In this document: positions 1 to 64,000 of the stretch, piece after piece | Numbering within the stretch: position 1 is the stretch's first letter | How the letters are laid out: the number at the start of each line of letters is the position of its first letter | Source: Burkholderiaceae bacterium | GTDB lineage: Bacteria > Pseudomonadota > Gammaproteobacteria > Burkholderiales > Burkholderiaceae_F | Direction of reading: 5' to 3' | Assembly: GCA_019236735.1 (NCBI GenBank) | Contig: JAFAIM010000088.1 | Location: forward strand, 3,427-67,426 | DNA: 64,000 bases | Notes under the pieces: model-generated | Told to the model about the DNA's origin: nothing | The model's database searches: none | What the model saw: only the letters and a program-made list of their open reading frames with translations | Program-made: the position numbers and the translations under genes

Positions 1-1
1 G

Positions 2-1648
2 GTGGCGGGCGAGGAACAGGGTGTGGCGCTGGAGCAGCTCTCGGGGACGATCCAGAACGACATACTGAAAGAGTTCCTGGTCCGCAACACCTACATTTAT
101 CCGCCCGAGCCGTCGATGCGGATCGTCGCCGACATCGTCGAGTACACGGCGCGCCGCATGCCGCGCTTCAATTCCATCTCGATCTCCGGGTACCACATGC
201 AGGAAGCGGGGGCCACGCCGACGCTGGAGCTGGCGTTCACCCTGGCCGACGGCATGCAGTACGTACGAACGGCCGTGCAGCGCGGCCTCGACGTCGACGA
301 GTTCGCCGGCCGGCTGTCGTTCTTCTTCGCGATCGGGATGAACTTCTATCTGGAGATCGCAAAGCTGCGGGCGGCGCGGCTGCTGTGGAGCCGGATCATG
401 CGCGATTTCGGCGCGCGCAACCCGAAGTCGCTGGTGCTGCGAACCCACTGCCAAACATCCGGCTGGTCGCTCGCCGCGCAGGATCCCTACAACAACGTGG
501 TTCGCACGACGGTCGAGGCGATGGCCGCAGTGTTCGGCGGCACCCAGTCGCTGCATACGAACGCGCTGGACGAGGCGATCGCCCTGCCGACCGATTTCTC
601 CGCCCGCATCGCGCGAAACACCCAGCTGATCCTGCAGGAGGAAACCAATTTGGCGCGGGTGGTCGATCCGTGGGGCGGTTCGTATTTGATGGAATCGTTG
701 ACGCAGCAGATGGCCGACAAGGCCTGGTCGATCATTCAGGAAGTCGAGGCGATGGGTGGGATGACGCGTGCCGTCTCCTCCGGCTGGGCCAAGCTGCAGA
801 TCGAGCGCTGCGCCACGGAGCGTCAGGCCCGGATCGACCGCGGCGAGGAAGCGATCGTCGGCGTCAACAAGTACCGCCCGGCCGACGAGGAAAGTATCGA
901 GGTCCGCGACATCGACAACACCGCCGTTCGGCAAGCCCAGCTTGCACGACTCGTGCAATTGCGATCGCGCCGCGACGGTGCCGCCGTGCAGCGCACGTTG
1001 CAGGCTCTGGAACAAGGCGCGCGCGACGGCCAAGCCAATCTGCTCGAACTGACGATCGCGGCGGTGCGGGCACGCGCCACTGTCGGGGAGTGCTCCGACG
1101 CACTGGAGAAGGTATGGGGGCGCTACCGCGCCGATTCGCAGCGCGTCAGCGGTGTGTACGGTGCCCGCTTCGAGCGCGATCCATTGTGGCAAAGCCTGAA
1201 GAGCGAGGTCGATGCTTTCGAGCGCGCCGAAGGGCGAAGGCCGCGCATCCTGGTGGCAAAGCTCGGCCAGGATGGTCACGATCGGGGCGCACGGATCGTC
1301 GCCGCCGCGCTGGCCGACCTGGGCTTCGATGTGGACGTCGGCGCCTTGTTCCAGACGCCGGAAGAAGTTGCGCGACAGGCGATCGAGAACGACGTGCATG
1401 CGGTCGGCGTTTCGACGCTGGCGGCGGGCCACCGCACGCTGGTGCCGCAGCTGATCGCGGAGCTGCGTGCGCAGGGCGCGCGCGAAGTCGTGGTGTTCGC
1501 TGGCGGAGTGATCCCACAGCGCGACTACGAATTTCTAAAGTCGTCGGGGGTGGCCGGAGTTTTCGGACCCGGCACACCGATCCCGGAGGCTGCACGCGTG
1601 CTGCTGGTAACGATCCGCGAGCATCTCGACCTGGTTTCCCGCGCGTAA
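2..1648 (+). CDS. scpA: methylmalonyl-CoA mutase, catalytic domain plus C-terminal B12-binding domain (5-prime end cut by window edge)
   Basis: ORF is open to the window edge. Mutase core ([16 protein letters not shown]) and a C-terminal cobalamin-binding region ([11 protein letters not shown]). Followed by meaB and pccBA. Confidence 0.9.
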
Positions 1649-1701
1649 CGTATGACTGCCGGCACATCACGGCTCAAAGCGCGGCTCGAGACTGTGCGGC
1701 G

Positions 1702-2727
1702 TTGAAGCGCGCCACCGATCCGCTGCCCGGTGCGACCGCATCAGGCCCCGCCAGCCCCGCCGACCAGGAGTTGCTGGCGGGTGTGCTGTCCGGTCAGCCG
1801 CGAGCGCTGGCCAAGGCGATCACGCTTGTCGAATCGACCCGCGTCGACCATCGACGCCGCGCACAGGGGCTGCTGCAGGCGCTGCTGTCGCACGCGGGCG
1901 CTGCGATTCGGATCGGCATTTCGGGCGCCCCCGGTGTGGGCAAGTCCACGTTCATCGAGGCGGCCGGATTGCATGCGATCGAGGCTGGCCACAGGGTCGC
2001 GGTGCTCGCCGTCGATCCATCTTCCGCGCTGACCGGCGGCTCGATCCTGGGCGACAAGACGCGCATGGAGCAGCTGGCCCGCAATCCACGCGCGTTCATC
2101 CGCCCGTCACCGAGCGGCGGCGCGCTGGGCGGCGTTGCGGCGGCAACGCGCGAATGCCTGCTCGTGTGCGAAGCGGCGGGCTTCGATGTGATCGTGGTCG
2201 AGACGGTCGGGGTCGGCCAATCGGAAACTGCCGTGGCCGCGATGACGGACATCTTCGTGCTGCTGCAGCTACCGAATGCAGGCGATGATTTGCAGGCGAT
2301 GAAAAAAGGCATTGTCGAGCTCACCGACCTGATCGTGATCAACAAAGCCGATTTGGACGCACGCGCAGCGCAGCGCGCGCGCGAGCACTTCGAATCAGCG
2401 CTGCCACTGGTTGCGAATCGGACGGCAGGGTGGATTCCGCCGGTGCTCGTCGCCAGCGCACTGAAGCGGGAGGGCATCGTCGAGTTCTGGAACGAGATCG
2501 GGCGCTTTCGGGAGGCGATGCGGGCGAGTGGAGCGTTCGAGCGGCGCCGGCGGGAACAGGCGGTCGGTTGGATGTGGGAGATCATCCAGAATGCGCTGCG
2601 CGACAGCTTCGGCTCGAACCCGGACGTGCGGCGCGAGCTGCCGGCGCTCGAGCACGCCGTGCGGGACGGGACCATGGCCGCTACCGTGGCGGCTCAGCGC
2701 CTGCTGGCGCTGGCGGGATTGAGTTAG
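1702..2727 (+). CDS. meaB: methylmalonyl-CoA mutase-associated G3E GTPase MeaB/ArgK
   Basis: Downstream part of track ORF 385..2727. P-loop [19 protein letters not shown] and NKAD motifs. Start uncertain: TTG 1702, with TTG 1771 and GTG 1783 as alternatives. The part before 1649 overlaps the mutase out of frame. Confidence 0.85.
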
Positions 2728-2753
2728 AGACCGGCACAAGCAGGAGAGGACCG

Positions 2754-4286
2754 ATGCACGACATCATCCGGCAGCTTGACGAAAAACGCGCGGCGGCACG
2801 ACTCGGCGGAGGCGAGCGCCGCGTCGAAGCGCAGCACGCCAAAGGCAAGCTGACCGCGCGTGAGCGAATCGAGATTCTGCTCGACGCCGATTCGTTCGAG
2901 GAATGGGACATGTTCGTCGAGCACCGCTGCCACGACTTCGGGATGGCCGACACGCGGATACCGGGCGACGGTGTGGTCATCGGCTACGGCACCATCAACG
3001 GACGGCTCGTGTTCGTGTTCAGCCAGGATTTCACCGTCTTCGGCGGGGCGCTGTCGGAAGCGCACGCCGAGAAGATCTGCAAGATCATGGACCATGCGAT
3101 GAAAGTCGGCGCACCGGTGATCGGCCTGAACGACTCGGGCGGCGCGCGAATCCAGGAAGGTGTCGCCTCGCTCGGCGGTTACGCCGAGGTATTCCAACGC
3201 AACGTGCTCGCATCGGGCGTGATACCGCAGCTGTCCCTGATAATGGGGCCGTGTGCCGGCGGCGCGGTCTACTCGCCGGCGATGACCGACTTCATCCTGA
3301 TGGTGAAGGATTCGTCGTACATGTTCGTGACCGGCCCGGAGGTGGTGCGGACCGTGACGCACGAGACAGTCACTGCCGAGGAGCTTGGCGGAGCGCTGAC
3401 CCACAGCACGCGTTCCGGGGTGGCGGATCTGGCGTTCGACAACGATGTCGAAACGTTGATCATGACGCGCCGCCTGGTCGGCTACCTGCCTGCCAACAAC
3501 CGCGAGAGGCCGCCGCGCCTGCCCACCAGTGATCCGAGCGACCGGATCGAGCCGTCGCTCGATACGCTCGTTCCCGACAACCCGAACCAGCCGTACGACA
3601 TCAAGGAGTTGATCACCAAGGTGGTCGACGAGTGCGAGTTCTTCGAGCTCGCCCCCGACTACGCCCGCAACATCGTGGTCGGTTTCGGCCGCCTGGCGGG
3701 CGATGCCGTGGGAATCGTCGCCAACCAGCCGCTCGTGCTGGCCGGGTGCCTCGACATCAGAAGCTCGATCAAGGCAGCGCGCTTCGTTCGGTTCTGCGAC
3801 GCTTTCAACATCCCAATTATCACGTTTGTCGACGTTCCGGGGTTCTTGCCCGGCACGTCCCAGGAGTACGGCGGCATCATCCGGCACGGAGCCAAGCTGC
3901 TGTACGCGTACGCCGAGTGCACTGTGCCGAAGCTCACCGTCATCACGCGCAAGGCCTACGGCGGCGCGTATGACGTGATGAGCTCCAAGCACCTGCGCGG
4001 CGACGTCAATTTCGCGTGGCCCTCGGCCGAAATCGCGGTGATGGGACCCAAAGGGGCGGTGGAGATCATTTTCCGCGACGAAAAACACGACGCCGAGAAG
4101 CTGGCGGCGCGCGAGCGCGAGTACCGCGAGAAGTTCGCCAACCCCTTCGTTGCGGGGCATCGCGGATTCATCGACGACGTGATCATGCCGCGCGAGACGC
4201 GCGGGCGGCTGTGCCGATCACTTGCGATGCTGCGCGACAAGAAACTCGACAATCCGTGGCGAAAACACGGCAACATTCCATTGTGA
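2754..4286 (+). CDS. pccB: propionyl-CoA carboxylase beta subunit (carboxyltransferase)
   Basis: ATG 2754 preceded by [22 protein letters not shown]-terminus and [11 protein letters not shown] motif. 510 aa. Confidence 0.9.
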
Positions 4287-4308
4287 GGTGGGCAGCTTCA
4301 GGATCCAT

Positions 4309-6297
4309 ATGTTCAAGAAGATCCTGATCGCCAACCGCGGCGAGATTGCCTGCCGCGTGATCCGAACCGCGCGCACAATGGGAATCCGAACGGTCGCGGT
4401 CTACTCGGAAGCGGACCGCAACGCACGCCATGTCGAGCTGGCGGACGAGGCGGTGGCGATCGGCCCGCCGCCGTCGCGGCTGTCGTACCTGGACGCCGAG
4501 CGCATCATCGCCGCGTGCAGGCAGACCGGTGCCGAGGCGGTGCACCCCGGTTACGGATTCCTGTCGGAGAACGCTGCCTTTTGCGCCCGCCTCGAATCGG
4601 AGGGAATCGTCTTCATCGGCCCCAAAGCCGAATCGATCCGCGCGATGGGCGACAAAATCGCCTCCAAACGCATCGCCACCGCAGCCGGCGTCAGCACGAT
4701 TCCCGGCCACACCGACGTGATCGCGGACGCGGAACAGGCGGTGCGGATCGCCCGCGGCATCGGCTACCCGGTGATGATCAAGGCGAGCGCGGGCGGCGGC
4801 GGCAAGGGCTTGCGGGTCGCCGGCAACGATGCCGAGTGTCACGAAGGCTTTGCCTCGTGCCGAAACGAGGCGAGGAACGCGTTCGGCGACGACCGCGTCT
4901 TCATCGAAAAGTACATCACCGAGCCTCGTCACATCGAAATCCAGGTGCTCGGCGACGCGCACGGCCAAATGCTGTATTTGTGGGAGCGCGAATGCTCCAT
5001 CCAGCGCCGTCACCAGAAGGTGATCGAGGAGGCGCCATCGCCGTTCCTGGATGAGGCGATGCGCCGCGCGATGGGCGAGCAGGCTTGCGCGCTGGCCCGC
5101 GCGGTTCACTATCAGTCTGCGGGGACCGTGGAGTTCGTGGTCGATCCGCAGCGCAATTTCTACTTTCTCGAGATGAACACGCGGCTGCAGGTCGAGCATC
5201 CGGTGACCGAGATGATCACCGGGCTCGATCTGGTCGAGTGGATGATCCGGATCGCCGCCGGGGAACCGCTCGCGTTGCGGCAGGACCAGATCGGATGCCG
5301 GGGTTGGGCGATCGAGTGTCGGATCAACGCCGAAGATCCCTTCCGCGGCTTTTTGCCTTCTACCGGACGGCTGGTGCGCTTCGCGCCGCCATCCGAGACA
5401 GCCGATCGGGTACGCGTCGACACCGGCGTGTACGACGGCGACCAAATCTCGATCCACTACGACTCGCTGATCGCCAAACTGATCACTCACGGCCGGGACC
5501 GGCAACAGGCGGTCGCCTCGATGCGCGACGCATTGAACCGCTTCGTGGTTCGCGGCGTCACGACCAACATCCCCTTTCAGGCAGCACTGATGCGCAACGC
5601 CCGCTTCCTGCAGGGTCGCCTGCATACGGGGCTGATCACGGAAAGCTACCCCAATGGCTTTCACGCATCCGATGCGGTCCACCCGAATCCGCTGCTGGTG
5701 GCATCGGTTGCGGCGTACGCGCGCTGGCGCTACATCGACCGCGCAAGCAAGATCACTGGCCAGTTACGCGGGCATAGCCGCAAGGTCGGGTCGGAATGGA
5801 TCGTGCAGGTGGGCGCCGAGCCGATCCGGCTGAAACTGGAGCCGGGCGCCTTCGGGTGCGACATCCAGCACGAGGGCGCGCGCCATAGCTTGCGGACAAA
5901 TTGGCAGATCGGCCAGATCCTGTTCGAGGCTGATTTCGACGGACAACCCGTCTGCCTGCAGTTCGAGCGGGCCGGGCCTCGATATCGCATCGTTCATGAA
6001 GGGGTGACACTCGAGACGACCGTGCTGTCGCCGCGCGCGGCTGAGCTGCTGGCCCTGATGCCGGTGAAGAGTCCGCCCGATCTGTCCAAATTCTTGTTGT
6101 CGCCGATGCCGGGGCTGCTGGTCGAGGTGGCGGTGAAGACCGGACAGGAGGTCAAAGCGGGCGAACGACTGGCGACGATCGAAGCAATGAAAATGGAGAA
6201 CATCCTGCGCGCCGAACGCGATGCGGTTGTAGCCGAGCAGCTCGCCAGCGCGGGGGAAAGCGTCGCGGTCGATCAGCCGATCCTGCGATTCCGGTGA
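4309..6297 (+). CDS. pccA: propionyl/acetyl-CoA carboxylase alpha subunit (biotin carboxylase + BCCP domain)
   Basis: MFKKILIANRGEIA N-terminus, ATP-grasp KASAGGGGKG and C-terminal biotinylation motif EAMKMEN. 662 aa. Confidence 0.9.
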   Translation: MFKKILIANRGEIACRVIRTARTMGIRTVAVYSEADRNARHVELADEAVAIGPPPSRLSYLDAERIIAACRQTGAEAVHPGYGFLSENAAFCARLESEGIVFIGPKAESIRAMGDKIASKRIATAAGVSTIPGHTDVIADAEQAVRIARGIGYPVMIKASAGGGGKGLRVAGNDAECHEGFASCRNEARNAFGDDRVFIEKYITEPRHIEIQVLGDAHGQMLYLWERECSIQRRHQKVIEEAPSPFLDEAMRRAMGEQACALARAVHYQSAGTVEFVVDPQRNFYFLEMNTRLQVEHPVTEMITGLDLVEWMIRIAAGEPLALRQDQIGCRGWAIECRINAEDPFRGFLPSTGRLVRFAPPSETADRVRVDTGVYDGDQISIHYDSLIAKLITHGRDRQQAVASMRDALNRFVVRGVTTNIPFQAALMRNARFLQGRLHTGLITESYPNGFHASDAVHPNPLLVASVAAYARWRYIDRASKITGQLRGHSRKVGSEWIVQVGAEPIRLKLEPGAFGCDIQHEGARHSLRTNWQIGQILFEADFDGQPVCLQFERAGPRYRIVHEGVTLETTVLSPRAAELLALMPVKSPPDLSKFLLSPMPGLLVEVAVKTGQEVKAGERLATIEAMKMENILRAERDAVVAEQLASAGESVAVDQPILRFR

Positions 6298-6759
6298 TCG
6301 CCCGGGCGGGCGTTTAAAAGCAGGTGGACGAGCTTGTCGCCGCGTCGGATGCGTCGGATCCGGCGGTGCTCAACATTGTCGGCAGTCGGGTTGATTGGAC
6401 CTGGGGCGGGCTCCGAAACCGTGTCGTCGCCGTGAATGCTTGACTCGCTTAAGGTAACGCGTGGCCTTTGCGCTGCAGCATTCGTTGACCCCACTGGCCC
6501 AGACTAGTACTCTCGGTAATCAAAATGGATGCTTGGCGGAACCGACGCCAAGTGCTGCGCTTGACGGCACGTCTGTCCCCAACGGACAGGAGGAAGTCGT
6601 GTATCGATCGGCGTTTTGGGCGCGGCCGGAGGGGCTCGCGAACCGAGCGCAATTGGCGGGGTCGAGCCTTTCATTCCGTCTGTACCTTCAGCCGCGCCCG
6701 CGCGGGGCGCGCCTGACCGTGCCCCCGGAGCACGCAGGCTCATTTTCGGGCGACAAAAC

Positions 6760-7635
6760 ATGAAGCTCCTTTTCAAGTTCAACCTGGTGTTTTTGCTGTT
6801 ATTCGCCCTCGGGATCGCCGTGGCCGGGTTCTTTTCGTGGAATTTGCTGCAGCGCAACGCTCGCGAGGAGATCGCCGAGAACGCCCGGCTGATGATGGCC
6901 AATGCGTTGGCGGTGCGCGCCTACACGGTAGGGCAGATCAAGCCGCTGCTGGACACACAGATGAAGTACACGTTCCTGCCGCAGACGGTGCCCGCTTACG
7001 CGGCCACCGAAGTGGCGAATGCCCTGCGCAAGAAATACCCGGAGTACGACTACAAGGAGGCGATGCTGAACCCGACCAACCCGCGCGACCGCGCGGTCGA
7101 TTGGGAGGCGGACGTCATCAACCAATTCCGTGACGGCCGCGCCAACGGCGAGATCATGGACACACGCCTCACCCCGGGCGGCGGCGGGTCGTTGTTTCTC
7201 GCGCATCCCTTGAAGATCACCGACGGCGCATGCCTGGTTTGCCACAGCACAGTGGAGATCGCGCCGCGGACGATGGTGGACAAATACGGTCCGGCGAATG
7301 GCTTCGGCTGGAATCTGAACGAGATCGTCGGAGCGCAGATCGTCTCGGTGCCGACGTCGGTTCCGTTGGCTCGCGCCGAGCTCGCGTTCCGCACGTTCAT
7401 GATTTCGCTGGCCGGCGTGCTGGTTGGTATCGGGGTGCTGCTGAACCTGCTCCTGTACTGGATGTTCATCCGCCCGGTGACTCGGATCTCCAAGCTGGCT
7501 GACCGCGTCAGCCTGGGTGAGCTGGACGCCCCGGATTTGAACGTGCGCACTCGCGACGAGATCCAGACGCTGGCGGAGTCGCTAGCGCGGATGCGCAAGA
7601 GCATGGCGCAGGCGCTGCAGCTGCTCGGCGGCTGA
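6760..7635 (+). CDS. membrane sensor stub: DUF3365 (Tll0287-like) heme-c domain, TM helix and HAMP domain, with no output domain
   Basis: N-terminal TM helix, then a periplasmic domain with a CLVCH (CxxCH) heme-c site. A second TM helix follows, then HAMP (IRPVTRISKLADRV...EIQTLAESLARMRKSM) and the stop. 291 aa from ATG 6760. Confidence 0.7.
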   Translation: MKLLFKFNLVFLLLFALGIAVAGFFSWNLLQRNAREEIAENARLMMANALAVRAYTVGQIKPLLDTQMKYTFLPQTVPAYAATEVANALRKKYPEYDYKEAMLNPTNPRDRAVDWEADVINQFRDGRANGEIMDTRLTPGGGGSLFLAHPLKITDGACLVCHSTVEIAPRTMVDKYGPANGFGWNLNEIVGAQIVSVPTSVPLARAELAFRTFMISLAGVLVGIGVLLNLLLYWMFIRPVTRISKLADRVSLGELDAPDLNVRTRDEIQTLAESLARMRKSMAQALQLLGG

Positions 7636-7729
7636 CCGTCCCGGAGAGCGAGCCATCGACCCTCTAGCCGAAGTCCACGGACGCCAGCGCCCTCCCCAAA
7701 ACCTCGGGAAGTATCCGATCCTGGGTCAA

Positions 7730-9181
7730 GTGGGCAAGGGCGCGATGGGCGTCGTGTACAAATCATTCGACCCGGTGATCCGCCGGTCGGTGGCGCTGAA
7801 GACGATCCGCAAGGAGCTGCTGGCCGACGAGGATGAGGCTGCGGCATTCGGCGAGCGCTTCCGCAACGAGGCGCGCGCTGCCGGGCGCCTGCTGCACCCG
7901 GGAATCGTCGCGGTATACGAATACGGCGAGGATGAGCAGTACGCGTTCATCGCGATGGAGTACGTCGAGGGCAGCAGCCTGCGGCAATACTTCGAGCGCA
8001 AGGTACGTTTCGAAGAGCGTGATGTGGTCAGCGTGATGGCGCAGCTGCTCGACGCGCTGCAGTACGCACATGACCAGGGCGTCTGGCATCGCGACATCAA
8101 GCCGGCCAACATCATCATCATGAACAACGGCCGCGTGAAAGTGGCCGACTTTGGCATCGCGCGCGTCGAGAGCTCGACGCTGACCCAGGTCGGCGCCGTG
8201 ATGGGCACCCCCGGCTTTATCGCGCCCGAGCAGTACCTGGGCAAGGAAGTCGACCATCGCGTCGACCTGTTTGCAGCCGGCGTCGTGTTCTACGAGCTGC
8301 TCACCGGCGAGCCGCCATTTTCCGGTTCGAAAGAAGGCGTGATGTACAAGGTCTGTCACGAGACCCCGGCACCGCCTTCGGTCGTCTCCGGCAAACCGGC
8401 GCTGGCGCGGTTCGACGGGATCGCGCTGCGTGCGCTGGCCAAACGCCCTCACGAGCGCTACCCGACAGCGGACCGATTCCGCACCGATCTGCTCGACGCC
8501 TACGATCAGCCAGTGAGCCCGACCGTATCGGAACAAACGCTGATCCGGGACGTCGTTCGAGCGGTCGATCCGGGTGAGGGATCTTCGCAGCGCAGTGGAG
8601 CGCGCAAGTCTTCCCGCGGCGGTGCGTCGTCACCATACCGCCCGAGTAGCTCGGCTCCGCACGTCTCGACGATGTCCACGCAGATGCTGGCGGCGGCCGG
8701 TTGGAACGTGGAACAGCTGTCAGCGGTCGAGCGCAGCCTGGCGCATTTTCTCGGGCCGATCGCGCGCTGGATGGTTCGGCGCGCCGCGCGGGAGGCGCCC
8801 GACTTCGCCTCGCTCGTCAATCAACTGTCCGAACAGCTGACAACGCCGTCGGAGCGCTCGAAGTTTCTGCAGCAGAACGCCAGGCTGGCGGCCACCGGAA
8901 ACGGGCCGGCGCGACTGGCCGAGCCGGTGGACGACGACGCCACAGTGATCCCGGGTGCCAACAACTTCCGGCCAACGCAGGGTCCCGGGCCCACTGCCGA
9001 CGACGTCGCACGGGCCGGGAGGCTTTTGGCGGTGCACATCGGTCCGATCGCACAGATCCTGGCGCGGCAAACGGCGACGAGGCCCGGCATCACGCGCGCC
9101 GCGTTCCTGGCGCAACTGGCCGAGGGCCTCAACGACACCGACCGGGAGCGCTTCCTGCGGGACTTCGACCGGTCGCGGTAG
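7730..9181 (+). CDS. Hanks-type Ser/Thr protein kinase with duplicated C-terminal domain
   Basis: GKGAMGVVY glycine loop, HRDIKPANI, DFG and APE motifs. The track start (GTG 7730) lies inside the glycine loop, so the true start is probably upstream (see findings). Confidence 0.85.
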   Translation: MGKGAMGVVYKSFDPVIRRSVALKTIRKELLADEDEAAAFGERFRNEARAAGRLLHPGIVAVYEYGEDEQYAFIAMEYVEGSSLRQYFERKVRFEERDVVSVMAQLLDALQYAHDQGVWHRDIKPANIIIMNNGRVKVADFGIARVESSTLTQVGAVMGTPGFIAPEQYLGKEVDHRVDLFAAGVVFYELLTGEPPFSGSKEGVMYKVCHETPAPPSVVSGKPALARFDGIALRALAKRPHERYPTADRFRTDLLDAYDQPVSPTVSEQTLIRDVVRAVDPGEGSSQRSGARKSSRGGASSPYRPSSSAPHVSTMSTQMLAAAGWNVEQLSAVERSLAHFLGPIARWMVRRAAREAPDFASLVNQLSEQLTTPSERSKFLQQNARLAATGNGPARLAEPVDDDATVIPGANNFRPTQGPGPTADDVARAGRLLAVHIGPIAQILARQTATRPGITRAAFLAQLAEGLNDTDRERFLRDFDRSR

Positions 9182-9227
9182 GCCACGGCCGGCCGCTTTC
9201 GAAGCACCGTCGGAGGAGAAACGGGCG

Positions 9228-9863
9228 ATGGAAGCTCCAGAAAAGAGGGTCTTGCTCGTCGAGGATCACGAGTTGATCCGCCTCGGCACCGGATTGCTGC
9301 TGGAGTCGCTCGGCGACGTGCGCTGCCACATCAAGCTGTGCCGCACGCTCGACGAGGCGCGCGCGGCTTGCCGCGACGAGGGTCCATTTGACTTGACGCT
9401 GCTCGACCTGAACCTGGTCGACTCCAAGGGCCTGCAAGGGTTGCGCACCCTGCGCGACGAGTTCCCGGATTTTCCGATCGCGGTGCTTACGGGTACGCAG
9501 GACGAATTCGTGGTGCGGCAGGCGCAGGCAATGGGAGCGATCGGGTATCTGCTCAAGTCGTGGGCGCCGGAGCAGATCAAAGTCGCCCTGCTCTCGCTGT
9601 TGCGGCCGACTTCCGGATCAGCGGCGCGCGCGACGATCTCGGAACGCTTTCCGAAGCTCGCCGGAACGTCCCACTACGATCGCGTGGCGGAGCTCGGTCC
9701 GCGCCATTTGCAGATCCTCGAACTGATCCTGGAGGGGTGCAACAATCAGGAAATCAGCACGACCACGGGCCTGTCACTGGGTACCGTCAAGAACTACGTT
9801 TCGGCCATCCTGCTGGCGCTGGACGTCGAGAGCCGGGCCCACCTGATCAGCCTGTTCCATTGA
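9228..9863 (+). CDS. LuxR/NarL-family response regulator
   Basis: ATG 9228 preceded by GGAGGAGA. Receiver domain (VLLVEDHELIR, LLDLNL) plus C-terminal LuxR HTH (NQEISTTTGLSLGTVKNYVSAIL). 211 aa. Confidence 0.85.
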   Translation: MEAPEKRVLLVEDHELIRLGTGLLLESLGDVRCHIKLCRTLDEARAACRDEGPFDLTLLDLNLVDSKGLQGLRTLRDEFPDFPIAVLTGTQDEFVVRQAQAMGAIGYLLKSWAPEQIKVALLSLLRPTSGSAARATISERFPKLAGTSHYDRVAELGPRHLQILELILEGCNNQEISTTTGLSLGTVKNYVSAILLALDVESRAHLISLFH

Positions 9864-11605
9864 GCGTTTCCTCGACAGCGGGTGCCGCCGATGGGCGCGT
9901 CGATGCGGAGCTGTACCGAAGTGCATACGTTGCGGATCGACGCGGCGCACTTGCGGGCGTACTGGCCGCGATCTTCGCCGCCTCAGCGCTGCACCAACAT
10001 GGCGCGAGAACCGGTGTATGGGTGTGGGCTGGCTGCTACGTCGCACTAGCGCTTTCTCGCGTGCTGCTGCTCGCGCGGGTCGGCACCCTACCGGTGCGGC
10101 CGCTGCAGCCGCGCACGCTGCGCAAGGCCTGGCTCACACTGCTGACGATATCGGCGGTCATCTGGGGCGCCGCACCGCCATTTTTCCTGTCGCAGCAGGC
10201 AGCGACCGTCGGATTGCTGACAGGCATATGGCTGGCGGCAGCAGGTCTATCGGCTCCACTGGTGGCCGCAGTCAGGCCCGCGATCTACTTGTGGCTGCTG
10301 CCGTCCGTCGTGCCGCTGCTGTTCGCGTTGGCGGCGAAAGGATCCGGCGAAGCGCTGGTGCTGATGGCGCTCGGATCGCTTTTCCTGCTGCTGCTGCTGC
10401 GACTGGTACTGGAACAGAACGACGCCTTGTCCGCCGGACTTGCGGCGCGGTTCCAGAACGAGGATCTGGTCCGGCAACTGCGCACGCAGGTCGAGGTCGC
10501 GGCCCGCGCGAACCAGGACAAGACCCGCTTCCTGGCCTCAGCAGTGCACGACCTGCGACAGCCGCTGCACGCGCTGGGGCTGTTCTGTGCGGCGCTCGAT
10601 CGCAGGCTGCAGGGCATCCCGGAGCATCCGCTGATCAAGAACATGATGTCGTCGATCGAGTCGCTGGAGACCTCGTTCGGAGCGATGTTGGACATCTCGC
10701 GGTTGGACGCAGGGGTGGTGCAGACCGAGGCACAGACTTTCCCAGTGCGCGACCTTTTCCGGCGCCTGTACCAGCAGTTTGGCGGCGATGCCGAAGGGCG
10801 CGACATTTCGCTGCGTTTCCGGGCCGCGCGCCGCCTGGTGCGCAGCGACCCGCAGTTGCTCGAGCGAGTGCTTGCAAACCTGGTGCAGAACGCTCTGCGC
10901 TACACCCGCCGTGGAGGCGTGCTGGTTGCGGCGCGGCGGCGCCGCACCGACGTGGCACTCGAGGTATGGGATACCGGCGTGGGAATTCCGCCCGACAAGC
11001 TCGAAATGATCTTCGAAGAGTTCTATCAGATCGACAACCCGGAACGGGACCGCGGTCGCGGCCTCGGTATGGGCCTGGCGATCGTTCGCAGGCTGTGCAA
11101 CCTGCTGGGGCACTCGCTCGAGGTCTATTCGAAGCCGGGTCTCGGGACGATGTTTCGCGTCGTAGTGCCGGCTGGAAGCCCTTCGGATCCGGCCCAGCCG
11201 GCGCTGGAAGCCGAAACCAGGCCGCCGCGCACCGACGTACGAGTCATCGTGCTGTTGATCGACGACGAGCGGGCGATTCGCGAGGCCACGAGCGAGTTGC
11301 TGCGTCCGCTTGGCGTCGAAGTCTTGACGGCCTCGACGATCGCCGAAGCCGTCCAAGCGGTGCGGCAATCCGATGCGCCGATCGACGTTGTGCTGTCGGA
11401 CTGGCGCCTGCGAGGCACCGAAACCGGGGTGGAGGCGGTGCGGGCGGTACGCAGGGTGTGCGGCGAGTCCACCCCCGCGGTGCTTGTCACCGGTGATACG
11501 TCGGCCGAGGTGTTGACCCTGGCGCACGAAAATGGGCTTGTCGTGCTGCACAAACCGCTCCAACCGCGCGAACTCTTGCGGCTGATCCGGCGCCTGCAGC
11601 GGTGA
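9860..11605 (+). CDS. hybrid sensor histidine kinase (polytopic membrane N-terminus, HisKA, HATPase, receiver)
   Basis: H-box SAVHDLRQPLHAL, N-box LVQNALRYT, G-boxes VWDTGVGIP and GLGMGLAIV, C-terminal receiver (VLLIDDE...VLSDWRL). Proposed TTG 9860 overlaps the regulator stop (ATTGA). Start is uncertain. Confidence 0.8.
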   Translation: MSVSSTAGAADGRVDAELYRSAYVADRRGALAGVLAAIFAASALHQHGARTGVWVWAGCYVALALSRVLLLARVGTLPVRPLQPRTLRKAWLTLLTISAVIWGAAPPFFLSQQAATVGLLTGIWLAAAGLSAPLVAAVRPAIYLWLLPSVVPLLFALAAKGSGEALVLMALGSLFLLLLLRLVLEQNDALSAGLAARFQNEDLVRQLRTQVEVAARANQDKTRFLASAVHDLRQPLHALGLFCAALDRRLQGIPEHPLIKNMMSSIESLETSFGAMLDISRLDAGVVQTEAQTFPVRDLFRRLYQQFGGDAEGRDISLRFRAARRLVRSDPQLLERVLANLVQNALRYTRRGGVLVAARRRRTDVALEVWDTGVGIPPDKLEMIFEEFYQIDNPERDRGRGLGMGLAIVRRLCNLLGHSLEVYSKPGLGTMFRVVVPAGSPSDPAQPALEAETRPPRTDVRVIVLLIDDERAIREATSELLRPLGVEVLTASTIAEAVQAVRQSDAPIDVVLSDWRLRGTETGVEAVRAVRRVCGESTPAVLVTGDTSAEVLTLAHENGLVVLHKPLQPRELLRLIRRLQR

Positions 11606-11744
11606 GGCTTAAGGACATGACTTTGGTCACTAGCGCCCATTGCATGGGTCGCGATCTACTCGAACCGGCGCCTGCGTCACCGGGGCGACCGGGCTCCGAA
11701 GGGGGCGAGCCCTTTCCCGTCACCACGAACGGACGAAATCGAAT

Positions 11745-13136
11745 ATGACCCTCGTATTGCGTGGGCTTTCGCTCAATGAGGAACCGCTGAGCAATCCCCT
11801 GGTCGGGCGCTTTGACGACCGGGGCGGCGAAATCGGCCGATCGGACACCGCGACTTTCACGCTGCCCGATCCGGAGCGCCTGATCTCGCGCGTGCACGCG
11901 CGCATTTCGCATGCCGGGCACGCGTACTGGATCGAGAACGTCAGCGCCGCCGGTCCCATGTTGCACAACGGCCGTCCTCTGAGTTCGGGCATGCGGGTAA
12001 GCCTGGGCGAAGGCGACGAACTGCGAATCGGCGGCTATCGGCTAACGGTGAGTTTCGAGGACGACGAAACGAGCGCAACGATCCTGCGCGGGCGTACGAC
12101 CGCCCAAGCCCCGCCTGCTGGCGCTGGCGCAGCGCGCGGTGCCGCACCGGCGCCTGTGCGCTCGCCCGAGGTATCCGCGCGCAGTGCCCCGCCGGCGCCT
12201 GCCCGTTCGCCCGAGTCGGCCGCGCGACCGTCGGCCTCTCCGAACGTTGCCAACCTTGCGAACGCCGCAAACGTTCCCAACGCTGCCAACGTTGCGCGAG
12301 CCTCGGCGGCCGCGCCATCTCTGCGTTCCGTTGAACCGGCCGCGGCCGCCCCGCCTCTTCGTCCCGTCGAAGCGTCCGAGCCGGCGCCTGTCCAAGCACC
12401 CGCCGCGCCACAGCCGACACCGACCGTTGGGCGCCCGGCGCAAGGCCGCGGCGCCAAGTCCGCGCGCGCGCGGGCGCAAACCGAGTCCTCGTTGGACGCA
12501 GAAGCGCTCTGGCGCGGCTTCCAGGAGGGCGTGGGCGTCGAGCTACCCCTTCCGGGCGGCCCCTCGCCAGAGCTGTTCAGCGCAATTGGGGCGATGCTCC
12601 GAATCGCGGTCAACGGGCTTCACCGTCTGATCGCGATGCGCGCCGTAGCCAAAACCGAAATGCACGCGGACTTGACGATGATTCAAGTGCGCGGCAACAA
12701 CCCGATGAAGTTCGCGCCGGAGCCGGCCGTCGCGCTGAAGATGCTCCTGCAGCCGCCGATGCAAGGCTTCATGTCCGGACCCGCGGCGCTGCGAGATTCG
12801 GTGATCGATCTGCAGTCGCACCAGGTCGGCGTGATGGCGGGGATGCGCGCCGCGCTGGCGGCGGTGCTGGAGCGCTTCGACCCAGTCCAACTGGAGACGC
12901 AGCTAAGCGCCCGCTCGTTCCTGGATACGCTGATGCCGTCGAACCGCCGCGCCAAGCTGTGGGAGCTGTATATCGAGCATGCACGCTCGCTCAGGGATGA
13001 GGCGCAGGACGACTTCGGGCGGCTGTTCGGCGAAGCGTTCCTCGAAGCCTACAACGCTCAGGTGCGGGCGCTGGAGGCGGCCGCGGACGAAGCGGCTGCG
13101 CCGGCTGCGTATCCGGCGGGCCCGAAAGCTCGATGA
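11745..13136 (+). CDS. tagH: T6SS-associated FHA-domain protein TagH/Fha
   Basis: N-terminal FHA (IGRSDTATFTLPDPERLISRVHARI...YWIENVS). An Ala/Pro/Asn low-complexity linker follows, then a conserved TagH-type C-terminal domain. 463 aa from ATG 11745. Confidence 0.8.
   Translation: MTLVLRGLSLNEEPLSNPLVGRFDDRGGEIGRSDTATFTLPDPERLISRVHARISHAGHAYWIENVSAAGPMLHNGRPLSSGMRVSLGEGDELRIGGYRLTVSFEDDETSATILRGRTTAQAPPAGAGAARGAAPAPVRSPEVSARSAPPAPARSPESAARPSASPNVANLANAANVPNAANVARASAAAPSLRSVEPAAAAPPLRPVEASEPAPVQAPAAPQPTPTVGRPAQGRGAKSARARAQTESSLDAEALWRGFQEGVGVELPLPGGPSPELFSAIGAMLRIAVNGLHRLIAMRAVAKTEMHADLTMIQVRGNNPMKFAPEPAVALKMLLQPPMQGFMSGPAALRDSVIDLQSHQVGVMAGMRAALAAVLERFDPVQLETQLSARSFLDTLMPSNRRAKLWELYIEHARSLRDEAQDDFGRLFGEAFLEAYNAQVRALEAAADEAAAPAAYPAGPKAR
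12147..12236 (+). repeat. 45-nt in-frame tandem duplication in the tagH linker
   Basis: ccggcgcct... restarts at 12147 and 12192. Encodes PAPVRSPEVSARSAP / PAPARSPESAARPSA. Confidence 0.75.
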
Positions 13137-13894
13137 TGCTGTCGGTTCGCGTTTCTCAGCGCTCCTGCACCGGCGCCCGGGAGCGCAACGAGGATTGCGT
13201 CGGGGTCGAGCACATCGATGGGCACTGGTGCATGGTTCTGTCTGATGGCGCCGGCGGGCACCGCGACGGGGCGCTCGCATCGCGGCTGGTCGTCGATCGG
13301 GTTCTCGCGGGTTTTCGCAGTCGGCCACCGACCGATGGGCCGGACCTGAGCGAACTGATGCTCGATGCACACGACGGTATTATCGCCGCGCAGCGCGCGG
13401 CAGGCGCCATCGACAGGGCCGGCGCGATGCATGCGACCGCGGTCGTGCTGCTGGTCGACGCCAGCAGCGGCCGGGCGCTATGGGGCCACGTCGGTGATTC
13501 GCGGCTGTACCTGTTGCGCGACCGCGGCATCTCGGCTTTGACGCGGGACGACAGCGTCCTGCAATGGATGGTCGACGCGGGGCTGTGGCGCCCCGGCGAA
13601 CTGTCCAGTCATCCCCAGCGCAACCAGCTGATGGCAGCGCTGGGAGCCGACGAAGGCGTCGAGCCGCATGTCAACGAGGAGCCGTTCGAGCTGCGTCGTG
13701 GCGACGCGTTCGTGCTGTGCAGTGACGGCTGGTGGGGCAGCGTCGCAGACGCGGAGATCGAACGGCTGTGTGCGGGAGCCGCCGGTCCAGACGAGTGGCT
13801 CGACGCGATGATCGCGTGCGCGGTTGCGCGCGCCGATCCGCGCCAGGACAATTTCTCGGCGATCGGCTGCTGGATCGGCGACAGAACCGGATGA
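13133..13894 (+). CDS. PP2C-family Ser/Thr phosphatase (PppA-like)
   Basis: RNEDCVGV, VLSDGAGGH and LCSDGWWG motifs. Its ATG overlaps the tagH stop (ATGA). Confidence 0.85.
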   Translation: MMLSVRVSQRSCTGARERNEDCVGVEHIDGHWCMVLSDGAGGHRDGALASRLVVDRVLAGFRSRPPTDGPDLSELMLDAHDGIIAAQRAAGAIDRAGAMHATAVVLLVDASSGRALWGHVGDSRLYLLRDRGISALTRDDSVLQWMVDAGLWRPGELSSHPQRNQLMAALGADEGVEPHVNEEPFELRRGDAFVLCSDGWWGSVADAEIERLCAGAAGPDEWLDAMIACAVARADPRQDNFSAIGCWIGDRTG

Positions 13895-13949
13895 CGCGGC
13901 TTGATGCAGCGGCCGCCTCCGTCGAGCCTGCCACTTTCTTGCGAACTCC

Positions 13950-15209
13950 ATGCCGATCAAGCCACCTGCCAGCTCCGCCGATTCGGATCCGGACACGCCG
14001 TTCGGCACCCAGCTGTCCGTGCGCGGCGGCGCCGCGCCCGGGCGCGGCGCCTCGCGCCGCGCGGTTACACCATCATGTCCCAATCCGCTGATCTCGGAAG
14101 CCGACGAACTGCTCGCACTGGTGCCACAACTTCGATCGACGGCGCAGATCGCCGATCTTGCGCAGTTGCGGGATCATGTTTCCCTGCTGCTGCAGCGCTT
14201 CGACGAGAGCTTGCGCCAACGCAAAATTGCTGCCGGCTTGTGCCAGAAGGCGCACTTCGTGCTGTGCGCATTGATCGACGAAGTGGTCCAGGCGATGCCT
14301 TGGGGTGCGAACGGCGCTTGGGAGCGGCTCAATCCGCTGGAAGCTGTCGCCGGGGCGAACCCGACCGAAGCGTCGCTGCGCGCGTTCGCGCAAATGGCGA
14401 CCGACCGAACCGGCAGCCGCGAACTGCGCGAGTTGATCTACGTAGCGCTGGCGCTGAGCTTCGACGCGCGCGGACGCATCACCGCGGCAGGAGTCGGGCA
14501 GGCCGACACCATGCGCGCGCGCCTGGCCGATTCGCTGAAACGCAAGGGCGATGCGGCCGCGCGAGCGCTGTCGGCGCGCTGGCAGCCCGTCATCGGGCGC
14601 GCGAGCGCGCTCGGAAGCTGGCTGCCGCTGTGGGTCGGCATCTGCCTGGTCGGCGCCCTTTTGGCGGTGCTGTACGCGTGGCTCACGTTGGCGCTGGCTT
14701 CGCAATCGGATCGCGTATTCGCGCGGATCACCGCGCTGCACCCGCCGATAGCGGCCGCTGCGGCGCCCGCTGCCGCCGTACAGCCTCGCCTGACACCGCT
14801 ACTCGCGCAGGTACAGCCGCGCGGCTTGCAGGTGCGCGACGAGATCGATCGCAGCATCGTCACGCTGGACGACCGGGCGCTGTTCGAGCCCGGCGACGCA
14901 AGCCTGCTGCGGGCTGGCGCCGATTCGCTGCGGCCAGTGGCCAGAGCGTTGCAGGCAGTCCCCGGCCAAGTGGTCGTGATCGGCCATACCGATGGCGAGA
15001 CCGAACGCTCCGCCCGGTTTTCCTCCAACTGGGAGCTGTCGGTTGAGCGCGCGCGTGCCGTGCGCGACGCGCTGCTGCTGTTTGGGGTTCCGTCACAACG
15101 GATGCGCTACGACGGCCGCGCCGATTCCGAGCCGCTCGCAGCGGAATCGACGAATCACACGCTGCCGCATAGCGGTCGAATCGAAATCGAGTTGCTCGTA
15201 GGCCGATGA
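13950..15209 (+). CDS. tssL: TssL/DotU family protein fused to a C-terminal OmpA/MotB-like peptidoglycan-binding domain
   Basis: DotU core (LRELIYVALALSFDARGR), one TM helix (WLPLWVGICLVGALLAVLYAWL) and an OmpA-like end (VVVIGHTDGE...SNWELSVERARAVRDAL). Confidence 0.8.
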   Translation: MPIKPPASSADSDPDTPFGTQLSVRGGAAPGRGASRRAVTPSCPNPLISEADELLALVPQLRSTAQIADLAQLRDHVSLLLQRFDESLRQRKIAAGLCQKAHFVLCALIDEVVQAMPWGANGAWERLNPLEAVAGANPTEASLRAFAQMATDRTGSRELRELIYVALALSFDARGRITAAGVGQADTMRARLADSLKRKGDAAARALSARWQPVIGRASALGSWLPLWVGICLVGALLAVLYAWLTLALASQSDRVFARITALHPPIAAAAAPAAAVQPRLTPLLAQVQPRGLQVRDEIDRSIVTLDDRALFEPGDASLLRAGADSLRPVARALQAVPGQVVVIGHTDGETERSARFSSNWELSVERARAVRDALLLFGVPSQRMRYDGRADSEPLAAESTNHTLPHSGRIEIELLVGR

Positions 15210-18001
15210 GCGTCCGTCCCTGGCAACTGGCTACGCTCGGTTTGACCGGCTTTGGGCTCGCCACATGGTTTGGCGGGCCATTGCTGGCGATCGGCCGCGA
15301 TGTGCCCTTGGCCTCCGCCGGTGCGCGCGTCGCACTGATCGGTGCATTCGCGCTTTGCTACCTGGCCTACCAGGCGTGGGCAGCGAATCACGCCCGGCGA
15401 CGCAACGAAAGCGTGGTCGCGCACCTTGCACCCACTCCGGACGCTGGTGAGACGAGCGAGCTTGCGCAGCTGCGCAAGCGTTTCGCGGACGCTGTCGAGA
15501 CGCTGCGAAGGACTCGTTTCGGTCCGCGCGGCGGAACGTGGTCGTCGCTGTCGTGGAAGTTCGCTCGCCAATATCTGTATCAGCTGCCTTGGTACCTGAT
15601 CGTCGGCGCACCCGGCGCGGGCAAGACGACTGCGCTGTTGAACTCCGGTTTGCAGTTTCCGCTCGCTGGCGAATTCGGCCGAGGCTCCATCAAGGGCGTC
15701 GGCGGCACCCGCAACTGCGACTGGTGGTTCACCGACCGCGCAGTGCTGCTGGACACGGCCGGCCGCTACACGACGCACGAAGCCCACCGCATGGCGGATC
15801 GGCAGGCATGGGAGGGGTTCCTCGAATTGCTCAAGCGGGCGCGGCCGCGCCAGCCGCTGAACGGCGTCCTGGTTGCGGTTTCGATCACCGATCTGCTGGT
15901 GTTCGATCCAATCCAGCGCGCCCAGCACGCAGCGACGCTACGCGCGCGCCTGGACGAAATTCGCTCGACGATCGGCATCCGCCTGCCGGTATACCTGCTG
16001 TTGACGAAGTGCGATCTTCTACCCGGATTCCTGGATTCGTTCTTTCCGCTCGACAAGAAAGCGCGCGACCAGGTCTGGGGCACGACGTTCGACTTCTCTG
16101 CCTCCGAGAGAGGGCGCGCTGCCGATTATTTCGCGGCAGCGTTCGAGCAACTGGTCGCGCGGCTGCACGAGGGCCTGATCGAGCGGATGCAGGCCGAGCG
16201 CGATCCGCAAAGGCGCGCCCGCATTTTCTCGTTTCCACGCCACTTCGCTGCGCTCGGACACCCGCTGGACGACCTGGTGCGACAGGTTTTCGCCGCCGGA
16301 AACTCCTCCGCCCTCGAGGGCGCACCCTGCCTGCGCGGCGTGTACTTCACCAGCGGCACGCAGGAAGGCACGCCGATCGACCGCGCGCTTTCGGCGCTGG
16401 GGCGCGAATTGGGACTGGAGCGGCAGATCCTGCCGCCGAACCAGAGCACCGGTAAGAGCTTTTTCCTTGCAGCCCTTCTGCGCGATATCGTGTTCGCCGA
16501 GTCCGAGATCGCCGGTCGCTCGCCTCGCTTGCAGCGCTGGCGCTCCCGCGCGATCACCGCGTTGCTGGTTGGGTTACAGTGCGGTGGCGTGCTGTTGGCC
16601 GCGAACTGGGCAACCAACTACACGCGCAGCTCCGCCGAAATCGATGAGATCGCGCAAAGCGCACAGGCCGCCGCTGCGCCGGTGCAGTCCCTGCGCACGC
16701 CCTCCGGAAGCGACCCCCGGCCGCTGCTGCCGGCGTTAAACACGCTGCAAGATCTGGTCAAATCGGCGTCTCCGTCGTCCGGAGAATCCGCGCCGCTGGC
16801 GCCATTTCGCCGCCATCAGCGGCTGAAGCTCGACGCGGCGGCCAGGCAAACCTACGATCGCGCGTTGCTGGAAACCCTACTGCCCACAATCGCACGAGCA
16901 TGCGAAGAGCAGATGCGAAGCGGGTCCGATCCGAATCTCCAGTACGAGGCGCTGAAGGCTTACACGATGATGCACGATGCTGCGCATTTCGACGCCGCGG
17001 CGCTGAAGGGCTTCGTGTTGTACGACTGGGACACGGCATTGGAACCTCCGTTGAGCCGGGAGGAACGCACGCAGCTGGCTGCGCACCTGCACGCTCTTGT
17101 CGAGGCGGGAGCTGCGGGCACGATGAGCGGCACCGACTCGCGCCTGGTCGAATCGGTGCGTGCCCACCTCGCCGGGCAACCGGTGTCGCAACGCATTGCG
17201 GCACGCCTGAGGTCGATTCTGAGTGCGAGCTCCTATCCGCCCTTCGAAGTGGCATCGCTCGGGGCCCCCGCCGCAGAACTGTTTGCGGGCAAGGACGGAC
17301 ACTCGGAACCGCGCAGCGTGCCCGGCCGCTACACGGTGCAGGCGTACCGCGACACGGTCCTGAATACGCTGCCAGCGCTGCCGTCGCAATTGGCCGTCGA
17401 GGCAACGTGGGTGCTCGGTGCCGCGCCGCCGGCGAGCGAAAGGGCGGCGACCGGACGGGCTATCGCCGAAGCGCTTGCCTCATATCTGGACAGCTACCAA
17501 CGCAGCTGGTCCACGCTGGTCGATGACCTGCGCTTGAGGCATGCAACAAGCGAGAACGAAGCGATCGCCCAGGCGCAGAACCTTGCGAGGACCGACGGAC
17601 CGCTAGTGTCGCTGCTGCGGCAGATCGTTCAGCAGACGTCGTTGCACAGCACATCCGCGACCACCGCTCTGGGCGATGCTGCTGCACCGCTGGAGGGATT
17701 GGTCGAGGAGCACTTTGCCGCGCTGCGGGACCTGGTGCGAGCAGATAAGAGCGGACGAGCAGGCCTCGATTCGGCGCTCGCCGACTTCCGGTCGGTGCAA
17801 ACGTTACGACCCATGGCAGCTCCTTCGAATGGCTCAGGCGCGCGGGCGCCGCTCGAGGAGCTGGAGCGCATCCGGGCCGAGTCGCGCCGCTTTCCGGAGC
17901 CCGTGCGCACGATGCTGCTGTCGCTGGCGGTGCCACCGGCGGCGCAACAGCCCGGATCGACTGCTGCGCACGCCGCTGCGCCCGGCGCGGCAGCCCGGTA
18001 A
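15206..18001 (+). CDS. tssM: TssM/IcmF family protein, short form (931 aa)
   Basis: Two N-terminal TM helices, Walker A GAPGAGKTT, DTAGRY, a third TM near residue 460 and an ImcF-related region (YEALKAYTMMHD). Its ATG overlaps the tssL stop (ATGA). Confidence 0.8.
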   Translation: MSVRPWQLATLGLTGFGLATWFGGPLLAIGRDVPLASAGARVALIGAFALCYLAYQAWAANHARRRNESVVAHLAPTPDAGETSELAQLRKRFADAVETLRRTRFGPRGGTWSSLSWKFARQYLYQLPWYLIVGAPGAGKTTALLNSGLQFPLAGEFGRGSIKGVGGTRNCDWWFTDRAVLLDTAGRYTTHEAHRMADRQAWEGFLELLKRARPRQPLNGVLVAVSITDLLVFDPIQRAQHAATLRARLDEIRSTIGIRLPVYLLLTKCDLLPGFLDSFFPLDKKARDQVWGTTFDFSASERGRAADYFAAAFEQLVARLHEGLIERMQAERDPQRRARIFSFPRHFAALGHPLDDLVRQVFAAGNSSALEGAPCLRGVYFTSGTQEGTPIDRALSALGRELGLERQILPPNQSTGKSFFLAALLRDIVFAESEIAGRSPRLQRWRSRAITALLVGLQCGGVLLAANWATNYTRSSAEIDEIAQSAQAAAAPVQSLRTPSGSDPRPLLPALNTLQDLVKSASPSSGESAPLAPFRRHQRLKLDAAARQTYDRALLETLLPTIARACEEQMRSGSDPNLQYEALKAYTMMHDAAHFDAAALKGFVLYDWDTALEPPLSREERTQLAAHLHALVEAGAAGTMSGTDSRLVESVRAHLAGQPVSQRIAARLRSILSASSYPPFEVASLGAPAAELFAGKDGHSEPRSVPGRYTVQAYRDTVLNTLPALPSQLAVEATWVLGAAPPASERAATGRAIAEALASYLDSYQRSWSTLVDDLRLRHATSENEAIAQAQNLARTDGPLVSLLRQIVQQTSLHSTSATTALGDAAAPLEGLVEEHFAALRDLVRADKSGRAGLDSALADFRSVQTLRPMAAPSNGSGARAPLEELERIRAESRRFPEPVRTMLLSLAVPPAAQQPGSTAAHAAAPGAAAR

Positions 18002-18058
18002 AGTGTCGCGACGCACTGGCGCTCCGGAGGCCGCACAGACTGATAGGCAGACAGGCAG

Positions 18059-18715
18059 ATGCTCCCCCACTCGGCCGTCTCCTGGCCGGCGCAGGCCGGC
18101 TGGTTCGGAAAGATCCCAGCCTTGGGCGATTTTGCGGGACGCAGGCTGCCGCCGGGATTCGTCAGCACTTGGGATCGTTGGCTCTCCGATGGGCTACATG
18201 CCGCACAGCAGGCGCTCGGCGCGCGCTGGCTCGAGTCGTACAACAGCGCGCCGCTGTGGCGGTTCGGACTCACACCGGAGCTGATCGACGAGCAATACTG
18301 GGGCGGCGTACTGATGGCGAATGTCGATCGGGTCGGACGCCAGTTCCCTTTGACGATCGCTGCGCCAGCGCCGCAGGCGGCGTGCATCTATAGCCGCAAA
18401 CTCGAGGGATGGATTGTAGCGGCGCTGCGTGCCCGGCGTCCCGACTGCGATCCGGAAGCGCTGGAAACTGCACTGGCTGCGGCTGCCGAAGCTGAGCGGC
18501 TTGGTGCGAGATCGGACACTTCCGACGCTGCCGACACTGCCGACATCGCCGACACCGGTCGCGACGCACTACGTGAGGCGCTCGCAGCTGCCGGCCGCGG
18601 AATCAGCCTATGGTGGCCGTGGCGCGCAGGCAGCGCGAACGAGCACGAAACTGTCTGGAGCGTCGACGGCCTGCCGCGCGCCGACCAGTTTGTCAGGCTG
18701 TTCAGCTGCGGTTAG
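18059..18715 (+). CDS. tagF: T6SS-associated protein TagF (ImpM/DUF2094)
   Basis: Hallmark N-terminal GWFGKIPALGDF motif, then RLPPGFVSTWDRWL. 218 aa. Confidence 0.8.
   Translation: MLPHSAVSWPAQAGWFGKIPALGDFAGRRLPPGFVSTWDRWLSDGLHAAQQALGARWLESYNSAPLWRFGLTPELIDEQYWGGVLMANVDRVGRQFPLTIAAPAPQAACIYSRKLEGWIVAALRARRPDCDPEALETALAAAAEAERLGARSDTSDAADTADIADTGRDALREALAAAGRGISLWWPWRAGSANEHETVWSVDGLPRADQFVRLFSCG
18512..18556 (+). repeat. five tandem 9-nt units in tagF
   Basis: tcggacact tccgacgct gccgacact gccgacatc gccgacacc, encoding SDT SDA ADT ADI ADT. Confidence 0.85.
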
Positions 18716-18752
18716 CCGGCTGTTGCTGCAGCCGCACCAACACCGCGGGTGT

Positions 18753-19571
18753 TCAACTGCCCGGATTGTTCTTCGGGACGACGGTCCAATGCTCGGTCGG
18801 CGGCGAGTCTCCGAGCACGACGGTACCGCCCTCGCTCCACGGCGCGTGCCGGTAATCGAACGCCTTGGCGATGCGCGGCTTGACGACCTCGAAGAACGGC
18901 GAGGCGTCGAAATCGCGTGGAACGTACAGGCTGTAGTGGCGGATGCGCCAAAGCTCGCGCGCCTCCTCCTCCTGCTCCGCTTCTACCTCGCGCCTTCGCG
19001 AGATGACCGGCAAGATCGGATAACGCACCGAGTCGAACGCCTGTGCGATCAGCGTTGAACAGATCGCCCGCGTGGGATCGCCGCTGCCGAAGGCGATCAT
19101 TCGGCGCCTCAGGCGCGCCGGCAGCGGGATCGGAAACAGATAGCGCGCCAGGTCCAACACGTTCTTCAGGTCGTAACGGTGGCCCAAACGCTGGAGCGCA
19201 TACTGGATCAGGCGCTCGCGATCCTCGGCAGTCAGTTTCACCGGCCGACAGATTCGCACGCGAAAGCGGCCGTAGGCCGATAGCGGCACCGCGCGCACCC
19301 CCTCCAGGACATCGGCCTCGACCAGTGTCGTAGGCTCTCCGGCTACCTGCGGAAGCTCGGGCCTGACGCCGACGAACAGCGCGGCGTGCGACCACATCGA
19401 CTGCGTCAGGTACTTGACCGCGGCGCTCATCCGCGTGTTGCCTTCGACCAGCAGCACGTCTCCGGGCGCGAGCGTGTCGGCCACCAGGCGCGCATCCGTG
19501 CTGGTGCCGCTGGGGCGGGCGACCGGGTTTGTCAGATAAGTGGCAAGGGCTCGCCCGAGGGACTCGAACAT
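18753..19571 (-). CDS. YiiX/YaeF-like permuted papain (NlpC/P60 superfamily) hydrolase
   Basis: PGDVLLVEG...SHAALFVG followed by a catalytic-Cys context (RAICSTLIAQAF). Family assignment is by eye. Confidence 0.5.
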   Translation of the reverse strand: MFESLGRALATYLTNPVARPSGTSTDARLVADTLAPGDVLLVEGNTRMSAAVKYLTQSMWSHAALFVGVRPELPQVAGEPTTLVEADVLEGVRAVPLSAYGRFRVRICRPVKLTAEDRERLIQYALQRLGHRYDLKNVLDLARYLFPIPLPARLRRRMIAFGSGDPTRAICSTLIAQAFDSVRYPILPVISRRREVEAEQEEEARELWRIRHYSLYVPRDFDASPFFEVVKPRIAKAFDYRHAPWSEGGTVVLGDSPPTEHWTVVPKNNPGS

Positions 19572-19686
19572 GGCGCCCGTCCAAAGGGACGTGCGCCATA
19601 TTAAGTTGTCAGGGCGGAGGGGACAATGATGTGGTGCGGGCGGTGCGCCCCGCAGAAGCGCCCGATGCCGCTGCAGCGGTTCCGGC

Positions 19687-20208
19687 TTAGCGCGCGCAAA
19701 TGCGCGGATCGAGCTGAGACTCCATCTCCGGATGGCCGTAGCTCGTGCGAACCAGGCGCGTGTCCGAGTCGAACAGCACGTCGAAGCGCGCCGAATGGTT
19801 GAACTCGTCGCAGTAGCGCCACTCCCAGACCAGCTCGCGGCGGGCCGGGAAATTGCTGGTCCAATGCGGCACCGACGGGCCCAGGATGCGCAGCACGTCC
19901 TGTTCGGTCATTCCCCGCTCGATCCGGTAGAACGAGGATGAGTCCATCACGTTCTGGATGCGCACGAGCCGGCCCGACGCATCCACGTACACCATGTACG
20001 ACTGAAAGCCTGCCGGACCGCGCGGATAGGAAAGCTGAACCGAGTGGTCCGCGTCGACCCACTGCATTGCCGGCTCACCCATCGACGTGCGGACGTCCGC
20101 CAGCGTGGACCGTCCCGGCACCAGCGAGGAGCCGTCGCCAAAGCTCGCGCACCCCGCCGCCAGGCATAGCGCGCTGGTCCAGAAACCTGATCGAAGCGGG
20201 CGGCGCAT
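19687..20208 (-). CDS. lipoprotein with two BamE/SmpA_OmlA-like motifs
   Basis: Lipobox LCLAAGC. RGMTEQDVLRILGPS and a weaker first copy, STLADVRTSMGEP. Confidence 0.6.
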   Translation of the reverse strand: MRRPLRSGFWTSALCLAAGCASFGDGSSLVPGRSTLADVRTSMGEPAMQWVDADHSVQLSYPRGPAGFQSYMVYVDASGRLVRIQNVMDSSSFYRIERGMTEQDVLRILGPSVPHWTSNFPARRELVWEWRYCDEFNHSARFDVLFDSDTRLVRTSYGHPEMESQLDPRICAR

Positions 20209-20416
20209 CGTTTGTCCCGCCGGTTCAGCGAAGTCACTCCCGGCATCGCTTTAGTGCCCCCGAGCGAGCGCAAAGTTCCAGAAGAGGTCGTCCGAACGGC
20301 GGGTGACAAATTGTCATCGAAACATTCGCAAATAACTGGCAGCATTACAGGTTTTCGAAAGACCGCGCCGATGGCTCGCTTGGGGAGGCGAACCGGCGGG
20401 GACTGCGGCTGCAAAA

Positions 20417-21580
20417 ATGCAAAGCGAACACATAACAACGCCTCGCGGCCGAGTCTTTCTGTGGGGAGGGGCGGCTCTCGGCCTTTTGCTGGTCGCAGCC
20501 CTTCTTACGCACGGCTTCGGACTGATCACACCGCAGCGCGACACCGGCGCCGGGCCGCCAGCCATGATCCGACAGGGCAACCGGATCGTCGTGCCCGAGG
20601 GTTCGCCGTTGCGGCAGCAACTCGTCGTTGCGCCCGCGCCGTCGGAGGCAACCAGCGACCTGATCGTTCTGCCCGGCGTGATCGAGGCTGACCCGGCCCG
20701 GACCGCGGCCGTTTTGGCACCGCTCGCCGGCAGGATCCTCGAGCTGAAAGTGGCGCTGGGCGATCGAGTCTCGCAGGGACAGGTTCTGGCGATCATCGAT
20801 TCGCCCGACCTCGCGCAAGCGCACGACGACGACGAAAAGGCCGCCGATAGCGCCGAGCTGACCCGCAAGAAGCTCGAACGACAGCAGGGGCAGTTCAAGA
20901 TCGGTGCTGCGTCGGACCAGGATCTGGACCAGGCCCGAAGCGACTATGTACAGGCGGCCGCCGAATACACGAGGACGCAGGCGCGTCTGAAGGTTCTGGG
21001 CGCTGTCGCCGATACCGGCCAACGCACGGCGCACCTGGCGGTGCGGGCTCCGATCGGTGGCAGCGTAACCGCACTGTCGGTAGCGCCTGGAAACATGGTC
21101 AACGATCCGACGCAGCCACTGATGACGATCGCCGACCTGGGCGTTGTTTGGGTAACAGCGCTGGCCGCTGAAAAGGACCTGGAGTCCGTTCAGAAGAACC
21201 AGGATGCGGAGGTCCGCCTCGCGGCGTATCCGGAGCGCTTGCTGGCGGGCAAGGTTCTGTTCGTGAGCGACGTGATCGAGCCGGACTCGCGCCGCGCCAA
21301 GCTTCGGATTGCCTTTTCGAACGACGGCTACCGGCTCAAGCCGAACATGTTCGCGACGGTGACGCTACATGGCCCGAAGCAGACCCGAACGGTGCTACCG
21401 ACTTCAGCGCTGTTGATCAACAACGATCGCACCACCGTGTTCGTCGCCACCGCGCCGTGGACGTTCGAGCGCCGCACGGTCGAGACGCAACTGGAAGAAG
21501 GTTCCAGCGTGACGATCCGCTCCGGCATTCAGGCGGGGGAGCAGGTCGTCATCAAGGGCGGGATCCTGCTCAATGATTGA
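20417..21580 (+). CDS. RND efflux periplasmic adaptor (CzcB/HlyD family)
   Basis: N-terminal TM anchor plus biotinyl-lipoyl-like and beta-barrel regions. Overlaps the downstream RND pump start. Confidence 0.8.
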   Translation: MQSEHITTPRGRVFLWGGAALGLLLVAALLTHGFGLITPQRDTGAGPPAMIRQGNRIVVPEGSPLRQQLVVAPAPSEATSDLIVLPGVIEADPARTAAVLAPLAGRILELKVALGDRVSQGQVLAIIDSPDLAQAHDDDEKAADSAELTRKKLERQQGQFKIGAASDQDLDQARSDYVQAAAEYTRTQARLKVLGAVADTGQRTAHLAVRAPIGGSVTALSVAPGNMVNDPTQPLMTIADLGVVWVTALAAEKDLESVQKNQDAEVRLAAYPERLLAGKVLFVSDVIEPDSRRAKLRIAFSNDGYRLKPNMFATVTLHGPKQTRTVLPTSALLINNDRTTVFVATAPWTFERRTVETQLEEGSSVTIRSGIQAGEQVVIKGGILLND

Positions 21581-24500
21581 CCAGTTTGTCGAGCTGTGTC
21601 TGCGGCACCGCAACGCGATGATCGTGCTCGCGTTGCTCGCCGGCGCTTTCGGCGCCTATTCGTGGAAGACGCTTTCGGTTGAAGCCTACCCGGACCTGGG
21701 CGACGTCGCCGCTCAGGTGACGACCCAGATGCCGGGACTGGCCGCCGAGGAGGTCGAGCAGCTGATCACGGTGCCGCTGGAGAGGCAGATCAACGGCACG
21801 CCAGGCCTGCTGCTGATGCGCTCGTCGAGCACCTTCGGCCTATCGCTGATCACGGTGCTATTTCGGGACGGCAGCGAGGACTACTGGGCCCGCCAGCGCC
21901 TGCTCGAACGGATCGGCCAGGCGACGCTGCCGGCTGGCGCGTCGCCTTCGCTCGACCCCGTTTCGGGACCGGCTGGAGAAATCTACCGGTACACGCTCGA
22001 ATCGACCGAAAAGAACTTGCAGGAGCTGTCGGAGATCCAGCGATGGACCGTGATTCCGGCGATCCGGTCCGTGCCGGGTGTGGTCGACGTGACCAACTTC
22101 GGCGGCTTCACCACCGAGTACCAGCTCGACCTCGACCCCGACCGCTTGCAGCAATACGGCCTTGGCGTCGGCGACGTGATCAATGCAATCAACTCCAACA
22201 ACACGAACGCGGGGGGCGGGCGCGTCTCGCGCGGCGATCAGAGCTACGTGATTCGCGGCGTCGGTCTGATTCGCTCCCTCGGCGATATCGGCGCAACCGT
22301 TGTCAAGCAGAACAACGGTACGCCCGTGCTGGTGCGCGACCTCGGTCACACCACGCTGAGCCACCAGGAACGCGAGGGAATCCTCGGCAAGGACGGCAAT
22401 CCGGACACGATCGAAGGCATCGTGCTGATGCTCAAGTACCAGAACCCTTCGGAGACGCTGCGCGGAATCCATTCCAAGGTAGCCGAGTTGAACGCGCGGC
22501 TGGCGAGCTCGAATGTGCGCATCGTTCCCTATATCGACCGGGACGATCTGGTGCGGTCCACAATCGAAAAGGTCGGCCGAACGATCGCCGAAGGAATCGG
22601 CCTGGTGTTCCTGATCCTGATCTTGTTCCTGGGCAGTCCGCGTAGCGCGTTGGTGGTGGCGGTTTCGATTCCGATGGCGCTGGTGGCGGTGTTTTCGTTT
22701 CTGAAAGTCGGCAAGGTATCGGCCAACCTGCTGTCGCTCGGGGCAATCGATTTCGGCATTCTGGTCGACGGCGCCATCGTCGTCGCTGAGTCGGTGCTTC
22801 GCAGGCGGGAAGCCACCCCCGACGAAGAGTTGAGCGAAAGCGAGGTACGTGCAGCAGCGGTCCAGGTGAGCCGGCCGATCTTCTTCGCCAGCCTGATCAT
22901 CATCACCGCGTATTTGCCGCTGTTTTCCTTCGAACGTGCCGAGGCCAAGCTTTTCACGCCGATGGCATACACGATGGCTTTCGCGCTGTTTGGAGCACTG
23001 CTCACTGCGCTGGCGCTGGTTCCGGGCCTGGCGTACTACGCGTTCCGCAATCCGGCCAGGGTCTATCACAATCGGTGGCTGGAGCGCCTGACGCAAACGT
23101 ATGACCGCATGCTGGGCGCCTGCCTGGACGAGCCGCGCATCATCTACGGCGTCGCGATCTTCGCGGTACTCGCGGTGGTCGGCCTGGGCGCCACGGTCGG
23201 CCGCGAATTCCTGCCCGACCTGGACGAAGGTGCCCTCTGGCTGCAGGTGCAGATGCCGAGCGGCCTGGCGCTGAATAAGGCGAGCGATATGGCGAGCGAG
23301 CTGCGGCGCGCGGTGCTCAAGCATCCCGAGGTGTCGTACGTCGTCACGCAGACCGGGCGCAACGACGACGGTACGGATCCTTGGACGATGTCGCACATCG
23401 AGGTGCCGATAGGCTTGAAGTCGTACGACACCTGGCCCTCAGGAGAAACAAAGAAGGATTTCGTGGGACATTTTGCCGACGACCTGGCCAAAGACCTACC
23501 CGGCTTTTCGATCGGCATCAGCCAGCCGATCATCGACGGCGTCAACGACATGATCGGCGGCGCCCACAGCCCACTCGTGATCAAGATCTTCGGCGACGAT
23601 CTCGACGAGTTGCGCAAGATCGGCACCCAGATCGTCGATGTTCTGTACACGATTCAGGGAACGTCGAGCGCTTCGATCTTCCAGGAGCCACCGATTCCGC
23701 AGGTCGAAGTCCGGTTCGACCGCGAGCGGGCCGCGCGCTACGGCGTCGCGATGAACGATGTGCTGAACCTGATCCAGACGGGTGTCGGGCAGGCGCCAAT
23801 CTCGACCGTCTACGTCGGCGAGAGGACCTATCCGCTGACGGTCCGCCTCGTCGAGAATGCACGCAACCGCCCCGAGGCGCTTGCCAATCTTCCGATCCTG
23901 ACAGCCTCCGGCGTCCAGGTGCCGCTTTCCCAAGTTGCCGATGTGCGGCTGCACACGGGCGAGAGCATCGTCACGCGCGAAATGGGACAGCGCAACCTGA
24001 CGATTCGCATCGACAACCGCGACCGCGATCTGAGCTCGTACCTGGAAGAAGCGCAATCGAAAATCTCGCAACAGGTGCATTTCGATGCGAACCGGGTCCG
24101 CCTGGAGTGGGGCGGCCAGTTCGAGAACCAGCGTCGCGCCGAAGCACGTCTGCTTTTGATCCTGGGAATGGTGATGGGACTGATGCTGATCTTCCTGACG
24201 GTGGGCACTGGCTCGCTGAGGCAGGCGGCGCTGATCCTGGGCGTCGTGCCCCTTGCGACGCTGGGCGGGCTGCTTTCGCTGCACCTGACCGGTGAGAACC
24301 TGAACGTTGCCACCGGGGTGGGCTTTATCGCCCTTTTCGGCGTCGCGGTGCAGAACGGAATCATCATGGTGGCCAACCTGAACAGGATGCGCAGGGCAGG
24401 CCTTGAGCTGCACGAGGCCGTGCTGAAAGGGGCGACCGAGCGGCTGCGTCCAGTGCTGATGACGGCGACCGTGGCGACGCTCGGAATGCTTCCGGCGGCG

Positions 24501-24662
24501 ATCCACACCGGCGTGGGCAGCGATGTGCAGCGCGGTATCGCTACCGTCGTCGTCGGTGGTTTGGCCATCGCGACGCTGCTGACGCTGTTCGTATTGCCGT
24601 CGATGTACCACGTGATCGAGCACGTTACCGAGCGGCGGCTGGGCCCAGTGGCGGGGGGTTGA
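21573..24662 (+). CDS. CusA/CzcA-family heavy-metal RND efflux pump
   Basis: 1029 aa with 12-TM RND architecture. MIDQFVELCLRHRN N-terminus is typical of the HME-RND family. Confidence 0.85.
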   Translation: MIDQFVELCLRHRNAMIVLALLAGAFGAYSWKTLSVEAYPDLGDVAAQVTTQMPGLAAEEVEQLITVPLERQINGTPGLLLMRSSSTFGLSLITVLFRDGSEDYWARQRLLERIGQATLPAGASPSLDPVSGPAGEIYRYTLESTEKNLQELSEIQRWTVIPAIRSVPGVVDVTNFGGFTTEYQLDLDPDRLQQYGLGVGDVINAINSNNTNAGGGRVSRGDQSYVIRGVGLIRSLGDIGATVVKQNNGTPVLVRDLGHTTLSHQEREGILGKDGNPDTIEGIVLMLKYQNPSETLRGIHSKVAELNARLASSNVRIVPYIDRDDLVRSTIEKVGRTIAEGIGLVFLILILFLGSPRSALVVAVSIPMALVAVFSFLKVGKVSANLLSLGAIDFGILVDGAIVVAESVLRRREATPDEELSESEVRAAAVQVSRPIFFASLIIITAYLPLFSFERAEAKLFTPMAYTMAFALFGALLTALALVPGLAYYAFRNPARVYHNRWLERLTQTYDRMLGACLDEPRIIYGVAIFAVLAVVGLGATVGREFLPDLDEGALWLQVQMPSGLALNKASDMASELRRAVLKHPEVSYVVTQTGRNDDGTDPWTMSHIEVPIGLKSYDTWPSGETKKDFVGHFADDLAKDLPGFSIGISQPIIDGVNDMIGGAHSPLVIKIFGDDLDELRKIGTQIVDVLYTIQGTSSASIFQEPPIPQVEVRFDRERAARYGVAMNDVLNLIQTGVGQAPISTVYVGERTYPLTVRLVENARNRPEALANLPILTASGVQVPLSQVADVRLHTGESIVTREMGQRNLTIRIDNRDRDLSSYLEEAQSKISQQVHFDANRVRLEWGGQFENQRRAEARLLLILGMVMGLMLIFLTVGTGSLRQAALILGVVPLATLGGLLSLHLTGENLNVATGVGFIALFGVAVQNGIIMVANLNRMRRAGLELHEAVLKGATERLRPVLMTATVATLGMLPAAIHTGVGSDVQRGIATVVVGGLAIATLLTLFVLPSMYHVIEHVTERRLGPVAGG

Positions 24663-24663
24663 C

Positions 24664-26163
24664 TTGATCCGAAACTGGCGCACCGCTGCGACCGCCACCT
24701 TGGCTGCCGGCCTGGCGGCGTGCTCGGTCGGCCCGCAGTACAAACCGCCCGAAGCGCCGCGGGCGCCGGACTACGGTGCCGCGCCCGCTGCGGGCTCGGT
24801 CCTTGCGCCAGAGGAAGGCGCCGCAAGCGCGCAGCGCTTCGTCGCAGGCATGGACATACCCGGCGAGTGGTGGCAGCTCTTCGGATCGGCCAAACTCTCC
24901 GGCCTGATAGAGGATGCGCTCAAGGCCAATCCCAACATCGCGGCCGCGCAGGCCGCGCTCAAGCAGGCGCACGAGCTCAGCGCAGTTCAATGGGCAGCTT
25001 TGCTTCCGACCGTGCAAGCGAGCTTTAGCGCCCAGCGCGCCAAAAACCCAAGCGCCACGATCGCCCCCCCGACCGTGGCAACGGATCCGGTCTACAGCCT
25101 TTACACGCCCCAGCTGACGTTGAGCTACAGCGCTGATGTGTTCGGCGCAACGCGCCGATCGGTCGAGGCCGCGCGCGCGCAAGAGCAGGCGAGCAAATTC
25201 CAGCTCGAGGCAACCTACCTCACCTTGAGCAGCAGCGTCGTCGTGACCGCGGTGCAGGAGGCTTCCTTGCGGGGCCAGATCAGCGCCACTGAGCGACTGC
25301 TGCAACTACAGCACGAGCTGACCGAGAACATCCGCAGCCGGCGCTCGCTCGGAACGGCCAGCGAGCTTGATCTGTTGACCCAGCAATCGGCGGAAGCCCA
25401 AACCGCCGCGACCCTTCCGCCTCTTCGCAAGCAACTGTGGCAGACGCGCGACGCTCTGACTGCCCTGCTCGGGCGGCTTCCGTCGGACGAGCCGAAGGAG
25501 ACGTTCGATCTGGGCGAATTGACTTTGCCGCAGGAGCTGCCTATCAGCTTGCCATCCGAGCTAGTCAGGCAGCGGCCCGACGTGCGCCAGGCCGAGGAAA
25601 ATCTGCATGCGGCGACCGCGGAAGTCGGCGTGGCCGTGGCGGGGCTCCTGCCGCAGTTCTCGATCAACGCGCAAACGGGATCGAGCGCCTTCGATGTCGG
25701 CCGGCTTTTCAGCCCGTACACCGCATTCTGGAGCGCGGGCGCTTCGCTATCGCAAACGCTGTTTGACGGCGGCGCCCTGCTGCATCGGCGACGCGCTGCC
25801 GAAGCTGCGCTGGACGCGGCTGCGGCACAGTACCGCTCTACCGTGATCCTGGCGTTCCAGAACGTGGCCGACACGCTGCGGGCACTGCAAGCCGATGCGG
25901 ACGCGGTCAAGGCGAGTTTGGACGCTGATCGAGCAGCCTGGGAGACGCTGCAGACTGCTCGGCGCCAGTACCAGCTCGGCACGATCAGCTTCGTCGCAGT
26001 CATGACCACAGAGCAGGCCTACCAGCAGGCCGAGCTCGCGTTGGTGCAGGCCAGGGCCAGCAGGTATGCAGACACCGCTGCGCTTTTTCAGGCGCTCGGC
26101 GGCGGCTGGTGGAATCGTCCGGGAGAGGTGCTCGATGAACAGTCTGGTTCTAAGGTCCGATGA
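24664..26163 (+). CDS. RND efflux outer-membrane factor lipoprotein (NodT family)
   Basis: Lipobox LAACS followed by GPQYKPP. C-terminal ALGGGW motif. TTG start. Confidence 0.85.
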   Translation: MIRNWRTAATATLAAGLAACSVGPQYKPPEAPRAPDYGAAPAAGSVLAPEEGAASAQRFVAGMDIPGEWWQLFGSAKLSGLIEDALKANPNIAAAQAALKQAHELSAVQWAALLPTVQASFSAQRAKNPSATIAPPTVATDPVYSLYTPQLTLSYSADVFGATRRSVEAARAQEQASKFQLEATYLTLSSSVVVTAVQEASLRGQISATERLLQLQHELTENIRSRRSLGTASELDLLTQQSAEAQTAATLPPLRKQLWQTRDALTALLGRLPSDEPKETFDLGELTLPQELPISLPSELVRQRPDVRQAEENLHAATAEVGVAVAGLLPQFSINAQTGSSAFDVGRLFSPYTAFWSAGASLSQTLFDGGALLHRRRAAEAALDAAAAQYRSTVILAFQNVADTLRALQADADAVKASLDADRAAWETLQTARRQYQLGTISFVAVMTTEQAYQQAELALVQARASRYADTAALFQALGGGWWNRPGEVLDEQSGSKVR

Positions 26164-26893
26164 TCGCGGCGCCGCCACGCTGACGCTGAATCGCCCGGAG
26201 AAGCTGAACGCGCTCACCAAGGAGGTGTTCGAAGCGCTGGAGGAGCACGTCGACAAACTGGCGCACGAAACGAAGACGGTCGGCTTGGTGATCCTGCGCG
26301 GCGCCGGCGCCAACTTCTCGTCCGGCTACGACTTGTCCGAAGTACAGCAATACATCAAGGCACACGCCAAGCCCCACTTTCATTCGGAAGTGATCGAAAA
26401 GGTGGCGAAGCTGCCGCAACCGGTGATCTCGGCCGTACAGGGGCACTGTTCGACCGGTGCCCTGGAACTTGCGCTGGCCGGCGACCTGATCGTCGCTTCC
26501 GAGTCAGCGCAGTTCGCCGATGTGTATTCGCGCTGGGGCTTGACCCCGATCTGGGGTCTGAGCCTGCGGCTGCCGCACCGGGTCGGAGCGGCCAAGGCGA
26601 GCGAGATGATGCTCACCTGCCGCACCTACTCGGGAATCGAGGCGCAGCACATGCACCTGGCAAACCTTTGCTTTCCGGACGACCAGTTCGATGCGCAACT
26701 GGCGGCGTTGACCGCCGATATCCTGGCCAATTCGTGGTACGCGAATCGCGTGAACAAGCACGCGCTGATCGAAAGCGACAGTCTGACGCTGGAGCAGGCC
26801 CACTCGCTGGAGCTTTTCAAGAACGAGGGCGTGGCTCCGGATGCCGCTCAGCGCGTTTCGAAATTCCTCAAGAAAGGGGCGAAGGGCGCTTGA
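26135..26893 (+). CDS. enoyl-CoA hydratase/isomerase (crotonase family)
   Basis: ATLTLNRPEKLNAL with a GAGANFSSGYDL oxyanion-hole region. ATG 26135 lies within track ORF 26066..26893. Confidence 0.8.
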   Translation: MNSLVLRSDDRGAATLTLNRPEKLNALTKEVFEALEEHVDKLAHETKTVGLVILRGAGANFSSGYDLSEVQQYIKAHAKPHFHSEVIEKVAKLPQPVISAVQGHCSTGALELALAGDLIVASESAQFADVYSRWGLTPIWGLSLRLPHRVGAAKASEMMLTCRTYSGIEAQHMHLANLCFPDDQFDAQLAALTADILANSWYANRVNKHALIESDSLTLEQAHSLELFKNEGVAPDAAQRVSKFLKKGAKGA

Positions 26894-26929
26894 GCCCGGA
26901 CCTCGGCGCGCCGAATCCCCTAAAGCCAT

Positions 26930-26947
26930 ATGTCATCGTTTTGTCTT
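26930..26947 (+). promoter_or_regulatory. candidate Pho box upstream of pit-ppk2
   Basis: aTGTCAT-cgtt-TTGTCTT. Two 7-mers with an 11-nt period match 6/7 and 5/7 to the enterobacterial CTGTCAT repeat. Located 54-71 nt upstream of ATG 27001 in an AT-rich spacer. Confidence 0.3.
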
Positions 26948-27000
26948 ATTCGCCCACTAGATTTTTCTGTTCCCCACATAAAAGCAAGGGCGACGCCAAA

Positions 27001-28611
27001 ATGACAACCGCATCCGCCGCCTTGCCGGCCGAACCCGCGTCCTCGCGTCCGCATCTGGACCAGAAGGCCGGGCTGGTCGCCTCTTTGGTCTTCCTCGGGC
27101 TGCTCGGGGTCGGCTTGCTGTTCAGCGGATATAGCCTGGTCACCGACATCGCCGCTGCCGGCGGGATCGCGGTCACGTGGTTGCCGTACATCTTGCTCGG
27201 AGTTGCGCTGCTGATCGCGCTGGGCTTCGAGTTCGTCAACGGGTTTCACGACACGGCCAACGCCGTTGCTACGGTGATTTATACGCACTCGCTGCCGGCC
27301 ACCTTCGCGGTCCTGTGGTCGGGCACATTCAACTTCCTGGGCGTGCTGGTGTCGAGCGGAGCGGTCGCTTTTGGAATCATCTCGCTGCTACCGGTGGAGC
27401 TGATCCTGCAGGTCGGCTCCAGCGCCGGCTTTGCGATGGTGTTTGCACTTCTGATCGCCGCCATCGTCTGGAACCTGGGCACTTGGTGGCTGGGGCTGCC
27501 CGCATCGTCGTCGCATACGCTGATCGGCTCGATCCTGGGGGTTGGACTCGCGAACGCGCTGATGCATGGACGCGACGGCACCAGCGGGGTCGACTGGGCA
27601 CAGGCGACCAAGGTCGGATATTCATTGCTGCTATCGCCGCTGGTCGGTTTCGTGTTTTCTGCGCTGGTGCTGCTCGTGTTGCGCGCGCTGGTGCGGCGTC
27701 CCGAGCTTTACAGGGAACCCAAGGGGCGGACGGCGCCGCCGTGGTGGATCCGCGGGATCCTGGTTCTGACCTGCACCGGCGTGTCGTTCGCGCACGGCTC
27801 CAACGACGGACAAAAGGGGATGGGGCTGATCATGTTGATTCTGGTCGGCACCGTACCCACCGCGTACGCGTTGAACCGGGCGATGCCGGCCTCGCACATG
27901 ACGCAGTTTGTCGCCGTCGCTCAGGTGACGCGGCAAGCGCTCGGCGCTGACATCCCCCAGGTAGCGCCGGCCGACGCTCGCGCCACCTTATCGGAGTACG
28001 TGCGCACGCGGCAGCCCAACGATCACCTGGTCCCCGCGTTGGCGCAGGTGATCGGTGACATCGGCGAGCAGGTCAAACAAAACGGCTCGCTGGCGCGAGT
28101 TCCAATCGAAGCGGTTGGCAACGTGCGCAACGACATGTACCTGGTGTCCGAGGCGGTTCGCTTCCTCGACAAGAACACCGCGGTCAGCATCGGCGCGGAA
28201 GCGCGGGCCGACCTGAAGGCTTTCAAGAAGGAGATTGACAGCGCCACCAAGTTCATCCCATTGTGGGTCAAGGTCGCGGTTGCGGTAGCGCTGGGCCTCG
28301 GCACGATGGTCGGGTGGAAGCGGATCGTCGTGACGGTTGGCGAGAAGATCGGCAAAACGCACCTGACGTACGCGCAGGGTGCGTCGGCAGAGCTCGTGGC
28401 AATGGCCACGATCGGGGCGGCCGACGCGTTCGGCCTTCCGGTCTCGACGACCCATGTCCTGTCTTCCGGCGTTGCCGGAACGATGCTCGCGAATGGTTCG
28501 GGCCTGCGCTGGTCGACGGTGCGAAATCTGCTCATGGCGTGGGTGCTGACGCTGCCGGCTGCGATCGTGCTGTCCGGGTCGCTGTACTGGCTGTTCGCCC
28601 GCCTTTTCTGA
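27001..28611 (+). CDS. PiT-family inorganic phosphate transporter
   Basis: Signature motifs NGFHDTANAVAT and AHGSNDGQKGMG. 536 aa from ATG 27001. Confidence 0.85.
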   Translation: MTTASAALPAEPASSRPHLDQKAGLVASLVFLGLLGVGLLFSGYSLVTDIAAAGGIAVTWLPYILLGVALLIALGFEFVNGFHDTANAVATVIYTHSLPATFAVLWSGTFNFLGVLVSSGAVAFGIISLLPVELILQVGSSAGFAMVFALLIAAIVWNLGTWWLGLPASSSHTLIGSILGVGLANALMHGRDGTSGVDWAQATKVGYSLLLSPLVGFVFSALVLLVLRALVRRPELYREPKGRTAPPWWIRGILVLTCTGVSFAHGSNDGQKGMGLIMLILVGTVPTAYALNRAMPASHMTQFVAVAQVTRQALGADIPQVAPADARATLSEYVRTRQPNDHLVPALAQVIGDIGEQVKQNGSLARVPIEAVGNVRNDMYLVSEAVRFLDKNTAVSIGAEARADLKAFKKEIDSATKFIPLWVKVAVAVALGLGTMVGWKRIVVTVGEKIGKTHLTYAQGASAELVAMATIGAADAFGLPVSTTHVLSSGVAGTMLANGSGLRWSTVRNLLMAWVLTLPAAIVLSGSLYWLFARLF

Positions 28612-28618
28612 GCTCAAG

Positions 28619-29512
28619 ATGGACCCGCGCATCCACGCGGAGATGCTCGACGCGTTCGACGAAGAGCTCGAAATGGAGCTCGACGACGAGCGGCTCGACG
28701 CTCTGGTCGCCGAGCTGACCACAGCGCCGGAGACGGCGGACCTAGACCGCGCTTTCTACTTCAAAGAGCTGTTCCGGTTGCAGCGCGAGCTCGTGAAGCT
28801 GCAGGACTGGGTCGTATCCCGGAAGCTCAAGGTCGTGGTGTTGTTCGAAGGGCGCGATGCTGCCGGCAAAGGCGGTGCCATCAAGCGCATCACGCAGCGG
28901 CTGAACCCTCGAGTGTGCCGGGTCGCCGCCCTGCCCGCCCCGACCGAGCGGGAACGCAGCCAATGGTACTTCCAGCGTTACATACCCCATTTGCCCGCTG
29001 GCGGCGAGATCCTGCTGTTCGACCGCAGCTGGTACAACCGTGCCGGGGTCGAGCGCGTGATGGGGTTCTGCTCCGAGGAGGAATACGAGGAATTCTTCCG
29101 CTCGGTCCCCGAATTCGAGAAGATGTTGGTCCGCTCAGGCATTGTGCTGATCAAGTACTGGTTCTCGATCACCGACGAGGAGCAGCATGCGCGCTTTCTG
29201 ATGCGGATTCGCGATCCGCTCAAGCAGTGGAAGCTCAGCCCGATGGACCTGGAATCCCGGCGCCGCTGGGAGCAATACACGCAGGCCAAGGAGACCATGC
29301 TGGAGCGCACCCATATCCCGGAGGCGCCTTGGTGGATCGTCGAAGCCGTCGACAAGAAGCGCGCGCGCCTGAACTGCATCCACCACTTTCTGACTCAGGT
29401 GCCCTACGAGGAAGTCGAGCACGGGGCGGTCAGGCTGCCCGAGCGCATTCACAGCCCGGACTACACGCGCCATCCGATACCGAAGGAGCGATTCGTCCCT
29501 TCGGTCTATTGA
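28619..29512 (+). CDS. ppk2: polyphosphate kinase 2
   Basis: VVLFEGRDAAGKGG P-loop, QWYFQRY and FDRSWYNR motifs. Confidence 0.85.
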   Translation: MDPRIHAEMLDAFDEELEMELDDERLDALVAELTTAPETADLDRAFYFKELFRLQRELVKLQDWVVSRKLKVVVLFEGRDAAGKGGAIKRITQRLNPRVCRVAALPAPTERERSQWYFQRYIPHLPAGGEILLFDRSWYNRAGVERVMGFCSEEEYEEFFRSVPEFEKMLVRSGIVLIKYWFSITDEEQHARFLMRIRDPLKQWKLSPMDLESRRRWEQYTQAKETMLERTHIPEAPWWIVEAVDKKRARLNCIHHFLTQVPYEEVEHGAVRLPERIHSPDYTRHPIPKERFVPSVY

Positions 29513-29937
29513 GGCGCAGCGGTGCGCAGCCGCTCGTTGAAACGGGCCAAGTCGATCACTGCACGCCGGTGCCGCCCGGCGCCGATCGTCTGGGTCCCGT
29601 CGAGGGCTCGCACCTCGAATTCCACCTGACGTCCGTCGACCCGCGTCACCGTCGCCTCGCCTGAGACCCTACGGCCGACCGGTGTAGCGGCCAGGTGCGC
29701 CACGTCGACGTGCGTGCCCACCGCGGTTTGCCCGGGAGGCAGAAACGGCTTGATCGCGTTCAGCGCCGCGTTCTCCATCACCATGATCATCACCGGCGTA
29801 GACAGAACTTCGGGCAGCATCGAGTCCTTGAAGCGGTTGGCCAGGTGCTCCGGGCCGACGACCAACTCGAACGTTCCGCGCGCGCCAACAGGAATGCCGC
29901 TCATCGTGACACCATCCGGTTTTGCTCGATGCGGCAA
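29506..29937 (-). CDS. hotdog-fold thioesterase (FlK-like family)
   Basis: VLSTPVMIMVMENAALNAI motif region. Start may be ATG 29904. Confidence 0.6.
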   Translation of the reverse strand: MPHRAKPDGVTMSGIPVGARGTFELVVGPEHLANRFKDSMLPEVLSTPVMIMVMENAALNAIKPFLPPGQTAVGTHVDVAHLAATPVGRRVSGEATVTRVDGRQVEFEVRALDGTQTIGAGRHRRAVIDLARFNERLRTAAPQ

Positions 29938-29965
29938 TGATATGGCAGCCCGAGCCGCAGCGCCG

Positions 29966-30463
29966 CTACGGTGCGGACGAACCTCCGAGCGCGGCGACGA
30001 TGTGCGGCGGCGCCTGCACCAGTTCGATCAGCACGCCCTCACCGCACAGCGGCGCCTCGGCGCTGGGGCGGGGATGGATGAATATCACATCATGCCCAGC
30101 CGCTCCGCGACGGATGCCGCCGGGAGCGAACCGCACTCCCTGCGCAGCAAGCCACTGTACTGCAGCGCGCAGATCGTCGACCCAAAGGCCGATGTGGTTG
30201 AGCGCAGGTTCGTGCACCGCTGGGCGCCCCTGTGGATCGATCGGCTGCATCAGATCGATCTCGCACCGCGCCGCCCCGTGTCCGACTGAGGCGATGTCTT
30301 CGTCGACGTTCTCTCGTTCGCTGCGGTAGCTGCCTTCGAGCGCGAGACCGAGAAGATCGATCCAGAGACGGCGAAGCCGCGTCTTATCAGCGCTGCCGAT
30401 GGCGATCTGCTGCACGCCCAGCACGCGAAACGGCCGCACCCCGGGATCAGCCGCCTGCGCCAT
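29966..30463 (-). CDS. VOC/glyoxalase-family protein
   Basis: LGVQQIAIG...[11 protein letters not shown] pattern of paired beta-alpha-beta-beta-beta modules. Confidence 0.6.
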
Positions 30464-30863
30464 CGCGCCGCTCCACGATCGGGTAACGTCGCGCTAGTTC
30501 TGCCAGCAGGGACTCGAACCCGTCGGCAAGTCGAAGCGCGAGCTCGAAGGCATCGGTTTGACCCTCGCGCGCGAAAGCCTCAGCCTTCTTCGCAAGTTCC
30601 GCCAGCTCGCCAGATTCCAGATAGCCGGCCATGCTCTTGAGCTTGTGGGCGAGCGAACTCACTGCTACCAGATCGGCGCTTTGCGCGGCCTCGCGAATTT
30701 GGCCCGGCAGCTCCTTCTGGGTCGTCAACGTGGTCTTGGCGAGTTTCTCGATGAATGCCGCGTCACCGCGGAAACGATTCAGCAGAGCGGGCCAGTCGAT
30801 CAGTTGCCCTTCAGACGTGATCTTTTGCCCGTCTCGTTGCACGGTCTTTCGCTCCCCCACCAT
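30447..30863 (-). CDS. Hpt (histidine phosphotransfer) domain protein
   Basis: [13 protein letters not shown] phospho-His motif in a helical protein of about 135 aa. Confidence 0.6.
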
Positions 30864-30972
30864 TCATGGAAGCGCGTCGTGCGCGCCTGTCTCGATGGAA
30901 TTGTAAACTGCGGCCGATGCGATGCCGCCAAGAGCAAGATTGCGCCCGCATTTGCACCCGACTGAACCGACG

Positions 30973-32031
30973 ATGACGGGACGCAGATCGATCGTGGCAG
31001 CCCTTGTCGCCGCGTTGCTGTTCGGCGCAAGCGTTCCCGTGGCCAAAGTTCTCGTGCGCGGTCTGTCTCCAGTCCTGCTGGCGGGCTTGCTTTACGTGGG
31101 TAGCGGCATCGGTCTATTTGCCGCACGCGGCATGCGCGACCGCAGATTCGCGCTGCCATTGATGTCAGCGAAGCAATGGTGGTGTCTGGCCGGCGCCATC
31201 GCGCTGGGCGGCGCGCTCGCACCGATCCTTCTCGTTTGGGGACTGACGCGAACCTCTGCCGCGAACGCTTCTCTGCTGCTGAACCTCGAAGGCGTGCTCA
31301 CAGCGGTGCTGGCGTGGGTCGTCTTCGCTGAGAACGCCAGCCGGCGCATCGTCGTGGGAATGGCGCTGATCGTCGCCGGCGGCCTTGTTCTGGCATGGCC
31401 CGGGACTGGCCTGGTGCCGGACAACCTCTTGGGCGTCGTCGCAGTGGCGGCGGCTTGCTTGTGCTGGGCGGCGGACAACAACCTGACCCGCGCAGTTTCC
31501 GCTGCCGATTCGATGTTCATCGGCGGCACCAAGGGCCTCGTTGCAGGAACTGCGAACCTCGCCTTGGCACTCGCCCTCGGTGCGCAACTTCCCACCCGGC
31601 CTGTGGTTGTCGCTGCAATGGCGGTGGGATTCGCCGGTTATGGAATCAGCCTGGTGCTGTTCGTCGTGGCCTTGCGCGGCCTCGGTTCGGCTCGAACAGC
31701 GGCGTATTTCTCGACGGCCCCGTTCGTCGGAGCCGCCATCGCCATCGGTGCACTTCAGGAACCGGTCACGGCTGGCTTCTGGCTGGCAACGGCGCTGATG
31801 GCCACGGGCGTGTGGCTGCACCTGACCGAGCGACACGACCACGAACACACGCACCATTGCATGGAGCACGAGCACACGCACACGCACGATGCGCATCATC
31901 TCCATACGCACGACTTTGTATGGGACGGCACCGAGCCGCACTCGCACCTGCATCGGCACGAGACGATCACGCATCGACACCCGCACTACCCGGATGTGCA
32001 CCATCGCCACGACCACCGCCACGACCATTGA
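30973..32031 (+). CDS. EamA/DMT-family transporter with a His-rich C-terminal tail of about 70 aa
   Basis: Ten predicted TM segments (two EamA halves). Tail: HLTERHDHEHTHHCMEHEHTHTHDAHHLHTHD...HRHPHYPDVHHRHDHRHDH. Confidence 0.75.
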   Translation: MTGRRSIVAALVAALLFGASVPVAKVLVRGLSPVLLAGLLYVGSGIGLFAARGMRDRRFALPLMSAKQWWCLAGAIALGGALAPILLVWGLTRTSAANASLLLNLEGVLTAVLAWVVFAENASRRIVVGMALIVAGGLVLAWPGTGLVPDNLLGVVAVAAACLCWAADNNLTRAVSAADSMFIGGTKGLVAGTANLALALALGAQLPTRPVVVAAMAVGFAGYGISLVLFVVALRGLGSARTAAYFSTAPFVGAAIAIGALQEPVTAGFWLATALMATGVWLHLTERHDHEHTHHCMEHEHTHTHDAHHLHTHDFVWDGTEPHSHLHRHETITHRHPHYPDVHHRHDHRHDH

Positions 32032-32055
32032 CGCGGCGGGACTCGCAAGCGAGCG

Positions 32056-34758
32056 CTATTTTGCGTGACCGTTGCCGCTGCGCGCACGCAGCGTTTTAAT
32101 TCCCTGCTCGATTCGCTCGGCCACCTCACGCTCACGCTGCAACGCGCGCAGCATGTTGTGCGCCTCTTGCACCGTGAATTCGAGCCGCGCCAGTTTCTCG
32201 CCGACATCATCGATCACCGCGCGCTGCTCGCTGAGCATCTCCATGTTCACGTGGATGTCGTCGAGCATGTGAGTGATGCCTTCTGCTCGCGACTGCACCT
32301 CTTCGACCACCTTGCGGCGCGACTCGATCTGCACGATCTTGCCGTCGGTTTCGCCGAGGCGGCTGATCAGATCCTCCACTTTTGCACGCAGCTCGACTAC
32401 CTCGCTGCGGTGCTCGGTCACGTATTGCAGATCGGCCCTGCTGCGCCCGCTGATCTGGCGGATGCTGTCAACTTCCGCTTTCACGGCCTGCACCATTGCC
32501 GCGTGATCAGTCAGCGACTGGATTTTGCGATCGACCGCCTCGGCACTGCCGTCGAGTTCGCCGAGGCGGCGCTCGAGCGCGGCGACGTTCTCGCCGCTCT
32601 GCATCAGTTGCGTGACGCGCTGATCCAGCTGCTTGGCGAGCGTCTCCGCGCGCTGGATCTTCTCCTCGGCGGCGTCGGTCTGTGACACGGCGTCGAGTTG
32701 GGCGGTCTGGAGGCGCGCAAGTTCCGCCAGCAATTCCTCCTTCAGCGAAGTGGCGCGGGCGAGGTCGGCGCTGACGCTGCGCACCTGGCTGAGGCGCTCG
32801 GCGCTCTCCTCCGCCAAGACCTTGCCCTGCTCTACGACGCCGGCCAGCCGCGCCTGCTGCTCCTGCACGATCGATTCGTCGATGCGGATCGCGTCGACCA
32901 GCTGTTGTGTGCGTTCGAGCGTCTGCTGCAGGCTTGCCACTTGCGACACTAGCGGCATCACGCGCCCTTGCAGCGATGCCACGCCATCGAGCTTGTTCTG
33001 CGCATCGGCGATTTGCGTGGCCAGCATGTCGCACAGGTTTTGCAGGCTTTCCATCTCGGCGCGGCGCACCAGCTGCGTGGAAAGTTTCTGCTCGACGTCA
33101 GCGGTGACCTCGTGCAAGGCGTTGACACGCGCCTCCAGCTTCTCGACGAACTGCAGTCGCGCACCCACCCGGCCCACCTGCGCGTCGAGCTCGGTGGTCC
33201 ATTGACCCAGCCGTGCGGCCGCCTCGCTGCCTTTCTCGACCAGCGCCATTTTGCCCAGCACTTCGTCCAGCCGGGCCTGCAGCTCGGGCGTGCGGCTGAG
33301 CATCGCCGTCGTGCGCTCGCCGATTGCGTCCAGCGCGGCGCGATCTCGCGCCAGCTTTTCGCACAGCTGAACGACTTCGGCATGCGCCCGGTGGAACTCT
33401 TCGAGCTCGGTGCGAACCGTTTCGAGGTCCTTCTGCGATTGCAGCAGCCTTTCGTGCTGAGCCGCCGTGCGCTTGCCAAGCGCGTCGACCTGCGCCAACT
33501 GGCCGGCCAGCGAGTCGACCACGCTCTGCTTGCGCGCCAGCTCGTCGGCGTTTGCGGTCAGCAGCGAGAACGTCTTGGCAAGTGCGTCGGTCTCCCGTTG
33601 CATGGCCGCCAGATCCTTTTCTTTGCCCAGCACGCCCTGCACCAGTGCTTCGGTCTCGCCGACCGCCTTCGCGAGCGCCTTGAGCCGCTCGTCGAATGCG
33701 TCGACTTCCTTCTTGTCGAAGGACAGCCGCTCGAGGGTTGCCTTCATCGCCTCCGACGCCGACCGCCTTTCCGCTTCGAGCCGCTGCGATTCGCGTACGA
33801 AATCGTCGCGCGCCGCGGTGGCAGTGGCGAGCTCGTCCGCCGTCGCCTTGGCCAGCTGCTCCATCCGCGCAACGGTCTCCTCGGTTCGCTGAATCTGATC
33901 ACCGCCTGCCGCAAGCTTGCCGATCTGTGCGTCCATGTTCCAAACCATCTCGGCGAGCTGCTTGGCCTCGACGACGGCGCGCTCAATCGTCACTTTCTGC
34001 GCCTCCAGCGCCTTGCCCTTGTGCGCCACGTGCTCGGCCAGCGCGTTCAGCGCCGCAAGCCGCTGCTCGGTGGTCTTGCTGAGCTCCTGCAACTGGCCCA
34101 GCGACTCGAGCTTTGTCTCTACGTCCGCCACGGCGGCGCGCGCCGCCTCGGAATCGCCGCGGGCGTCACCCGCGCTCTTGCGGATGCCTTGCATCTCCAG
34201 CCGGAGCTCGCCTTCCGCACGGCGCAGATCCTGCAGCTCGTCCTTCAGCGACACCGCGCCGCCGACCCACTGTCCCATTTCCGCGGCTGCCTGACGCAGC
34301 CGCTCGCGCAGCGCCTCCAGTTTGTCGCCCTCGCGCTGCAGCTCGCCCATCGTCGTGCGCACCTCGCGCGAGCGCGAGCTCATCTCATCGGCCGCCTGGC
34401 GCATTTGCTGCAAGCCTCCGTCCGGCGCAGACATCGCCTCGGAGCTGCGCTTGGCTTCGGCCACCTGGGCCAGCAGCCCGCTCATGCGCGCCTCGAGCTG
34501 CTCGAAACGATTCGTGCAGTCCTCGTACGTGCTCACCACCTTGCTCAGCTTGTCGCATCGACGTGTGATCTGGTCGGCCTTGATGCGCAAGTCATCGAGT
34601 GTGCGGCTGGTGCGCTCCAGCGTCGGCGAAGCGCCGCTGATCCGCTCGAGCATCGCAGCCAGCTCGGCTCGTTCCTGGCGCGCCTGATCGATCAGTGCTC
34701 TCAGGTCATCTTGCGTGAGCTTGCGCTCACTGCCGTTCTTGAAGATGGTGTCAAGCAT
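32056..34758 (-). CDS. 900-aa coiled-coil protein of unknown function
   Basis: ATG at 34758 (MLDTIFKNGSERKL). The sequence is almost entirely E/A/L/R/Q-rich, heptad-like. No P-loop, TM helix or signal peptide was seen. The plus-strand ORF 32968..34854 is its antisense shadow. Confidence 0.65.
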   Translation of the reverse strand: MLDTIFKNGSERKLTQDDLRALIDQARQERAELAAMLERISGASPTLERTSRTLDDLRIKADQITRRCDKLSKVVSTYEDCTNRFEQLEARMSGLLAQVAEAKRSSEAMSAPDGGLQQMRQAADEMSSRSREVRTTMGELQREGDKLEALRERLRQAAAEMGQWVGGAVSLKDELQDLRRAEGELRLEMQGIRKSAGDARGDSEAARAAVADVETKLESLGQLQELSKTTEQRLAALNALAEHVAHKGKALEAQKVTIERAVVEAKQLAEMVWNMDAQIGKLAAGGDQIQRTEETVARMEQLAKATADELATATAARDDFVRESQRLEAERRSASEAMKATLERLSFDKKEVDAFDERLKALAKAVGETEALVQGVLGKEKDLAAMQRETDALAKTFSLLTANADELARKQSVVDSLAGQLAQVDALGKRTAAQHERLLQSQKDLETVRTELEEFHRAHAEVVQLCEKLARDRAALDAIGERTTAMLSRTPELQARLDEVLGKMALVEKGSEAAARLGQWTTELDAQVGRVGARLQFVEKLEARVNALHEVTADVEQKLSTQLVRRAEMESLQNLCDMLATQIADAQNKLDGVASLQGRVMPLVSQVASLQQTLERTQQLVDAIRIDESIVQEQQARLAGVVEQGKVLAEESAERLSQVRSVSADLARATSLKEELLAELARLQTAQLDAVSQTDAAEEKIQRAETLAKQLDQRVTQLMQSGENVAALERRLGELDGSAEAVDRKIQSLTDHAAMVQAVKAEVDSIRQISGRSRADLQYVTEHRSEVVELRAKVEDLISRLGETDGKIVQIESRRKVVEEVQSRAEGITHMLDDIHVNMEMLSEQRAVIDDVGEKLARLEFTVQEAHNMLRALQREREVAERIEQGIKTLRARSGNGHAK

Positions 34759-35024
34759 CTGAGTTCCCGCTCTGGTGACCAGTGGAGTGCGCGAAGTACC
34801 GTAGTGCCGATCCGCGATTTGTCGATCGCCGTACAGCGCGAATCGCGATGTTGATCGTCGTACAGTGGCCGCCGCCGTATAGCGGGGTGATGGACAGGAT
34901 AAGGGCTGCATTCTCGGAGATCGTCTTGCTCAAAAGCGAGGGGAAAAACGACGGCTGTGTTGCCGTTGCCGAAGCTGAAGTTGCCTGGAAGGTGGAGATC
35001 GCGAAAGCGGCACGACGTGCCATT

Positions 35025-35132
35025 CGAGAAATCAAGTACTTGCGAAAATGCGCGGACGCAGCAAGAGCCGGACGGGGAGTGGGGCCATCCCGCTCCGCGG
35101 CGCTCGCGGCAGAATGTGGTGGGTCGCGACCG
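35025..35132. repeat. intergenic repeat family, copy A (23-nt core cgagaaatcaagtacttgcgaaa at 35025-35047)
   Basis: The core is identical to 35759-35781 and contains the 10-nt palindrome caagtacttg. The distal part (35100-35132) resembles 47811-47848. Confidence 0.7.
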
Positions 35133-35182
35133 AAGAAGTCCGAGCTCACATTTCAACGGGAGGATGGGACGTGGAAGCAAAG

Positions 35183-35500
35183 ATGGTCACCACCGCACTG
35201 GAGCTGGCAGGCTACGAAATTGTCGAAAACGTCGGCATCGTTCGAGGAATCGTCGTCAGGTCCCGTTCAATCGTCGGCAGCTTTTTCGGTGGTCTGCAAA
35301 CAATCATCGGGGGCAATATCACCGTTTACACGACCATGTGTGAGAAAGCACGCAAGGATGCGTACAAGATCATGTGCGCGCAGGCCGAAGGCAATAAAGC
35401 AAATGCGATTGTGGCGATGAAGTACGACGCCACCGAGGTCATGCGCGGTGTAACGGAAGTGCTTTGCTACGGGACTGCTGTCGTGGTCAAGAAGAGGTGA
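35183..35500 (+). CDS. YbjQ/UPF0145-family protein
   Basis: [30 protein letters not shown]...GGNITVYT...AIVAMKYD is typical of YbjQ. 105 aa. Confidence 0.75.
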
Positions 35501-35502
35501 CT

Positions 35503-35718
35503 ATGAAATCCACTCTCGTTGGAGGCGTCGCCTGTTTCATTGCTGCTGTCTTCGTGGCTCTCATTCAGATCTGGCTAGACGCGTTCAGCCCCGCTGTCTT
35601 CGTGAAGATCGAAATGACCATCGCCGCGATCTTTGCCGTCCTCGTCGCCATATGGTTCACACGAAAGGAGTACAGAGACTACAAGCGCCAACAAAGCAAT
35701 ACTGCCCTGGATGAGTAG
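35503..35718 (+). CDS. small two-TM membrane protein
   Basis: 71 aa, beginning 3 nt after the ybjQ stop. Two hydrophobic helices. No recognisable family. Confidence 0.45.
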   Translation: MKSTLVGGVACFIAAVFVALIQIWLDAFSPAVFVKIEMTIAAIFAVLVAIWFTRKEYRDYKRQQSNTALDE

Positions 35719-35758
35719 CGAGCCTCGCTAACCGAGGGGTGCTGGCCAGCGTACGGGC

Positions 35759-35845
35759 CGAGAAATCAAGTACTTGCGAAATACGCCGACGCGGCAAAAC
35801 GCGAAAAGCGTGGGAAGAGCGCTGCAAAATTCCCGACGGCGGGCC
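35759..35845. repeat. intergenic repeat family, copy B
   Basis: 23-nt core at 35759-35781. The downstream part (gctgcaaaattcccgacggcgg) resembles copies at 46111-46170 and 47744-47800. Confidence 0.7.
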
Positions 35846-35872
35846 GTATCCGGCGCTCACAATGCAGGTCGG

Positions 35873-36118
35873 ATGAAACAGATTCCTTGCCCCTGCTGTT
35901 CCGACACGCTCTACGAATTGCGGAACATTTCCGGCTCGCACGCCGGCTGGGCCCTCTCGAAAGATTCGACGCGCTTGCGCTCGGACCGACAGGGCTATTA
36001 CATGAAATGTCCGCACTGCTCGAAGCGAGTTGTGTTCTCGACGGTGTCGACTGTGGTGGGAGTCGGTTTCGGTATGGCGCCCAAGCAGATCTGTTTGGAG
36101 TGCAAAGACTCCGACTGA
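35873..36118 (+). CDS. small zinc-ribbon protein (CPCC...CPHC...CLEC)
   Basis: 81 aa from ATG 35873 with three Cys pairs. No family recognised. Confidence 0.4.
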   Translation: MKQIPCPCCSDTLYELRNISGSHAGWALSKDSTRLRSDRQGYYMKCPHCSKRVVFSTVSTVVGVGFGMAPKQICLECKDSD

Positions 36119-36126
36119 TTCTGTCC

Positions 36127-36270
36127 GTGCGACCCGTGCCAGCGACCGCAGCCGCGCAACTCGATCGAGCCAATAACTTCAACCTGCTGCGCCTGGTTCT
36201 TGCTTCGGCGGTACTGCTCACGCACAGCTATACGACCGTGAGCGCTCCGGAGCCGCTCGTTCAGCTTATC
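36127..36270 (+). pseudogene. N-terminal fragment of an acyltransferase-3 (OafA-like) gene
   Basis: NNFNLLRLVLASAVLLTHSY matches the family's N-terminal signature. The similarity then stops and the frame runs on into the next gene. Confidence 0.4.
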
Positions 36271-36417
36271 CAATGCAGCAGCTGCTTTAAAAATGCTGCC
36301 CTTTCACTTCGCCGACGGCGGCGAGCCGTCTGGCGCCCTGCCCCCGCGTCACCCATTGGTTCCTTGCCTCGCGTAGCCTGCACGGCACGACGACAGAGCA
36401 CCTACGGGAATCCACAC

Positions 36418-37404
36418 ATGCTCCATCACATATCGATCGGCGTCGCCGACATCGAGCGAGCGGCCAAGTTCTACGATGCTGCGCTACGGCCTCTCGGCTA
36501 TGTTCGAGTCTGGAGCGACTTGCGCCCGGGACAGACCGACCAGGAGGTTGGCTACGGACCGGCGGGCAGCGGCGACAAGCTCGCGCTGAAACAGGTTCCC
36601 CGTGGGCTCATCCGCAGCTTCCCTGGCTCCCACATCGCACTTGCGGCGGCGTCGCGTGACGCAGTAGCAGCGTTTCACGCGGCGGCACTGGCGGCCGGTG
36701 GCGAGGACAACGGCGGTCCCGGGTTGCGCCCTCACTATGGTCCGCACTATTACGCCGCGTTTGTTGTCGATCCTGAGCGCAACCGCTTGGAAGCTGTTTG
36801 CGACTTTTCAACCGAGGAGCGCGTCGGCTTGGACTCGATGTCGGGCGGGATGACTACGCATCGGTCGGTCGGTGCGCTGGTTGAAGCCCCTCGTTTGGAG
36901 ACGGAGCGCCTGCTTCTCACGGCGCATGTTGTCGACGACTTCAGTTCGCTCGCGACGAGATGGGCCGACCCCGAGGTGACAAAATACATCGGCAAGCCGT
37001 CGACTCCCAAGGAGTCGTGGAAGCGGCTATTGATGTATCGGGGGCTTTGGCCGTTGCTGGGGTACGGGATCTGGGCGGTCCGTGAAAAGCACAGCGGCCT
37101 CTATGTGGGCGACGTCGGTTTCGCCGATTTGCACCGGGAGCTGGAACCCAGCATCGATGGAATTCCGGAGGCGGGGTGGGTCCTATCGACCTGGGCTCAG
37201 GGAAAGGGATACGCGAACGAGGCGCTGAACGCGGCTCTTGGGTGGTTGGAACGAGAAGTCAAGTGCGATCGCGCCGTCTGCATGATCGCGCGGGAAAATC
37301 TTCCATCGAGAAGAGTCGCTGAAAAGGCGGGGTTCTGCGAGCCTTTGGTCATTCAATATGAGGGCGCGGAAGGTCTGCTGTACACGCGACTTTGCAAAAA
37401 GTAG
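36418..37404 (+). CDS. VOC (glyoxalase-like) / GNAT N-acetyltransferase fusion protein
   Basis: MLHHISIGVADIERAAKFYD...AAFVVDPERNRLEAVC is the VOC part. It continues with no stop into LETERLLLTAH...GYANEALNAALGWL...RRVAEKAGF, a RimJ/L-like GNAT. 328 aa. Confidence 0.7.
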   Translation: MLHHISIGVADIERAAKFYDAALRPLGYVRVWSDLRPGQTDQEVGYGPAGSGDKLALKQVPRGLIRSFPGSHIALAAASRDAVAAFHAAALAAGGEDNGGPGLRPHYGPHYYAAFVVDPERNRLEAVCDFSTEERVGLDSMSGGMTTHRSVGALVEAPRLETERLLLTAHVVDDFSSLATRWADPEVTKYIGKPSTPKESWKRLLMYRGLWPLLGYGIWAVREKHSGLYVGDVGFADLHRELEPSIDGIPEAGWVLSTWAQGKGYANEALNAALGWLEREVKCDRAVCMIARENLPSRRVAEKAGFCEPLVIQYEGAEGLLYTRLCKK

Positions 37405-37556
37405 TGCGGCACGTATGAAAGTCACTGAGGAGACTCACCCCAATTTCAAATTCGTGAAGCCGGGAGCGCTCGCGTAGTCCGATTGGCATCTGGTGGCAGT
37501 CGGGGTTGTGGTGTTAGGTTGTCCCCACATCGAGTGATGTATTCCGGAGTTGGCGT

Positions 37557-38357
37557 ATGGACCGTCCCTGCATTCGGCCGCCAAGTGCACTTCGAATCGT
37601 CACCGTCCCGTTGCTCGGGCTCATCCCGGTTTTTTTTTCGCCTTCCGCTAGCGCCCAAACCGTTCCGAACGCGGTGATTCAGCTCACAGCCTGCGTTTCC
37701 AATACACCCATTCAGTTCTGCCCCAACAATCAAACCACGGGAACAACGTTCGGTACGGTCAGCTCCGCTAGCGGTTCCTCTTCGTCTTCGGTCACCGCGA
37801 CCGGCGGCGCCAGCCCGACGATCAGTGCGAGCTTCTCCACCGGTGCGCAGGGTGGAAGCGCGGGCGCGTCAATCGTCTACTACTTCGAGGTGATCGGGAG
37901 TAGCGGGCCGGTCACAGTGGACTACGCCGCGAGCGGGAGCGTTTCGTCGGCTTCGACGGCGACCGTCGCGAACTACCAGATCGCCACGACGACCCTGCCC
38001 TTCGGGACGGTGTTGGCCTCGGCCACCACGAGCACCAGCAATCCGTCCTTCAGCGTCAGTTCGTCGCTTTCGCTGCAAACCAACACCGTGTACGACGAGA
38101 TAATGGGCGCCAGCGCAGGTGGCATTGGGACCGGCTCGGCAACACTCGATCCGACGCTCAGCCTTACGCCCGGCGAGATCGCTGCCGGGGATCAGCTGGT
38201 TCTGAGCCCGAACGCTGTTCCTGAGCCTTCCACCCTCCTCTTCCTGGGTGCCGGGGTGGGCGCTTTGGCGTTTTTGCGCGTCGCGAAGAAACGCGCAATT
38301 CCGGCTGACGTGCCGATCGTCGACGAGCCGATCGTGGACGAGATGCCACGCAGCTGA
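37557..38357 (+). CDS. PEP-CTERM sorting-signal protein, Ser/Thr-rich
   Basis: Signal peptide ending ASAQ. VPEPSTLLFLGAGVGALAFLRVAKKR motif followed by 20 extra residues. Confidence 0.7.
   Translation: MDRPCIRPPSALRIVTVPLLGLIPVFFSPSASAQTVPNAVIQLTACVSNTPIQFCPNNQTTGTTFGTVSSASGSSSSSVTATGGASPTISASFSTGAQGGSAGASIVYYFEVIGSSGPVTVDYAASGSVSSASTATVANYQIATTTLPFGTVLASATTSTSNPSFSVSSSLSLQTNTVYDEIMGASAGGIGTGSATLDPTLSLTPGEIAAGDQLVLSPNAVPEPSTLLFLGAGVGALAFLRVAKKRAIPADVPIVDEPIVDEMPRS
37630..37638 (+). repeat. T9 homopolymer inside the PEP-CTERM gene signal-peptide region
   Basis: ggt ttttttttcg read directly from the sequence. Confidence 0.9.
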
Positions 38358-38500
38358 ATGCGCGCCTGCCCAGGCGAGAACTCCACCGTCGACAATCCCG
38401 GCTCCTCGTTCGCAATATCCTCGTCATTGCACCAACTCGTCATTGCACCATAGTGCGAGGAAGACGAGCCGTGGAGAGGCCTTTGAACAGGAGACTGGGC

Positions 38501-38863
38501 TCAGGACCCCAACAAGCTCTCGGCAGGAATCTGCAGCTCTTTGTGTAGCCGGCGCACCATCGCCATCGTCAGCGGCCGGCGCCCCGCCAGCACCTCGTAG
38601 ACCCGATTCAGCCTGCCGATCATCGGCTTCAGATCGCGCGGCGTAAGCCCTTGCTGTTCCATACGGAACTTGATCGCTTCGATCGGATCCGGCGCCTCGA
38701 TCGGAAAGTGCTTGCGCTCGTACGCCTCGATGAGCGTCACCAGCACATCGAACCGATCGCCCTCGGGCGTGCCAGGTTCCGGCTCGTTGTCGAACATCGG
38801 AGAAACTTCGGCCAGCGCAGCCTGATAGTCTGCCCGGGTCCGAATCGGTCGAATCGGCTTCAC
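38501..38863 (-). CDS. higA: HigA-family (XRE HTH) antitoxin
   Basis: MKPIRPIRTRADYQAALAEV...EAIKFRMEQQGLTPRDL...LTMAMVRRLHKELQIPAESLL. GTG start overlaps the stop of the higB remnant (GTGA). Confidence 0.7.
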   Translation of the reverse strand: MKPIRPIRTRADYQAALAEVSPMFDNEPEPGTPEGDRFDVLVTLIEAYERKHFPIEAPDPIEAIKFRMEQQGLTPRDLKPMIGRLNRVYEVLAGRRPLTMAMVRRLHKELQIPAESLLGS

Positions 38864-38979
38864 GGCATCTCCACAGTATTGGCATCAATGCGATCGTACT
38901 CGCGATGCGTGCCGATGAACTTCACGTACACGGCCCCGAATCGATACGCAACGGCGACGACCAACCGGGCGGAGCCATT
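38860..38979 (-). pseudogene. higB: higB toxin remnant (C-terminal 39 codons only)
   Basis: Reverse translation gives NGSARLVVAVAYRFGAVYVKFIGTHREYDRIDANTVEMP*. An in-frame TGA lies immediately upstream at 38980-38982. Confidence 0.7.
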
Positions 38980-39007
38980 TCAGGTTCGCGCCACACTGAA
39001 GCTTCAG

Positions 39008-40003
39008 CTACAGAAGAAACAAGGACGTTCGTTGAACCAGCCAGAACGCCGCGCAGGTGCCGATGGCGTAAGGGGGCACCAGCTCTGCCCATTGAGGAAT
39101 CGAAATTCTGACACGCCGTACCAGAGCAATCAGGAGCAACACGGCTCCGATGAACAGAAAGTGGCCGGTCTCGACACCGATGCTGAAAAACAGCAGCGCC
39201 GTCGGAATATGGTTCACCGGCAGCCCTGCCTCGCTCAACCCTCCGGCGAAGCCCAAACCATGCACCAGTCCGAAGATGAGGGCCACGAGCCATGGATAGC
39301 GGGAAGTAAGGGTCGGCTCGCCGCGGTCCATTCTGATGATCTCCGCAGCAACCAGGACAATGCTGAGTGCGATGACCGCTTCGACCGGGCGCTGTGGGAC
39401 GTGCACCCATCCGAGCGAAGCGGCGGTCAGGGTCAGGCTGTGTGACGCGGTAAAGGCGGTGACCGTTTTCACCAGTCTCCAGCCGCCTTTCGTGATGATC
39501 AGCAGTGCGAGCACGAAGAGGAGATGATCGATTCCCCCGAGGATGTGCTCGATGCCAAGCACCGTATAAGTGCGAGCCACCTCCAGCCTGTGTGGCGCGG
39601 CCTCCACGACCAACGCTGGGGAGGCTGGAAGGAGCCGTGCGGTCTGGGTCGTGCCGTCCAGGTGCTCGATTCGCACCAGAACGTCGGTCATGGTTGCATC
39701 GAGTCCCTCGATGCGAATCGTGCCTCCGGTCAACCCGCGGTGACAGCTGACGCTCCTCTGCTCGAAATAAGTATTGCTGAGCATCGAAGCGCGCGGCTCG
39801 GTCGTATCGATGCAACCTTCCGGTAGTCGTACATAGATCCCGAGACGCATGTTTTCGCCGCGACCGGGTACCTTCCACAGAAGGTCATACGTCGAGGAAG
39901 ACGTCTGCCGCAGTTCCAGGTAAGCCGGCCGCATCTCATGAGCATTTGCGCTGGAACTGAAGGCGCCCAGCAGGACGAGCAGCGATAGAAGCGCGCGCTT
40001 CAT
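39008..40003 (-). CDS. HupE/UreJ_2-family membrane protein
   Basis: Signal peptide, periplasmic N-domain, then HILGGIDHLLFVLALL and further TM helices. Confidence 0.7.
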   Translation of the reverse strand: MKRALLSLLVLLGAFSSSANAHEMRPAYLELRQTSSSTYDLLWKVPGRGENMRLGIYVRLPEGCIDTTEPRASMLSNTYFEQRSVSCHRGLTGGTIRIEGLDATMTDVLVRIEHLDGTTQTARLLPASPALVVEAAPHRLEVARTYTVLGIEHILGGIDHLLFVLALLIITKGGWRLVKTVTAFTASHSLTLTAASLGWVHVPQRPVEAVIALSIVLVAAEIIRMDRGEPTLTSRYPWLVALIFGLVHGLGFAGGLSEAGLPVNHIPTALLFFSIGVETGHFLFIGAVLLLIALVRRVRISIPQWAELVPPYAIGTCAAFWLVQRTSLFLL

Positions 40004-40887
40004 TTCACCGCCATGTCCTTGGTCTGCATGGGCGGCGGTGCCGACTCGAACTTCACCGTGTAGCGGTCATTTAGCAACTCCTGATAGAGCTTGTCGTTCA
40101 TCTCCAGGCGTCGAGCATTGACCCACTCCCGGCGCACCGTGTCGCGGACATCAGCAAGCGCCGGGAGGCGTCCTTCGGTTCGATCGCTGATCCTCACCAA
40201 ATGCACGCCGTAACCAGACCGTATGGGTCCCTGCCATTGGTTGAGCTTCAGCCCGGCCAACGCCTCGGCGAACGGCTGCCCGAATTGCCTGGCTACTTCG
40301 CTGGACGGGCTCGCAGAGAAGTGCTGCTCCAGCAGAAAGGCATCTCCCAGCTTCGAGATGTCCGCCTTTTCGTCGGCCCGCAAGCGCGCGAGCAGTTCGG
40401 TGGCGTCGCGAGAGAGATTCCGACCATGCTTGCCGGGATCGAGATACACCTGGCTGAACGTAAAGCTTGGCTCGGAACGGAACTTATCGGCGTGCGCTTT
40501 CAGGTACGCATCCAGGTCGGCGTCCGTCGGCTCTACCTGGGCAGCAAGGTCGTCGGAGATGAACTCGAACTTCTGCCGCAAGCGTCGCCGTATGACGGTA
40601 TCGTCCTGGCCGAGCTTGAGCGCGGTTGCCTCACGCACCGCGATTTCTTCGCGCACCCAATCGTCGATCAGGGCCTTCAGCTCGGCGTCGGTGGGGGGGC
40701 GCTGGAACGTGGTGGCGTAAACCGTCGCCAGGTGCTCGATCTGCGCTCGCGTTACGACGATCCTGCCCGGATCGGCGCTCTCACCCGGCTTGGATAACAG
40801 GCTGTAAGCGAGGAACAGCGCCGTTCCGAGCAGCAGAAAATGAAACAGCGGATCGCGCAGGAATTTCCTGATGGTCCAAGTCCCCAG
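40000..40887 (-). CDS. PpiC-type peptidyl-prolyl isomerase with N-terminal membrane anchor (start codon unresolved)
   Basis: Rotamase-like end (GPIRSGYGVHLVRI). The conserved TM helix FHFLLLGTALFLAYSLL lies upstream of the only canonical start (GTG 40656). The 5-prime end shown here is the in-frame CTG. Confidence 0.6.
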   Translation of the reverse strand: MGTWTIRKFLRDPLFHFLLLGTALFLAYSLLSKPGESADPGRIVVTRAQIEHLATVYATTFQRPPTDAELKALIDDWVREEIAVREATALKLGQDDTVIRRRLRQKFEFISDDLAAQVEPTDADLDAYLKAHADKFRSEPSFTFSQVYLDPGKHGRNLSRDATELLARLRADEKADISKLGDAFLLEQHFSASPSSEVARQFGQPFAEALAGLKLNQWQGPIRSGYGVHLVRISDRTEGRLPALADVRDTVRREWVNARRLEMNDKLYQELLNDRYTVKFESAPPPMQTKDMAVK

Positions 40888-40896
40888 CGATTGTCG

Positions 40897-42789
40897 TCAG
40901 GATGTGTACCAGATCGGCGACGTGTAAGCGCGATTCTGGATGCTCGATGGCACGTCGGTGGGCAGCTTCACGCCGAATACCTTCGCGTCGTAAGTCGTCC
41001 AGCGCGGTGTCGGTATCTCCAGCACGCGCACGTAGTAGAACGCGCGCTCCTTGGGATTGAAGTTCGGATCCTTGAAGTAGCCGGACAGAAACGGTGCACC
41101 GATCGAGTTGCTGTAGGTCGCCTCCTGCACGTTGACCGTATTGCCGACCGGGGACAGCTTGCCTTTGCCGTCGGGTTTGCGACTGCCAGACCAGGCCACG
41201 TCGTACACCTTCTCGTGCGTCTTGCCGGTCGCATCGAGCCAGCCCTTGATGACCTGGATCCGGTCAAGGTTCGCTCCGTCAACGTCACGTACCGCGCGGA
41301 TCAGGAAAGCTGGAGCCTTTCCGGCCGGTGCGTTGCGCAGGTCGCCACCCATCGGCACGCCGCCCTTGTAGCCGTATTCGGCGAAGTTCGAGCGATCAAG
41401 ATCCTTGGCCGTGAAATCGAATCCGCCGAACACGCGCACCAGCAGCCGACTGCCCGTGGTCGCGTAAACCTCCTTGCGCGCCATCGCGTCCCACAGTGCC
41501 TCGCGCGAATTATCGCGTGCCCAGACCGCAGCCAGCCCCGATGCACTGGTTTCGCGCGCGGTGAGCTGCGTCTTGGGGTCGCGCCCGGGCGGAAAGCGGC
41601 CGGCAATGACCTCGTCGAACCGGATCGGGTCCGCCGTCGGCTCCAAGGGCGCGACTTTGCCGAAGAAGTTATCAAAGCTCGTCGTGGACAGAGCCGTATG
41701 CGAGTCGGTCGAACCGATCAGGCCGAACTTGAACGGATTGGCGCCAAGCTTTGCTTCGTACGCCAGGCCTCGCTTCAATGCTTCACGCGTGTATTCGCGA
41801 GGCAGCATATCGGGCTTCTTCAATTCCGGGCCGAAGCTCCCCTTGTCCCAGCGCTCGAAGTTCGCAAACTCATCGTTCGGAGAAAGTGCTGGATGCGTTT
41901 CCCCATCGCCTTTCATCTGAGTCGTCTCGTAGATCGGCTCCCATTTCATCCGGCGCTCGGCGTAGTCGCGGTCGATCGGCTTTTTCGTCGTCAGCGTCAG
42001 GTCGTCGAACATCAGGCCGTTGGACAGGTTGCCGTTATGCGGGATCGCCAGCGCACGTCCGCCGGTTTTCTTTTCGTATGCGGCCATCCACTTCCACAGT
42101 TCCTCCGGGTCCTCGGTGTCGTATTGGGAAATCGGGACGATCTGATCGGCTTTGTCCTTGCCGTCGCGGAAGATGACGTTGCGGTGCAGGTTGTTGCCGT
42201 TGGGCGTAGAGGTCCACTCGAAGCCGATAAACGCAGTGAAACGTCCCGGTTCGTTGTATTTCTCGGCGGCGGCGGTGATGCGCTGCCACATCGACGACGC
42301 GACACCTCCGAGGTCCTTTAGTGGGTCCTTCCTCGCCATCATTTCGGTCCCCCACATGTTGTAAGCCTGAAAGCCCTCGCCCGCCTTGACGAGGTCGTGG
42401 ATCTTGCGGCCCCAGGGCGATTTGAGCAGCTCGGGATTGGACTCCGCGATCAGCGGCGCAAGCCCGAGGTTCTCGGCGTGGTCGGACACGACCAGGAAGT
42501 CGAGCGGCCGTTCTAGCTTGACCGGCAGGCCATGGCTGGACTTCACCTCTTCGCCGCGCGCGAACCGGTAAGCCTCCTCTGGCCCGAGCACGCATCCGAT
42601 CATGCCGGCGTCCGTGGAATAGGACGTATGCAGGTGGGTGTCGCCGAAAAAGACGCGATTCGGGAACGTCTGCTTCGGATACGGCGAGTACTCGATCGGG
42701 TGATCCGGCGGTGCGGGGGTGTCTTGAGCCAATGCGCTCATCGCAGGGCATAGGGCGCCCAACATCAGCACTGTCTTGATCGCTTTCAT
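40897..42789 (-). CDS. secreted DUF3604-family (PHP-like) metalloprotein
   Basis: ATG 42789 preceded by GGAGAGGAAAC. Signal peptide MKAIKTVLMLGALCPAMSALA. FGDTHLHTSYSTDA His cluster and C-terminal SPIWY. 630 aa. Confidence 0.75.
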   Translation of the reverse strand: MKAIKTVLMLGALCPAMSALAQDTPAPPDHPIEYSPYPKQTFPNRVFFGDTHLHTSYSTDAGMIGCVLGPEEAYRFARGEEVKSSHGLPVKLERPLDFLVVSDHAENLGLAPLIAESNPELLKSPWGRKIHDLVKAGEGFQAYNMWGTEMMARKDPLKDLGGVASSMWQRITAAAEKYNEPGRFTAFIGFEWTSTPNGNNLHRNVIFRDGKDKADQIVPISQYDTEDPEELWKWMAAYEKKTGGRALAIPHNGNLSNGLMFDDLTLTTKKPIDRDYAERRMKWEPIYETTQMKGDGETHPALSPNDEFANFERWDKGSFGPELKKPDMLPREYTREALKRGLAYEAKLGANPFKFGLIGSTDSHTALSTTSFDNFFGKVAPLEPTADPIRFDEVIAGRFPPGRDPKTQLTARETSASGLAAVWARDNSREALWDAMARKEVYATTGSRLLVRVFGGFDFTAKDLDRSNFAEYGYKGGVPMGGDLRNAPAGKAPAFLIRAVRDVDGANLDRIQVIKGWLDATGKTHEKVYDVAWSGSRKPDGKGKLSPVGNTVNVQEATYSNSIGAPFLSGYFKDPNFNPKERAFYYVRVLEIPTPRWTTYDAKVFGVKLPTDVPSSIQNRAYTSPIWYTS

Positions 42790-43243
42790 GTTGTTTCCTC
42801 TCCGCCTCTCGATCATGTGACTACGGTTCGGTCCCCAAAGCGGCGGGAATTCTAATTGTCGATGCCGTGCTCGTGAATACCGCACTTCGAGACCGTCTGG
42901 AGGCAAGCCTGGCGCGCCGTGTCGCGAGTTCAGCGGACTACGTGTGGGCTCGTTGAGAAGATCCGATCTGCATCGCGCCGCGCAACTTTCCTCTGTTACG
43001 CGATTGCAACAAAGAGGGATCGCGAAGAGGATTCTCGCGAGTTCGACGCCGCCGCTCGCTAGCGCAGTGCGACCCGGCCCAGCGTGCTCAAGGCGAAAAT
43101 GCTGCAAGACGGCCTCAGCGGGCGCAACCGAGGTGGACCATACTGTGCAGCATTTGGGTGCCGAAAGTGAGCCGGAGTCGCGGCAATGTCCGAGCTGGCC
43201 GCAGTTCCGTCGGCCACGCGAATAGGCAAACGCCGTGATTTGA

Positions 43244-43342
43244 GCGAGCTCTTCAGGGATTGCGGGATTCGCAATGGTGCGCACCTACACGCACTTGGCT
43301 GCGCTCGATCTGCTGGAGCACGCAAACGCGATCCGGCTGCCG
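43244..43342 (+). pseudogene. tyrosine-recombinase (integrase) C-terminal remnant
   Basis: SSSGIAGFAMVRTYTHLAALDLLEHANAIRLP resembles the integrase RYxHL catalytic-Tyr end. It faces the tRNA-His fragment about 85 nt downstream. Confidence 0.4.
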
Positions 43343-43425
43343 GCCGCCGCGCTATCCCCGGGTACAAATTCGTCCACAGTGGCGACCGCGGGCGATGGGG
43401 AAGACAAGCAAGTGCTTGATGTAGC

Positions 43426-43472
43426 TGGGGTGGACGATGGGATTCGAACCCACAACAACCGGAATCACAAGG
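43426..43472 (-). repeat. 3-prime half of tRNA-His(GUG), copy 1 (att-like direct repeat; not a complete tRNA)
   Basis: The reverse complement reads ccTTGTGATTCCGGTTGTTGTGGGTTCGAATCCCATCGTCCACCCCA. This covers anticodon loop with GTG, T-arm GTGGG-TTCGAAT-CCCAT, acceptor strand, discriminator C and CCA. No 5-prime half is adjacent. Confidence 0.8.
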
Positions 43473-43682
43473 CATTTGTTCGATTCAATCGAGGACGTGC
43501 GTCAGATCACCGACGACTGGCTCCTCCGTTACAACGAAATCAGGCCGCATGACGCGCTGGGAAGCCTGCCGCCGGCGCGATTCCGCGAGCAACTGCTCGC
43601 AGCGGAAATCCCACTTTGCAACGTCTACTTGACGGGGGAGCTTACCGCCCCAAGATTGTCGAAAATCATGGTATGTTGGTAG
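43473..43682 (+). mobile_element. IS3-family transposase C-terminal fragment
   Basis: HLFDSIEDVRQITDDWLLRYNEIRPHDALGSLPPARF is the conserved end of a DDE integrase-core transposase. It starts exactly at the tRNA-fragment boundary. Confidence 0.65.
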
Positions 43683-43973
43683 GGTGGTCGCGGCTGGCGG
43701 GATCGGCAACGCTCGAGGCCACGAGCGGCGCCGCGCTGCACCTATACCAAAATGCGGCGGCGAATATTGGACTTTGGTCCCATTGGCGAGCTCGACCGTG
43801 CCGGAAGCGCGTTACCGCAAGCGCGGGCCGATGCATACGCAGGCTTCCAAGAGTTGCAGGGGCCACCGCAGGACGGGATTGGACCAAAGTCCTATTGCCT
43901 GCGCGACTAGCTGGGCCTAGAGGCTGCCCGAGTGCTCAAGCCCAGGTGCGTACTCTTGAGGGGAGGCTACGAG

Positions 43974-45398
43974 ATGCGCGCTGTGAGTATGAGCAAGTCC
44001 CTAATCATGCGGATGTTCGCGCTCGGCCTGCCCTCCCTGGCCGCCACGGCCCCGGCTCTCGCACAGCCGGTCGAAGTGCCACCGACCTGGGGCGGGGATT
44101 TTTGGTCCAGAACACGGGCGACCGGAAGTTGGGGCGGGGTTCGCGATGAGCTCGGGAAGAAGGGCGTCGTGTTCGACGCGGATCTGCTCCTGACCCCTCA
44201 GGACGTCGTGAGCGGCGGTCGCAGTACCGGCGCCGAATTCTGGGGCAATGCGGATTTAACGCTCAATATCGACACCGGCAAACTGGGCCTGTGGCCGGGT
44301 GGCTTTTTCAAGCTCTCCTCCGACAGTGGCTTCGGGACCAACGCGTACAGTAATTCCGGTGCCATCGTGCCGGTAAACTCCGCCGCCCTGATACCCGCGC
44401 CCAACGACCGGACTACCGCGCTCATGAACGCGACCTTCATGCAGTTCCTGAGCACCAAATTCGGTCTGTTCCTCGGCAAGATCAATACGTTGGATTTAGC
44501 CAAACAAGAGTTCTACGGCGATTACAGCACCCAGTTCCAGAACACTGCGTTCCTCACACCGATGACCCTCCAACAGGTTCCGCTCTCGGCGTTCGGTGGC
44601 GGCGTTATCGGGTTGCCGACGGAGGACATCATTCTGTCGGTCGTGGCGTTGGACCCGAGCGGGACGCCAACCAGCAATGACCTCGGCAATGCGTTCAAGG
44701 ACGGCGCGATGGCCGTGGGTAGTGGACAGGTGACGATCAAGCCGTTCGGGCTCGTTGGCCATCAGAGTCTCGGATTCTCATGGAGCGACAAGGAACGTTT
44801 ATCGCTCAACCAGGATCGGACCAATATCGCCAGGTTTCTGCTGACTGAAAAGTTTCCCCGGCTTGGGAATCCCGGGCCGATCTTGGAGCGTATTCTCGCG
44901 CGATTCTTCCCGGGTCTGCTCGTCCCTGTCCAGCCGGCCAACCGTACGAGTCGCACCTGGTCCGCAAACTATTCCTTCGATCAGTACTTCTGGCAGCCCG
45001 AAGGCGACTCCAAGCATGGGATGGGCGCGTTCTTCGAGTTCGGCGCTTCCGACGGAAACCCGAACCCGATCAAATATGCATTCATTGTGGGGATCGGTGG
45101 CAAGGGAATGCTGCCGAGCCGCGGAGACGACAGCTTCGGCATTGCATTCGCGCATACCAAGTTCAGCAGCGAATTCCTTCCCTTCCTGCGTCAGCGACTC
45201 GATCTGGGCCTGGAGCATGAGAACGCGGTCGAGATGTACTACAACGCCTCGATCACAAAATCGCTCAGCGCAACCGGTGATCTCCAGATCGTCGATTCCG
45301 CCCTGAATAAGACGCTGGTCGAATCCAGCGTCCGCCCAAGTCTGACGAATGTCAGCACCGCCGTCGTGTTGGGACTCCGCCTTCGCGCCCGGTTCTAG
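43974..45398 (+). CDS. OprB-family carbohydrate-selective porin
   Basis: GGAGG 8 nt upstream of ATG 43974. Signal peptide ending ALAQP. Beta-strand-rich with a terminal RARF. Confidence 0.65.
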   Translation: MRAVSMSKSLIMRMFALGLPSLAATAPALAQPVEVPPTWGGDFWSRTRATGSWGGVRDELGKKGVVFDADLLLTPQDVVSGGRSTGAEFWGNADLTLNIDTGKLGLWPGGFFKLSSDSGFGTNAYSNSGAIVPVNSAALIPAPNDRTTALMNATFMQFLSTKFGLFLGKINTLDLAKQEFYGDYSTQFQNTAFLTPMTLQQVPLSAFGGGVIGLPTEDIILSVVALDPSGTPTSNDLGNAFKDGAMAVGSGQVTIKPFGLVGHQSLGFSWSDKERLSLNQDRTNIARFLLTEKFPRLGNPGPILERILARFFPGLLVPVQPANRTSRTWSANYSFDQYFWQPEGDSKHGMGAFFEFGASDGNPNPIKYAFIVGIGGKGMLPSRGDDSFGIAFAHTKFSSEFLPFLRQRLDLGLEHENAVEMYYNASITKSLSATGDLQIVDSALNKTLVESSVRPSLTNVSTAVVLGLRLRARF

Positions 45399-45429
45399 CG
45401 CCGCTACGGAAAGCTCGCCTGGCCTCAAA

Positions 45430-45755
45430 CTCAAGGACCCTGATGACACCAATCTCGATCGTATCCAGGTCATCAAGGGCTGGACCAAGAGCGGCCAGAT
45501 ATTCGAAAAGGTCTACGATGTGGCAATCGCGTCCTCGAGCGTGGGGGATTGATCAAGGATGACCTGGTCCGTCGCGGTGACGCCCGGCTGGCGCCGGTCG
45601 GCAACACGGTCGATATCAAGAACGCGACCTACAAAAACACGATCGGCGCGGTTGAGCTCAAGACAGCGTGGACCGACCCGGACTTTGACCCAAGCTTGCA
45701 CGCGTTCTACTACGCGCGGGTGCTGCAAATACCCACGCCACGGTGGACGCGTTGA
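45430..45755 (+). pseudogene. C-terminal fragment of a second DUF3604 gene, frameshifted
   Basis: [28 protein letters not shown] is followed, in another frame, by [20 protein letters not shown]...[15 protein letters not shown]. Both parallel the end of 40897..42789. Confidence 0.7.
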
Positions 45756-45791
45756 GCGCGTGATGCGGCCTTACCTCGAAGCGCTCACCGC

Positions 45792-46129
45792 GTGATCCGC
45801 ACGCGCGAGGGCATCGCCCGTTCGGTCCAGGTGCGCCTCGCGCGGCACGCGAGGACGATCGCGGTCGATCCGAACCTGGTTCTCACCCGTTATGCAGTCG
45901 AGCGCTTTCTGTACCGCCTTTCACGCTCCGCGCATGCACAGCAATTTTGTTGAAAGGAGCGCTCCTACTGCTCGTCTGGCTTGGCGAGACGCTACGACCG
46001 ACGCGCGATGCTGATCTGCTTGGCTTTGGCGAGCTTTCGGACGCTGCGCTTGCGAAGATTTTCCGCGAGGTATGCACGATCGAAGTTAGCGCCCGCCGGA
46101 CGAGCGCAAAGACGCCCAAAGACCGGTAG
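45792..46129 (+). pseudogene. AbiEii/AbiGii-family nucleotidyltransferase toxin, N-terminal fragment with frameshift
   Basis: VDPNLVLTRYAVERFLYRLSRSAHAQQF is interrupted by a stop at 45951. It continues in the -1 frame as LLKGALLLLVWLGETLRPTRDADLLGFGE. Similarity ends near 46095. Confidence 0.7.
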
Positions 46130-46170
46130 AAAGAAGGCATAGCACTACAAAATTCCCGACAGTCGGCGGC
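46111..46170. repeat. intergenic repeat family, copy P
   Basis: gacgcccaaagaccggtagaaagaaggcatagcactacaaaattcccgacagtcgg aligns with 47744-47799 and partly with 35783-35845. Confidence 0.6.
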
Positions 46171-46291
46171 GTAGAGCGGAGTGGAGCGCGCGAACAGTGG
46201 ACAGGACATGTGGCAGGAGGTCAGTGGCCTTCACGCCCGATCGAGCGAGGCACCGGCCCTGCACGAGGGGCAGAAATCGAAGGATGGACCG

Positions 46292-46705
46292 CTACGGCAG
46301 GTGGCGTGCTGCAAATTCGGCTGGCGTGACGATCGGATAGCGAGCGGCAAGAGCCAGAAGGGAGGCATCGCCCGTCATCAACCAATCGGCTTTCGCCGCA
46401 ATCAGCGTCGCGAGAATCACGTCATCGTCCCGGTCGCCAGGCACCGAGGCCGCCAGTCCGGCCGGGTCGACTATCTCCGCCATGAAATGCAGGGTCTGGA
46501 CGTACCGATCGAGGTCCTCGTCCGACAATGCGATCCGTTTGCGCACCTTCGGGTAATGCAGAGCGGCGGCGATCTCCTCCATGATCGCGTCGCAGAGCAC
46601 GACGTCGAACCCCCCGCTATTTGCAGATGCGAGGATGCGCCCCGGAACGCTACCCGGCAACATCAGCCCCGATACGAACACGTTCGTATCGATGACGACG
46701 CGCAT
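46292..46705 (-). CDS. PIN-domain toxin (VapC-like)
   Basis: MRVVIDTNVFVSG N-terminus with acidic residues spaced as in PIN domains. Its start overlaps the upstream antitoxin stop. Confidence 0.75.
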   Translation of the reverse strand: MRVVIDTNVFVSGLMLPGSVPGRILASANSGGFDVVLCDAIMEEIAAALHYPKVRKRIALSDEDLDRYVQTLHFMAEIVDPAGLAASVPGDRDDDVILATLIAAKADWLMTGDASLLALAARYPIVTPAEFAARHLP

Positions 46706-47016
46706 TACGGCTTCTTGACCTTCCGAGATGCCTGAGCGCGCTTCACGCGAGCCTTCCGAGCGGCACCTACCGCTTCATCGATCTCCCGTTGGGCAGCAGC
46801 CGGATCGACACCGTCGTAAGCCTTCCCGAGACTGTCGGTCAGTCGCAGGAACTCATCCCGCAAACGACGAATGCGCTCGAAGAGCGCCACATCGACGATG
46901 GCTGCAACGGGCTTGCCGTCCTTGGTGATCAGAACGGAGTCGTTCCGGTACTGCACCTGATTCAACAGGTCACCGAGGTTCTGCCGCGCCGCGACGGCTG
47001 AGGATTCACGAATCAC
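46705..47016 (-). CDS. Phd/YefM-family antitoxin
   Basis: ARQNLGDLLNQVQYRNDSVLITKDGKPVAAIV is typical of Phd/YefM. GTG start. Confidence 0.7.
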   Translation of the reverse strand: MIRESSAVAARQNLGDLLNQVQYRNDSVLITKDGKPVAAIVDVALFERIRRLRDEFLRLTDSLGKAYDGVDPAAAQREIDEAVGAARKARVKRAQASRKVKKP

Positions 47017-47029
47017 CTGCTATCCATCC

Positions 47030-47066
47030 ATATGATCATATCGATCATGCATATCGTATCGATCAT
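47030..47066. promoter_or_regulatory. candidate operator of the Phd/PIN operon
   Basis: 12-nt perfect palindrome atatgatcatat (47030-47041). 10-nt exact direct repeat tatcgatcat at 47039-47048 and 47057-47066. All lie 14-50 nt upstream of the antitoxin start. Confidence 0.4.
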
Positions 47067-47203
47067 TAGGCTGAACGTCAAACCTCTACCCGGGCGGTCC
47101 GGCTGGGACGCCCTCCTGCGGGCTGAACAGCCGGTGCAGAAATGAGCACGCCGCCCAGGCGCAAGCAGCGCCGAAGTCCGGTGCCGCGGTAGCGACCCTG
47201 CAG

Positions 47204-47296
47204 GGTTGCCTCGTCAGCACCCGTCACACGGTGCGGGCCTACATGCACCCGGCCGCACCGAATCCACTCAGTCACGCCAATGCGATCCGCCTGCCG
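47204..47296 (+). pseudogene. second tyrosine-recombinase C-terminal remnant
   Basis: GCLVSTRHTVRAYMHPAAPNPLSHANAIRLP shares HANAIRLP with 43244..43342. Lies upstream of tRNA-His fragment copy 2. Confidence 0.35.
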
Positions 47297-47381
47297 CCTG
47301 CAATTTTCCCGACAGTGCCCTCGCTGCGCATTCGGAAGCTGCCACGGATGGCGATCTCGCGCTTACTGGCCGTGACGGGAC

Positions 47382-47438
47382 TCAGGGCCCCAGAAGGCTC
47401 TCGGCAGGAATCTGAAAGTCTTTGTGCGGGCGGCGCAC
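47382..47438 (-). pseudogene. higA-like 3-prime remnant (19 codons)
   Basis: Reverse translation gives VRRPHKDFQIPAESLLGP*, compared with VRRLHKELQIPAESLLGS* at the end of 38501..38863. Confidence 0.6.
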
Positions 47439-47645
47439 CTGTACCGGACCCTCGACAACCGGAATGTCGACCCAGTGCTTCGCTACCGGGCCCGGCCGTC
47501 GTTACGCAAGACCAAGCATCTGAAATGTCTGGACAAATGGGCTGCGCGCGGGGACGCCCGACGACACCCGGAAAGTAGAGTCTTGAGCGAGAACGCACGC
47601 GACAGGCGCGATCAACGCGCGTAAATGCTTGAAAAACGGAGTAGA

Positions 47646-47692
47646 TGGGGTGGACGATGGGATTCGAACCCACAACAACCGGAATCACAAGG
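47646..47692 (-). repeat. 3-prime half of tRNA-His(GUG), copy 2
   Basis: 47/47 identical to 43426-43472. The flank on the low-coordinate side is also related (tgcttga...gtag). Confidence 0.8.
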
Positions 47693-47714
47693 GCAACGTC
47701 ACCCGGATTCGACC

Positions 47715-47848
47715 CGAAAAATCAATAACTTGTGAATCGGAAAGACGCCTGAAGACGGCTAGGAGATAGGCATAGCCGCACAGATTCCCTCACAGTCACA
47801 AACCGTCGCGGTGCGCTCGCAGCGCAATGTCCATTCTGTGGCGACCGG
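47715..47848. repeat. intergenic repeat family, copy T
   Basis: cgaaaaatcaataacttgtgaa is a diverged form of the 23-nt core. 47744-47799 aligns with copy P and 47811-47848 with copy A. It begins about 20 nt from the tRNA-fragment boundary. Confidence 0.6.
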
Positions 47849-47931
47849 AAGCGTCCGAGTCCTTCGCCAACCGACAGCCGGTTACGCAGCACAGCCGTTG
47901 CTTCATATGCATACATTGTGCATACTGACGT

Positions 47932-48198
47932 GTGCCCATCGACTTTGATCCCGAGAAAGCCGCCGCGAACGAAGCCAAACACGGCGTGACGTTCGCGGAG
48001 GCTGAACCGGTTCTTTTCGATCCGATGGGTCTGACGCGGGAAGATTTGGACGCGGAAAGTGAGGCGCGCTTCGTGACAGTCGGTCTCGGGGCGCTTGGTC
48101 GGGTGCTGGTCGTGGTTTGGACCGAGCGCGACGATGACTACCGAATCATTTCTGCCCGCCCGGCCACCCCTGCGGAGCGACGACGATATGAAGGCTGA
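47932..48198 (+). CDS. brnT: BrnT-family (DUF497) toxin
   Basis: MPIDFDPEKAAANEAKHGVTFAEAEPVLFDP...RIISARPATPAERRRY. Confidence 0.75.
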   Translation: MPIDFDPEKAAANEAKHGVTFAEAEPVLFDPMGLTREDLDAESEARFVTVGLGALGRVLVVVWTERDDDYRIISARPATPAERRRYEG

Positions 48199-48436
48199 AT
48201 ACGATTTTTCGAAAGCGAAACGCGGCGCGGTGATCGAGCCGACGGGGAAGACTCGAATCACAATCTACATCGATGACGAGATACTTGCTGCCTTCCGCAA
48301 GAAGGCGGAGAAGGAAGGTCTCGGTTATCAGACCCTGATCAACGCCGCGTTGCGAAACGTGCTTACGCCCGAATCGACACCATTGACGGCAGAGATGCTG
48401 CGCAAGGTTCTTCGCGAGGAACTGCGGGCGGCTTGA
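48188..48436 (+). CDS. brnA: BrnA-family antitoxin
   Basis: MKAEYDFSKAKRGAV...ITIYIDDEILAAFRKKAEKEGLGYQTLINAALR. Overlaps the brnT end by 11 nt. Confidence 0.7.
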   Translation: MKAEYDFSKAKRGAVIEPTGKTRITIYIDDEILAAFRKKAEKEGLGYQTLINAALRNVLTPESTPLTAEMLRKVLREELRAA

Positions 48437-48547
48437 TTGCCACCGGAGGCCTCCGCCGGAACCCCTGCGACCCCGTGAAGGCAGCAAGGGGGGCTCGAGG
48501 GGGGCGGAGGCGGGGTTTCGCGAAGCGAAGCTTCGCGCCGCCGGAGC

Positions 48548-48571
48548 GGGCGCGCCTTGCAAGGCGCGCCC
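48548..48571. repeat. 24-nt perfect palindrome gggcgcgccttgcaaggcgcgccc
   Basis: Read directly from the sequence. Embedded in a G-run-rich spacer (48487-48520) that also contains the 12-nt palindrome gcgaagcttcgc (48525-48536). Confidence 0.9.
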
Positions 48572-48835
48572 TCCCGCAGACCCTCCTCGAAGCCGATCCT
48601 CCACTTTTCTGCCAAGCGGCGCATCGAAGCTGCAGTTCTGCTAACAGCTACAGTGGGCGCGCACAGCCAGAGCGAGGAGCGCTGGTTCACCCTCAGAGTA
48701 TCGAGCCAGGGCAGACTGCTGGCAGTTGCGCATACCTACACCGCGACCGGGGTTGCCAGCGCCCGTGTGCGGATCATCTCCGCGCGCGAAGCCACGCGCT
48801 CAGAGCGCCAACAATACGAGAACATTCCGCGATAA
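48557..48835 (+). pseudogene. degenerate or 5-prime-truncated BrnT-like toxin
   Basis: The C-terminal half is conserved (HSQSEERWFTL...VRIISAREATRSERQQY). The N-terminal FxWD region is absent or eroded, and the track ORF start lies inside the palindrome. Confidence 0.45.
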
Positions 48836-48863
48836 TGTGCGGCGCACCAACCAGGTGACGACG

Positions 48864-49097
48864 ATGGGAACCCAGACGGATCCGCTCGACGAGGACTTGC
48901 CCGCCGAAATCGACTTCTCCGGGGGCACGCGGGGCAAGTTCTTCAGGCCCGGCGCCACCCTGAACCTGCCCGTGTACCTGGACGCCAAGGTCCAGGCTTA
49001 CCTGGCCGCCCGCGCTCGGGCTCGCGGCATCGAGGTCGAGCAGCTTGTCAACGAGTTGCTGAAGAAGAACATCGAGCTGATCGAAGCGGCCAAGTAG
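48864..49097 (+). CDS. BrnA-like/RHH antitoxin partner
   Basis: EIDFSGGTRGKFFRPGATLNLPVYLDAKVQAYLAARARARGIEVEQLVNELLKK. 77 aa. Confidence 0.55.
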   Translation: MGTQTDPLDEDLPAEIDFSGGTRGKFFRPGATLNLPVYLDAKVQAYLAARARARGIEVEQLVNELLKKNIELIEAAK

Positions 49098-49182
49098 GTC
49101 ATGCAGCGGCGTAAGAGGACTCTTCCGCATGCGGGTTCGCACCCGGCGCGCTGCGGTCGAGCGTAGCGCCGAACATCGCTAT

Positions 49183-50214
49183 TCACCGCAAGCCTGCCAG
49201 CGCCTGTTCCTTGACGACCTCGTCGATTACGTCCTTTCCAATGCGCCCAGCGACCTCGTCGCGCACCGGGAGGAGCGCCTTAGCCCAGGCCGCCCGCTGC
49301 TCGACGGTCAGATGGGTGACTTTGGTGCGACCGGAGCGCTCGATCGCGGCCATCGCATCCTCATTGTCCTTGCTCGCAATCTCGTGCTCGTACCGGGTCG
49401 CATCATTCATCGCGCTTTCCAGGGCACCGCGGATGTCGGGCGGCAGACCCGACCAGAATTTGCTGTTGACGATCACCACGTAGCCGAGGTAGCCGTGGTA
49501 GGTATCCGCCGCGTACTTCTGCACCTCGTGAATCTTCTGCGTGTACATGGTCGACCACGGATTTTCGGCCCCATCGACCACGCCGGTCTGCAACGCCTGG
49601 TAGACGTCCCCGAACCCCATAACCTGCGGGATCGCGGCGAGCGCACTCATCTGCGCCTCGACCACTCGGGAGCTGTAAATGCGCATCTTCAGGCCCTTCA
49701 GGTCGCTGGGAACGACGATTGGCTTATTGGCGCTCAAAATCTTGAAACCGTTGTCCCAGAAGGCGAGTCCCGTAAAGCCCTTAGCCTCCAACTTCGCCAT
49801 TAGCTTCCGGCCGACCGGGCCGCTCTCGAGGCGCTCGACGAACGCCTGGCTCGGGAACAGGTACGGGATATCGAACACTTCGAATTCCTTCACCCCGAGC
49901 GGACCGAACTTCCCGAACGATGGCGCCAGCATCTGCACCGACCCGAGCTGGAGTGCCTCGACCTCTTCCTTGTCCTTGTATAGCGTGCTGTTCGGGTAGA
50001 GCTCGACCCTGACCCGGCCGCGGGTGCGCTCTTCGGCCAACTCCTTGAAGCGTTCTGCACCACGCCCTTTCGGCGCGTCGGCGGCCACCACGTGGCTGAA
50101 CTTGATTACGATCGGCTCCTGCGATCGTGCCGGCGAAACCGCCATCAGTGCCAGCCCGCCCAGCAGCGCGAGCATGCTGAAACGGCATTTGTGGAAGACA
50201 GGCTCCATTTGCAA
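49183..50214 (-). CDS. TRAP transporter substrate-binding protein (DctP family)
   Basis: PIVIKFSHVVAADAPKG...YPNSTLYKDKEEVEALQLG. No adjacent dctQ or dctM. Confidence 0.8.
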   Translation of the reverse strand: MQMEPVFHKCRFSMLALLGGLALMAVSPARSQEPIVIKFSHVVAADAPKGRGAERFKELAEERTRGRVRVELYPNSTLYKDKEEVEALQLGSVQMLAPSFGKFGPLGVKEFEVFDIPYLFPSQAFVERLESGPVGRKLMAKLEAKGFTGLAFWDNGFKILSANKPIVVPSDLKGLKMRIYSSRVVEAQMSALAAIPQVMGFGDVYQALQTGVVDGAENPWSTMYTQKIHEVQKYAADTYHGYLGYVVIVNSKFWSGLPPDIRGALESAMNDATRYEHEIASKDNEDAMAAIERSGRTKVTHLTVEQRAAWAKALLPVRDEVAGRIGKDVIDEVVKEQALAGLR

Positions 50215-50259
50215 TCCCCTTACGCATCCTTGCCAACGCCCACCGAGACACGCGGCGCT

Positions 50260-51042
50260 TCAGCTCAGGCAGTCCGGTTCATCGCGGAGCACGCGTCGCG
50301 CGAGGTAGTTAAAAGTCGTCGCAAGGTATGCGGGACCACCTCGATAGCCGCGTGCCTCGCGCGCGAGCTCCGGCGTCAGCGGCTTGATCGGCCCAACCGC
50401 ACGCGCCATCAGCTGCAGCCTGGCCGCACGTTCCACGTAGAAGGCCAGGACCACAGCTTCTTCCAGGCTTTTCCCCGCGGTCACCACCCCGTGATGGGCG
50501 AGGAGCACCGCCGCCTTGTCAGCAAGAGCAGCCGAGATGAGGCGTCCCTCCTCGTCGCCGATCGGCACACCGGGCCACTCAGGCAGGTACGAGCAATTCT
50601 CGTAGAGAACGCAGGTGTCCATGTGCGACACGGCCAGTTCCTCGTCGATCATCGACAGCGCTGACGTGTAGGGTGGATGAGTGTGCACGATCGCCTGGAC
50701 GTCAGGACGCGTGCGATAGATCCACAGGTGGAATCGGTTCGCCGGGTTCACCACGCCGGTTCCGTCGAGAACATGCAAATCATCATCGACCAGCAGGATG
50801 GTGCTTGCCCGGGCCTCGTCCAATCCGAGTCCGAAGCTCAAAGACCAGTAGGTACCGGGCTTCCCGCCGCGCGCCGAGATCTGGCCCGCAAGCGCCGACT
50901 CGTGTCCATCGTGATTGAGGATGCGGCATCCAAGCGCGACCTTCTGCTGGATGGACCAGTCGCTTTGATGCACGGACCTGTTCAGCTGTGCGGCAAACCT
51001 CGCCTCATACACCGCTTTGGGTCGAACAGTCACATCACTCAT
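50260..51042 (-). CDS. class II aldolase/adducin-family protein
   Basis: VHTHPPYTSALS and LLAHHGVVTAG motifs. ATG 51042 (MSDVTV). Confidence 0.75.
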   Translation of the reverse strand: MSDVTVRPKAVYEARFAAQLNRSVHQSDWSIQQKVALGCRILNHDGHESALAGQISARGGKPGTYWSLSFGLGLDEARASTILLVDDDLHVLDGTGVVNPANRFHLWIYRTRPDVQAIVHTHPPYTSALSMIDEELAVSHMDTCVLYENCSYLPEWPGVPIGDEEGRLISAALADKAAVLLAHHGVVTAGKSLEEAVVLAFYVERAARLQLMARAVGPIKPLTPELAREARGYRGGPAYLATTFNYLARRVLRDEPDCLS

Positions 51043-51404
51043 GGTCTGCTCGAAACGAGTGCGCCACCCAAAATGGTGCGACCGCTGCCACTCGGTCACG
51101 ACTCAAGCTCTGCATCGCATTCTTCCGTTCAATACCCGTGCAGGCGGACTGTGCGCCAGCCCTCGCGCACCGGCAAGTGACATTTCGGAACACCCGTCTT
51201 CGCGAAACATGAAGGCCGAGTCGAGGCCGCAAGGCAAAGCCACGAAGTCACGGCAGTCGCATGCGGCCGGCAACGCGCGCTGTCGCTGCGGATCTACGAC
51301 CCAAGGCGCAACTCGCGACCAGCTCTGTTCGTCATGCGGCCGGCATACCTGCAACCGGGCGGTCGTGCGCGACAGGCCCCGGCGGAGTACGCGTTAAGCC
51401 GCTG

Positions 51405-52319
51405 CTACGTGCTTGTCGAGCGCTTTCGAGGTGCGTGTCCGGCTGTGGTCAGTTGCGCTACTAGATCGTCCAGCGCCGGGCTACGGGCCGCATCCCGGGC
51501 ATAGATCAGGTAGAGCTGCATGCACGCCCAATCGTCCGTAAGCGGCAGCACGTGCACGTTGAAGAGATCCTTGAACGGCAGGATGTTGGGGGCAGGTATC
51601 ACCGCGATACCCAGCCGCGCATGTACCATCGCGCGCATCGCCTCATAACTCGTTACCTGCATCGAGATCCTTGGTTTGCGCGCCATGTGGGTGGCTGCCT
51701 CGAGCGTCCAGCTGTGTATTGCCGAGCCCTGCACGAACGAGATGAGATCGAACTCGAGGACTTCCGCAAATGAGATCGCCTCACGCCCGGCTAACGGATG
51801 CACCGCGGCCACGACCAGCACGAGCGGAATGCTGCGGTATGGAACAACGTTGAGCCGGTCCACCGGCTGGTAGTGGCCGATGACGCCGAGGTCGGCACCG
51901 CCGTTCGCAACAGCTTCGATGATCGCCGGGCTGGAGCCCTCCTCCAGGCGAATCCTGACCCCGGGCCGCCGATCGATGTAGTGCTCGAGGTCCGCGACCA
52001 TGACGACGACGGCGGTTTGATTCGCCGCGATCCTTATCTCGGGCTGCTCAGCGGCAGCGATCGCACCGACCGACGCGGGTATGCGCTCGAGCGCTTTCAG
52101 AACCTCGCGCGCGTGGCGATCGAGTGCTTGGCCGGCTGGCGTGGGGACAACACCGGCATGCCGGCGCACGAGGAGTGCGAATCCCAACTGCGCCTCAAGA
52201 TCGGCGATGCGCTTACTTGCCGCCGATGGCACGAGGTGCGCGCTCTCGGCGGCCTTGGTGATGCTGCCGTGGTCAATCACGCTGACGAAAAGCTTCAGCG
52301 TGGTGAGGTCAAATCGCAC
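51405..52319 (-). CDS. LysR-family transcriptional regulator
   Basis: MRFDLTTLKLFVSVIDHGSITKAAESAHLVPSAASKRIADLE HTH plus a substrate-binding domain. Confidence 0.85.
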   Translation of the reverse strand: MRFDLTTLKLFVSVIDHGSITKAAESAHLVPSAASKRIADLEAQLGFALLVRRHAGVVPTPAGQALDRHAREVLKALERIPASVGAIAAAEQPEIRIAANQTAVVVMVADLEHYIDRRPGVRIRLEEGSSPAIIEAVANGGADLGVIGHYQPVDRLNVVPYRSIPLVLVVAAVHPLAGREAISFAEVLEFDLISFVQGSAIHSWTLEAATHMARKPRISMQVTSYEAMRAMVHARLGIAVIPAPNILPFKDLFNVHVLPLTDDWACMQLYLIYARDAARSPALDDLVAQLTTAGHAPRKRSTST

Positions 52320-52328
52320 GAAGGTCTC

Positions 52329-52694
52329 TCAGCGTTCGAAGTCTTCGCACCGAAGCTCGATCGGCTGGCCGTGTGGCGTGCGAATTGCCGCAGCTGTCCA
52401 TGCGCGTCGATACCGGATCAGCTCTGTCTCGGAGCTGGCGCCTTTCGCCGCAACCAGGGATTCGAGCGCCGCAAGCCAGTGGTGGTAGTAGGTGTCGCCG
52501 CGGTCTGGATCGCCTGCGGCCTGCGCCTTGGCGATCTGCCCAGAAAGCACCCGTGTCCACTCGGGCCAGGTGAAAAGGCCCTGCCGATGCAGGGCGACCA
52601 CCGTCGCGAACGCTTGCGCTTCCCAAGGCGCGCGGAATACCGGGCCCTGGTCGTTGCGGGGTTGGCCAGGCAGGACAGCAGGCCTGTCGTTCAC
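52329..52694 (-). CDS. nitrile hydratase accessory (activator) protein
   Basis: FRAPWEAQAFATVVALHRQGLFTWPEW...YYHHWLAALE. GTG 52694 overlaps the beta-subunit stop (GTGA). Confidence 0.7.
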   Translation of the reverse strand: MNDRPAVLPGQPRNDQGPVFRAPWEAQAFATVVALHRQGLFTWPEWTRVLSGQIAKAQAAGDPDRGDTYYHHWLAALESLVAAKGASSETELIRYRRAWTAAAIRTPHGQPIELRCEDFER

Positions 52695-53353
52695 GCAAAC
52701 GGCTCCAGGTAGGGTTCCCACGCGTCGATCGCGACGCTCAATCCTTCCGGGGCCTCGTCGCCCCACAGCTGCCGCCCGTCGAACACCACCGAATAGAGCC
52801 ACTGGGGCTGCTCGCCCAGGCCGTGTGCGTGCGTATCGGCGAAGACGTGCACGCCACGGATCTGCTCGATGCAGCCGATCTTGCCCCTTGCATAGCCCGG
52901 CAGACGCGTGTGGTTTCCGGCCTGCGATGAGCGCGTGCACACCGCTTCGCCCACCTTGAAACGCGAGGGCGACGTCGCGGGCCGTTCGCTCAGGCGCACT
53001 TGCGCGGCCCAGGCGCCCACTTGCTCGGCGCGCAGCAAGCGCGCCATCGGCAGCGCCGGGTGCAGCATGCGCCCGGCAGCGACCTCGTCCTGTCCAATCA
53101 GACCACGCTCGATGAGCAAGCTCTGCAGCGCCTCGAACCAGCGCGCGTAGTACGGAAGCCTGGCGTAATCGGGCAGCGTCTCGCGCGCGCTGCGGCTCAT
53201 GTCGACGTTCCATGCGCCCGTGAACCGCATCGCCACCTCGATGGCGTGCGTGCGTCCCTCCCAGTCCGCGTGGAACACGCGCTCGTTCGGGTCGGGCACG
53301 ACAGCGCCGTGTCCGCCCCGTCCGCCCAGGTCTGCGTGGGTGCGATAGATCAT
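52691..53353 (-). CDS. nthB: nitrile hydratase beta subunit
   Basis: ATG 53353 overlaps the alpha-subunit stop (ATGA). HADLGG start, FHADWEGR and YYARWFEAL. 220 aa. Confidence 0.8.
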
Positions 53354-53964
53354 GTCGGACTCCCCGGGGATCGCGCCAGACCGGTGCCGATCATGGAATC
53401 GCGCGTTACCAGCGCCGCCAGTTCCTGCTCGGTCAGCCCCGCGGTGCCGCTCGAGCGGCACGGAAGAACCAGATAGCGCACCTCGGCGGTGGAGTCCCAG
53501 ACACGGATCTCGGTCGATGCGGGCAGCGTGACACCGAAATCCCGCAGCACGCCGCGCGGGTCTTTGACGGCGCGGGCGCGATATGCGGCGCTCTTGTACC
53601 AGACGGGTGGTAGCCCCAGCACCTGCCACGGATAGCAGCTGCACAGCGTGCACACGACGATGTTGTGGCGCGACTCGGTGTTCTCGACCGCGACCATGTG
53701 CGCCCCCGGATACCCGAGCGAGGCGATTGCTGCCGTTGCGTCCTGGAGCAGCCATTTGCGGAAGGCGGGGTCGACCCATGCACGGGCGACGACGCGTGCC
53801 CCATTGTGCGGCCCGACCTTCGTTTCGTAGGTCTCGATGATCGCGTCGATGGCGGCCGGGTCGATATAGCCCTTCTGCGACAGCACAGTCTGCAGGGCAC
53901 GCACGCGCACATCCATCTCGCCCAATTCGCTGTGCTCGCCGCTGTCGTCGTGATCGTGCGTCAT
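53350..53964 (-). CDS. nthA: nitrile hydratase alpha subunit, cobalt type
   Basis: Metal-site motif [11 protein letters not shown]. Thr in CTLCSC indicates Co type, whereas Fe type has CSLCSC. Confidence 0.85.
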
Positions 53965-53989
53965 GATGCGGTGTCGTCGGGACGGTCGA

Positions 53990-55060
53990 TCATACGATGT
54001 GCGCCATCTGGGTCGGGTCGAACTCGAGCCACAGCGCTTGCCCGACCGCGTAGACCTCAGGCGGGGGCGCCGTCACGCGAAGCGGCGTCGAGCCGGCGAT
54101 CGGCATCACCGCGTAATCCCAGTGCTCGCCAAGGTACGCGCGATCGAGGACCTTGACCTGGATCTGCGGCACCTGTCCGGCGCGCTGCGATCCGCTGAGC
54201 GAAAGGCGCATGCTCTGGGGGCGTATCGAGAACGTGACCTTGCCGGCGAGCGCGGCGCCGCCCGCAAGTGCCCTGCGAGGAATGCTGAAACCGTCGAACA
54301 CGGCGTCGGTCCCGTTACAAGCGCATTCGATGAAGTTGGTGCGGCCGACGAAGCCGGCGACGAAGCGCGTCCTCGGCTTGGTGTAAAGCGTGTGCGGGTC
54401 GTCAACCTGCTCGATGCGCCCCTGATTCATCACCGCGACTCGGTCCGAAGTAGCCATCGCCTCCGCCTGGTCGTGGGTGACATAGATGGTCGTAATGCGG
54501 AACTCTTCATGCAGTCGCCGGATTTCGGAGCGCATTTCCTCGCGCAGACTGGCGTCGAGGTTGGAAAGCGGCTCGTCGAGCAGAAGCACCGAGGGCTGGA
54601 TGACGAGGGCGCGCGCAAGCGCCACGCGCTGCTGCTGGCCGCCACTGAGCTCGGAAGGATACCGCTGTGCCAGGTGGCTCATGCGCACGACTTCGAGCAT
54701 TTTGCCCATCCGCTTCCGGATTTCCTCGTCGGATATGCGCCGCAGCCCGAGTCCGAACGCGACGTTCTCCTCGACCGTCATGTTCGGCCACACCGCATAG
54801 CTCTGGAAGATCATCGACATTCCGCGCCGTTCCGGCGGAACCGACCCGGCGGCCGACGACAGCAGCTTGCCGTCCAGCTCGATGGTCCCGGCCGTCGGAT
54901 CGATGAAGCCCGCGATCATGCGCAGCGTGGTCGTTTTGCCGCAACCGGATGGACCGAGCAGCGAGACGAATTCCCCCTCCTCGAGCGCCAGTTCCAGCCG
55001 ATCGACGACGAGCGTTTGGCCGAAGCGCTTCTCGATGCCGCGCAGCGCGAGCTTGCTCAT
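53990..55060 (-). CDS. ABC transporter ATP-binding protein (PotA/FbpC-like)
   Basis: Walker [10 protein letters not shown], signature LSGGQQQRV, Walker [12 protein letters not shown] 55060 overlaps the permease stop. Confidence 0.85.
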
Positions 55061-56796
55061 GCACTCCTCCGCAGCATGAAGTCGCGGCCGATTATCCGCC
55101 AGCCCAGAGATGCAATAACGATCGACACGACCAACAGGACAGCGCCCAGCGCGGCCAGCACCTCGAAGTTTCCCTCTTCGGACAGGTCGAATAGCATCAC
55201 CGAGATCACGCGCGTGTCGGGTCCGACCAGGAAAATTGCGGTCGACAATTCGCGGGCGCAAAGAATGAATACCAGGATCCACGCACCCACCAGGCTCTTC
55301 TTCAGCAGCGGCGCCAGCACCTTGCGAATGGCGGTGAGGCGGCTGCCGCCCAGGATGCGCACGGCCTCCTCCATCTCCGGGTTGATGCTGCCGATTCCGG
55401 CAGCGCTCGACGCATAGGCGATCGGCAGGAAGCGGGTGGTAAATGCCAGAATCATCATGGTCGCGGACCCATACAGCGCCAGCGGAGGCGGCGCGTAGGC
55501 CGCGTAGAAACCGATTGACAGCACGATTCCCGGGATGACGATCGGCGTCATGCACAGGAACCCGAGCACATCGGCCCACCGCACGAGTTTGCGGCTCACG
55601 CAATAGGCGGCCCCGAGCGAAAGGCCCATGGCTGCGAACGAGGCGCCCCCAGCATAGAGGAACGTGTTTACGATCGCGTGTTGCGCTTGGGTCTGCTCGA
55701 ACAGCACGTAGCGGAAATTCGCCAGTGTCAAGTTTTCCAGGGAAAACCCCCGACCCCAGGCTTTGGCGAACGCCGCCTGCAGAAGCACCAACATGGGCAG
55801 AAGCACCGACAGGGCGGCGACTGCCAGGGCATATGCCAGCGCTGCCCAGCGCCAGCGCCCCAGGCGGATCATTCGGCGCTCGCCGCCTTTGCCGGTCACG
55901 GTCGTATAGCTTTTGCGCGCGGTCAGCGCGCGCTGCAGCCAGAACATCAGCACGGTGATCAGCAGCAACGGAATCGAGTACGCGGCCGCCGCTTCGACGC
56001 GCGTCGGATATTCGAAGAACTGCCACAACTGGGTAGAGACCACATGGAAGCGCGCCGGCAGCGCAATCATGGCGGGAGCGCCGAACAAGGCAATCGCCTC
56101 CAGAAAGCTGATGATCAGGCCTCCCAGGATCGCCGGCAGTACGAGCGGCAGTGTCACGCGAAAAGCGGTTCGCAACGTGCCCGCGCCGAGAATGTTCGCG
56201 GCGTCCTCCATTTCCGACGGGATCAGGTCGAGCGTCGAATTCGTGAACACGAACACGTACGGAAATGAAGCGAAACCGACCACGGCGATCAGCCCGGTCA
56301 TGGAGTAAACATTGAAGATGCCGTGATCGGCGCCGGCAAGTGCCATCCAAAGGCGGTTGAGCCATCCGGAGTTGGGGCCTGCGAGCAGGATCCACCCGAT
56401 GGCGCCCAGATACGGCGGAATGATGAAGGCGGCCAGTACCATCAGCCTCACCAACGACTTGGCCGGCATGTCGGTGCGGGAGATCGCCCAGGCGATCGGC
56501 ACGCCGAGGACACCCGAAAGCAGTGCCACGCCGACGCCGAGTTCGAGCGAGTGAAGCACTCCCCGCAGCTGCCGCAGGCTGCCATATGCCTCGCGGTAGT
56601 TGGCTAGAGTCAGCCTTCCTGATTCGGCCTCCTGGAAGCTCGAGATCATCAATCGGAACATCGGGCTAAGCACCAGGAACACCACGACCGCAACTATCGC
56701 GAGCCACAGCACGACCCCGGGCTCGAAGCCGCTCAATCGATGCGCAAGTGCGGCGCCCGCCCGTGGTTCAACTGGCTTGCAAGGGGCGCCGCTCAT
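55057..56796 (-). CDS. ABC transporter permease, duplicated two-domain type (iron(III)/thiamine-like)
   Basis: 579 aa with two tandem MetI-like permease halves. Confidence 0.8.
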   Translation of the reverse strand: MSGAPCKPVEPRAGAALAHRLSGFEPGVVLWLAIVAVVVFLVLSPMFRLMISSFQEAESGRLTLANYREAYGSLRQLRGVLHSLELGVGVALLSGVLGVPIAWAISRTDMPAKSLVRLMVLAAFIIPPYLGAIGWILLAGPNSGWLNRLWMALAGADHGIFNVYSMTGLIAVVGFASFPYVFVFTNSTLDLIPSEMEDAANILGAGTLRTAFRVTLPLVLPAILGGLIISFLEAIALFGAPAMIALPARFHVVSTQLWQFFEYPTRVEAAAAYSIPLLLITVLMFWLQRALTARKSYTTVTGKGGERRMIRLGRWRWAALAYALAVAALSVLLPMLVLLQAAFAKAWGRGFSLENLTLANFRYVLFEQTQAQHAIVNTFLYAGGASFAAMGLSLGAAYCVSRKLVRWADVLGFLCMTPIVIPGIVLSIGFYAAYAPPPLALYGSATMMILAFTTRFLPIAYASSAAGIGSINPEMEEAVRILGGSRLTAIRKVLAPLLKKSLVGAWILVFILCARELSTAIFLVGPDTRVISVMLFDLSEEGNFEVLAALGAVLLVVSIVIASLGWRIIGRDFMLRRSA

Positions 56797-56829
56797 CGCC
56801 GGTGTCTGCGTACCGCAAGGCGCGAGCGT

Positions 56830-57888
56830 TCACACACCGAAGGTATCCCGCCACTGACTGGCTACTTCGGGAATCCCCTTGATGATCTCTTCGACGCTGG
56901 GACCGATGGTTTTCAATTCGCCACCCGATCTGACGATCGGTGAAGGCGTCACTTCCGGCCGGATCGGCTCGAAGAAGTGGTCGGCCCAGATCGTCGACGC
57001 ATCGACACTCATCAGATAATCCATGAACAGCCGCGCCGCATTGGGGTGCCTGACTCCCTTGGGGATGCCCGAGGGCGCCAGAATTAGCACCGTCCCGTCA
57101 CTCGGGTAGATCATCGACAGGGGATTGCCCTTCCGGATGCTCTCGGCCGCGGTACCGATCAGGCCCGTGCCGGCGATCAGGCGCTCGCCGGAGTTGAGCA
57201 GCGTGATCGCATCATTGATCGATCGGCCGATCTGCGGGTTGTTTTTTGCCAAGGTATCGAAGAACCGCCAGCCATAAAGCTTGCGCATCATGACGGCCCA
57301 AATCCCGACGTATCCGCTGAAACCCGGGTGGCCGAGCGCGATCTTGTCCTTCCATCTCGGATCGCCCAGATCGCTCCAATTCTTCGGCGCGTCGGCTTGC
57401 TTCAGCTTGGCGGTGTTGTAAACCATGCCGATCAAGGCTGCCGCCGTCACGAAGTAATATCCCTCGGGATCGTAGTGCTGGTAGGTGCCGAGCACCTTGC
57501 TGGCGTTCTCCGGAACGAATTGCTCGAGAAGCTTCCTTTCTTTCAAGTAGGCGTAGTGCCCGACATCGCTGGAACTCAGCAAATCCACCTGGATGGAACC
57601 CGCCCTGAGCTCCTGAGACACGCGCTGGAACGCCACTTGCGCCGTGGTGCGGACCACGTTCACTCTGATCCCTGGATAGATCGCCTCGAAGCCATGGCCC
57701 AGTGCCTGCGCCGTCACATCGTCGCAATGGGTGATGTACCAGGTGAGCTGCCCCTCCTTCCTGGCCGCCTCGTAGAGTTCCCTGGCACGCGTGGTCGCGG
57801 CCGCAGCTGGGCGCGCCGCGCCCACGGCCGCGAGTGCGAAGGCGGCACATCCGCATTTCAGGACCTCGCGACGCGTTGACTTGTCCAT
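56830..57888 (-). CDS. ABC transporter periplasmic substrate-binding protein with Tat-type signal
   Basis: ATG 57888 preceded by AAGGAGAAC. MDKSTRREVLKCGCAAFALAAVGAARPAAA. Confidence 0.8.
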   Translation of the reverse strand: MDKSTRREVLKCGCAAFALAAVGAARPAAAATTRARELYEAARKEGQLTWYITHCDDVTAQALGHGFEAIYPGIRVNVVRTTAQVAFQRVSQELRAGSIQVDLLSSSDVGHYAYLKERKLLEQFVPENASKVLGTYQHYDPEGYYFVTAAALIGMVYNTAKLKQADAPKNWSDLGDPRWKDKIALGHPGFSGYVGIWAVMMRKLYGWRFFDTLAKNNPQIGRSINDAITLLNSGERLIAGTGLIGTAAESIRKGNPLSMIYPSDGTVLILAPSGIPKGVRHPNAARLFMDYLMSVDASTIWADHFFEPIRPEVTPSPIVRSGGELKTIGPSVEEIIKGIPEVASQWRDTFGV

Positions 57889-58069
57889 CGTTGTTCTCCT
57901 TCCGAGCCTCCGCTGATCGCCAGCCTGGCATATCGCGAACTGTTGGTAGAAAACCAGCAACTACGCTAATCTGTTATGTCGCTTCGGACTGGATCGAAAC
58001 TTAGCCGTACAGCTCATCCGAGAGGAAAGATAGAGGAGCGACCGCTACGGAACAAGTGAATTTCACTAC

Positions 58070-59023
58070 ATGTACACATTAGCTCTTCTTATGCGATCCC
58101 TCGACCTCGATTTTCTGCGTAGCTTCGTTGCTGTCGCTGACCATGGCGGCTTTGCTGCGGCCGCCGAGCAGGTGCACCGCACGCAGTCGGCGGTCACACA
58201 GCAGATGGCGCGCCTCGAGGAGAAGCTCGGAGTCGTACTGTTTCGCAAAGTCGGGCGCTCGAAGCAACTGACCGAGCACGGTGTGCGCCTGCTCAACTAC
58301 GCACGGCGCCTCCTGGCATTGAATGACGAAGCCGTCGAATCACTGGCTGCGCCTGATCTGCGCGGCCCCCTACGTCTCGGCAGCATCTACGACGCCACGG
58401 AATATCTGCTGCCACCGCTCCTCGCACGCTTCAATATGCTGTACCCGAACCTGCAAATTGAGGTGCACGTCGATCGCAGCGCCCACCTCATGCCCGCCCT
58501 GAAGCGCGGAGACATCGAAATTGCGCTAACTGCCGCGCTAACGCTAGCGGCTCCCGATCCGGAACACCCCAGCGCACGGCTGCGCAGTTCGCCACTGGTC
58601 TGGATGGCGGCGGCCGACTATGTGCATGACGCAACCCAGCCCGTGCCACTGGTGCTGCCAGATGAGCCGAGCACTTATCGGGCCACGGCGCTTGCCGCGT
58701 TGGATCAACACGGCATCCGTTGGCGCATCCGGCATGTCTCCACGTCGCTGGCCTTCAGTTCGTTACGCGCTGCGATGTGGGCCGGGCTTGGAATCACGAT
58801 CCGGCTTGTCGAAATGATGGCACCGGGCCTGCGGGCGCTCGGCGAGGCGGACGGATTGCCACGGCTTCCCGACATGTGCCTGGACCTCTATCTGCGCGAT
58901 GAGAACGTCAGCAAGCCGGCGCGCCGACTGTTCGAATCAATGGCCGAACTCGCGAAGGTCCAGCCGCAACCGCCCGTTTCCAAACCGTTCCGCGCAAGAC
59001 CCGCAGCCCGGCGACACGCTTGA
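58070..59023 (+). CDS. LysR-family transcriptional regulator
   Basis: LDLDFLRSFVAVADHGGFAAAAEQVHRTQSAVTQQMARLE. Start may be ATG 58091. Confidence 0.85.
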   Translation: MYTLALLMRSLDLDFLRSFVAVADHGGFAAAAEQVHRTQSAVTQQMARLEEKLGVVLFRKVGRSKQLTEHGVRLLNYARRLLALNDEAVESLAAPDLRGPLRLGSIYDATEYLLPPLLARFNMLYPNLQIEVHVDRSAHLMPALKRGDIEIALTAALTLAAPDPEHPSARLRSSPLVWMAAADYVHDATQPVPLVLPDEPSTYRATALAALDQHGIRWRIRHVSTSLAFSSLRAAMWAGLGITIRLVEMMAPGLRALGEADGLPRLPDMCLDLYLRDENVSKPARRLFESMAELAKVQPQPPVSKPFRARPAARRHA

Positions 59024-59469
59024 CCGGACGATCTCACATCGGCACCCCCATGTCCTCGGACACCTGGTCAGTTTGTGCGATCTCCCACACCAGTATCGCG
59101 CCCAGCGTTCCGATCACCCCAGTGAAGAGAGCACCGCCAGTGAGCCCGAGCGTTACTAGGAACTTCCGGGGACGTGGAAGCAAACGGTTGATCAGTACAC
59201 CGACACAGCGTGCACGCCGGCACACACGCCGTACGCCGCCCCGAATTTGGGCATCCACGGCAACAGGAAGATGCGCAGCTTCTGTGCTCAAGTCACGCTG
59301 AACCGGATGGCAAGGTCCCGAACGTACGGGACTGAGCACAGCGAGCGGATCATTACGGAGGCAAGACCATCGCCGTGGCAACGGTCATCAGGACTAGCGA
59401 TGAGCGTCTCCTCGAGACGATCGAGCAACTGAGAGTGAACATACGGCTTGCAACTGCGGCCCGACTCCG

Positions 59470-60516
59470 CTAACGCACCGCAGCAGAAGGCGCGAGCGAT
59501 CCCGCTGCCGAGCGACCGGTGGCTGCATAGATCGATTGCAACAGGTCGCGGCCGACGCGCCCCTCCAGTTGGTGGTGCACCGGCAAAAGCGCTTGCTTCA
59601 GGGAGCGCTTCTCATCGGCAGTCAGTTCGATGATTTCGGTTCGTCCCTTCTTTCGTATCGCCGCGATGGCGTCGTCGTTCTCCTTCTTGGCGATTGCGTC
59701 GGCGAAGTCGCTCGCCTCCGCGATCGACTGCTCAAGAATGCCGCGCAGATCGGACGGCAGCGAGTCCCAGAATTTCGCGTTGGCGATCACCACGTAGCCG
59801 ATATAACCGTGATCACTCAGGGTCATGTACTTCTGCACCTCGTGCACCTTCTGTGTATAGATGTTCGATGGCGTGTTCTCGAACCCATCCACTACCCCGG
59901 TCTGCAATGCCTGGTAAACCTCGGAGAAAGCCATCACTTGCGGAATCGCCCCGAGCGCGCGCATCTGCGCGTCCAGCACCTTGGACGATTGGATGCGGAT
60001 CTTCTGTCCACGGAAGTCCGCCGGTGTGCGCAACGGCTTGTTGTCGGTGAAATCCTTGAAGCCGTTGTCCCAGAAGGCAAGACCCGCGATGCCGTGGTCC
60101 CGCAGCAGCCGTAGCATCGCCGCACCGACCGGGCCGCGCGTCACCTTATGCAGATCGTCGTAGCTTTCGAACAGGTAAGGCAGATCGAAAGCTTCGAATT
60201 GATTGATGCCCATCGGGCCGAACTTCGAGAACGACGGGGCCAGCATCTGCACTGATCCGAGCTGCAGGGCCTCGAGTTCCTCCTTGTCCTTGAACAGGGT
60301 GCTGTTCGGATAAACCTCGATCCTTACCCGACCGTTGCTGCGCTGCTCGGCCAGCTCCTTGAAGAGTTCGGCGGCGCGGCCTTTGGGCGTATCGGATGTC
60401 ACGACGTGGCTGAACTTGATGACGATCGGTGCCTGCTGCGCGCTGACTTGCGCCACCGGGCTCAGGGTCAGGACGAGACTGGATGCGAGGACACTTGCGC
60501 TGACGATCGCTTTCAT
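59470..60516 (-). CDS. TRAP transporter substrate-binding protein (DctP family), paralog of 49183..50214
   Basis: PIVIKFSHVVTSDTPKG...YPNSTLFKDKEELEALQLG. No adjacent dctQ or dctM. Confidence 0.8.
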   Translation of the reverse strand: MKAIVSASVLASSLVLTLSPVAQVSAQQAPIVIKFSHVVTSDTPKGRAAELFKELAEQRSNGRVRIEVYPNSTLFKDKEELEALQLGSVQMLAPSFSKFGPMGINQFEAFDLPYLFESYDDLHKVTRGPVGAAMLRLLRDHGIAGLAFWDNGFKDFTDNKPLRTPADFRGQKIRIQSSKVLDAQMRALGAIPQVMAFSEVYQALQTGVVDGFENTPSNIYTQKVHEVQKYMTLSDHGYIGYVVIANAKFWDSLPSDLRGILEQSIAEASDFADAIAKKENDDAIAAIRKKGRTEIIELTADEKRSLKQALLPVHHQLEGRVGRDLLQSIYAATGRSAAGSLAPSAAVR

Positions 60517-60603
60517 TCTGCCTCCTTGTGTTCATTCTTCGCCTGTTTCAGTTTCTTGGGTCCACCCCGGTCCCGGTGCGACCGACCCTTCCCGTGTGAA
60601 GCA

Positions 60604-61779
60604 TCAGATCGCCCGCAACTGGCGCAAGCGTTCGATGTCGGCCACCGAGAACCCCAGACGGGCCAGGATCGCTTCGGTGTGCTGGCCCAAAACCGGTATC
60701 GCCTCCATCCGGACGGCGCCGGCGTCGGCCGCCCCAGGCGGCAGCAGTGCGGGCACCGGGCCGCCCGGTGTGTCGACTTGCACCCACCGTCGGCGAGCCA
60801 TCAGCTGACGGTGCTCCCACACTTCCCGCATCACGTTCATGCGCGCATTGGAGATCTGTGCTTCGTCAAGCCGCGCGATCACCTGGTCGCCCGTCAGATC
60901 GGAAAATGCTTTCACGATGATCTCGCGAAGCTGGGCGCGCGCTTCGGTTCTCCGGCTGTTGCTGCAGAAGCGCTCGTCGGCAGCCAAGTCGGGCTGTCGC
61001 AGGACCTCTTTGCAGAAGGCCAACCACTCGCGCTCGTTCTGCAACCCGAGCATGACGGTGCTGCCGTCGCCGGCAGGGAAAGGCCCATAGGGGTAGATGG
61101 TGGCGTGCGCGGCACCGGCGCGCGACGGCGGTGCGCCATCGAACGCGTAGTACATCGGGTGCCCCATCCACTCAACCATCGCTTCGAGCATCGAGATCTC
61201 GATGCGCCTGCCGTGCCCGGTATGGCCGCGCTCGATCAGCGCGGCCAGGATGTTGCTGAAGGCGTACATGCCGGCGGCGATGTCCGCAATCGAGCAACCT
61301 GCCTTGGCGGGCTCCTGCGCGCTCCCAGTCACCGACAGGAAGCCCGACTCGCTCTGGATCATCAGGTCGTAGGCCTTCTTTTCGCGATACGGGCCATCGG
61401 AGCCATAGCCCGAGATGTCGCACACGATCAGGCGCGGATGGGTCGCATGCAGCGCCTCGTACGAAAGACCCAGCCGTGCAGCGGCGCCCGGCATCAGGTT
61501 CTGCACCAGCACGTCGGCGCCGGTCAACAACCGCGCCAGGATCGCCGGGGCCTCGGCGTGCTTCAAATCGAGCGTCAGGCTCTCCTTGGAGCGGTTGGTC
61601 CACACGAAATGGGACGACTGTCCACGCACCCGCCCGTCGTAGCCGCGCGCGAAGTCCCCACCCCCTGGGCGCTCGATCTTGATGACCCTTGCGCCCAGGT
61701 CGGCGAGTTGGCGCGTGCAAAAGGGCGCTGCGACAGCATGCTCGAGCGCTACAACAACGATTCCTTGCAGCGGCAGCAT
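60604..61779 (-). CDS. family III CoA-transferase (CaiB/BaiF)
   Basis: LQGIVVVALEHAVAAPFCTRQLADLGARVIKIERPGGGD and LMIQSESGF. ATG 61779. Confidence 0.8.
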   Translation of the reverse strand: MLPLQGIVVVALEHAVAAPFCTRQLADLGARVIKIERPGGGDFARGYDGRVRGQSSHFVWTNRSKESLTLDLKHAEAPAILARLLTGADVLVQNLMPGAAARLGLSYEALHATHPRLIVCDISGYGSDGPYREKKAYDLMIQSESGFLSVTGSAQEPAKAGCSIADIAAGMYAFSNILAALIERGHTGHGRRIEISMLEAMVEWMGHPMYYAFDGAPPSRAGAAHATIYPYGPFPAGDGSTVMLGLQNEREWLAFCKEVLRQPDLAADERFCSNSRRTEARAQLREIIVKAFSDLTGDQVIARLDEAQISNARMNVMREVWEHRQLMARRRWVQVDTPGGPVPALLPPGAADAGAVRMEAIPVLGQHTEAILARLGFSVADIERLRQLRAI

Positions 61780-61787
61780 CAGAGCCG

Positions 61788-62945
61788 TCAGTACGACCGG
61801 GGAAGGCCAAGCACGCGCTCGGCCACGTACGACAGGATCAAGTTGGTCGCGATCGGAGCCACCTGATAGAGGCGCGTTTCGCGGAACTTGCGCTCCACGT
61901 CGTACTCGCGCGCGAATCCGTAGCCGCCATGGAACTGAACGCAGGCGTTCGCGGCTTCCCACGATGCCTTGGCCGCGAGGTACTTGGCCATGTTCGCCTC
62001 CGCCCCACAGGGCAGCTGCGCGTCGAGCAACTCACAGGCCCGCCACCGCATCAGGTTGGCGGCCTCCACCTCGATATAGCTCTCGGCAATCGGGAACTGC
62101 ACACCCTGGTTCTGCCCGATCGGGCGGCCGAAAACGACGCGTTCGCCCGCGTACCGCGTCACGCGTTCAATGAACCAGTAGCCGTCGCCGATGCACTCGG
62201 CCGCGATCAGCGTGCGCTCGACGTTCAAGCTGTCGAGGATGTACCGAAAGCCCTCGCCTTCTTGGCCGATCAGGTTTTCGGCCGGGATCTCCAGGTTGTC
62301 GAAGAAGAGCTCGCTCGTTTCGTGGTTCACCATGTTCGCGATCGGCCGGACCACAAGTCCCTTGCCGATCGCCTCGCGCAGGTCGACGATGAAGATCGAC
62401 ATGCCATCGGACTTCCTCTTCACCTCGGCAAGGGGGGTCGTGCGCGCGAGCAGGATCATCAAGTCGGAGTGCTGCACGCGGGAGATCCACACCTTCTGCC
62501 CGTTGATGACGTAGCGGCCGTCCCTTTTCGTTGCGACGGTCCTGATCTTCGTGGTGTCCGTACCGGCTGCCGGCTCGGTCACCGCCATCGACTGGATGCG
62601 CAGCTCGCCGGACGCGATGCGTGGCAGATACTTCTCCCTTTGTGCCGCACTGCCGTTGCGCGACAGCGTCCCGACGTTGTACATCTGCCCGTGCACTGCG
62701 CCGGAGTTTCCTCCCGAGCGATTGATCTCCTCCATGATGACGGTCGCCGCCGTCAGACCAAGGCCCGCCCCTCCGTACTCCTGCGGAATCAGTGCGGCCA
62801 GCCAACCCGCGCTCGTCAACGCATCGACGAACTTCTGCGGGTACGCTCCTTGCTCGCCGACGGTTCGGAAGTATTCATCGGGAAACTCGCTGCAAAGGCG
62901 GCGGATCGCATCGCGGATTTCTGGATGCCGTTCGGGTTTAGTCAT
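61788..62945 (-). CDS. acyl-CoA dehydrogenase
   Basis: MAVTEPAAGTD, and FHGGYGFAREYDVERKFRETRLYQVAPI at the C-terminus. ATG 62945. Confidence 0.85.
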   Translation of the reverse strand: MTKPERHPEIRDAIRRLCSEFPDEYFRTVGEQGAYPQKFVDALTSAGWLAALIPQEYGGAGLGLTAATVIMEEINRSGGNSGAVHGQMYNVGTLSRNGSAAQREKYLPRIASGELRIQSMAVTEPAAGTDTTKIRTVATKRDGRYVINGQKVWISRVQHSDLMILLARTTPLAEVKRKSDGMSIFIVDLREAIGKGLVVRPIANMVNHETSELFFDNLEIPAENLIGQEGEGFRYILDSLNVERTLIAAECIGDGYWFIERVTRYAGERVVFGRPIGQNQGVQFPIAESYIEVEAANLMRWRACELLDAQLPCGAEANMAKYLAAKASWEAANACVQFHGGYGFAREYDVERKFRETRLYQVAPIATNLILSYVAERVLGLPRSY

Positions 62946-62976
62946 CTTGGGCAACTCCAGGTCAGCGCCACCACGG

Positions 62977-63831
62977 TCATGCCAGGATCGCGGTCGCTTC
63001 CACCGCAAGCGCGCCGTCGGCGCGCCGCGCCCAAAGCTGGGCCGTCCTGCCTTCGTCCGGCCGGCGGCCACAGAGGTGGAACGGCTCCACGTCAAAGGTC
63101 GGCTTTACCGCCCGGAAAGCGAAACGAGACACCGTCGCGCCGGGCAGATGGGACTGCAGCAGGTCCAGCAGCAGCGTCGCGATAAGCGGCCCGTGCACCA
63201 CCAGCCCCGGATAGCCCGCCACCTCGGTGGCGTAGCGCCGGTCGTAGTGGATCCGGTGGCCATTGAAGGTCAGCGCCGAGTAGCGGAAAAGCAGCACTTC
63301 GTCCGGGCAGATCTTCCGAATCCAGTCCTGCTCGAGCGGAGCAGGCCGCATCGGTGCCGCCGCGACACCAGGGCCCGGGTCCCCGCGGTAGACGATGTCG
63401 TGCTCGTCGATGACGGCCACGCCGGCTGCGTCCTTGATCTCGTGGCGAACCCGCACGAAGACGAGCGGCCCGCTTCGCCCTGCCTTGCCGGTGATCTCGA
63501 CGATGCGGCTGGTCCGCGTGATGGCCTGGCCGACCCGCAGATTCCGGAGAAACTCGAGTCGGCTGCCGGCCCACATGCGCTGGGACAGCGGCACTGGCGG
63601 AAGGAAGCCACCCCGCTTGGAGTGCCCGTCGGGTCCGAGCTCCGACTGCCTGTGCAGCGGCAGGAAGTAGAGCCAGTGCCAGCATGGCGGGACCGCGTCG
63701 CCGGGCCGTGGCGCCGGATCGTTGCGGTCCAGCGTCGCAGACAGCGCCTGCAGCGGCGTTGCCGTCGCCAGATCCTCAAGCGTTTCGGTCCTGCCGATCC
63801 ACTGCTTCAACTCGTCGAGGTTCACATCCAT
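62977..63831 (-). CDS. MaoC-like/double-hotdog acyl-CoA hydratase (mesaconyl/itaconyl-CoA hydratase-like)
   Basis: ATG 63831. RMWAGSRLEF... and FRYSALTFNGHRIHYD...PGLVVHGPL. Confidence 0.65.
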   Translation of the reverse strand: MDVNLDELKQWIGRTETLEDLATATPLQALSATLDRNDPAPRPGDAVPPCWHWLYFLPLHRQSELGPDGHSKRGGFLPPVPLSQRMWAGSRLEFLRNLRVGQAITRTSRIVEITGKAGRSGPLVFVRVRHEIKDAAGVAVIDEHDIVYRGDPGPGVAAAPMRPAPLEQDWIRKICPDEVLLFRYSALTFNGHRIHYDRRYATEVAGYPGLVVHGPLIATLLLDLLQSHLPGATVSRFAFRAVKPTFDVEPFHLCGRRPDEGRTAQLWARRADGALAVEATAILA

Positions 63832-63946
63832 GAACGCCAAGCCTCTGCCTTGTTTCAGTCCATCGAATGATAGATTTTCATCGCTCCGCATGTGAAATAG
63901 AATTCCGTGATGGCCGTTATTACCGAGCCTCATCACGGAGAAGCGT

Positions 63947-64000
63947 ATGGACCTGAAGCAACTGCGTGCCTTCCTGACGATCGCCGACACCGGCAACGTC
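63947..64000 (+). CDS. LysR-family regulator, N-terminus only (cut by window edge)
   Basis: MDLKQLRAFLTIADTGNV, divergent from the hydratase operon. Confidence 0.6.
   Translation, partial: MDLKQLRAFLTIADTGNV

Follow-up and report, generated by a model that had tools for sequence, protein, structure and literature searches.

A Cache_heme-HAMP (CHH) receptor (G1) and the soluble Ser/Thr kinase predicted to dock on it (G2) seem, on balance, to act in a T6SS-type phospho-switch, with a response regulator (G3) and a hybrid histidine kinase (G4) forming a second layer. The window, that is, the whole 64,000-nt stretch analyzed, spans positions 3,427 to 67,426 of the forward strand of contig JAFAIM010000088.1 (GCA_019236735.1, Burkholderiaceae bacterium). 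Within it, G1 to G4 make up a front end of four co-oriented, tightly spaced genes (6760 to 11605, plus strand), as the original prediction had described, and tagH begins 139 nt after the G4 stop (Table 1). All nine genes from G1 to tagF share a strand, no gap between them exceeds 139 nt, and the layout looks operon-like: the sole terminator-like site on the plus strand between 6200 and 19200 (consensus scan only, with a count of such sites below shuffle expectation) lies past tagF. Gene order in relatives, by which the prediction was to be judged, is conserved. The order G1-G2-G3-G4-tagH-PP2C is kept in all six clade relatives whose contigs reach that far; in a seventh (L036), the contig ends inside G4. 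Because of this synteny and of dN/dS values of 0.07 to 0.24 at dS 0.7 to 1.1 (G1 to G4 and the PP2C gene), a sign of purifying selection, the arrangement cannot be put down to chance.

Table 1. Features of the front end and of the T6SS-type module in the window
Feature	Position	Strand	Basis
FecR-like periplasmic protein gene, 3'-end remnant	6590..6759 (approximate limits)	+	Tail match, DNA block
G1, CHH receptor, 291 aa	6760..7635	+	Pfam; hydropathy; Pseudomonas CHH alignment; dN/dS 0.15
CLVCH of G1	7231..7245	+	
HAMP domain of G1 (residues 232-281)	7453..7602	+	Pfam, E 1e-8
Shine-Dalgarno GGAGAG (7643-7648) and ATC start (7655-7657) of G2	7643..7657	+	Conservation
G2, soluble PknB-like Ser/Thr kinase	7655..9181	+	Pfam; PDB match; Pseudomonas alignment; AF2 model
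G2 docking helix 1, LGPIARWMVRRAAR	8750..8791	+	Sequence motif
G2 docking helix 2, IGPIAQILARQTAT	9038..9079	+	Sequence motif
G3, NarL/FixJ-type response regulator	9228..9863	+	Pfam Response_reg and GerE (LuxR HTH); NCBIfam
G4, polytopic hybrid histidine kinase	9860..11605	+	Pfam; NCBIfam; TM segments
Palindrome-containing 15-mer, ATGACTTTGGTCACT	11617..11631	+	Conserved core of G4-tagH spacer
TagH (FHA and T6SS_FHA_C), ATG start	11745..13136	+	Pfam; TIGR03354, 255 bits
PP2C phosphatase (PppA-like)	13133..13894	+	Pfam PP2C_2; NCBIfam Stp1 family
TssL (DotU and OmpA)	13950..15209	+	Pfam; N-tail alignment
TssM homologue, 931 aa	15206..18001	+	Pfam IcmF-related_N and IcmF-related only
TagF	18059..18715	+	Pfam TagF_N
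Terminator-like hairpin	18746..18763	+	Consensus scan; 31 nt past tagF stop

What kind of sensor is G1? It consists of a TM segment, a periplasmic Cache_heme domain (DUF3365/Tll0287), a second TM segment, and a HAMP domain with no output domain and nothing C-terminal of it. Hydropathy places the TM segments near residues 1 to 31 and 208 to 240, and residues 31 to 198 match the Pfam Tll0287-like family (E 5e-38). The CLVCH site holds the protein's only two cysteines, and cytochrome c maturation genes are present in the same genome. Pfam and the coordinates thus agree with the predicted DUF3365 heme c domain fused only to HAMP. An output-less HAMP sensor beside a start-less kinase had also been called unusual, which is too strong, as the stub is real but belongs to a widespread receptor class. 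Tll0287 of Thermosynechococcus (PDB 5B82), the founding member of PF11845, has the CXXCH heme c motif in common with G1 but stands alone, and its heme is ligated by Cys/His. G1, which lacks a third cysteine and is joined to TM segments and HAMP, falls on these grounds into the family's signalling group (“Cluster 2”). With no distal cysteine, the heme coordination site should be exchangeable. A small ligand, by analogy with the Pseudomonas homologue NO, could bind the c-type heme on the periplasmic side of the G1 dimer. The signal would then cross the membrane to the C-terminal HAMP bundle.

A soluble Hanks kinase had been noted next after the sensor and proposed as its missing output. G2 has a Pkinase match (E 1.7e-52), no TM segment by hydropathy, and PknB as its best PDB match (E 2e-55); K49, HRD 145-147, and DFG 165-167 are invariant, and residues 15 to 505 are 41% identical to the Pseudomonas kinases. 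It carries both docking helices, in which the GP.A and IGPIA motifs are invariant. The AF2 model predicts a kinase domain (residues 15 to 290), a disordered linker, and two helical modules (342 to 414 and 448 to 506) separated by a second disordered linker, a predicted architecture that matches the published description of the Pseudomonas kinase. A docking helix is found in 56/56 receptor-adjacent kinases analyzed (two copies in 46, one in 10), and the compared Pseudomonas loci carry the exact helices published for the characterized kinase. About 12 Hanks kinases are encoded in the genome of the window; only two have the docking motif, and both adjoin a CHH gene. The co-occurrence that the prediction had proposed as a check is also found, with a kinase gene beside the receptor gene in 60 of the 80 CHH loci of the comparative set.

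The inference that the kinase is the output is right but already published. CHH-kinase pairs were first described in 2026 by Deshpande, Xu, Dunleavy, Zhulin, and Crane (bioRxiv 10.64898/2026.05.25.727664; companion 10.64898/2026.02.01.703092). Experiments on the homologous pair of P. azotoformans showed that the receptor binds its operon kinase with nanomolar affinity, that two C-terminal helical modules of the kinase dock on the HAMP dimer, and that NO on the heme increases phosphorylation (10.64898/2026.05.25.727664). That receptor has the same layout as G1 (TM, sCache_heme with CXXCH and no distal Cys, TM, terminal HAMP). As in the window, the kinase gene lies directly downstream and a PP2C gene is in the neighborhood; as in G2, the kinase has a PknB-like catalytic domain, no TM or PASTA domains, and two C-terminal helical modules with an [ILV]GP[IL]A docking helix. 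G1 is 45% identical over its full length to Pseudomonas CHH, with C158, C161, and H162 invariant. By this likeness, G2 would be held on the HAMP bundle by its two modules, one per HAMP subunit. The differences are several. HAMP Thr256, the published phosphosite, is Leu in G1, which points to another substrate; G2 starts with ATC, not ATG; the G3 and G4 genes are inserted 3' of the kinase gene; and the pair is joined to TagH, PP2C, TssL, TssM, and TagF. Neither FHA nor T6SS genes are mentioned in the two preprints.

What, then, might G2 phosphorylate? Most likely, the pair stands in for PpkA/TagE in a threonine-phosphorylation switch of the T6SS type. The targets of G2 would be the N-terminal tail of TssL and/or TagH; TagH, likely a phosphothreonine reader, would recognize the mark through its FHA domain, with PP2C resetting the switch and TagF opposing it. 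PpkA is itself membrane-bound and has a periplasmic domain of its own, whereas G2 is soluble and would be recruited to a separate heme receptor. The gene set, a Hanks kinase, PP2C, TagH, TagF, TssL, and TssM in one co-oriented cluster, is that of known T6SS threonine phosphorylation (P. aeruginosa H1 PpkA/PppA/Fha1/TagF; A. tumefaciens; PMC3953482, PMC13584744), but no TagQRST-type genes are found among the annotated genes of the cluster. In Agrobacterium tumefaciens, pThr14 of TssL is bound by Fha (PMC3953482), and the window's TssL has a conserved, similarly placed Thr in its 45-residue N-terminal tail, within the clade-conserved motif DxDT(P/M/L)F(G/A)T. In contrast to these systems, T6SS sheath and baseplate genes are missing from the genome (it encodes neither TssC nor TssF), and TssM lacks the C-terminal IcmF_C domain, the TIGR03348 match covering profile positions 3 to 924 of 1168. 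A TssL-TssM complex would here act in a genome without a T6SS.

The second layer is a two-component pair. G3, which has a weak ErdR-like match (69 bits, NCBIfam), is the most conserved protein of the cluster (83 to 91% identity in the clade; dN/dS 0.07 to 0.09). G4 has about six TM segments followed by HisKA, HATPase_c, and Response_reg domains; no Pfam domain was found in its N-terminal 217 aa. The predicted LuxR-type regulator followed by a polytopic hybrid kinase is present, and so is the overlap of the TTG start with the regulator's TGA stop (TTGA), the junction CCATTGAG being identical in the window and seven relatives. The best NCBIfam match of the HisKA-HATPase-REC core of G4 is the NahK/ErcS family (NF041832), below the family cutoff (344 versus 400 bits), and unlike NahK, G4 has a six-TM membrane domain at its N terminus and no detected PAS domain. 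In the NosP-NahK (ErcS')/ErdR system of P. aeruginosa, NahK is under the control of the heme-based NO sensor NosP. An NO theme common to CHH and NosP-NahK is only a lead; no FIST/NosP-type gene is among the annotated neighbors, and no Hpt protein for a G4-to-G3 phosphorelay was identified.

In every clade relative with a long enough contig, G3 and G4 separate the kinase gene from tagH, and the pair is clade-specific. The G4-tagH spacer is only about 50% identical apart from its core, ATGACTTTGGTCACT, which occurs with at most two mismatches in 6/6 relatives with contigs covering the spacer, is unique at zero mismatches in its own genome, and does not occur in loci that lack G3/G4. A candidate operator or promoter element, it would probably be the site through which G3 and the NahK/ErcS-like G4 act on transcription. 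Because of the clade-wide synteny and this palindrome upstream of tagH, the predicted convergence of His-Asp signalling on TagH/TssL/TssM is plausible but weak. Neither this clade-specific regulator-kinase pair nor its co-occurrence with the palindrome was found in the literature searched. Could G3/G4 instead be a passenger system that controls other genes, with no functional tie to the heme sensor or TssL/TssM? This is a minor but real possibility, given that four CHH-T6SS loci (L012, L014, L029, and L044) do without the pair, that similar palindromic sites precede unrelated genes (small-protein and FecR-like) in other parts of the genome, and that a paralogous HK/RR pair is found on another contig (C15). 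Against it stand the position and TTGA overlap kept in every checkable clade member, the strong conservation of G3, a palindrome in the tagH spacer in exactly the loci with G3/G4, and the lack of a plus-strand terminator-like site between G2 and tagF.

How general is the association with T6SS genes? TagH/TssL/TssM/TagF genes occur within 10 kb, the distance used for counting neighbors, in 16/80 CHH loci, in differing orders and in two phyla, a recurrence not found in the literature searched. Among these loci are complete T6SS clusters, one in an Acidobacteriaceae MAG and one in Undibacterium. The genes of Undibacterium sp. TJN25 run ClpV...VgrG, FecR-like, CHH, STK, TagH, TssK, TssL, and TssM, with TssF and TssC 11 to 17 kb upstream on the same contig; TssC and TssF also lie on the CHH contigs of Leptothrix (19 to 23 kb away) and the Acidobacteriaceae MAG (15 to 22 kb). 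In the window's 72.8-kb contig, G2 is the sole Hanks kinase, and its neighbors include a PP2C and an FHA protein. The original claim that Thr phosphorylation converges on TagH/TssL/TssM gains comparative support from this recurrence across several lineages, from the pair's place inside the Undibacterium cluster, and from the absence of another Hanks kinase on the contig. The module is a likely downstream target, one missing from the published CHH-kinase work.

An unlikely but serious alternative is that receptor and kinase are self-contained, with substrates elsewhere (the receptor itself or unlinked proteins), and that they neighbor the T6SS module through common inheritance or co-regulation without phosphorylating it directly. 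T6SS-type neighbors are missing from about 70% of CHH-kinase loci, so the pair is a general module with variable outputs; the characterized Pseudomonas loci are CHH-STK-PP2C only, the second pair of the window's own genome (contig C76) likewise lacks such neighbors, and TagH is missing altogether from one genome that carries a stand-alone pair. Beside TagF, the Undibacterium cluster also encodes another kinase (Pkinase-dCache-HAMP, 915 aa) together with a PP2C; CHH-STK need not be the TPP kinase there. Yet the association is seen at five or more separate points of the kinase tree and in two phyla, with gene orders that differ, far above the roughly 1% of a genome that such genes occupy by our own estimate; no other kinase on the contig would serve the window's PP2C and FHA genes; and the published receptor phosphosite is absent from G1. 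A module-directed kinase remains the preferred reading.

In the window, the FecR-like gene found elsewhere in front of the receptor gene has been lost. This gene is intact in about 38 loci and is present in the Pseudomonas loci; in relatives it ends at the receptor gene start. A remnant tail, GGVEPFIPSVPSAAPARGAPDRAP, matches that of L004, and a DNA block, ATTCCGTCTGTACCT, is conserved in the remnant region; the loss was not found in the literature searched. Is the whole cluster decaying, its genes no longer functional? The FecR-like remnant, the truncated TssM, the missing TssC and TssF, and a kinase without a canonical start might suggest so. This is very improbable in view of the low dN/dS of all genes tested, including G2 read from ATC, of reading frames that are all intact, of invariant kinase catalytic residues, and of a Shine-Dalgarno, ATC, and gene order kept in independent assemblies of six to eight species.

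The kinase had been described as start-less. A canonical start is indeed absent, but a conserved ATC start explains it. The first canonical start, GTG 7730, falls inside the glycine loop, downstream of the conserved G2 N terminus LGKYPILGQVGKGAMG, and no frame from 7636 to 7729 contains an ATG, GTG, or TTG. GGAG-N(6-8)-ATC is found in 8/9 clade relatives, with ATT in the other (L005); the window and six of the GGAG-ATC relatives have no plausible canonical kinase start, while more distant homologues have ATG or GTG 5 to 13 codons before LGKY. From sequence conservation, then, the start of G2 is evidently the ATC behind its Shine-Dalgarno, a feature not found in the literature searched. That G1 and G2 are one sensor-HAMP-kinase gene split by frameshift, sequencing error, or programmed recoding is scarcely credible. 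In its favor, the kinase frame, which has no canonical start, can be read back 48 codons from GTG 7730 before a stop at 7583-7585, within the last part of G1, interrupts it. Against it, close relatives differ in the frame of G2 relative to G1 (+1, +2, or in frame but with a stop), so that a fusion cannot be recovered by any single shift; the genes are separate in about 60 loci, the proteins are separate in the experimentally studied system, and a Shine-Dalgarno precedes the ATC. The E. coli genes infC and pcnB start with the non-canonical AUU. As for AUC, reporter data from E. coli put its initiation at about 1 to 2% of the AUG level, with a product that begins with Met (bioRxiv 10.1101/063800). 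G2 likewise has a near-cognate AUH codon behind a normal Shine-Dalgarno; unlike infC and pcnB, it is a signalling kinase, with the ATC in several species and 19 nt past the stop of its partner gene. Such a start should keep the kinase well below the level of its receptor.

The window, whose G+C content is about 65%, carries nine co-oriented genes between a propionyl-CoA carboxylase operon and a C92-peptidase gene. Intergenic gaps measure 19 nt between G1 and G2, 46 nt between G2 and G3, 139 nt between G4 and tagH, 55 nt between the PP2C gene and tssL, and 57 nt between tssM and tagF, whereas the G3/G4, tagH/PP2C, and tssL/tssM junctions are 4-nt overlaps. A single plus-strand terminator-like hairpin occurs in 6200-19200, 31 nt past tagF. 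A sigma-70 promoter scan found no site, and inspection by eye found no sigma-54 promoter in the spacer between G4 and tagH (the tagH spacer), where the GG/GC spacing is wrong. The original prediction had listed an output-less heme-HAMP protein, a soluble Hanks kinase, a LuxR-type regulator, and a hybrid histidine kinase ahead of an FHA gene. Pfam searches, start-codon inspection, and hydropathy place every one of these elements where it was proposed to be.

Features of the window (bare coordinates), of contigs from its own assembly, GCA_019236735.1 (C-numbers), and of CHH loci from other genomes (L-numbers)
Feature	Position	Strand	Remark
Propionyl-CoA carboxylase operon	2430-6297		
FecR-like 3' end	6590-6759		~170 nt retained
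G1, CHH receptor gene	6760-7635	+	
GGAGAG	7643-7648	+	then ATC at 7655
G2, Ser/Thr kinase gene	7655-9181	+	
G3, NarL/LuxR-type regulator gene	9228-9863	+	
G4, hybrid histidine kinase gene	9860-11605	+	
tagH spacer	11606-11744		
tagH	11745-13136	+	
PP2C gene	13133-13894	+	
tssL	13950-15209	+	
tssM	15206-18001	+	
tagF	18059-18715	+	
C92-peptidase gene	18753-19571	minus	convergent to nine-gene cluster
GGACTTTGGTCC copy	43770-43781		perfect palindrome, inverted pair ~100 nt apart
GGACTTTGGTCC copy	43882-43893		upstream of OprB porin gene, near transposase and tRNA-like remnant
Degenerate palindrome copy	C2:7812		
Degenerate palindrome copies	C32:75865 and 76927		
Degenerate palindrome copy	C12:7790		
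Degenerate palindrome copy	C60:35009		
Second CHH-kinase pair	C76:57776-60251	minus	
Hcp-family gene	C91:10914-11558	minus	
FecR-like gene	L004:9001-9975		
FecR-like gene	L001:4390-5436		
FecR-like gene	L044:9017-9886		
FecR-like gene	L086:5485-6369		
Motif-bearing neighbour ORF	L054:10899-11426		
Motif-bearing neighbour ORF	L062:10909-11427		
Motif-bearing neighbour ORF	L056:10883-11614		
Motif-bearing neighbour ORF	L065:11048-11884		
Motif-bearing neighbour ORF	L072:12275-14455		
Motif-bearing neighbour ORF	L074:10898-13087		
Pkinase, dCache_1, HAMP gene	L094:5271-8018	minus	Undibacterium sp. TJN25

What kind of system do G1 and G2 represent? The DUF3365/Tll0287 domain is now named sCache_heme, following two 2026 preprints from the Crane and Zhulin laboratories (bioRxiv 10.64898/2026.05.25.727664 and 10.64898/2026.02.01.703092). 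The former, here called the CHH preprint, describes a P. azotoformans receptor made of a Cache_heme domain, a TM segment, and a terminal HAMP domain (Cache_heme-HAMP, or CHH) that binds NO. A kinase from the same operon docks on the HAMP dimer with nanomolar affinity via two pseudo-symmetric C-terminal helical bundles, the key helices being IGPLARFLVRKSLN and IGPIARIVVSRALR, and phosphorylation at HAMP Thr256 is faster in the NO-bound receptor. Its authors call the downstream consequences of the system unknown.

G1 encodes a periplasmic sCache_heme domain (PF11845, Pfam E 5e-38) with a CXXCH site, two TM segments, and a terminal HAMP at residues 232-281 of 291, with no output domain after it. 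C158, C161, and H162 do not vary when G1 is aligned with Pseudomonas CHH, and cytochrome c maturation proteins are encoded in the window's own genome. The two cysteines of CXXCH are the only ones in the protein, so G1 lacks the distal Cys ligand of redox-type members and resembles the ligand-sensing group of the family instead. Unlike the published receptor, G1 does not keep the phosphosite in the HAMP connector: the position equivalent to Thr256 is Leu, and it is Val, Leu, or Phe in the other aligned Burkholderiales.

G2 begins 19 nt downstream and encodes a PknB-like kinase with neither TM nor PASTA domains. Its C-terminus matches no Pfam family even at E up to 10. It carries LGPIARWMVRRAAR and IGPIAQILARQTAT, helices of the IGPLARFLVRKSLN and IGPIARIVVSRALR type. 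In an alignment of 26 kinases, G-P-x-A (G367, P368, A370) and I-G-P-I-A (I462-A466) are invariant, as are the catalytic K49, HRD, and DFG. An AlphaFold2 model of G2 gives a kinase domain (15-290), disordered linkers (301-340 and 420-442), a helical module (342-414), and a four-helix module (448-506), the modules having a pLDDT of 82-92; this is the architecture described for the P. azotoformans kinase. Eight Pseudomonas loci, each encoding the back-translated first docking helix exactly, served as references. All eight have the gene order CHH, kinase, PP2C, and their proteins are 45% (G1) and 41% (G2) identical to those of the window over essentially the full length. PDB sequence searches matched only kinase domains of the PknB type and HAMP domains of the Af1503 type, with no entry for CHH or a kinase complex. 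G1 and G2 are predicted to be a CHH receptor and its docked kinase, a published kind of sensor-kinase pair. The idea that the stub and the kinase form a functional pair was correct and, with the homologous Pseudomonas system in print since May 2026, is no longer new. The docking motif is absent from the proteins of G3 to G9; nothing indicates that the histidine kinase binds to the receptor as G2 does. What this locus adds is a candidate T6SS-type output, a conserved ATC start, the loss of a FecR-like partner, and a clade-specific two-component layer with a candidate operator.

How general is the pairing? The co-occurrence of DUF3365-HAMP stubs with Hanks kinases, proposed originally as a check, was examined in 80 loci encoding G1 homologues, and in 60 of them a Hanks kinase lies within 600 nt of the CHH gene. 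The two genes point the same way in Proteobacteria and toward each other in Acidobacteria. The docking helix occurs in 56/56 adjacent kinases analysed, in two copies in 46. In the window's own genome (3.3 Mb, 95% complete), it occurs in just 2 of about 12 Hanks kinases, both adjoining a CHH gene. The second of these pairs, on contig C76, shares 58% identity with G1 (receptor) and 44% with G2 (kinase); its neighbours are housekeeping genes, none of them T6SS-type or FecR-like. With two pairs of this kind in a single genome, the question arises how cross-talk is avoided.

Among the 20 loci without an adjacent kinase, four have a contig end within 1.3 kb, and in six others a non-kinase neighbour bears the same docking helix. 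These neighbour ORFs encode 172 to 729 aa with the motif [ILV]GP[ILM]A, and because proteins other than kinases carry it beside CHH genes, the docking module seems portable to other partners. In three cyanobacterial Calothrix-type loci (L077, L079, and L080, at about 10979-11875), a histidine kinase directly follows the CHH-like gene in place of a Ser/Thr kinase. L072 and L073 have tandem CHH genes.

What, then, might lie downstream of the pair? By Pfam and NCBIfam, the window encodes TagH (FHA plus T6SS_FHA_C), PP2C, TagF, TssL, and TssM alongside a Hanks kinase. The contig has no Hanks kinase besides G2, and the PP2C and the FHA protein beside it are the partners required by a threonine-phosphorylation switch. 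In Agrobacterium, PpkA phosphorylates TssL at Thr14 and Fha is recruited (PMC3953482); the TssL of the window has a clade-conserved D-x-D-T motif in its N-terminal tail, with the Thr in a similar position. Unlike the PpkA of T6SSs, which spans the membrane and has its own periplasmic domain, G2 has neither a TM segment nor a periplasmic domain.

The association recurs elsewhere. In 16 of the 80 loci, genes of the TagH, TssL, TssM, or TagF type are found no farther than 10 kb from CHH, in varying order, and mapping this label on the kinase tree needs at least seven changes. A reverse search from TagH, made with poor peptide patterns, returned a single close locus. Ten such genomes divide into six lacking TssC, among them the isolate Azohydromonas australica DSM 1124, and four having it. 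The own genome of the window, at 95% completeness, has no VipB/TssC and no TssF, and the TssM of the window lacks IcmF_C. A lone Hcp-family gene on contig C91 (PF05638, E 7e-30) has a signal-peptide-like N-terminus.

The complete T6SS cluster of Undibacterium sp. TJN25 runs ClpV, putative effectors, VgrG, FecR-like, CHH, kinase, TagH, TssK, TssL, TssM, with TssF and TssC on the same contig 11-17 kb upstream, and the kinase is sister to the characterised Pseudomonas clade. A Leptothrix MAG and an Acidobacteriaceae MAG likewise have TssC and TssF on the CHH contig, at distances of 19-23 kb and 15-22 kb, respectively. Does the CHH pair simply replace PpkA in real T6SS clusters? That idea is weakened by a 915-aa Pkinase, dCache_1, HAMP protein encoded beside TagF and a PP2C gene in the Undibacterium cluster. 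Given this second kinase and PP2C, the CHH pair would be an additional input there, not necessarily the sole one. The 915-aa protein is a kinase fused to a Cache receptor whose end is likewise an "uncoupled" HAMP, so that fused and split forms share one cluster.

Overall, a T6SS-type phospho-switch is a well-supported candidate for the output of the CHH-kinase system. The full proposal is more tentative: CHH pairs may possibly be a route by which a heme ligand (NO) gates the Fha/TssL threonine-phosphorylation switch of T6SS membrane complexes, both in real T6SS clusters (Undibacterium, Acidobacteriaceae, and probably Leptothrix) and in those TagH-TssL-TssM modules of the window's clade that have no sheath. 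If true, it would supply the downstream target that the CHH preprint lacks and would add a gas or redox cue to the post-translational control of T6SSs. The cue would be a periplasmic heme ligand (NO), and the pair would be a split counterpart of the membrane kinase PpkA. The recurrence of the pair beside TagH, PP2C, TssL, TssM, and TagF points to specific candidate substrates, TagH or the N-terminal tail of TssL, and culturable carriers exist in Undibacterium sp. TJN25 and Azohydromonas australica DSM 1124. Neither CHH preprint nor a 2026 review of T6SS accessory factors (PMC13584744) mentions a link between the pair and T6SS genes.

One peculiarity of G2 is its start. The conserved N-terminus LGKYPILGQVGKGAMG is encoded ahead of the first canonical start, and 7636-7729 contains no ATG, GTG, or TTG in any frame. 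The arrangement GGAG-(6-8 nt)-ATC is shared by the nine closest species, with ATT in L005, and six of the nine, like the window, have no plausible canonical kinase start. More distant homologues have ATG or GTG 5-13 codons ahead of LGKY. Is G2 simply a pseudogene? This is rejected by its dN/dS, 0.16-0.24 when read from the ATC, and among relatives the codons from the ATC to LGKY vary mainly at third positions. A frameshifted G1-G2 fusion is excluded because the relative frame of the two genes varies among relatives. In E. coli reporters, an AUC start gives about 1-2% of the AUG level, and the product begins with Met (bioRxiv 10.1101/063800). Translation of G2, a kinase binding one receptor dimer, would thus be low and possibly termination-coupled, and the conserved ATC suggests deliberate sub-stoichiometric expression. 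It is a rare case of a near-cognate start kept across species on a signalling enzyme.

Another class of gene at these loci goes unmentioned in the CHH preprint. In about 38 loci, the gene just before CHH codes for a secreted FecR-like protein of about 300 aa; among them are the loci of all nine closest relatives, that of Undibacterium, and the Pseudomonas loci matching the characterised system. Because the gene ends right at the CHH start in these loci, FecR-like, CHH, and kinase are, as judged from gene order, a conserved unit. The window retains only the 3' end of its FecR-like gene, and homologues are present elsewhere in its own genome.

The two-component layer is narrower in distribution. 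G3 is of the NarL/FixJ type (Pfam Response_reg E 2.6e-17, GerE E 9e-10) and, at dN/dS 0.07-0.09, shows the strongest conservation of any protein in the cluster. The catalytic core of G4 is closest to the NahK/ErcS family, although the best NCBIfam matches both fall below cut-off (NF041832, 344 bits against 400; NF041831, 269 bits against 1500). Unlike NahK/ErcS, which have a cytoplasmic PAS-type N-terminus and a NosP/FIST sensor gene, G4 has a polytopic, six-TM N-terminus of 217 aa that matches no Pfam domain even at E up to 10. The annotated neighbour genes include no match to a NosP (FIST)-type domain, and no Hpt partner was identified for G4. The G3/G4 pair is confined to the window's clade, where it occurs in every member whose contig extends to it, with an identical TTGA stop/start overlap.

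The tagH spacer is poorly conserved except for the 15-mer ATGACTTTGGTCACT (TGAC-N4-GTCA), found with at most 2 mismatches in all six relatives whose contigs cover the spacer. The own genome has no other exact copy, and CHH loci lacking G3/G4 do not contain it. Relatives have a second copy within the divergent promoter region that precedes the FecR-like gene, and degenerate copies in the own genome lie about 80-210 nt upstream of genes for small one-TM proteins and both FecR-like paralogues. The palindrome and its copies may be the candidate operator of a small local regulon. The GGACTTTGGTCC copies at 43770 and 43882 are probably unrelated to it, as their flanks differ and an IS and a tRNA remnant adjoin; the pair is probably a mobile-element feature rather than a tagH operator.

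Follow-up and report, generated by a model that had tools for sequence, protein, structure and literature searches.

The T6SS-type gene block described here, from a 64-kb stretch of Burkholderiaceae DNA (64,000 nucleotides, referred to as the window), is a real, selected unit of nine genes composed of T6SS membrane and phospho-regulatory parts. We consider it probable that this unit stands outside the T6SS, as a reduced representative of a T6SS-derived family marked by a separate clade of TssM (clade M), and that it forms an inner-membrane Ser/Thr phospho-switch that has become detached from a Tad locus.

Five genes on the forward strand, at 11745–18715, had been recognized in the original prediction, and Pfam finds each of the predicted families. 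The first encodes Fha (TagH; 11745–13136), with an N-terminal FHA domain (4.6e-09), an Ala/Pro-rich linker and a T6SS_FHA_C domain (1.8e-52); it scores 255 bits on TIGR03354 (cut-off 120) and carries phosphothreonine-binding motifs, GR..SxxH..NG. It is followed by a PppA-like PP2C Ser/Thr phosphatase (13133–13894; PP2C_2, 6.7e-14) in which the ED, DGxGG, GDSR, SDG and DN motifs are intact. After a gap of 65 bp comes TssL in its long form (13950–15209), comprising a cytoplasmic DotU domain (2.5e-34), one transmembrane segment (227–245) and a periplasmic OmpA peptidoglycan-binding domain (6.7e-15). TssL scores 120 bits on TIGR03349 (cut-off 90) and 106 bits on the OmpA-domain model TIGR03350, under the cut-off of 140. 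Its N-terminal tail contains a motif, D-x-x-T-x-F-G-T, that is conserved in the window's subclade and is absent or unalignable in more distant members of clade M.

The fourth of the five proteins is TssM (15206–18001; 931 aa), which has the IcmF-related_N (1.1e-88) and IcmF-related (1.2e-58) domains and scores 770 bits on TIGR03348 (cut-off 388), a match that covers positions 3–924 of the 1168 in the model. The NTPase motifs are intact, with Walker A, DTAGR and TKCD invariant. The C-terminal IcmF_C domain (PF06744) is not found in TssM by Pfam, and the alignment stops right after RRFPEPVR.MLL, where full-length relatives run on for ∼225 aa. TagF (18059–18715; TagF_N, 4.3e-36) scores 115 bits on TIGR03373 (cut-off 41). 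The functional motifs of the FHA protein (including T6SS_FHA_C), the PP2C phosphatase and TagF are intact, and TagH, the DotU domain, TssM and TagF all exceed the curated NCBIfam cut-offs. The motifs quoted originally, GAPGAGKTT and GWFGKIPALGDF, are both present in the sequence, as are the ATGA start/stop overlaps at 13133 (fha/PP2C) and 15206 (tssL/tssM).

While the families and order of the five genes are as predicted, synteny across clade M loci shows that the block is kept within a larger conserved unit of nine genes, at ∼6760–18715. The four added genes, all on the forward strand, encode a haem-c sensor, a kinase, a response regulator and a hybrid histidine kinase. The sensor (6760–7635; Tll0287-like, 8.2e-38; HAMP, 1.3e-08) is a membrane protein in which motif and transmembrane scans find a CxxCH motif and two transmembrane segments, in the order transmembrane segment, periplasmic Tll0287-like domain with the haem-c motif CLVCH, transmembrane segment, HAMP; Pfam finds no output domain in it. 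The gene is syntenic in six relatives (L001, L002, L006, L093, L099 and L105). The soluble Hanks-type Ser/Thr kinase (7730–9181; Pkinase, 1.7e-52), correctly placed ∼2.5 kb upstream of the five genes in the original prediction, has the VALK, HRD, DFG and APE motifs, no transmembrane segment in a transmembrane scan, and a C-terminal DUF8082-type repeat region, DUF8082 being recorded in its orthologs. Its start probably lies slightly upstream of 7730, as the HMM match begins at 7694.

Directly upstream of fha, as in clade M generally, lie a LuxR-type response regulator (9228–9863; Response_reg, 1e-17; GerE HTH, 5.1e-10) and an NahK/ErcS-like hybrid histidine kinase (9860–11605; HisKA, HATPase and REC). 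The TTG start of the latter overlaps the stop of the former (TTGA). The histidine kinase has ∼5 transmembrane segments by transmembrane scan and scores 343.9 bits on NCBIfam NF041832, under the cut-off of 400. Both genes occur in 19/19 clade M loci that reach 12 kb or more, as against 3/73 canonical loci for the response regulator and 12/73 for the histidine kinase.

The unit is flanked by methylmalonyl-CoA mutase/pcc genes on one side and an RND pump on the other, as Pfam confirms. Directly 3′ of tagF, a terminator-like hairpin on the forward strand (18746–18763) provides weak evidence for the end of the operon, such sites being no more numerous in the region than expected from shuffled sequence. 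Two neighbors on the reverse strand are conserved, and it is uncertain whether either belongs to the module. One is a convergent YaeF/YiiX-type permuted papain-like amidase (18753–19571; Peptidase_C92, 1.1e-10), with synteny kept in L001, L006, L102, L105 and L107. The other, a BamE-like lipoprotein (19687–20208; lipobox LAAGC; weak Pfam BamE match, 1.4e-4), is a conserved neighbor in TssJ-less loci, with synteny kept in L001, L006, L093, L099 and L105.

The absence of a firing apparatus, noted originally from the sequence, holds throughout the 64 kb. Among ∼55 ORFs of the window, Pfam finds no T6SS core family besides TssL and TssM. HMMs built from canonical relatives and run on the full 64 kb, translated in six frames, give no match to TssA, B, C, E, F, G, K, Hcp, VgrG, ClpV, TagJ, PAAR-like proteins or TssJ, and for TssJ no match appears even at E ≤ 10; the same models detect canonical loci, for example TssK in 71/73. 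The block is thus not contiguous with a T6SS within the scanned 64-kb window, and a canonical T6SS-i is rejected for the window, which has no core set, no TssJ or IcmF_C and no TssK. A known anti-phage defense system is likewise rejected, because the module proteins fit no defined system's models in PADLOC: TssM, TagF, Fha and the haem sensor match nothing, the kinase has generic matches only (PD-T4-6, mad6), and weak matches are found for PP2C (PDC-M21C), the histidine kinase (PDC-M43B), the response regulator (CARF) and the OmpA domain of TssL (ZorB/MotB-like).

Phylogenetic placement, proposed originally as a check, puts the window TssM in clade M. Clustering and HMM scores, together with a rough neighbor-joining tree, set this clade apart from canonical TssM, and it bears the signature TKCDLLPGF in place of the canonical TKCDLL[A/S]GF. 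Besides the window, the clade holds 37 non-redundant loci from metagenomes (436 kb), and the members found all come from uncultured organisms. TssK, Hcp, TssA, B, C, E, F, G, VgrG, ClpV, TagJ and PAAR-like proteins have no match in any of these loci or in the window, whereas the 73 canonical loci yield TssK in 71, Hcp in 34, TssC in 28 and TssB in 25. The statement that accessory and membrane genes are canonically interleaved with the other core genes applies to some loci, but in many close canonical relatives tssJ-tssK-tssL-tssM-tagF-ppkA forms a single block, and sheath genes are absent for 10 kb around it, as in Rhizobacter Root1221, where this block stands apart from the sheath genes. The kinase of these relatives is PpkA, with Pkinase and DUF4384 domains, rather than the DUF8082 type.

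The recurrent neighbor of clade M modules is a Tad locus. Tad genes adjoin the module in L002, L004, L005, L008, L092, L110, L111, L113, L117, L118 and L130, through three different types of junction, and the adjoining CpaF ATPase carries an N-terminal FHA domain. Models for TadE, Flp-like, TadG-like, TadB/C and secretin proteins match 0/73 canonical loci, the CpaF model 2/73 and the TPR model 1/73. Tad adjacency is seen in 10/11 clade M loci that contain TssJ and have readable flanks and, within the flanks available, in 0/8 loci lacking TssJ (Fisher p = 1.2e-4, with loci counted without phylogenetic correction). Solid absence is limited to the window and L006, with housekeeping genes directly upstream; in L001, L093, L099 and L105 the flank examined ends at the upstream u327 gene. 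No Tad family is matched by HMM or Pfam in the 64-kb window. L093 and L099 retain DUF192 pseudogene scars where the Tad junction would lie, which shows that the DUF192–response regulator junction of the Tad-linked form has been disrupted in these loci. Ideonella sp. DXS29W and another MAG have the same FHA-CpaF Tad locus but no TssJLM module; the Tad machine therefore needs no module, and the link between the two could lie in regulation or in synteny alone.

The state of the window is derived, and its losses are clean. IcmF_C is lost in TssJ-less loci only (6/9, vs 0/13 with TssJ, as trait counts without phylogenetic correction), and in a sister variant, L099, TssM is reduced to 564 aa without almost the whole periplasmic part. 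The window TssM still has a periplasmic domain of ∼460 aa and an NTPase domain, both conserved. The deletions are clean excisions of domains or genes that keep translational coupling, and the same reduced architecture recurs across several species-level lineages. All nine ORFs are intact, and purifying selection acts on every one of the genes, with dN/dS of 0.06–0.38 overall, 0.06–0.27 against an 87%-identical relative and 0.08–0.38 against a 69%-identical one; values for single genes include 0.06–0.16 for the sensor, 0.08–0.10 for PP2C and 0.13–0.20 for TssM.

Threonine phosphorylation switches the H1-T6SS of P. aeruginosa through PpkA, PppA, Fha1 and TagF, and in A. tumefaciens the switch runs from PpkA through phosphothreonine on TssL to Fha, with the TssM NTPase. 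PpkA-type kinases are transmembrane proteins with an extracytoplasmic sensor domain. The window unit shares with these systems Fha with T6SS_FHA_C, PP2C, TagF, TssL with an OmpA domain, TssM with Walker A, and translational coupling of the genes. It differs in lacking TssK, sheath, tube, spike, baseplate, TssJ and the IcmF_C domain of TssM, in having a soluble kinase with DUF8082 repeats where canonical relatives have PpkA with DUF4384, and in including the response regulator–hybrid kinase pair and the haem sensor. The TagF–Fha and kinase–phosphatase logic of T6SS control has been described (PMC6653060).

Three further systems invite comparison. A partial locus in Pantoea and Erwinia, named “T6SS-2” (PMC3235180) or “PA T6SS-3” (PMC3942780), is a conserved cluster of ∼8 overlapping genes in ∼9 kb with the look of a single operon of unknown function, encoding IcmF, DotU, an FHA protein, a Ser/Thr kinase and a phosphatase, other core genes being absent (PMC3235180, PMC3942780). 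Its likeness to the window is one of composition, as given by the published descriptions, and the suggestion of an undescribed system is not supported. No Tad linkage, response regulator–kinase pair, TssJ loss or IcmF_C loss is reported in the text of these papers. The authors take the locus to have arisen by partial duplication of the resident enterobacterial T6SS-1, with ∼52% identity to the paralogs (PMC3235180), and because it was published as a duplicate of a resident T6SS-1, an independent origin from clade M is likely. The IcmF/DotU (IcmH) pair of the Legionella Dot/Icm T4BSS (icmF/dotU region noted in PMC2660368) gives an earlier example of a TssM/TssL-type pair outside the T6SS, accessory to another envelope machine. 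However, the window TssM scores only 94.5 bits on IcmF_IVB (cut-off 1000) against 770 on TIGR03348, and the 75.7 bits of TssL on DotU_IVB (cut-off 50) are far weaker than its 272 bits on the T6SS DotU model; with these T6SS-type scores and no Dot/Icm family found in the window by Pfam, a type IVB pair is rejected. Finally, Kil of Myxococcus xanthus is a Tad-like contact-dependent killing machine for which a T6SS-like phospho-signaling cascade upstream of assembly has been proposed, and its KilF is an FHA-fused ATPase (PMC8460266). The CpaF linked to clade M modules resembles KilF in this shared architecture; no TssL, TssM or TagF is reported for Kil (PMC8460266), and the window has no Tad genes.

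These comparisons suggest how the reduced clade M unit might have arisen and how it might work. The ancestral form would have had the order RR-HK-Fha-PP2C-TssJ-TssL-TssM-TagF, accompanied by the Hanks kinase, beside a Tad/Flp locus with FHA-CpaF. In the window lineage, Tad adjacency is gone, and both tssJ and the C-terminal domain with which TssM binds TssJ have been shed, leaving an inner-membrane platform presumably anchored to peptidoglycan by way of the OmpA domain in TssL. If the unit works as the threonine-phosphorylation pathway of the T6SS does, its soluble kinase, perhaps under the control of the periplasmic haem-c/HAMP sensor, would phosphorylate a threonine in the N-terminal tail of TssL and/or in Fha. 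The FHA domain of Fha could then dock on this mark at the TssL–TssM NTPase platform, with TagF restraining Fha and PP2C resetting the switch. The output may be recruitment or activation of FHA-bearing partners, such as a Kil-like Tad motor, should the genome encode one at another site, or signaling through the co-transcribed hybrid kinase and LuxR-type regulator, or both.

The original prediction offered either a unit split off from a distant T6SS or an autonomous envelope-spanning signaling or export device. The autonomous reading fits better, because none of the 37 clade M loci carries genes for TssK, the sheath, Hcp or the baseplate, the window has lost both tssJ and the domain of TssM that binds TssJ, and selection is purifying. 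In a canonical T6SS, TssJ and the periplasmic, TssJ-binding parts of TssM build the trans-envelope channel (the TssJLM complex). Here the outer-membrane arm is gone, and L099 keeps only its 564 aa of TssM, which tells against an envelope-spanning export device and also against an ordinary split T6SS, in which the block would provide membrane complex and post-translational control for sheath, baseplate and spike genes clustered at another site in the genome. Such an arrangement would suit five proteins that all belong to T6SS families, above or near curated cut-offs, and it has precedents in the sheath-less blocks of close canonical relatives and in the split loci of Xanthomonas fragariae (PMC6653060). 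We nevertheless regard it as quite improbable, given TssK in 0/37 clade M loci and the window vs 71/73 canonical loci, and a recurrent neighbor that is a Tad locus rather than T6SS genes.

Stepwise part loss, from TssJ to IcmF_C to most of TssM in L099, together with pseudogene scars near the module in relatives, could instead indicate a decaying, non-functional leftover of a deleted T6SS or Tad-linked module; the Pantoea/Erwinia locus has itself been called potentially non-functional, with more gene loss in some Erwinia species (PMC3235180). Nine intact ORFs under the constraint given above, invariant catalytic motifs, clean excisions with coupling kept and a reduced architecture maintained in several species-level lineages make decay very improbable. 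A stand-alone envelope, redox or danger sensor that feeds the hybrid kinase and LuxR-type regulator, with no pilus or secretion link, is unlikely, although the two-component pair is co-located and co-directional with the module in 19/19 loci, a haem-c sensor without an output domain lies upstream, and both the outer-membrane arm and Tad adjacency are gone in the window. The homologous P. aeruginosa pathway also senses membrane perturbation (cited in PMC8460266). Against this reading, a purely signaling role has no obvious need for the conserved ∼460-aa periplasmic domain and NTPase of TssM. Moreover, a response regulator–kinase pair beside an operon more commonly regulates its transcription, and we know of no mechanism that links phosphorylation of Fha or TssL to a histidine kinase.

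The reduced, Tad-detached phospho-switch thus remains our preferred reading of the window. For the clade as a whole, we tentatively suggest that the module may have been recruited to serve Kil-like Tad machines with FHA-fused motors as a phospho-regulated envelope platform, the window lineage having moved on, after the loss of TssJ and the TssJ-binding domain, to signaling at the inner membrane only. If true, this would give the TssL/TssM pair a third context, after the T6SS and the T4BSS.

The core of the locus is a run of five genes on the + strand between positions 11745 and 18715. Pfam bears out the families assigned to them in the original prediction, namely a TagH/Fha protein (11745-13136; FHA and T6SS_FHA_C), a PP2C phosphatase (13133-13894; PP2C), a long-form TssL (13950-15209; DotU and OmpA), TssM (15206-18001; IcmF-related_N and IcmF-related), and TagF (18059-18715; TagF_N). 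TagH, the DotU domain, TssM, and TagF all exceed the curated NCBIfam cut-offs. The features noted previously are in the sequence: both ATGA overlaps, the Walker A GAPGAGKTT, and, in TagF, GWFGKIPALGDF. Pfam likewise finds the Hanks kinase ∼2.5 kb upstream and the flanking genes, those for methylmalonyl-CoA mutase/propionyl-CoA carboxylase and an RND efflux operon. The five-gene block is only part of a larger unit conserved in relatives, to which synteny adds four further + strand genes. These encode a membrane sensor (6760-7635), with a periplasmic Tll0287-like domain carrying a CLVCH haem-c motif and a HAMP domain but lacking an output domain; the soluble kinase (7730-9181), with DUF8082 in its orthologues; a LuxR-type (REC-GerE) response regulator, RR (9228-9863); and a NahK/ErcS-like hybrid histidine kinase, HK (9860-11605). 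A promoter scan of the region found no promoter-like site, and terminator-like sites are in no excess over the shuffled expectation, with one hairpin directly 3′ of tagF.

The T6SS firing apparatus, described as missing, is absent from the 64 kb: Pfam identifies no T6SS core family among the ∼55 window ORFs, and a six-frame HMM search for TssA, B, C, E, F, G, K, Hcp, VgrG, ClpV, TagJ, PAAR-like, and TssJ proteins gave no match. Placed against canonical relatives by clustering of protein matches, the window's TssM falls in a separate clade. This clade, M, has 45-100% identity to the window's protein and the signature TKCDLLPGF; the other group, a canonical Rhizobacter/Variovorax-type clade, has ∼41% identity and the signature TKCDLL[A/S]GF. 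Scanning metagenomes with a segment specific to clade M, and looking up six TssM contigs, yielded 37 non-redundant loci (436 kb), and all clade M members found are from uncultured organisms. Among the matches listed from a genome-collection scan with universal TssM motifs there were canonical loci only (∼41% identity), which were used as positive controls. The flanks of fetched loci extend 10 kb at most, with genes called by our own heuristic and HMMs.

The core-gene HMMs were built from the canonical relatives, with these source loci as the positive control. Among the 73 canonical loci of at least 15 kb, TssK is found in 71, Hcp in 34, TssC in 28, TssB in 25, TssA in 22, TagJ in 20, TssF and TssE in 12 each, VgrG in 10, TssG in 7, and ClpV in 6; each of these is found in 0/37 clade M loci. 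The clade M gene order is instead RR-HK-Fha-PP2C-[TssJ]-TssL-TssM-TagF. Both RR and HK occur in 19/19 clade M loci of at least 12 kb, compared with 3/73 (RR) and 12/73 (HK) canonical loci. Split T6SS loci appear to be common in the canonical group. MltA is encoded upstream in 23/73 canonical loci, and in Rhizobacter sp. Root1221 (L090:6686-16210) the canonical-clade genes tssJ-tssK-tssL-tssM-tagF-ppkA form a block that has neither sheath nor Hcp nor baseplate genes in the 10 kb to its left or right.

In eleven loci, the clade M module adjoins a Tad/Flp locus encoding Flp-like pilins, TadG-like, TadE, a TPR protein, RcpC, a secretin, CpaF, TadB/C, and DUF192. The junctions between the two are of three different types, which suggests that the linkage has persisted through rearrangements and is not a single frozen layout. 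The TadE, Flp-like, TadG-like, TadB/C, and secretin models match 0/73 canonical loci, where the only matches to any Tad model are to CpaF (2/73) and the TPR protein (1/73). The Tad ATPase adjoining the module carries an FHA domain at its N terminus, a fusion shared with KilF, the ATPase of the Tad-like Kil killing machine of Myxococcus; the authors of that work highlighted the fusion and proposed a phospho-signaling cascade of T6SS type acting ahead of assembly (PMC8460266). FHA-CpaF Tad-like loci with no TssJLM module are found in Ideonella sp. DXS29W (L171:1-16071) and in a MAG (L172), where an OmpA protein, TadG-like, RcpC, secretin, TadB/C, and DUF192 lie beside FHA-CpaF. The TssJLM module thus accompanies Tad in some lineages as an addition and is not an obligate Tad component. 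Ideonella sp. DXS29W is a cultured isolate and could be a starting point for experiments on FHA-CpaF Tad systems. Some conserved neighbors of clade M modules have no Pfam family: u279 within the Tad locus of L002 (L002:17794-18633), u327 upstream of the haem sensor (L002:97-1080), and a tandem pair of ∼230 aa each 3′ of tagF in a further clade M locus (L004:14146-15519).

The window's TssM has 931 residues, ∼230 fewer than normal, and covers positions 3-924 of the 1168 in TIGR03348. Pfam does not detect IcmF_C, the TssJ-binding C-terminal domain, in this protein. Alignment with full-length relatives places its end directly after the conserved RRFPEPVR.MLL, where the C-terminal domain starts, and tagF begins 57 bp 3′ of tssM; the loss is therefore a clean domain deletion, with no frameshift. 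Close TssM relatives (63-86% identity) occur in two forms, of ∼930 aa without IcmF_C and ∼1160 aa with it. The 65 bp gap between the PP2C gene and tssL lacks tssJ, and no TssJ-like ORF is found anywhere in the 64-kb window. No TssM structure was detected in the PDB with the window's TssM, a full-length relative, or a profile as query; the missing domain is defined by Pfam and NCBIfam model coverage and not by a solved TssJ-TssM complex.

Among loci where both traits are readable, all 13 with TssJ retain IcmF_C, and those without TssJ comprise three with IcmF_C and six, the window included, without. The reduction series goes a further step in another clade M locus, L099, where TssM (L099:9197-11478; also protein P0048) is only 564 aa long, consisting of the N-terminal TM segments and cytoplasmic NTPase domain, with tagF 27 bp 3′. 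Tad adjacency is seen in 10/11 TssJ+ loci with readable flanks versus 0/8 TssJ− loci (Fisher p = 1.2e-4, kinship ignored), the Tad-less state being firm for the window and the related L006 only, which have housekeeping genes directly upstream, while in L001, L093, L099, and L105 the flank examined stops at the upstream u327 gene. In a rough NJ tree, which like the trait statistics is approximate, the deep branches are TssJ+ and Tad-adjacent, and TssJ is lost on at least four branches. In addition, L093 and L099 contain DUF192 pseudogene fragments between the kinase and RR genes (L093:2975-3251 and L099:3355-3500), with 87-91% DNA identity to the intact DUF192 of L004. Since DUF192 is the last Tad operon gene at the L004-type junction, these fragments mark a disrupted Tad junction in both loci. 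The window's form of the clade M module is a derived, reduced one. A BamE-like lipoprotein (19687-20208, − strand; lipobox LAAGC) lies 3′ of the module in the TssJ-less window, L001, L006, L093, L099, and L105, and is absent from the equivalent position in L004, the only TssJ+ locus with a comparable flank; these are too few cases to call it a TssJ replacement.

The best explanation so far is that the unit is a reduced, Tad-detached, inner-membrane Ser/Thr phospho-switch of T6SS derivation. Were it instead a decaying remnant, relaxed constraint would be expected, and purifying selection contradicts this: dN/dS across all nine genes is 0.06-0.27 against L006 (TssM 87% identical) and 0.08-0.38 against L001 (TssM 69% identical). 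The kinase VALK, HRD, DFG, and APE motifs, the PP2C metal-binding motifs, the FHA GR..SxxH..NG, and the TssM Walker A, DTAGR, and TKCD are all intact. The nine-gene module is not decaying, and we consider the remnant reading very improbable. That the block serves a T6SS elsewhere in the genome has a parallel in canonical relatives, which keep tssJKLM-tagF-ppkA as a separate block, but TssK, TssJ, and IcmF_C are all missing from the 64 kb and the clade-wide genomic context also disfavors a split system, which we regard as doubtful. A pure transcription-coupled sensor is somewhat easier to entertain, though still unlikely. A defense role was rejected, as the PADLOC matches are only generic kinase and weak domain-level ones. 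The module kinase matches the PD-T4-6 (anti-phage kinase) model PDLC04061 over residues 1-417 (324 bits), probably reflecting broad kinase models, but the similarity runs past the catalytic domain into the C-terminal part.

A mechanism for the phospho-switch can be drawn by analogy with the T6SS threonine-phosphorylation pathway, for which a TssL-pThr-Fha model exists in A. tumefaciens. The kinase would phosphorylate TssL and/or Fha, and the FHA domain of Fha would bind at the TssL-TssM NTPase platform. The TssL N-terminal tail contains D-x-x-T-x-F-G-T, conserved within the window's subclade and, from its sequence, a candidate phospho-acceptor. TagF would restrain Fha and PP2C would reset the switch, following the TagF-Fha and kinase-phosphatase logic summarized in PMC6653060. 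The ancestral platform would have reached the outer membrane via TssJ, beside a Tad machine whose motor bears an FHA domain of its own, so that the phospho-marks of the switch could have gated this motor too. The window's platform would extend no further than the inner membrane and peptidoglycan, by way of the TssL OmpA domain and a ∼460-aa periplasmic stub of TssM, and its output may be the neighboring HK and LuxR-type regulator or a Tad machine whose genes lie elsewhere.

A gene for a stand-alone Hpt phosphotransfer protein (30447-30863, − strand) was considered as a module member partnering the hybrid HK and rejected, as it is not syntenic in relatives; its neighbors, Glyoxalase_4 and an FlK thioesterase, are syntenic with the module there. 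A 951-aa ORF (32056-34911, − strand) has no real family match, with weak coiled-coil-type matches at its C terminus, and lies in a stretch of strongly negative AT skew (−0.24) and negative GC skew. G+C falls from ∼0.66 to ∼0.61 across 34000-50000; 45.4-49 kb has short ORFs only, with a PIN-domain gene (46292-46705, − strand) and no family matches. This may be a mobile or toxin-antitoxin-rich segment. Genes for a PEP-CTERM protein, a HupE/UreJ protein, a PPIase, and a 795-aa DUF3604 protein cluster at 37557-43284, and a nitrile hydratase alpha/beta pair lies at 52329-53964 (− strand).

The original prediction put the block forward as its best candidate for an undescribed system. The bare observation is not new, because partial T6SS loci with IcmF, DotU, FHA, kinase, and phosphatase genes have been published from Pantoea and Erwinia, where they were left without a function (PMC3235180, PMC3942780). 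The type IVB IcmF/DotU pair is a precedent for TssM/TssL-type proteins serving another machine. In the searchable literature we found no description of a TssJLM/Fha/TagF module embedded in Tad loci, nor of TssJ and the TssM C-terminal domain being lost in steps under selection; no paper was found that treats Tad and CpaF together with TssM and TssL, a result of limited literature scope and no proof of novelty. Two papers in which Tad, Flp, IcmF, and DotU all occur are unrelated. These genes now carry "type VI secretion system" names, which would lead automated annotation pipelines to over-call T6SS in such MAGs. If our reading is correct, the membrane complex of the T6SS and its threonine-phosphorylation switch make up a unit that can be transferred and retained by selection with no contractile apparatus. 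TssJ and the TssM C-terminal domain, its outer-membrane arm, could then be lost step by step with the core of cytoplasmic NTPase, TssL, Fha, and TagF still conserved. The serial reduction would then be a natural dissection of signaling parts from channel-formation parts, and the linkage to FHA-fused-ATPase Tad loci offers a concrete candidate for the signaling cascade postulated upstream of Kil-type Tad machines.

Follow-up and report, generated by a model that had tools for sequence, protein, structure and literature searches.

A recurrent intergenic repeat in a Burkholderiaceae genome as a probable attachment-site arm of lambda-like elements inserting into tRNA-His

Results

Repeat copies and features of the window

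The window, the whole 64,000-nt stretch analysed here, corresponds to positions 3427-67426 of contig C77 in a 3.32-Mb Burkholderiaceae genome (65% G + C, 95 contigs). Positions are given in window coordinates unless a contig is named, and numbers beyond 64000 continue the window numbering along the same contig (C77). The copies of the repeat are called arms throughout, a term that anticipates the interpretation given below. The window contains the following features.

35025..35148, + strand: copy A, putative arm relic without tRNA core (profile E=0.007); IHF-consensus site AATCAAGTACTTG at 35030-35042, degenerate AAGAC-type repeats and module 3 at 35100-35144, without an arm-type site
35149..35711, + strand: cargo module between A and B, consisting of ybjQ (35183-35500) and a small membrane-protein gene
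35751..35845, + strand: copy B, putative arm relic without tRNA core (profile E=2.3e-6); IHF-consensus site at 35764-35776, diverged phased repeats and arm-type site CTGCAAAATTCCCGACGGCG at 35822-35841, without module 3
43245..43420, + strand: C-terminal remnant of an integrase gene with the putative integrase-proximal arm
About 43362-43382: proximal arm-type site GTACAAATTCGTCCACAGTG, 44-64 nt from the tRNA end (fragment at 43426)
43426..43470, - strand: tRNA-His 3' fragment, copy of the att core, 45 nt that match the gene exactly (anticodon loop through CCA)
46104..46167, + strand: copy P, putative partial arm without IHF site or core (profile E=3.3e-6); phased repeats AAAGACGCCC/AAAGACCGGT/AGAAAGAAGG at 46108-46137 and arm-type site CTACAAAATTCCCGACAGTC at 46145-46164
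47260..47317, + strand: second integrase-end remnant, with proximal-type arm site CTGCAATTTTCCCGACAGTG at about 47298-47317
47646..47690, - strand: tRNA-His 3' fragment, copy of the att core, directly left of copy T
47691..47859, + strand: copy T, putative complete integrase-distal arm; core-side part with a 29-nt spacer, IHF-consensus site AATCAATAACTTG at 47720-47732 and three 10-nt-phased repeats at 47741-47770; outer part with GGCATAGC, arm-type site GCACAGATTCCCTCACAGTC at 47778-47797 and module 3 at 47813-47859

The initial annotation had described a recurring element with an identical core and shared modules, and most of its measurements were confirmed. The 23-mer CGAGAAATCAAGTACTTGCGAAA occurs identically at 35025-35047 (A) and 35759-35781 (B), with 0 occurrences expected in 100 shuffles, and the similarity of the two copies continues beyond it (36 of 40 positions, 35025-35064 versus 35759-35797). 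The diverged copy at 47715 (T) is 78% identical. Module 2 is common to B (35783-35845), P (46104-46167) and T (47741-47798). Module 3 is real and a little longer than had been claimed (35100-35144 versus 47813-47859; local alignment p ~0.0003 against shuffles), and it is also present in one metagenome arm (L357a). The junctions reported for P and T were reproduced as well: copy P starts at the end of the AbiEii homology (Pfam match within ORF 45947-46129), and the T core (47715) begins 22 nt past a 52-nt repeat (47641-47692) containing a tRNA-His fragment, the tRNA-identical portion of which is 47646-47690. Copy P lacks the IHF site and the core because its left side is cut at the AbiEii fragment.

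Two further copies came to light beyond the window: U elsewhere on contig C77 (68221-68389), and V on contig C81 (C81:23200-23325), the latter adjoining another tRNA-His fragment. Beginning at the tRNA fragment, T, U and V can be aligned with one another over ~110 nt, and 68221-68370 is 80% identical to 47646-47794. Eight arms adjacent to tRNA sequence served to train a test profile, from which A, B and P were withheld. In a search of the 3.3-Mb genome this profile detected all three excluded copies at the E values listed above, and beyond them gave no extra match in the genome at E<1. The arm copies share one orientation and all lie inside the tRNA-His array; none was found on the other 93 contigs of the genome. 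Copy A is supported by its E value of 0.007, by its match to B over those 40 positions and by the similarity of its module 3 to that of T.

The tRNA-His island stack

The intact tRNA-His gene lies at C81:17294-17368, after tRNA-Pro and tRNA-Arg. Its 3' fragments were found at 43426, 47646, 65000 (24 nt only), 68221 and C81:23326, so that one full gene (on C81) and five fragments are distributed over the separate contigs C81 and C77 in a single orientation. The fragment at C81:23326 is located 6 kb beyond the intact gene, with copy V on its island side. Integrase-end remnants occur just left of the fragments at 43426 and 65000 (43245-43420 and 64938-65024, respectively) and also at 47260-47317, ~330 nt away from the next tRNA fragment. 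The right-hand arm of the fragment at 43426..43470 has been replaced by a transposase remnant. The tRNA fragments and integrase remnants together indicate that at least five integrative units are stacked head to tail at tRNA-His, among which int and xis are retained only by the unit on C81. The earlier proposal that the repeats are carried by mobile cassettes was right in spirit, in that the arms are parts of small integrative elements arranged in tandem.

In family-level relatives tRNA-His is unoccupied, and its neighbour there is a homologue of the gene at C77:2274-2834, which in this genome lies 70 kb from the far end of its contig. The ybjQ module (35149-35711) is 82% identical to a stretch of a same-genus genome (G002), where it occurs without arms and with different neighbours. 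The arm homology of copy A stops at 35148 and the homology of the ybjQ module to G002 begins at 35149. The neighbouring gene for a 951-aa protein is another self-contained portable module, whose homology runs over 32051/32055-34925. Synteny was used to look for an outer edge of the stack, but none was fixed: both this gene and the ybjQ pair are portable, and synteny within the genus fragments from ~26.9 kb onward. A repeat at 38493/47374 (D7) was considered as an island end and rejected, as it corresponds to the 3' terminus of a higA-like gene and not to an arm.

Integrase and excisionase genes

A 391-aa tyrosine integrase (PF00589) is encoded on C81 abutting the intact tRNA-His, and its catalytic residues R191, H288, R291 and Y323 are invariant. 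The AlphaFold model has a pLDDT of 87 overall. Residues 1-53 form three strands and a helix (pLDDT above 90), followed by the core-binding and catalytic domains and a disordered tail. The best fold match of the model was full-length lambda Int (1z1b_A; 349 aligned columns on a 349-residue target), with a sequence identity of ~19%. No Pfam model matches the N-domain, and the P4-type Arm-DNA-bind domain was not detected in it. The model predicts that the C81 integrase has a heterobivalent architecture with an N-terminal, lambda-Int-like arm-binding domain. Immediately upstream of int is a gene of the excisionase family (PF12728; TIGR01764, 32.6 bits versus a cut-off of 28.8). Relatives of the integrase number thousands, the closest being prophage integrases (50-57% identity), and more distant members of the family are found at tRNA-Thr, Arg, Val, Pro, Leu and Lys.

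Arms in other DNA

A BLAST search for arms in 60 relatives matched the tRNA part alone, except in G003, a genome of the same genus that holds a decayed tRNA fragment, a spacer of equal length and the core motif. The arm profile gave no matches in 80 tRNA-His neighbourhoods of public genomes. A specific arm pattern matched only an unrelated Christensenella gene among public genome contigs, and nothing in IMG/VR.

Metagenomes were scanned with a pattern that fixed only the tRNA end and GAAAAATCA. The scan recovered U and V from their source sample and gave five new arms on four contigs (L350, L356, L357 with two, and L360), all of which carry the downstream modules that the pattern had left unspecified. 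On L357 two arms (L357a and L357b) lie 1.3 kb apart and flank one methyltransferase gene, and the core of the first is reduced to the anticodon-stem-loop part. L350 has an arm and a tRNA fragment directly left of a sequence 99% identical to 38420-38968. A single element on L360 has a T-type arm, a segment that matches 59027-64943 at 94% identity and the beginning of an integrase gene of the C81 type, which indicates that the unit 47691-65000 is such an island minus its integrase.

Contiguous attP sites were present on four phage contigs (L364, L372, L378 and L379); these sites were located via the integrase and not via a DNA motif. The attP of L364 consists, in order, of GTACAATTTTCCCCACAGTGG, 45 nt, the tRNA-His 3' part, 29 nt, AATCAACGAGCTA, AGAC-type repeats and GTACAAATTTCCCCACAGTAG; lysis and tail genes come next. 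L372 shares its repeat pair with L364. L378 and L379 keep the distance to WATCAA, but carry a GGCACAAS repeat on both arms.

Anatomy of the arm

One layout is common to T, U, V, the G003 copy, the five metagenome copies and the four phage attP sites. In order from the core, the arm comprises a spacer, an IHF-consensus site, three 10-nt-phased AAGAC repeats, GGCATAGC and an arm-type site of ~20 nt. Wherever a tRNA core is present it forms the left boundary of the element, and the core is directly beside the arm in T, U, V, G003, L350, L356, L357a, L357b and L360 and in the attP sites of L364, L372, L378 and L379. The spacer varies in sequence and is fixed in length (28 nt separate CACAAGG from ATCA in T, U, V and G003), so that WATCAA begins ~30 nt past the tRNA-identical core. 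The three phased repeats read AAAGACGCCC, AAAGACGGGT and AAAGGATAGG, with the general form rAAGACGsCy. The 20-nt arm-type site occurs in the flavours GCACAGATTCCCTCACAGTC, GCGCAAATTTGTCCACAGTG and CTRCAAAATTCCCGACAG, and T-type arms run on into module 3. The whole attachment site spans ~220 bp.

The region of the 23-mer, GAAAAATCAANNACTTG, fits the IHF consensus WATCAANNNNTTR and lies behind an A-tract. This consensus has 23 strict matches in 3.3 Mb, four of which are those in A, B, T and U. It is matched in A, B, T, U, G003, L350, L357a, L378 and L379, and its TTR half is imperfect in the metagenome arms L356, L357b and L360 and in phage L372. Substitutions between copies fall on N positions of the consensus. 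The palindrome CAAGTACTTG, to which the initial annotation had drawn attention, varies among copies (CAATAACTTG, CAGAGACTTG and CAACAGCTTC), and only the IHF-consensus positions are conserved. The distance from WATCAA to the core is constant (within 1 nt) in three of the four phage attP sites. Both IHF subunits, alpha (ihfA) and beta (ihfB), are encoded in the genome with scores above the NCBIfam cut-offs.

A profile of the arm-type site was built from five distal 20-nt sites and searched against 6.6 million positions of the genome. The three best non-training matches were at C81:17411-17433, 47299-47316 and 43362-43382, the first being 43-65 nt beyond the intact tRNA-His. These matches share one orientation, and each stands on the integrase side of a tRNA copy. 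The end of the integrase gene overlaps the proximal site, but the frame in which the site is read differs between C81 and G002, which indicates conservation at the DNA level. Arm sites of the GTACAAWTTTCCCCACAG type occur in the attP of L364 and L372, and of the GGCACAAS type in L378 and L379; near-identical repeats stand on both arms of one phage and differ between phages. The arm-type repeats co-vary between the arms within an element, as would be expected if they were read by the element's own integrase.

Discussion

Probable attachment-site arms of elements at tRNA-His

We conclude that the repeat is very probably the integrase-distal arm of an attachment site (attP, seen here in an attR-type junction) belonging to lambda-like elements that insert into the 3' part of tRNA-His. 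The element family spans temperate phages and small islands. The conclusion draws on the architecture of the arm and its conservation, the co-variation of its sites, its linkage to one integrase family and the intact attP on phage contigs. A recombination hotspot creating the junctions, as had been suggested, came close: the copies do lie exactly at island junctions beside tRNA-His fragments, and the hotspot itself is better described as an attachment-site arm.

We infer protein binding, the roles of the sites and any present activity of the elements. By analogy with lambda, IHF would bend the arm and allow the heterobivalent integrase to bridge arm-type and core sites. The ~20-nt arm-type sites are putative docking sites for the N-terminal domain of the integrase, and the phased rAAGACGsCy repeats may be those of the excisionase-family protein.

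In this scheme T, U and V would be junction arms that have retained the core, and A, B and P would have lost it, and partly other modules too, through deletion and recombination between arms. A decayed tRNA remnant was sought upstream of A, B and P, where the alignments were no better than shuffles (p=0.33-0.83), and the G003 control was clearly positive. Homology to the arms, and not a position beside a core, is what suggests that these three copies belong to the family. We read A, B and P as inert scars of junction arms that stand in front of cargo genes by chance. The exact 23-nt identity of A and B exceeds what simple decay would leave and needs recent duplication, conversion or selection; it suggests duplication or conversion.

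Alternative explanations

The tRNA-His locus could instead be an integron-like platform for gene capture, in which integrase-less cassettes (0.7-4 kb, rich in toxin-antitoxin genes) carry the arms as cis handles and are shuffled in trans by the resident int/xis pair. Each mini-unit would then carry ~125 nt of arm and a minimal anticodon-loop core, recombination between arms would capture core genes such as ybjQ, and even units with a short core would remain mobile. The units are indeed small and mostly without an integrase, and one apparently complete element with int and xis adjoins the intact tRNA. On L357, moreover, two arms 1.3 kb apart surround a single methyltransferase gene and the first has the anticodon-stem-loop core only, and the ybjQ module looks like core DNA captured between two arms. 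However, A, B and P are without any core and as they stand are not crossover substrates, and the remnants at 43245-43420, 47260-47317 and 64938-65024 indicate that the units once had integrases of their own, which argues for decay and not design. The closest relatives of the integrase are ordinary prophage enzymes, and erosion after accretion in tandem is already known (PMC2717098). We therefore regard such a platform as unlikely. A true integron was also considered and rejected: no match in the genome reached the TIGR02249 (IntI) cut-off, and the arms are without an attC-like fold (0 pairs).

It is less likely still that the repeat is a shared promoter, operator or 5' leader travelling with its cargo; a promoter or leader in front of small plus-strand genes had been suggested. 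In this reading the palindrome CAAGTACTTG would be the site of a regulator. Each of A, B, T, U and L357a immediately precedes a small gene on the same strand, and IHF sites are common in promoter regions too. Nevertheless, a consensus scan of A, B and T found no sigma-70-like hexamer pair, the consensus fold of eight arms (RNAalifold) contained 0 pairs, no Rfam match was obtained at E<=1 in 30000-64000, and the palindrome is not conserved among copies. The claim of a general leader failed at V, L350 and the attP of phage L364, where the arms face convergent genes on the opposite strand. The position of the arm is fixed to the tRNA core and not to start codons.

The remaining suggestion of the initial annotation, a MITE-like repeat, can practically be dismissed, and with it any other small autonomous repeat making the junctions by transposition. 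The copies are short, non-coding, present several times and located at junctions of gene fragments, but they have no terminal inverted repeats, target duplications, hairpin or other fold, and occur in one orientation within the tRNA-His array, with none on the other 93 contigs.

Implications

Read as attachment-site arms, the repeats mark where elements integrated one after another at tRNA-His and explain a mosaic region. They give exact unit boundaries for annotating the island stack and related soil Burkholderiales genomes. The analysis also provides a computationally defined attP of ~220 bp, with an IHF-like site at a fixed distance and arm-type sites that co-vary between arms, for an uncharacterised and widespread family of phage and island integrases, and this site might serve as a recombination tool. 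No new kind of mechanism is involved; this is ordinary genomic-island biology, well resolved.

Comparison with known systems

Tandem islands with related att sites and captured core DNA have been described in Bordetella petrii (PMC2717098). As in its islands GI1-GI3 at tRNA-Gly and in CIME-ICE accretion, the stack at tRNA-His contains direct tRNA 3' fragments with related att flanks, one unit with int and others without, and acquired DNA that belongs to the core in relatives. By comparison its units are far smaller (0.7-17 kb), derive from a phage integrase and not from an ICEclc-like one, and are heavily eroded, and three of the arms are without a core.

The short arm repeats beside a tRNA fragment, presumed to be docking sites for the integrase, are also reminiscent of the att arms of P4-type islands. 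Unlike in those islands, the integrase belongs to a different subfamily without the Arm-DNA-bind Pfam domain, its fold is nearest to that of lambda Int, and the target is tRNA-His.

A further close parallel is the att architecture of phage lambda, with a heterobivalent Int, arm-type sites and interposed IHF and Xis sites (PMC4880445). The lambda attP, of about 240 bp, has P and P' arms with arm-type Int sites, the IHF sites H1, H2 and H', and the Xis sites X1, X1.5 and X2. Here the core consists of the 3' portion of tRNA-His (identical over 45 nt), whereas that of lambda is a 15-bp intergenic core; one IHF-like site is recognised here, and the sequences of the putative sites are unrelated to those of lambda. 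Both have an IHF-consensus site that separates the core from arm-type sites and is adjoined by tandem phased repeats, and they agree in having arm-type repeats on both arms, a comparable span (~220 bp here) and an integrase that is heterobivalent, here by its predicted N-domain.

Native-looking flank and putative acquired modules

The gene that lies just before the window has homologues about 20 nt from tRNA-His in three family-level relatives (loci L011, L014 and L016). In the Burkholderiaceae genome (G000), methylmalonyl-CoA mutase and about 27 kb of genes that look native come after it, and the mosaic appears only beyond these; synteny with genus relatives fragments into separate blocks beyond about 26.9 kb of the window. 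The features concerned are as follows.

C77:2274-2834 (contig coordinates), gene just before the window
Window 32051-34925, 951-aa all-coiled-coil gene
Window 35149-35711, ybjQ and small membrane-protein gene pair
Window 38493-38558 and 47374-47439, 82% repeat, 3' end of a higA-like antitoxin gene

The 951-aa gene region matches genomes G005 (85%) and G007 and metagenome contig L350 (88%). The limits of homology coincide with the gene ends to within a few bases, and the neighbours differ in every match; the gene thus acts like a single-gene module that is portable. The ybjQ pair showed 82% identity to its counterpart in the same-genus genome G002 (L231, contig C79), where phosphoesterase and Ser/Thr kinase genes flank it and there are no attachment-site arms; it looks like core DNA taken up by the stack of tandem integrative units at tRNA-His.

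The higA-like repeat encodes the protein end …LHKELQIPAESLLGS*, and its second copy is a stump with an integrase end on one side and a tRNA fragment on the other. Window 38420-38968, which contains the first copy, has a very close relative (99% identity) in L350 (Ga0187846_10001744), with a tRNA-His fragment and an arm immediately left of the higA-like module; in G000, the end of the PEP-CTERM gene region fills that position. Metagenome contig L357 (Ga0187824_10007013; oriented coordinates 1150-2651) carries two arms 1.3 kb apart around a single methyltransferase gene; upstream there is an RHH/GNAT toxin-antitoxin pair. Of the two arms, the first retains just ~15 nt of the tRNA core, namely its anticodon stem-loop portion.

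The sequence AATCAAG(N)ACTTGC, a near-match to the IHF-type motif in the element's core, was found at unrelated G000 loci (C12:2266, C60:146915 and C75:11898). Its presence at three such loci suggests that the source organism has a preferred form of IHF site.

Mini-island and integrase at the intact tRNA-His

Contig C81 of the same genome carries a further unit.

C81:17294-23368 (within L027, C81:15000-24062), 6-kb mini-island beside intact tRNA-His
L027:2306-3481, integrase ORF

The mini-island, apparently a complete unit, contains int, an excisionase-family gene, DUF4238 and, adjoining arm V (C81:23200-23325), a Gp49/HigB-like toxin paired with an HTH antitoxin; DUF1963 is located past the tRNA-His fragment at the far end. 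The integrase ORF stays open across the proximal arm and into the tRNA gene, of which it takes in 64 nt, and the C-terminal ~50 residues of its product are predicted to be disordered. Among the IMG/VR loci L368-L447, relatives of the integrase with 35–44% identity adjoin tRNA-Thr, Arg, Val, Pro, Leu or Lys, so this integrase family has changed its tRNA target repeatedly.
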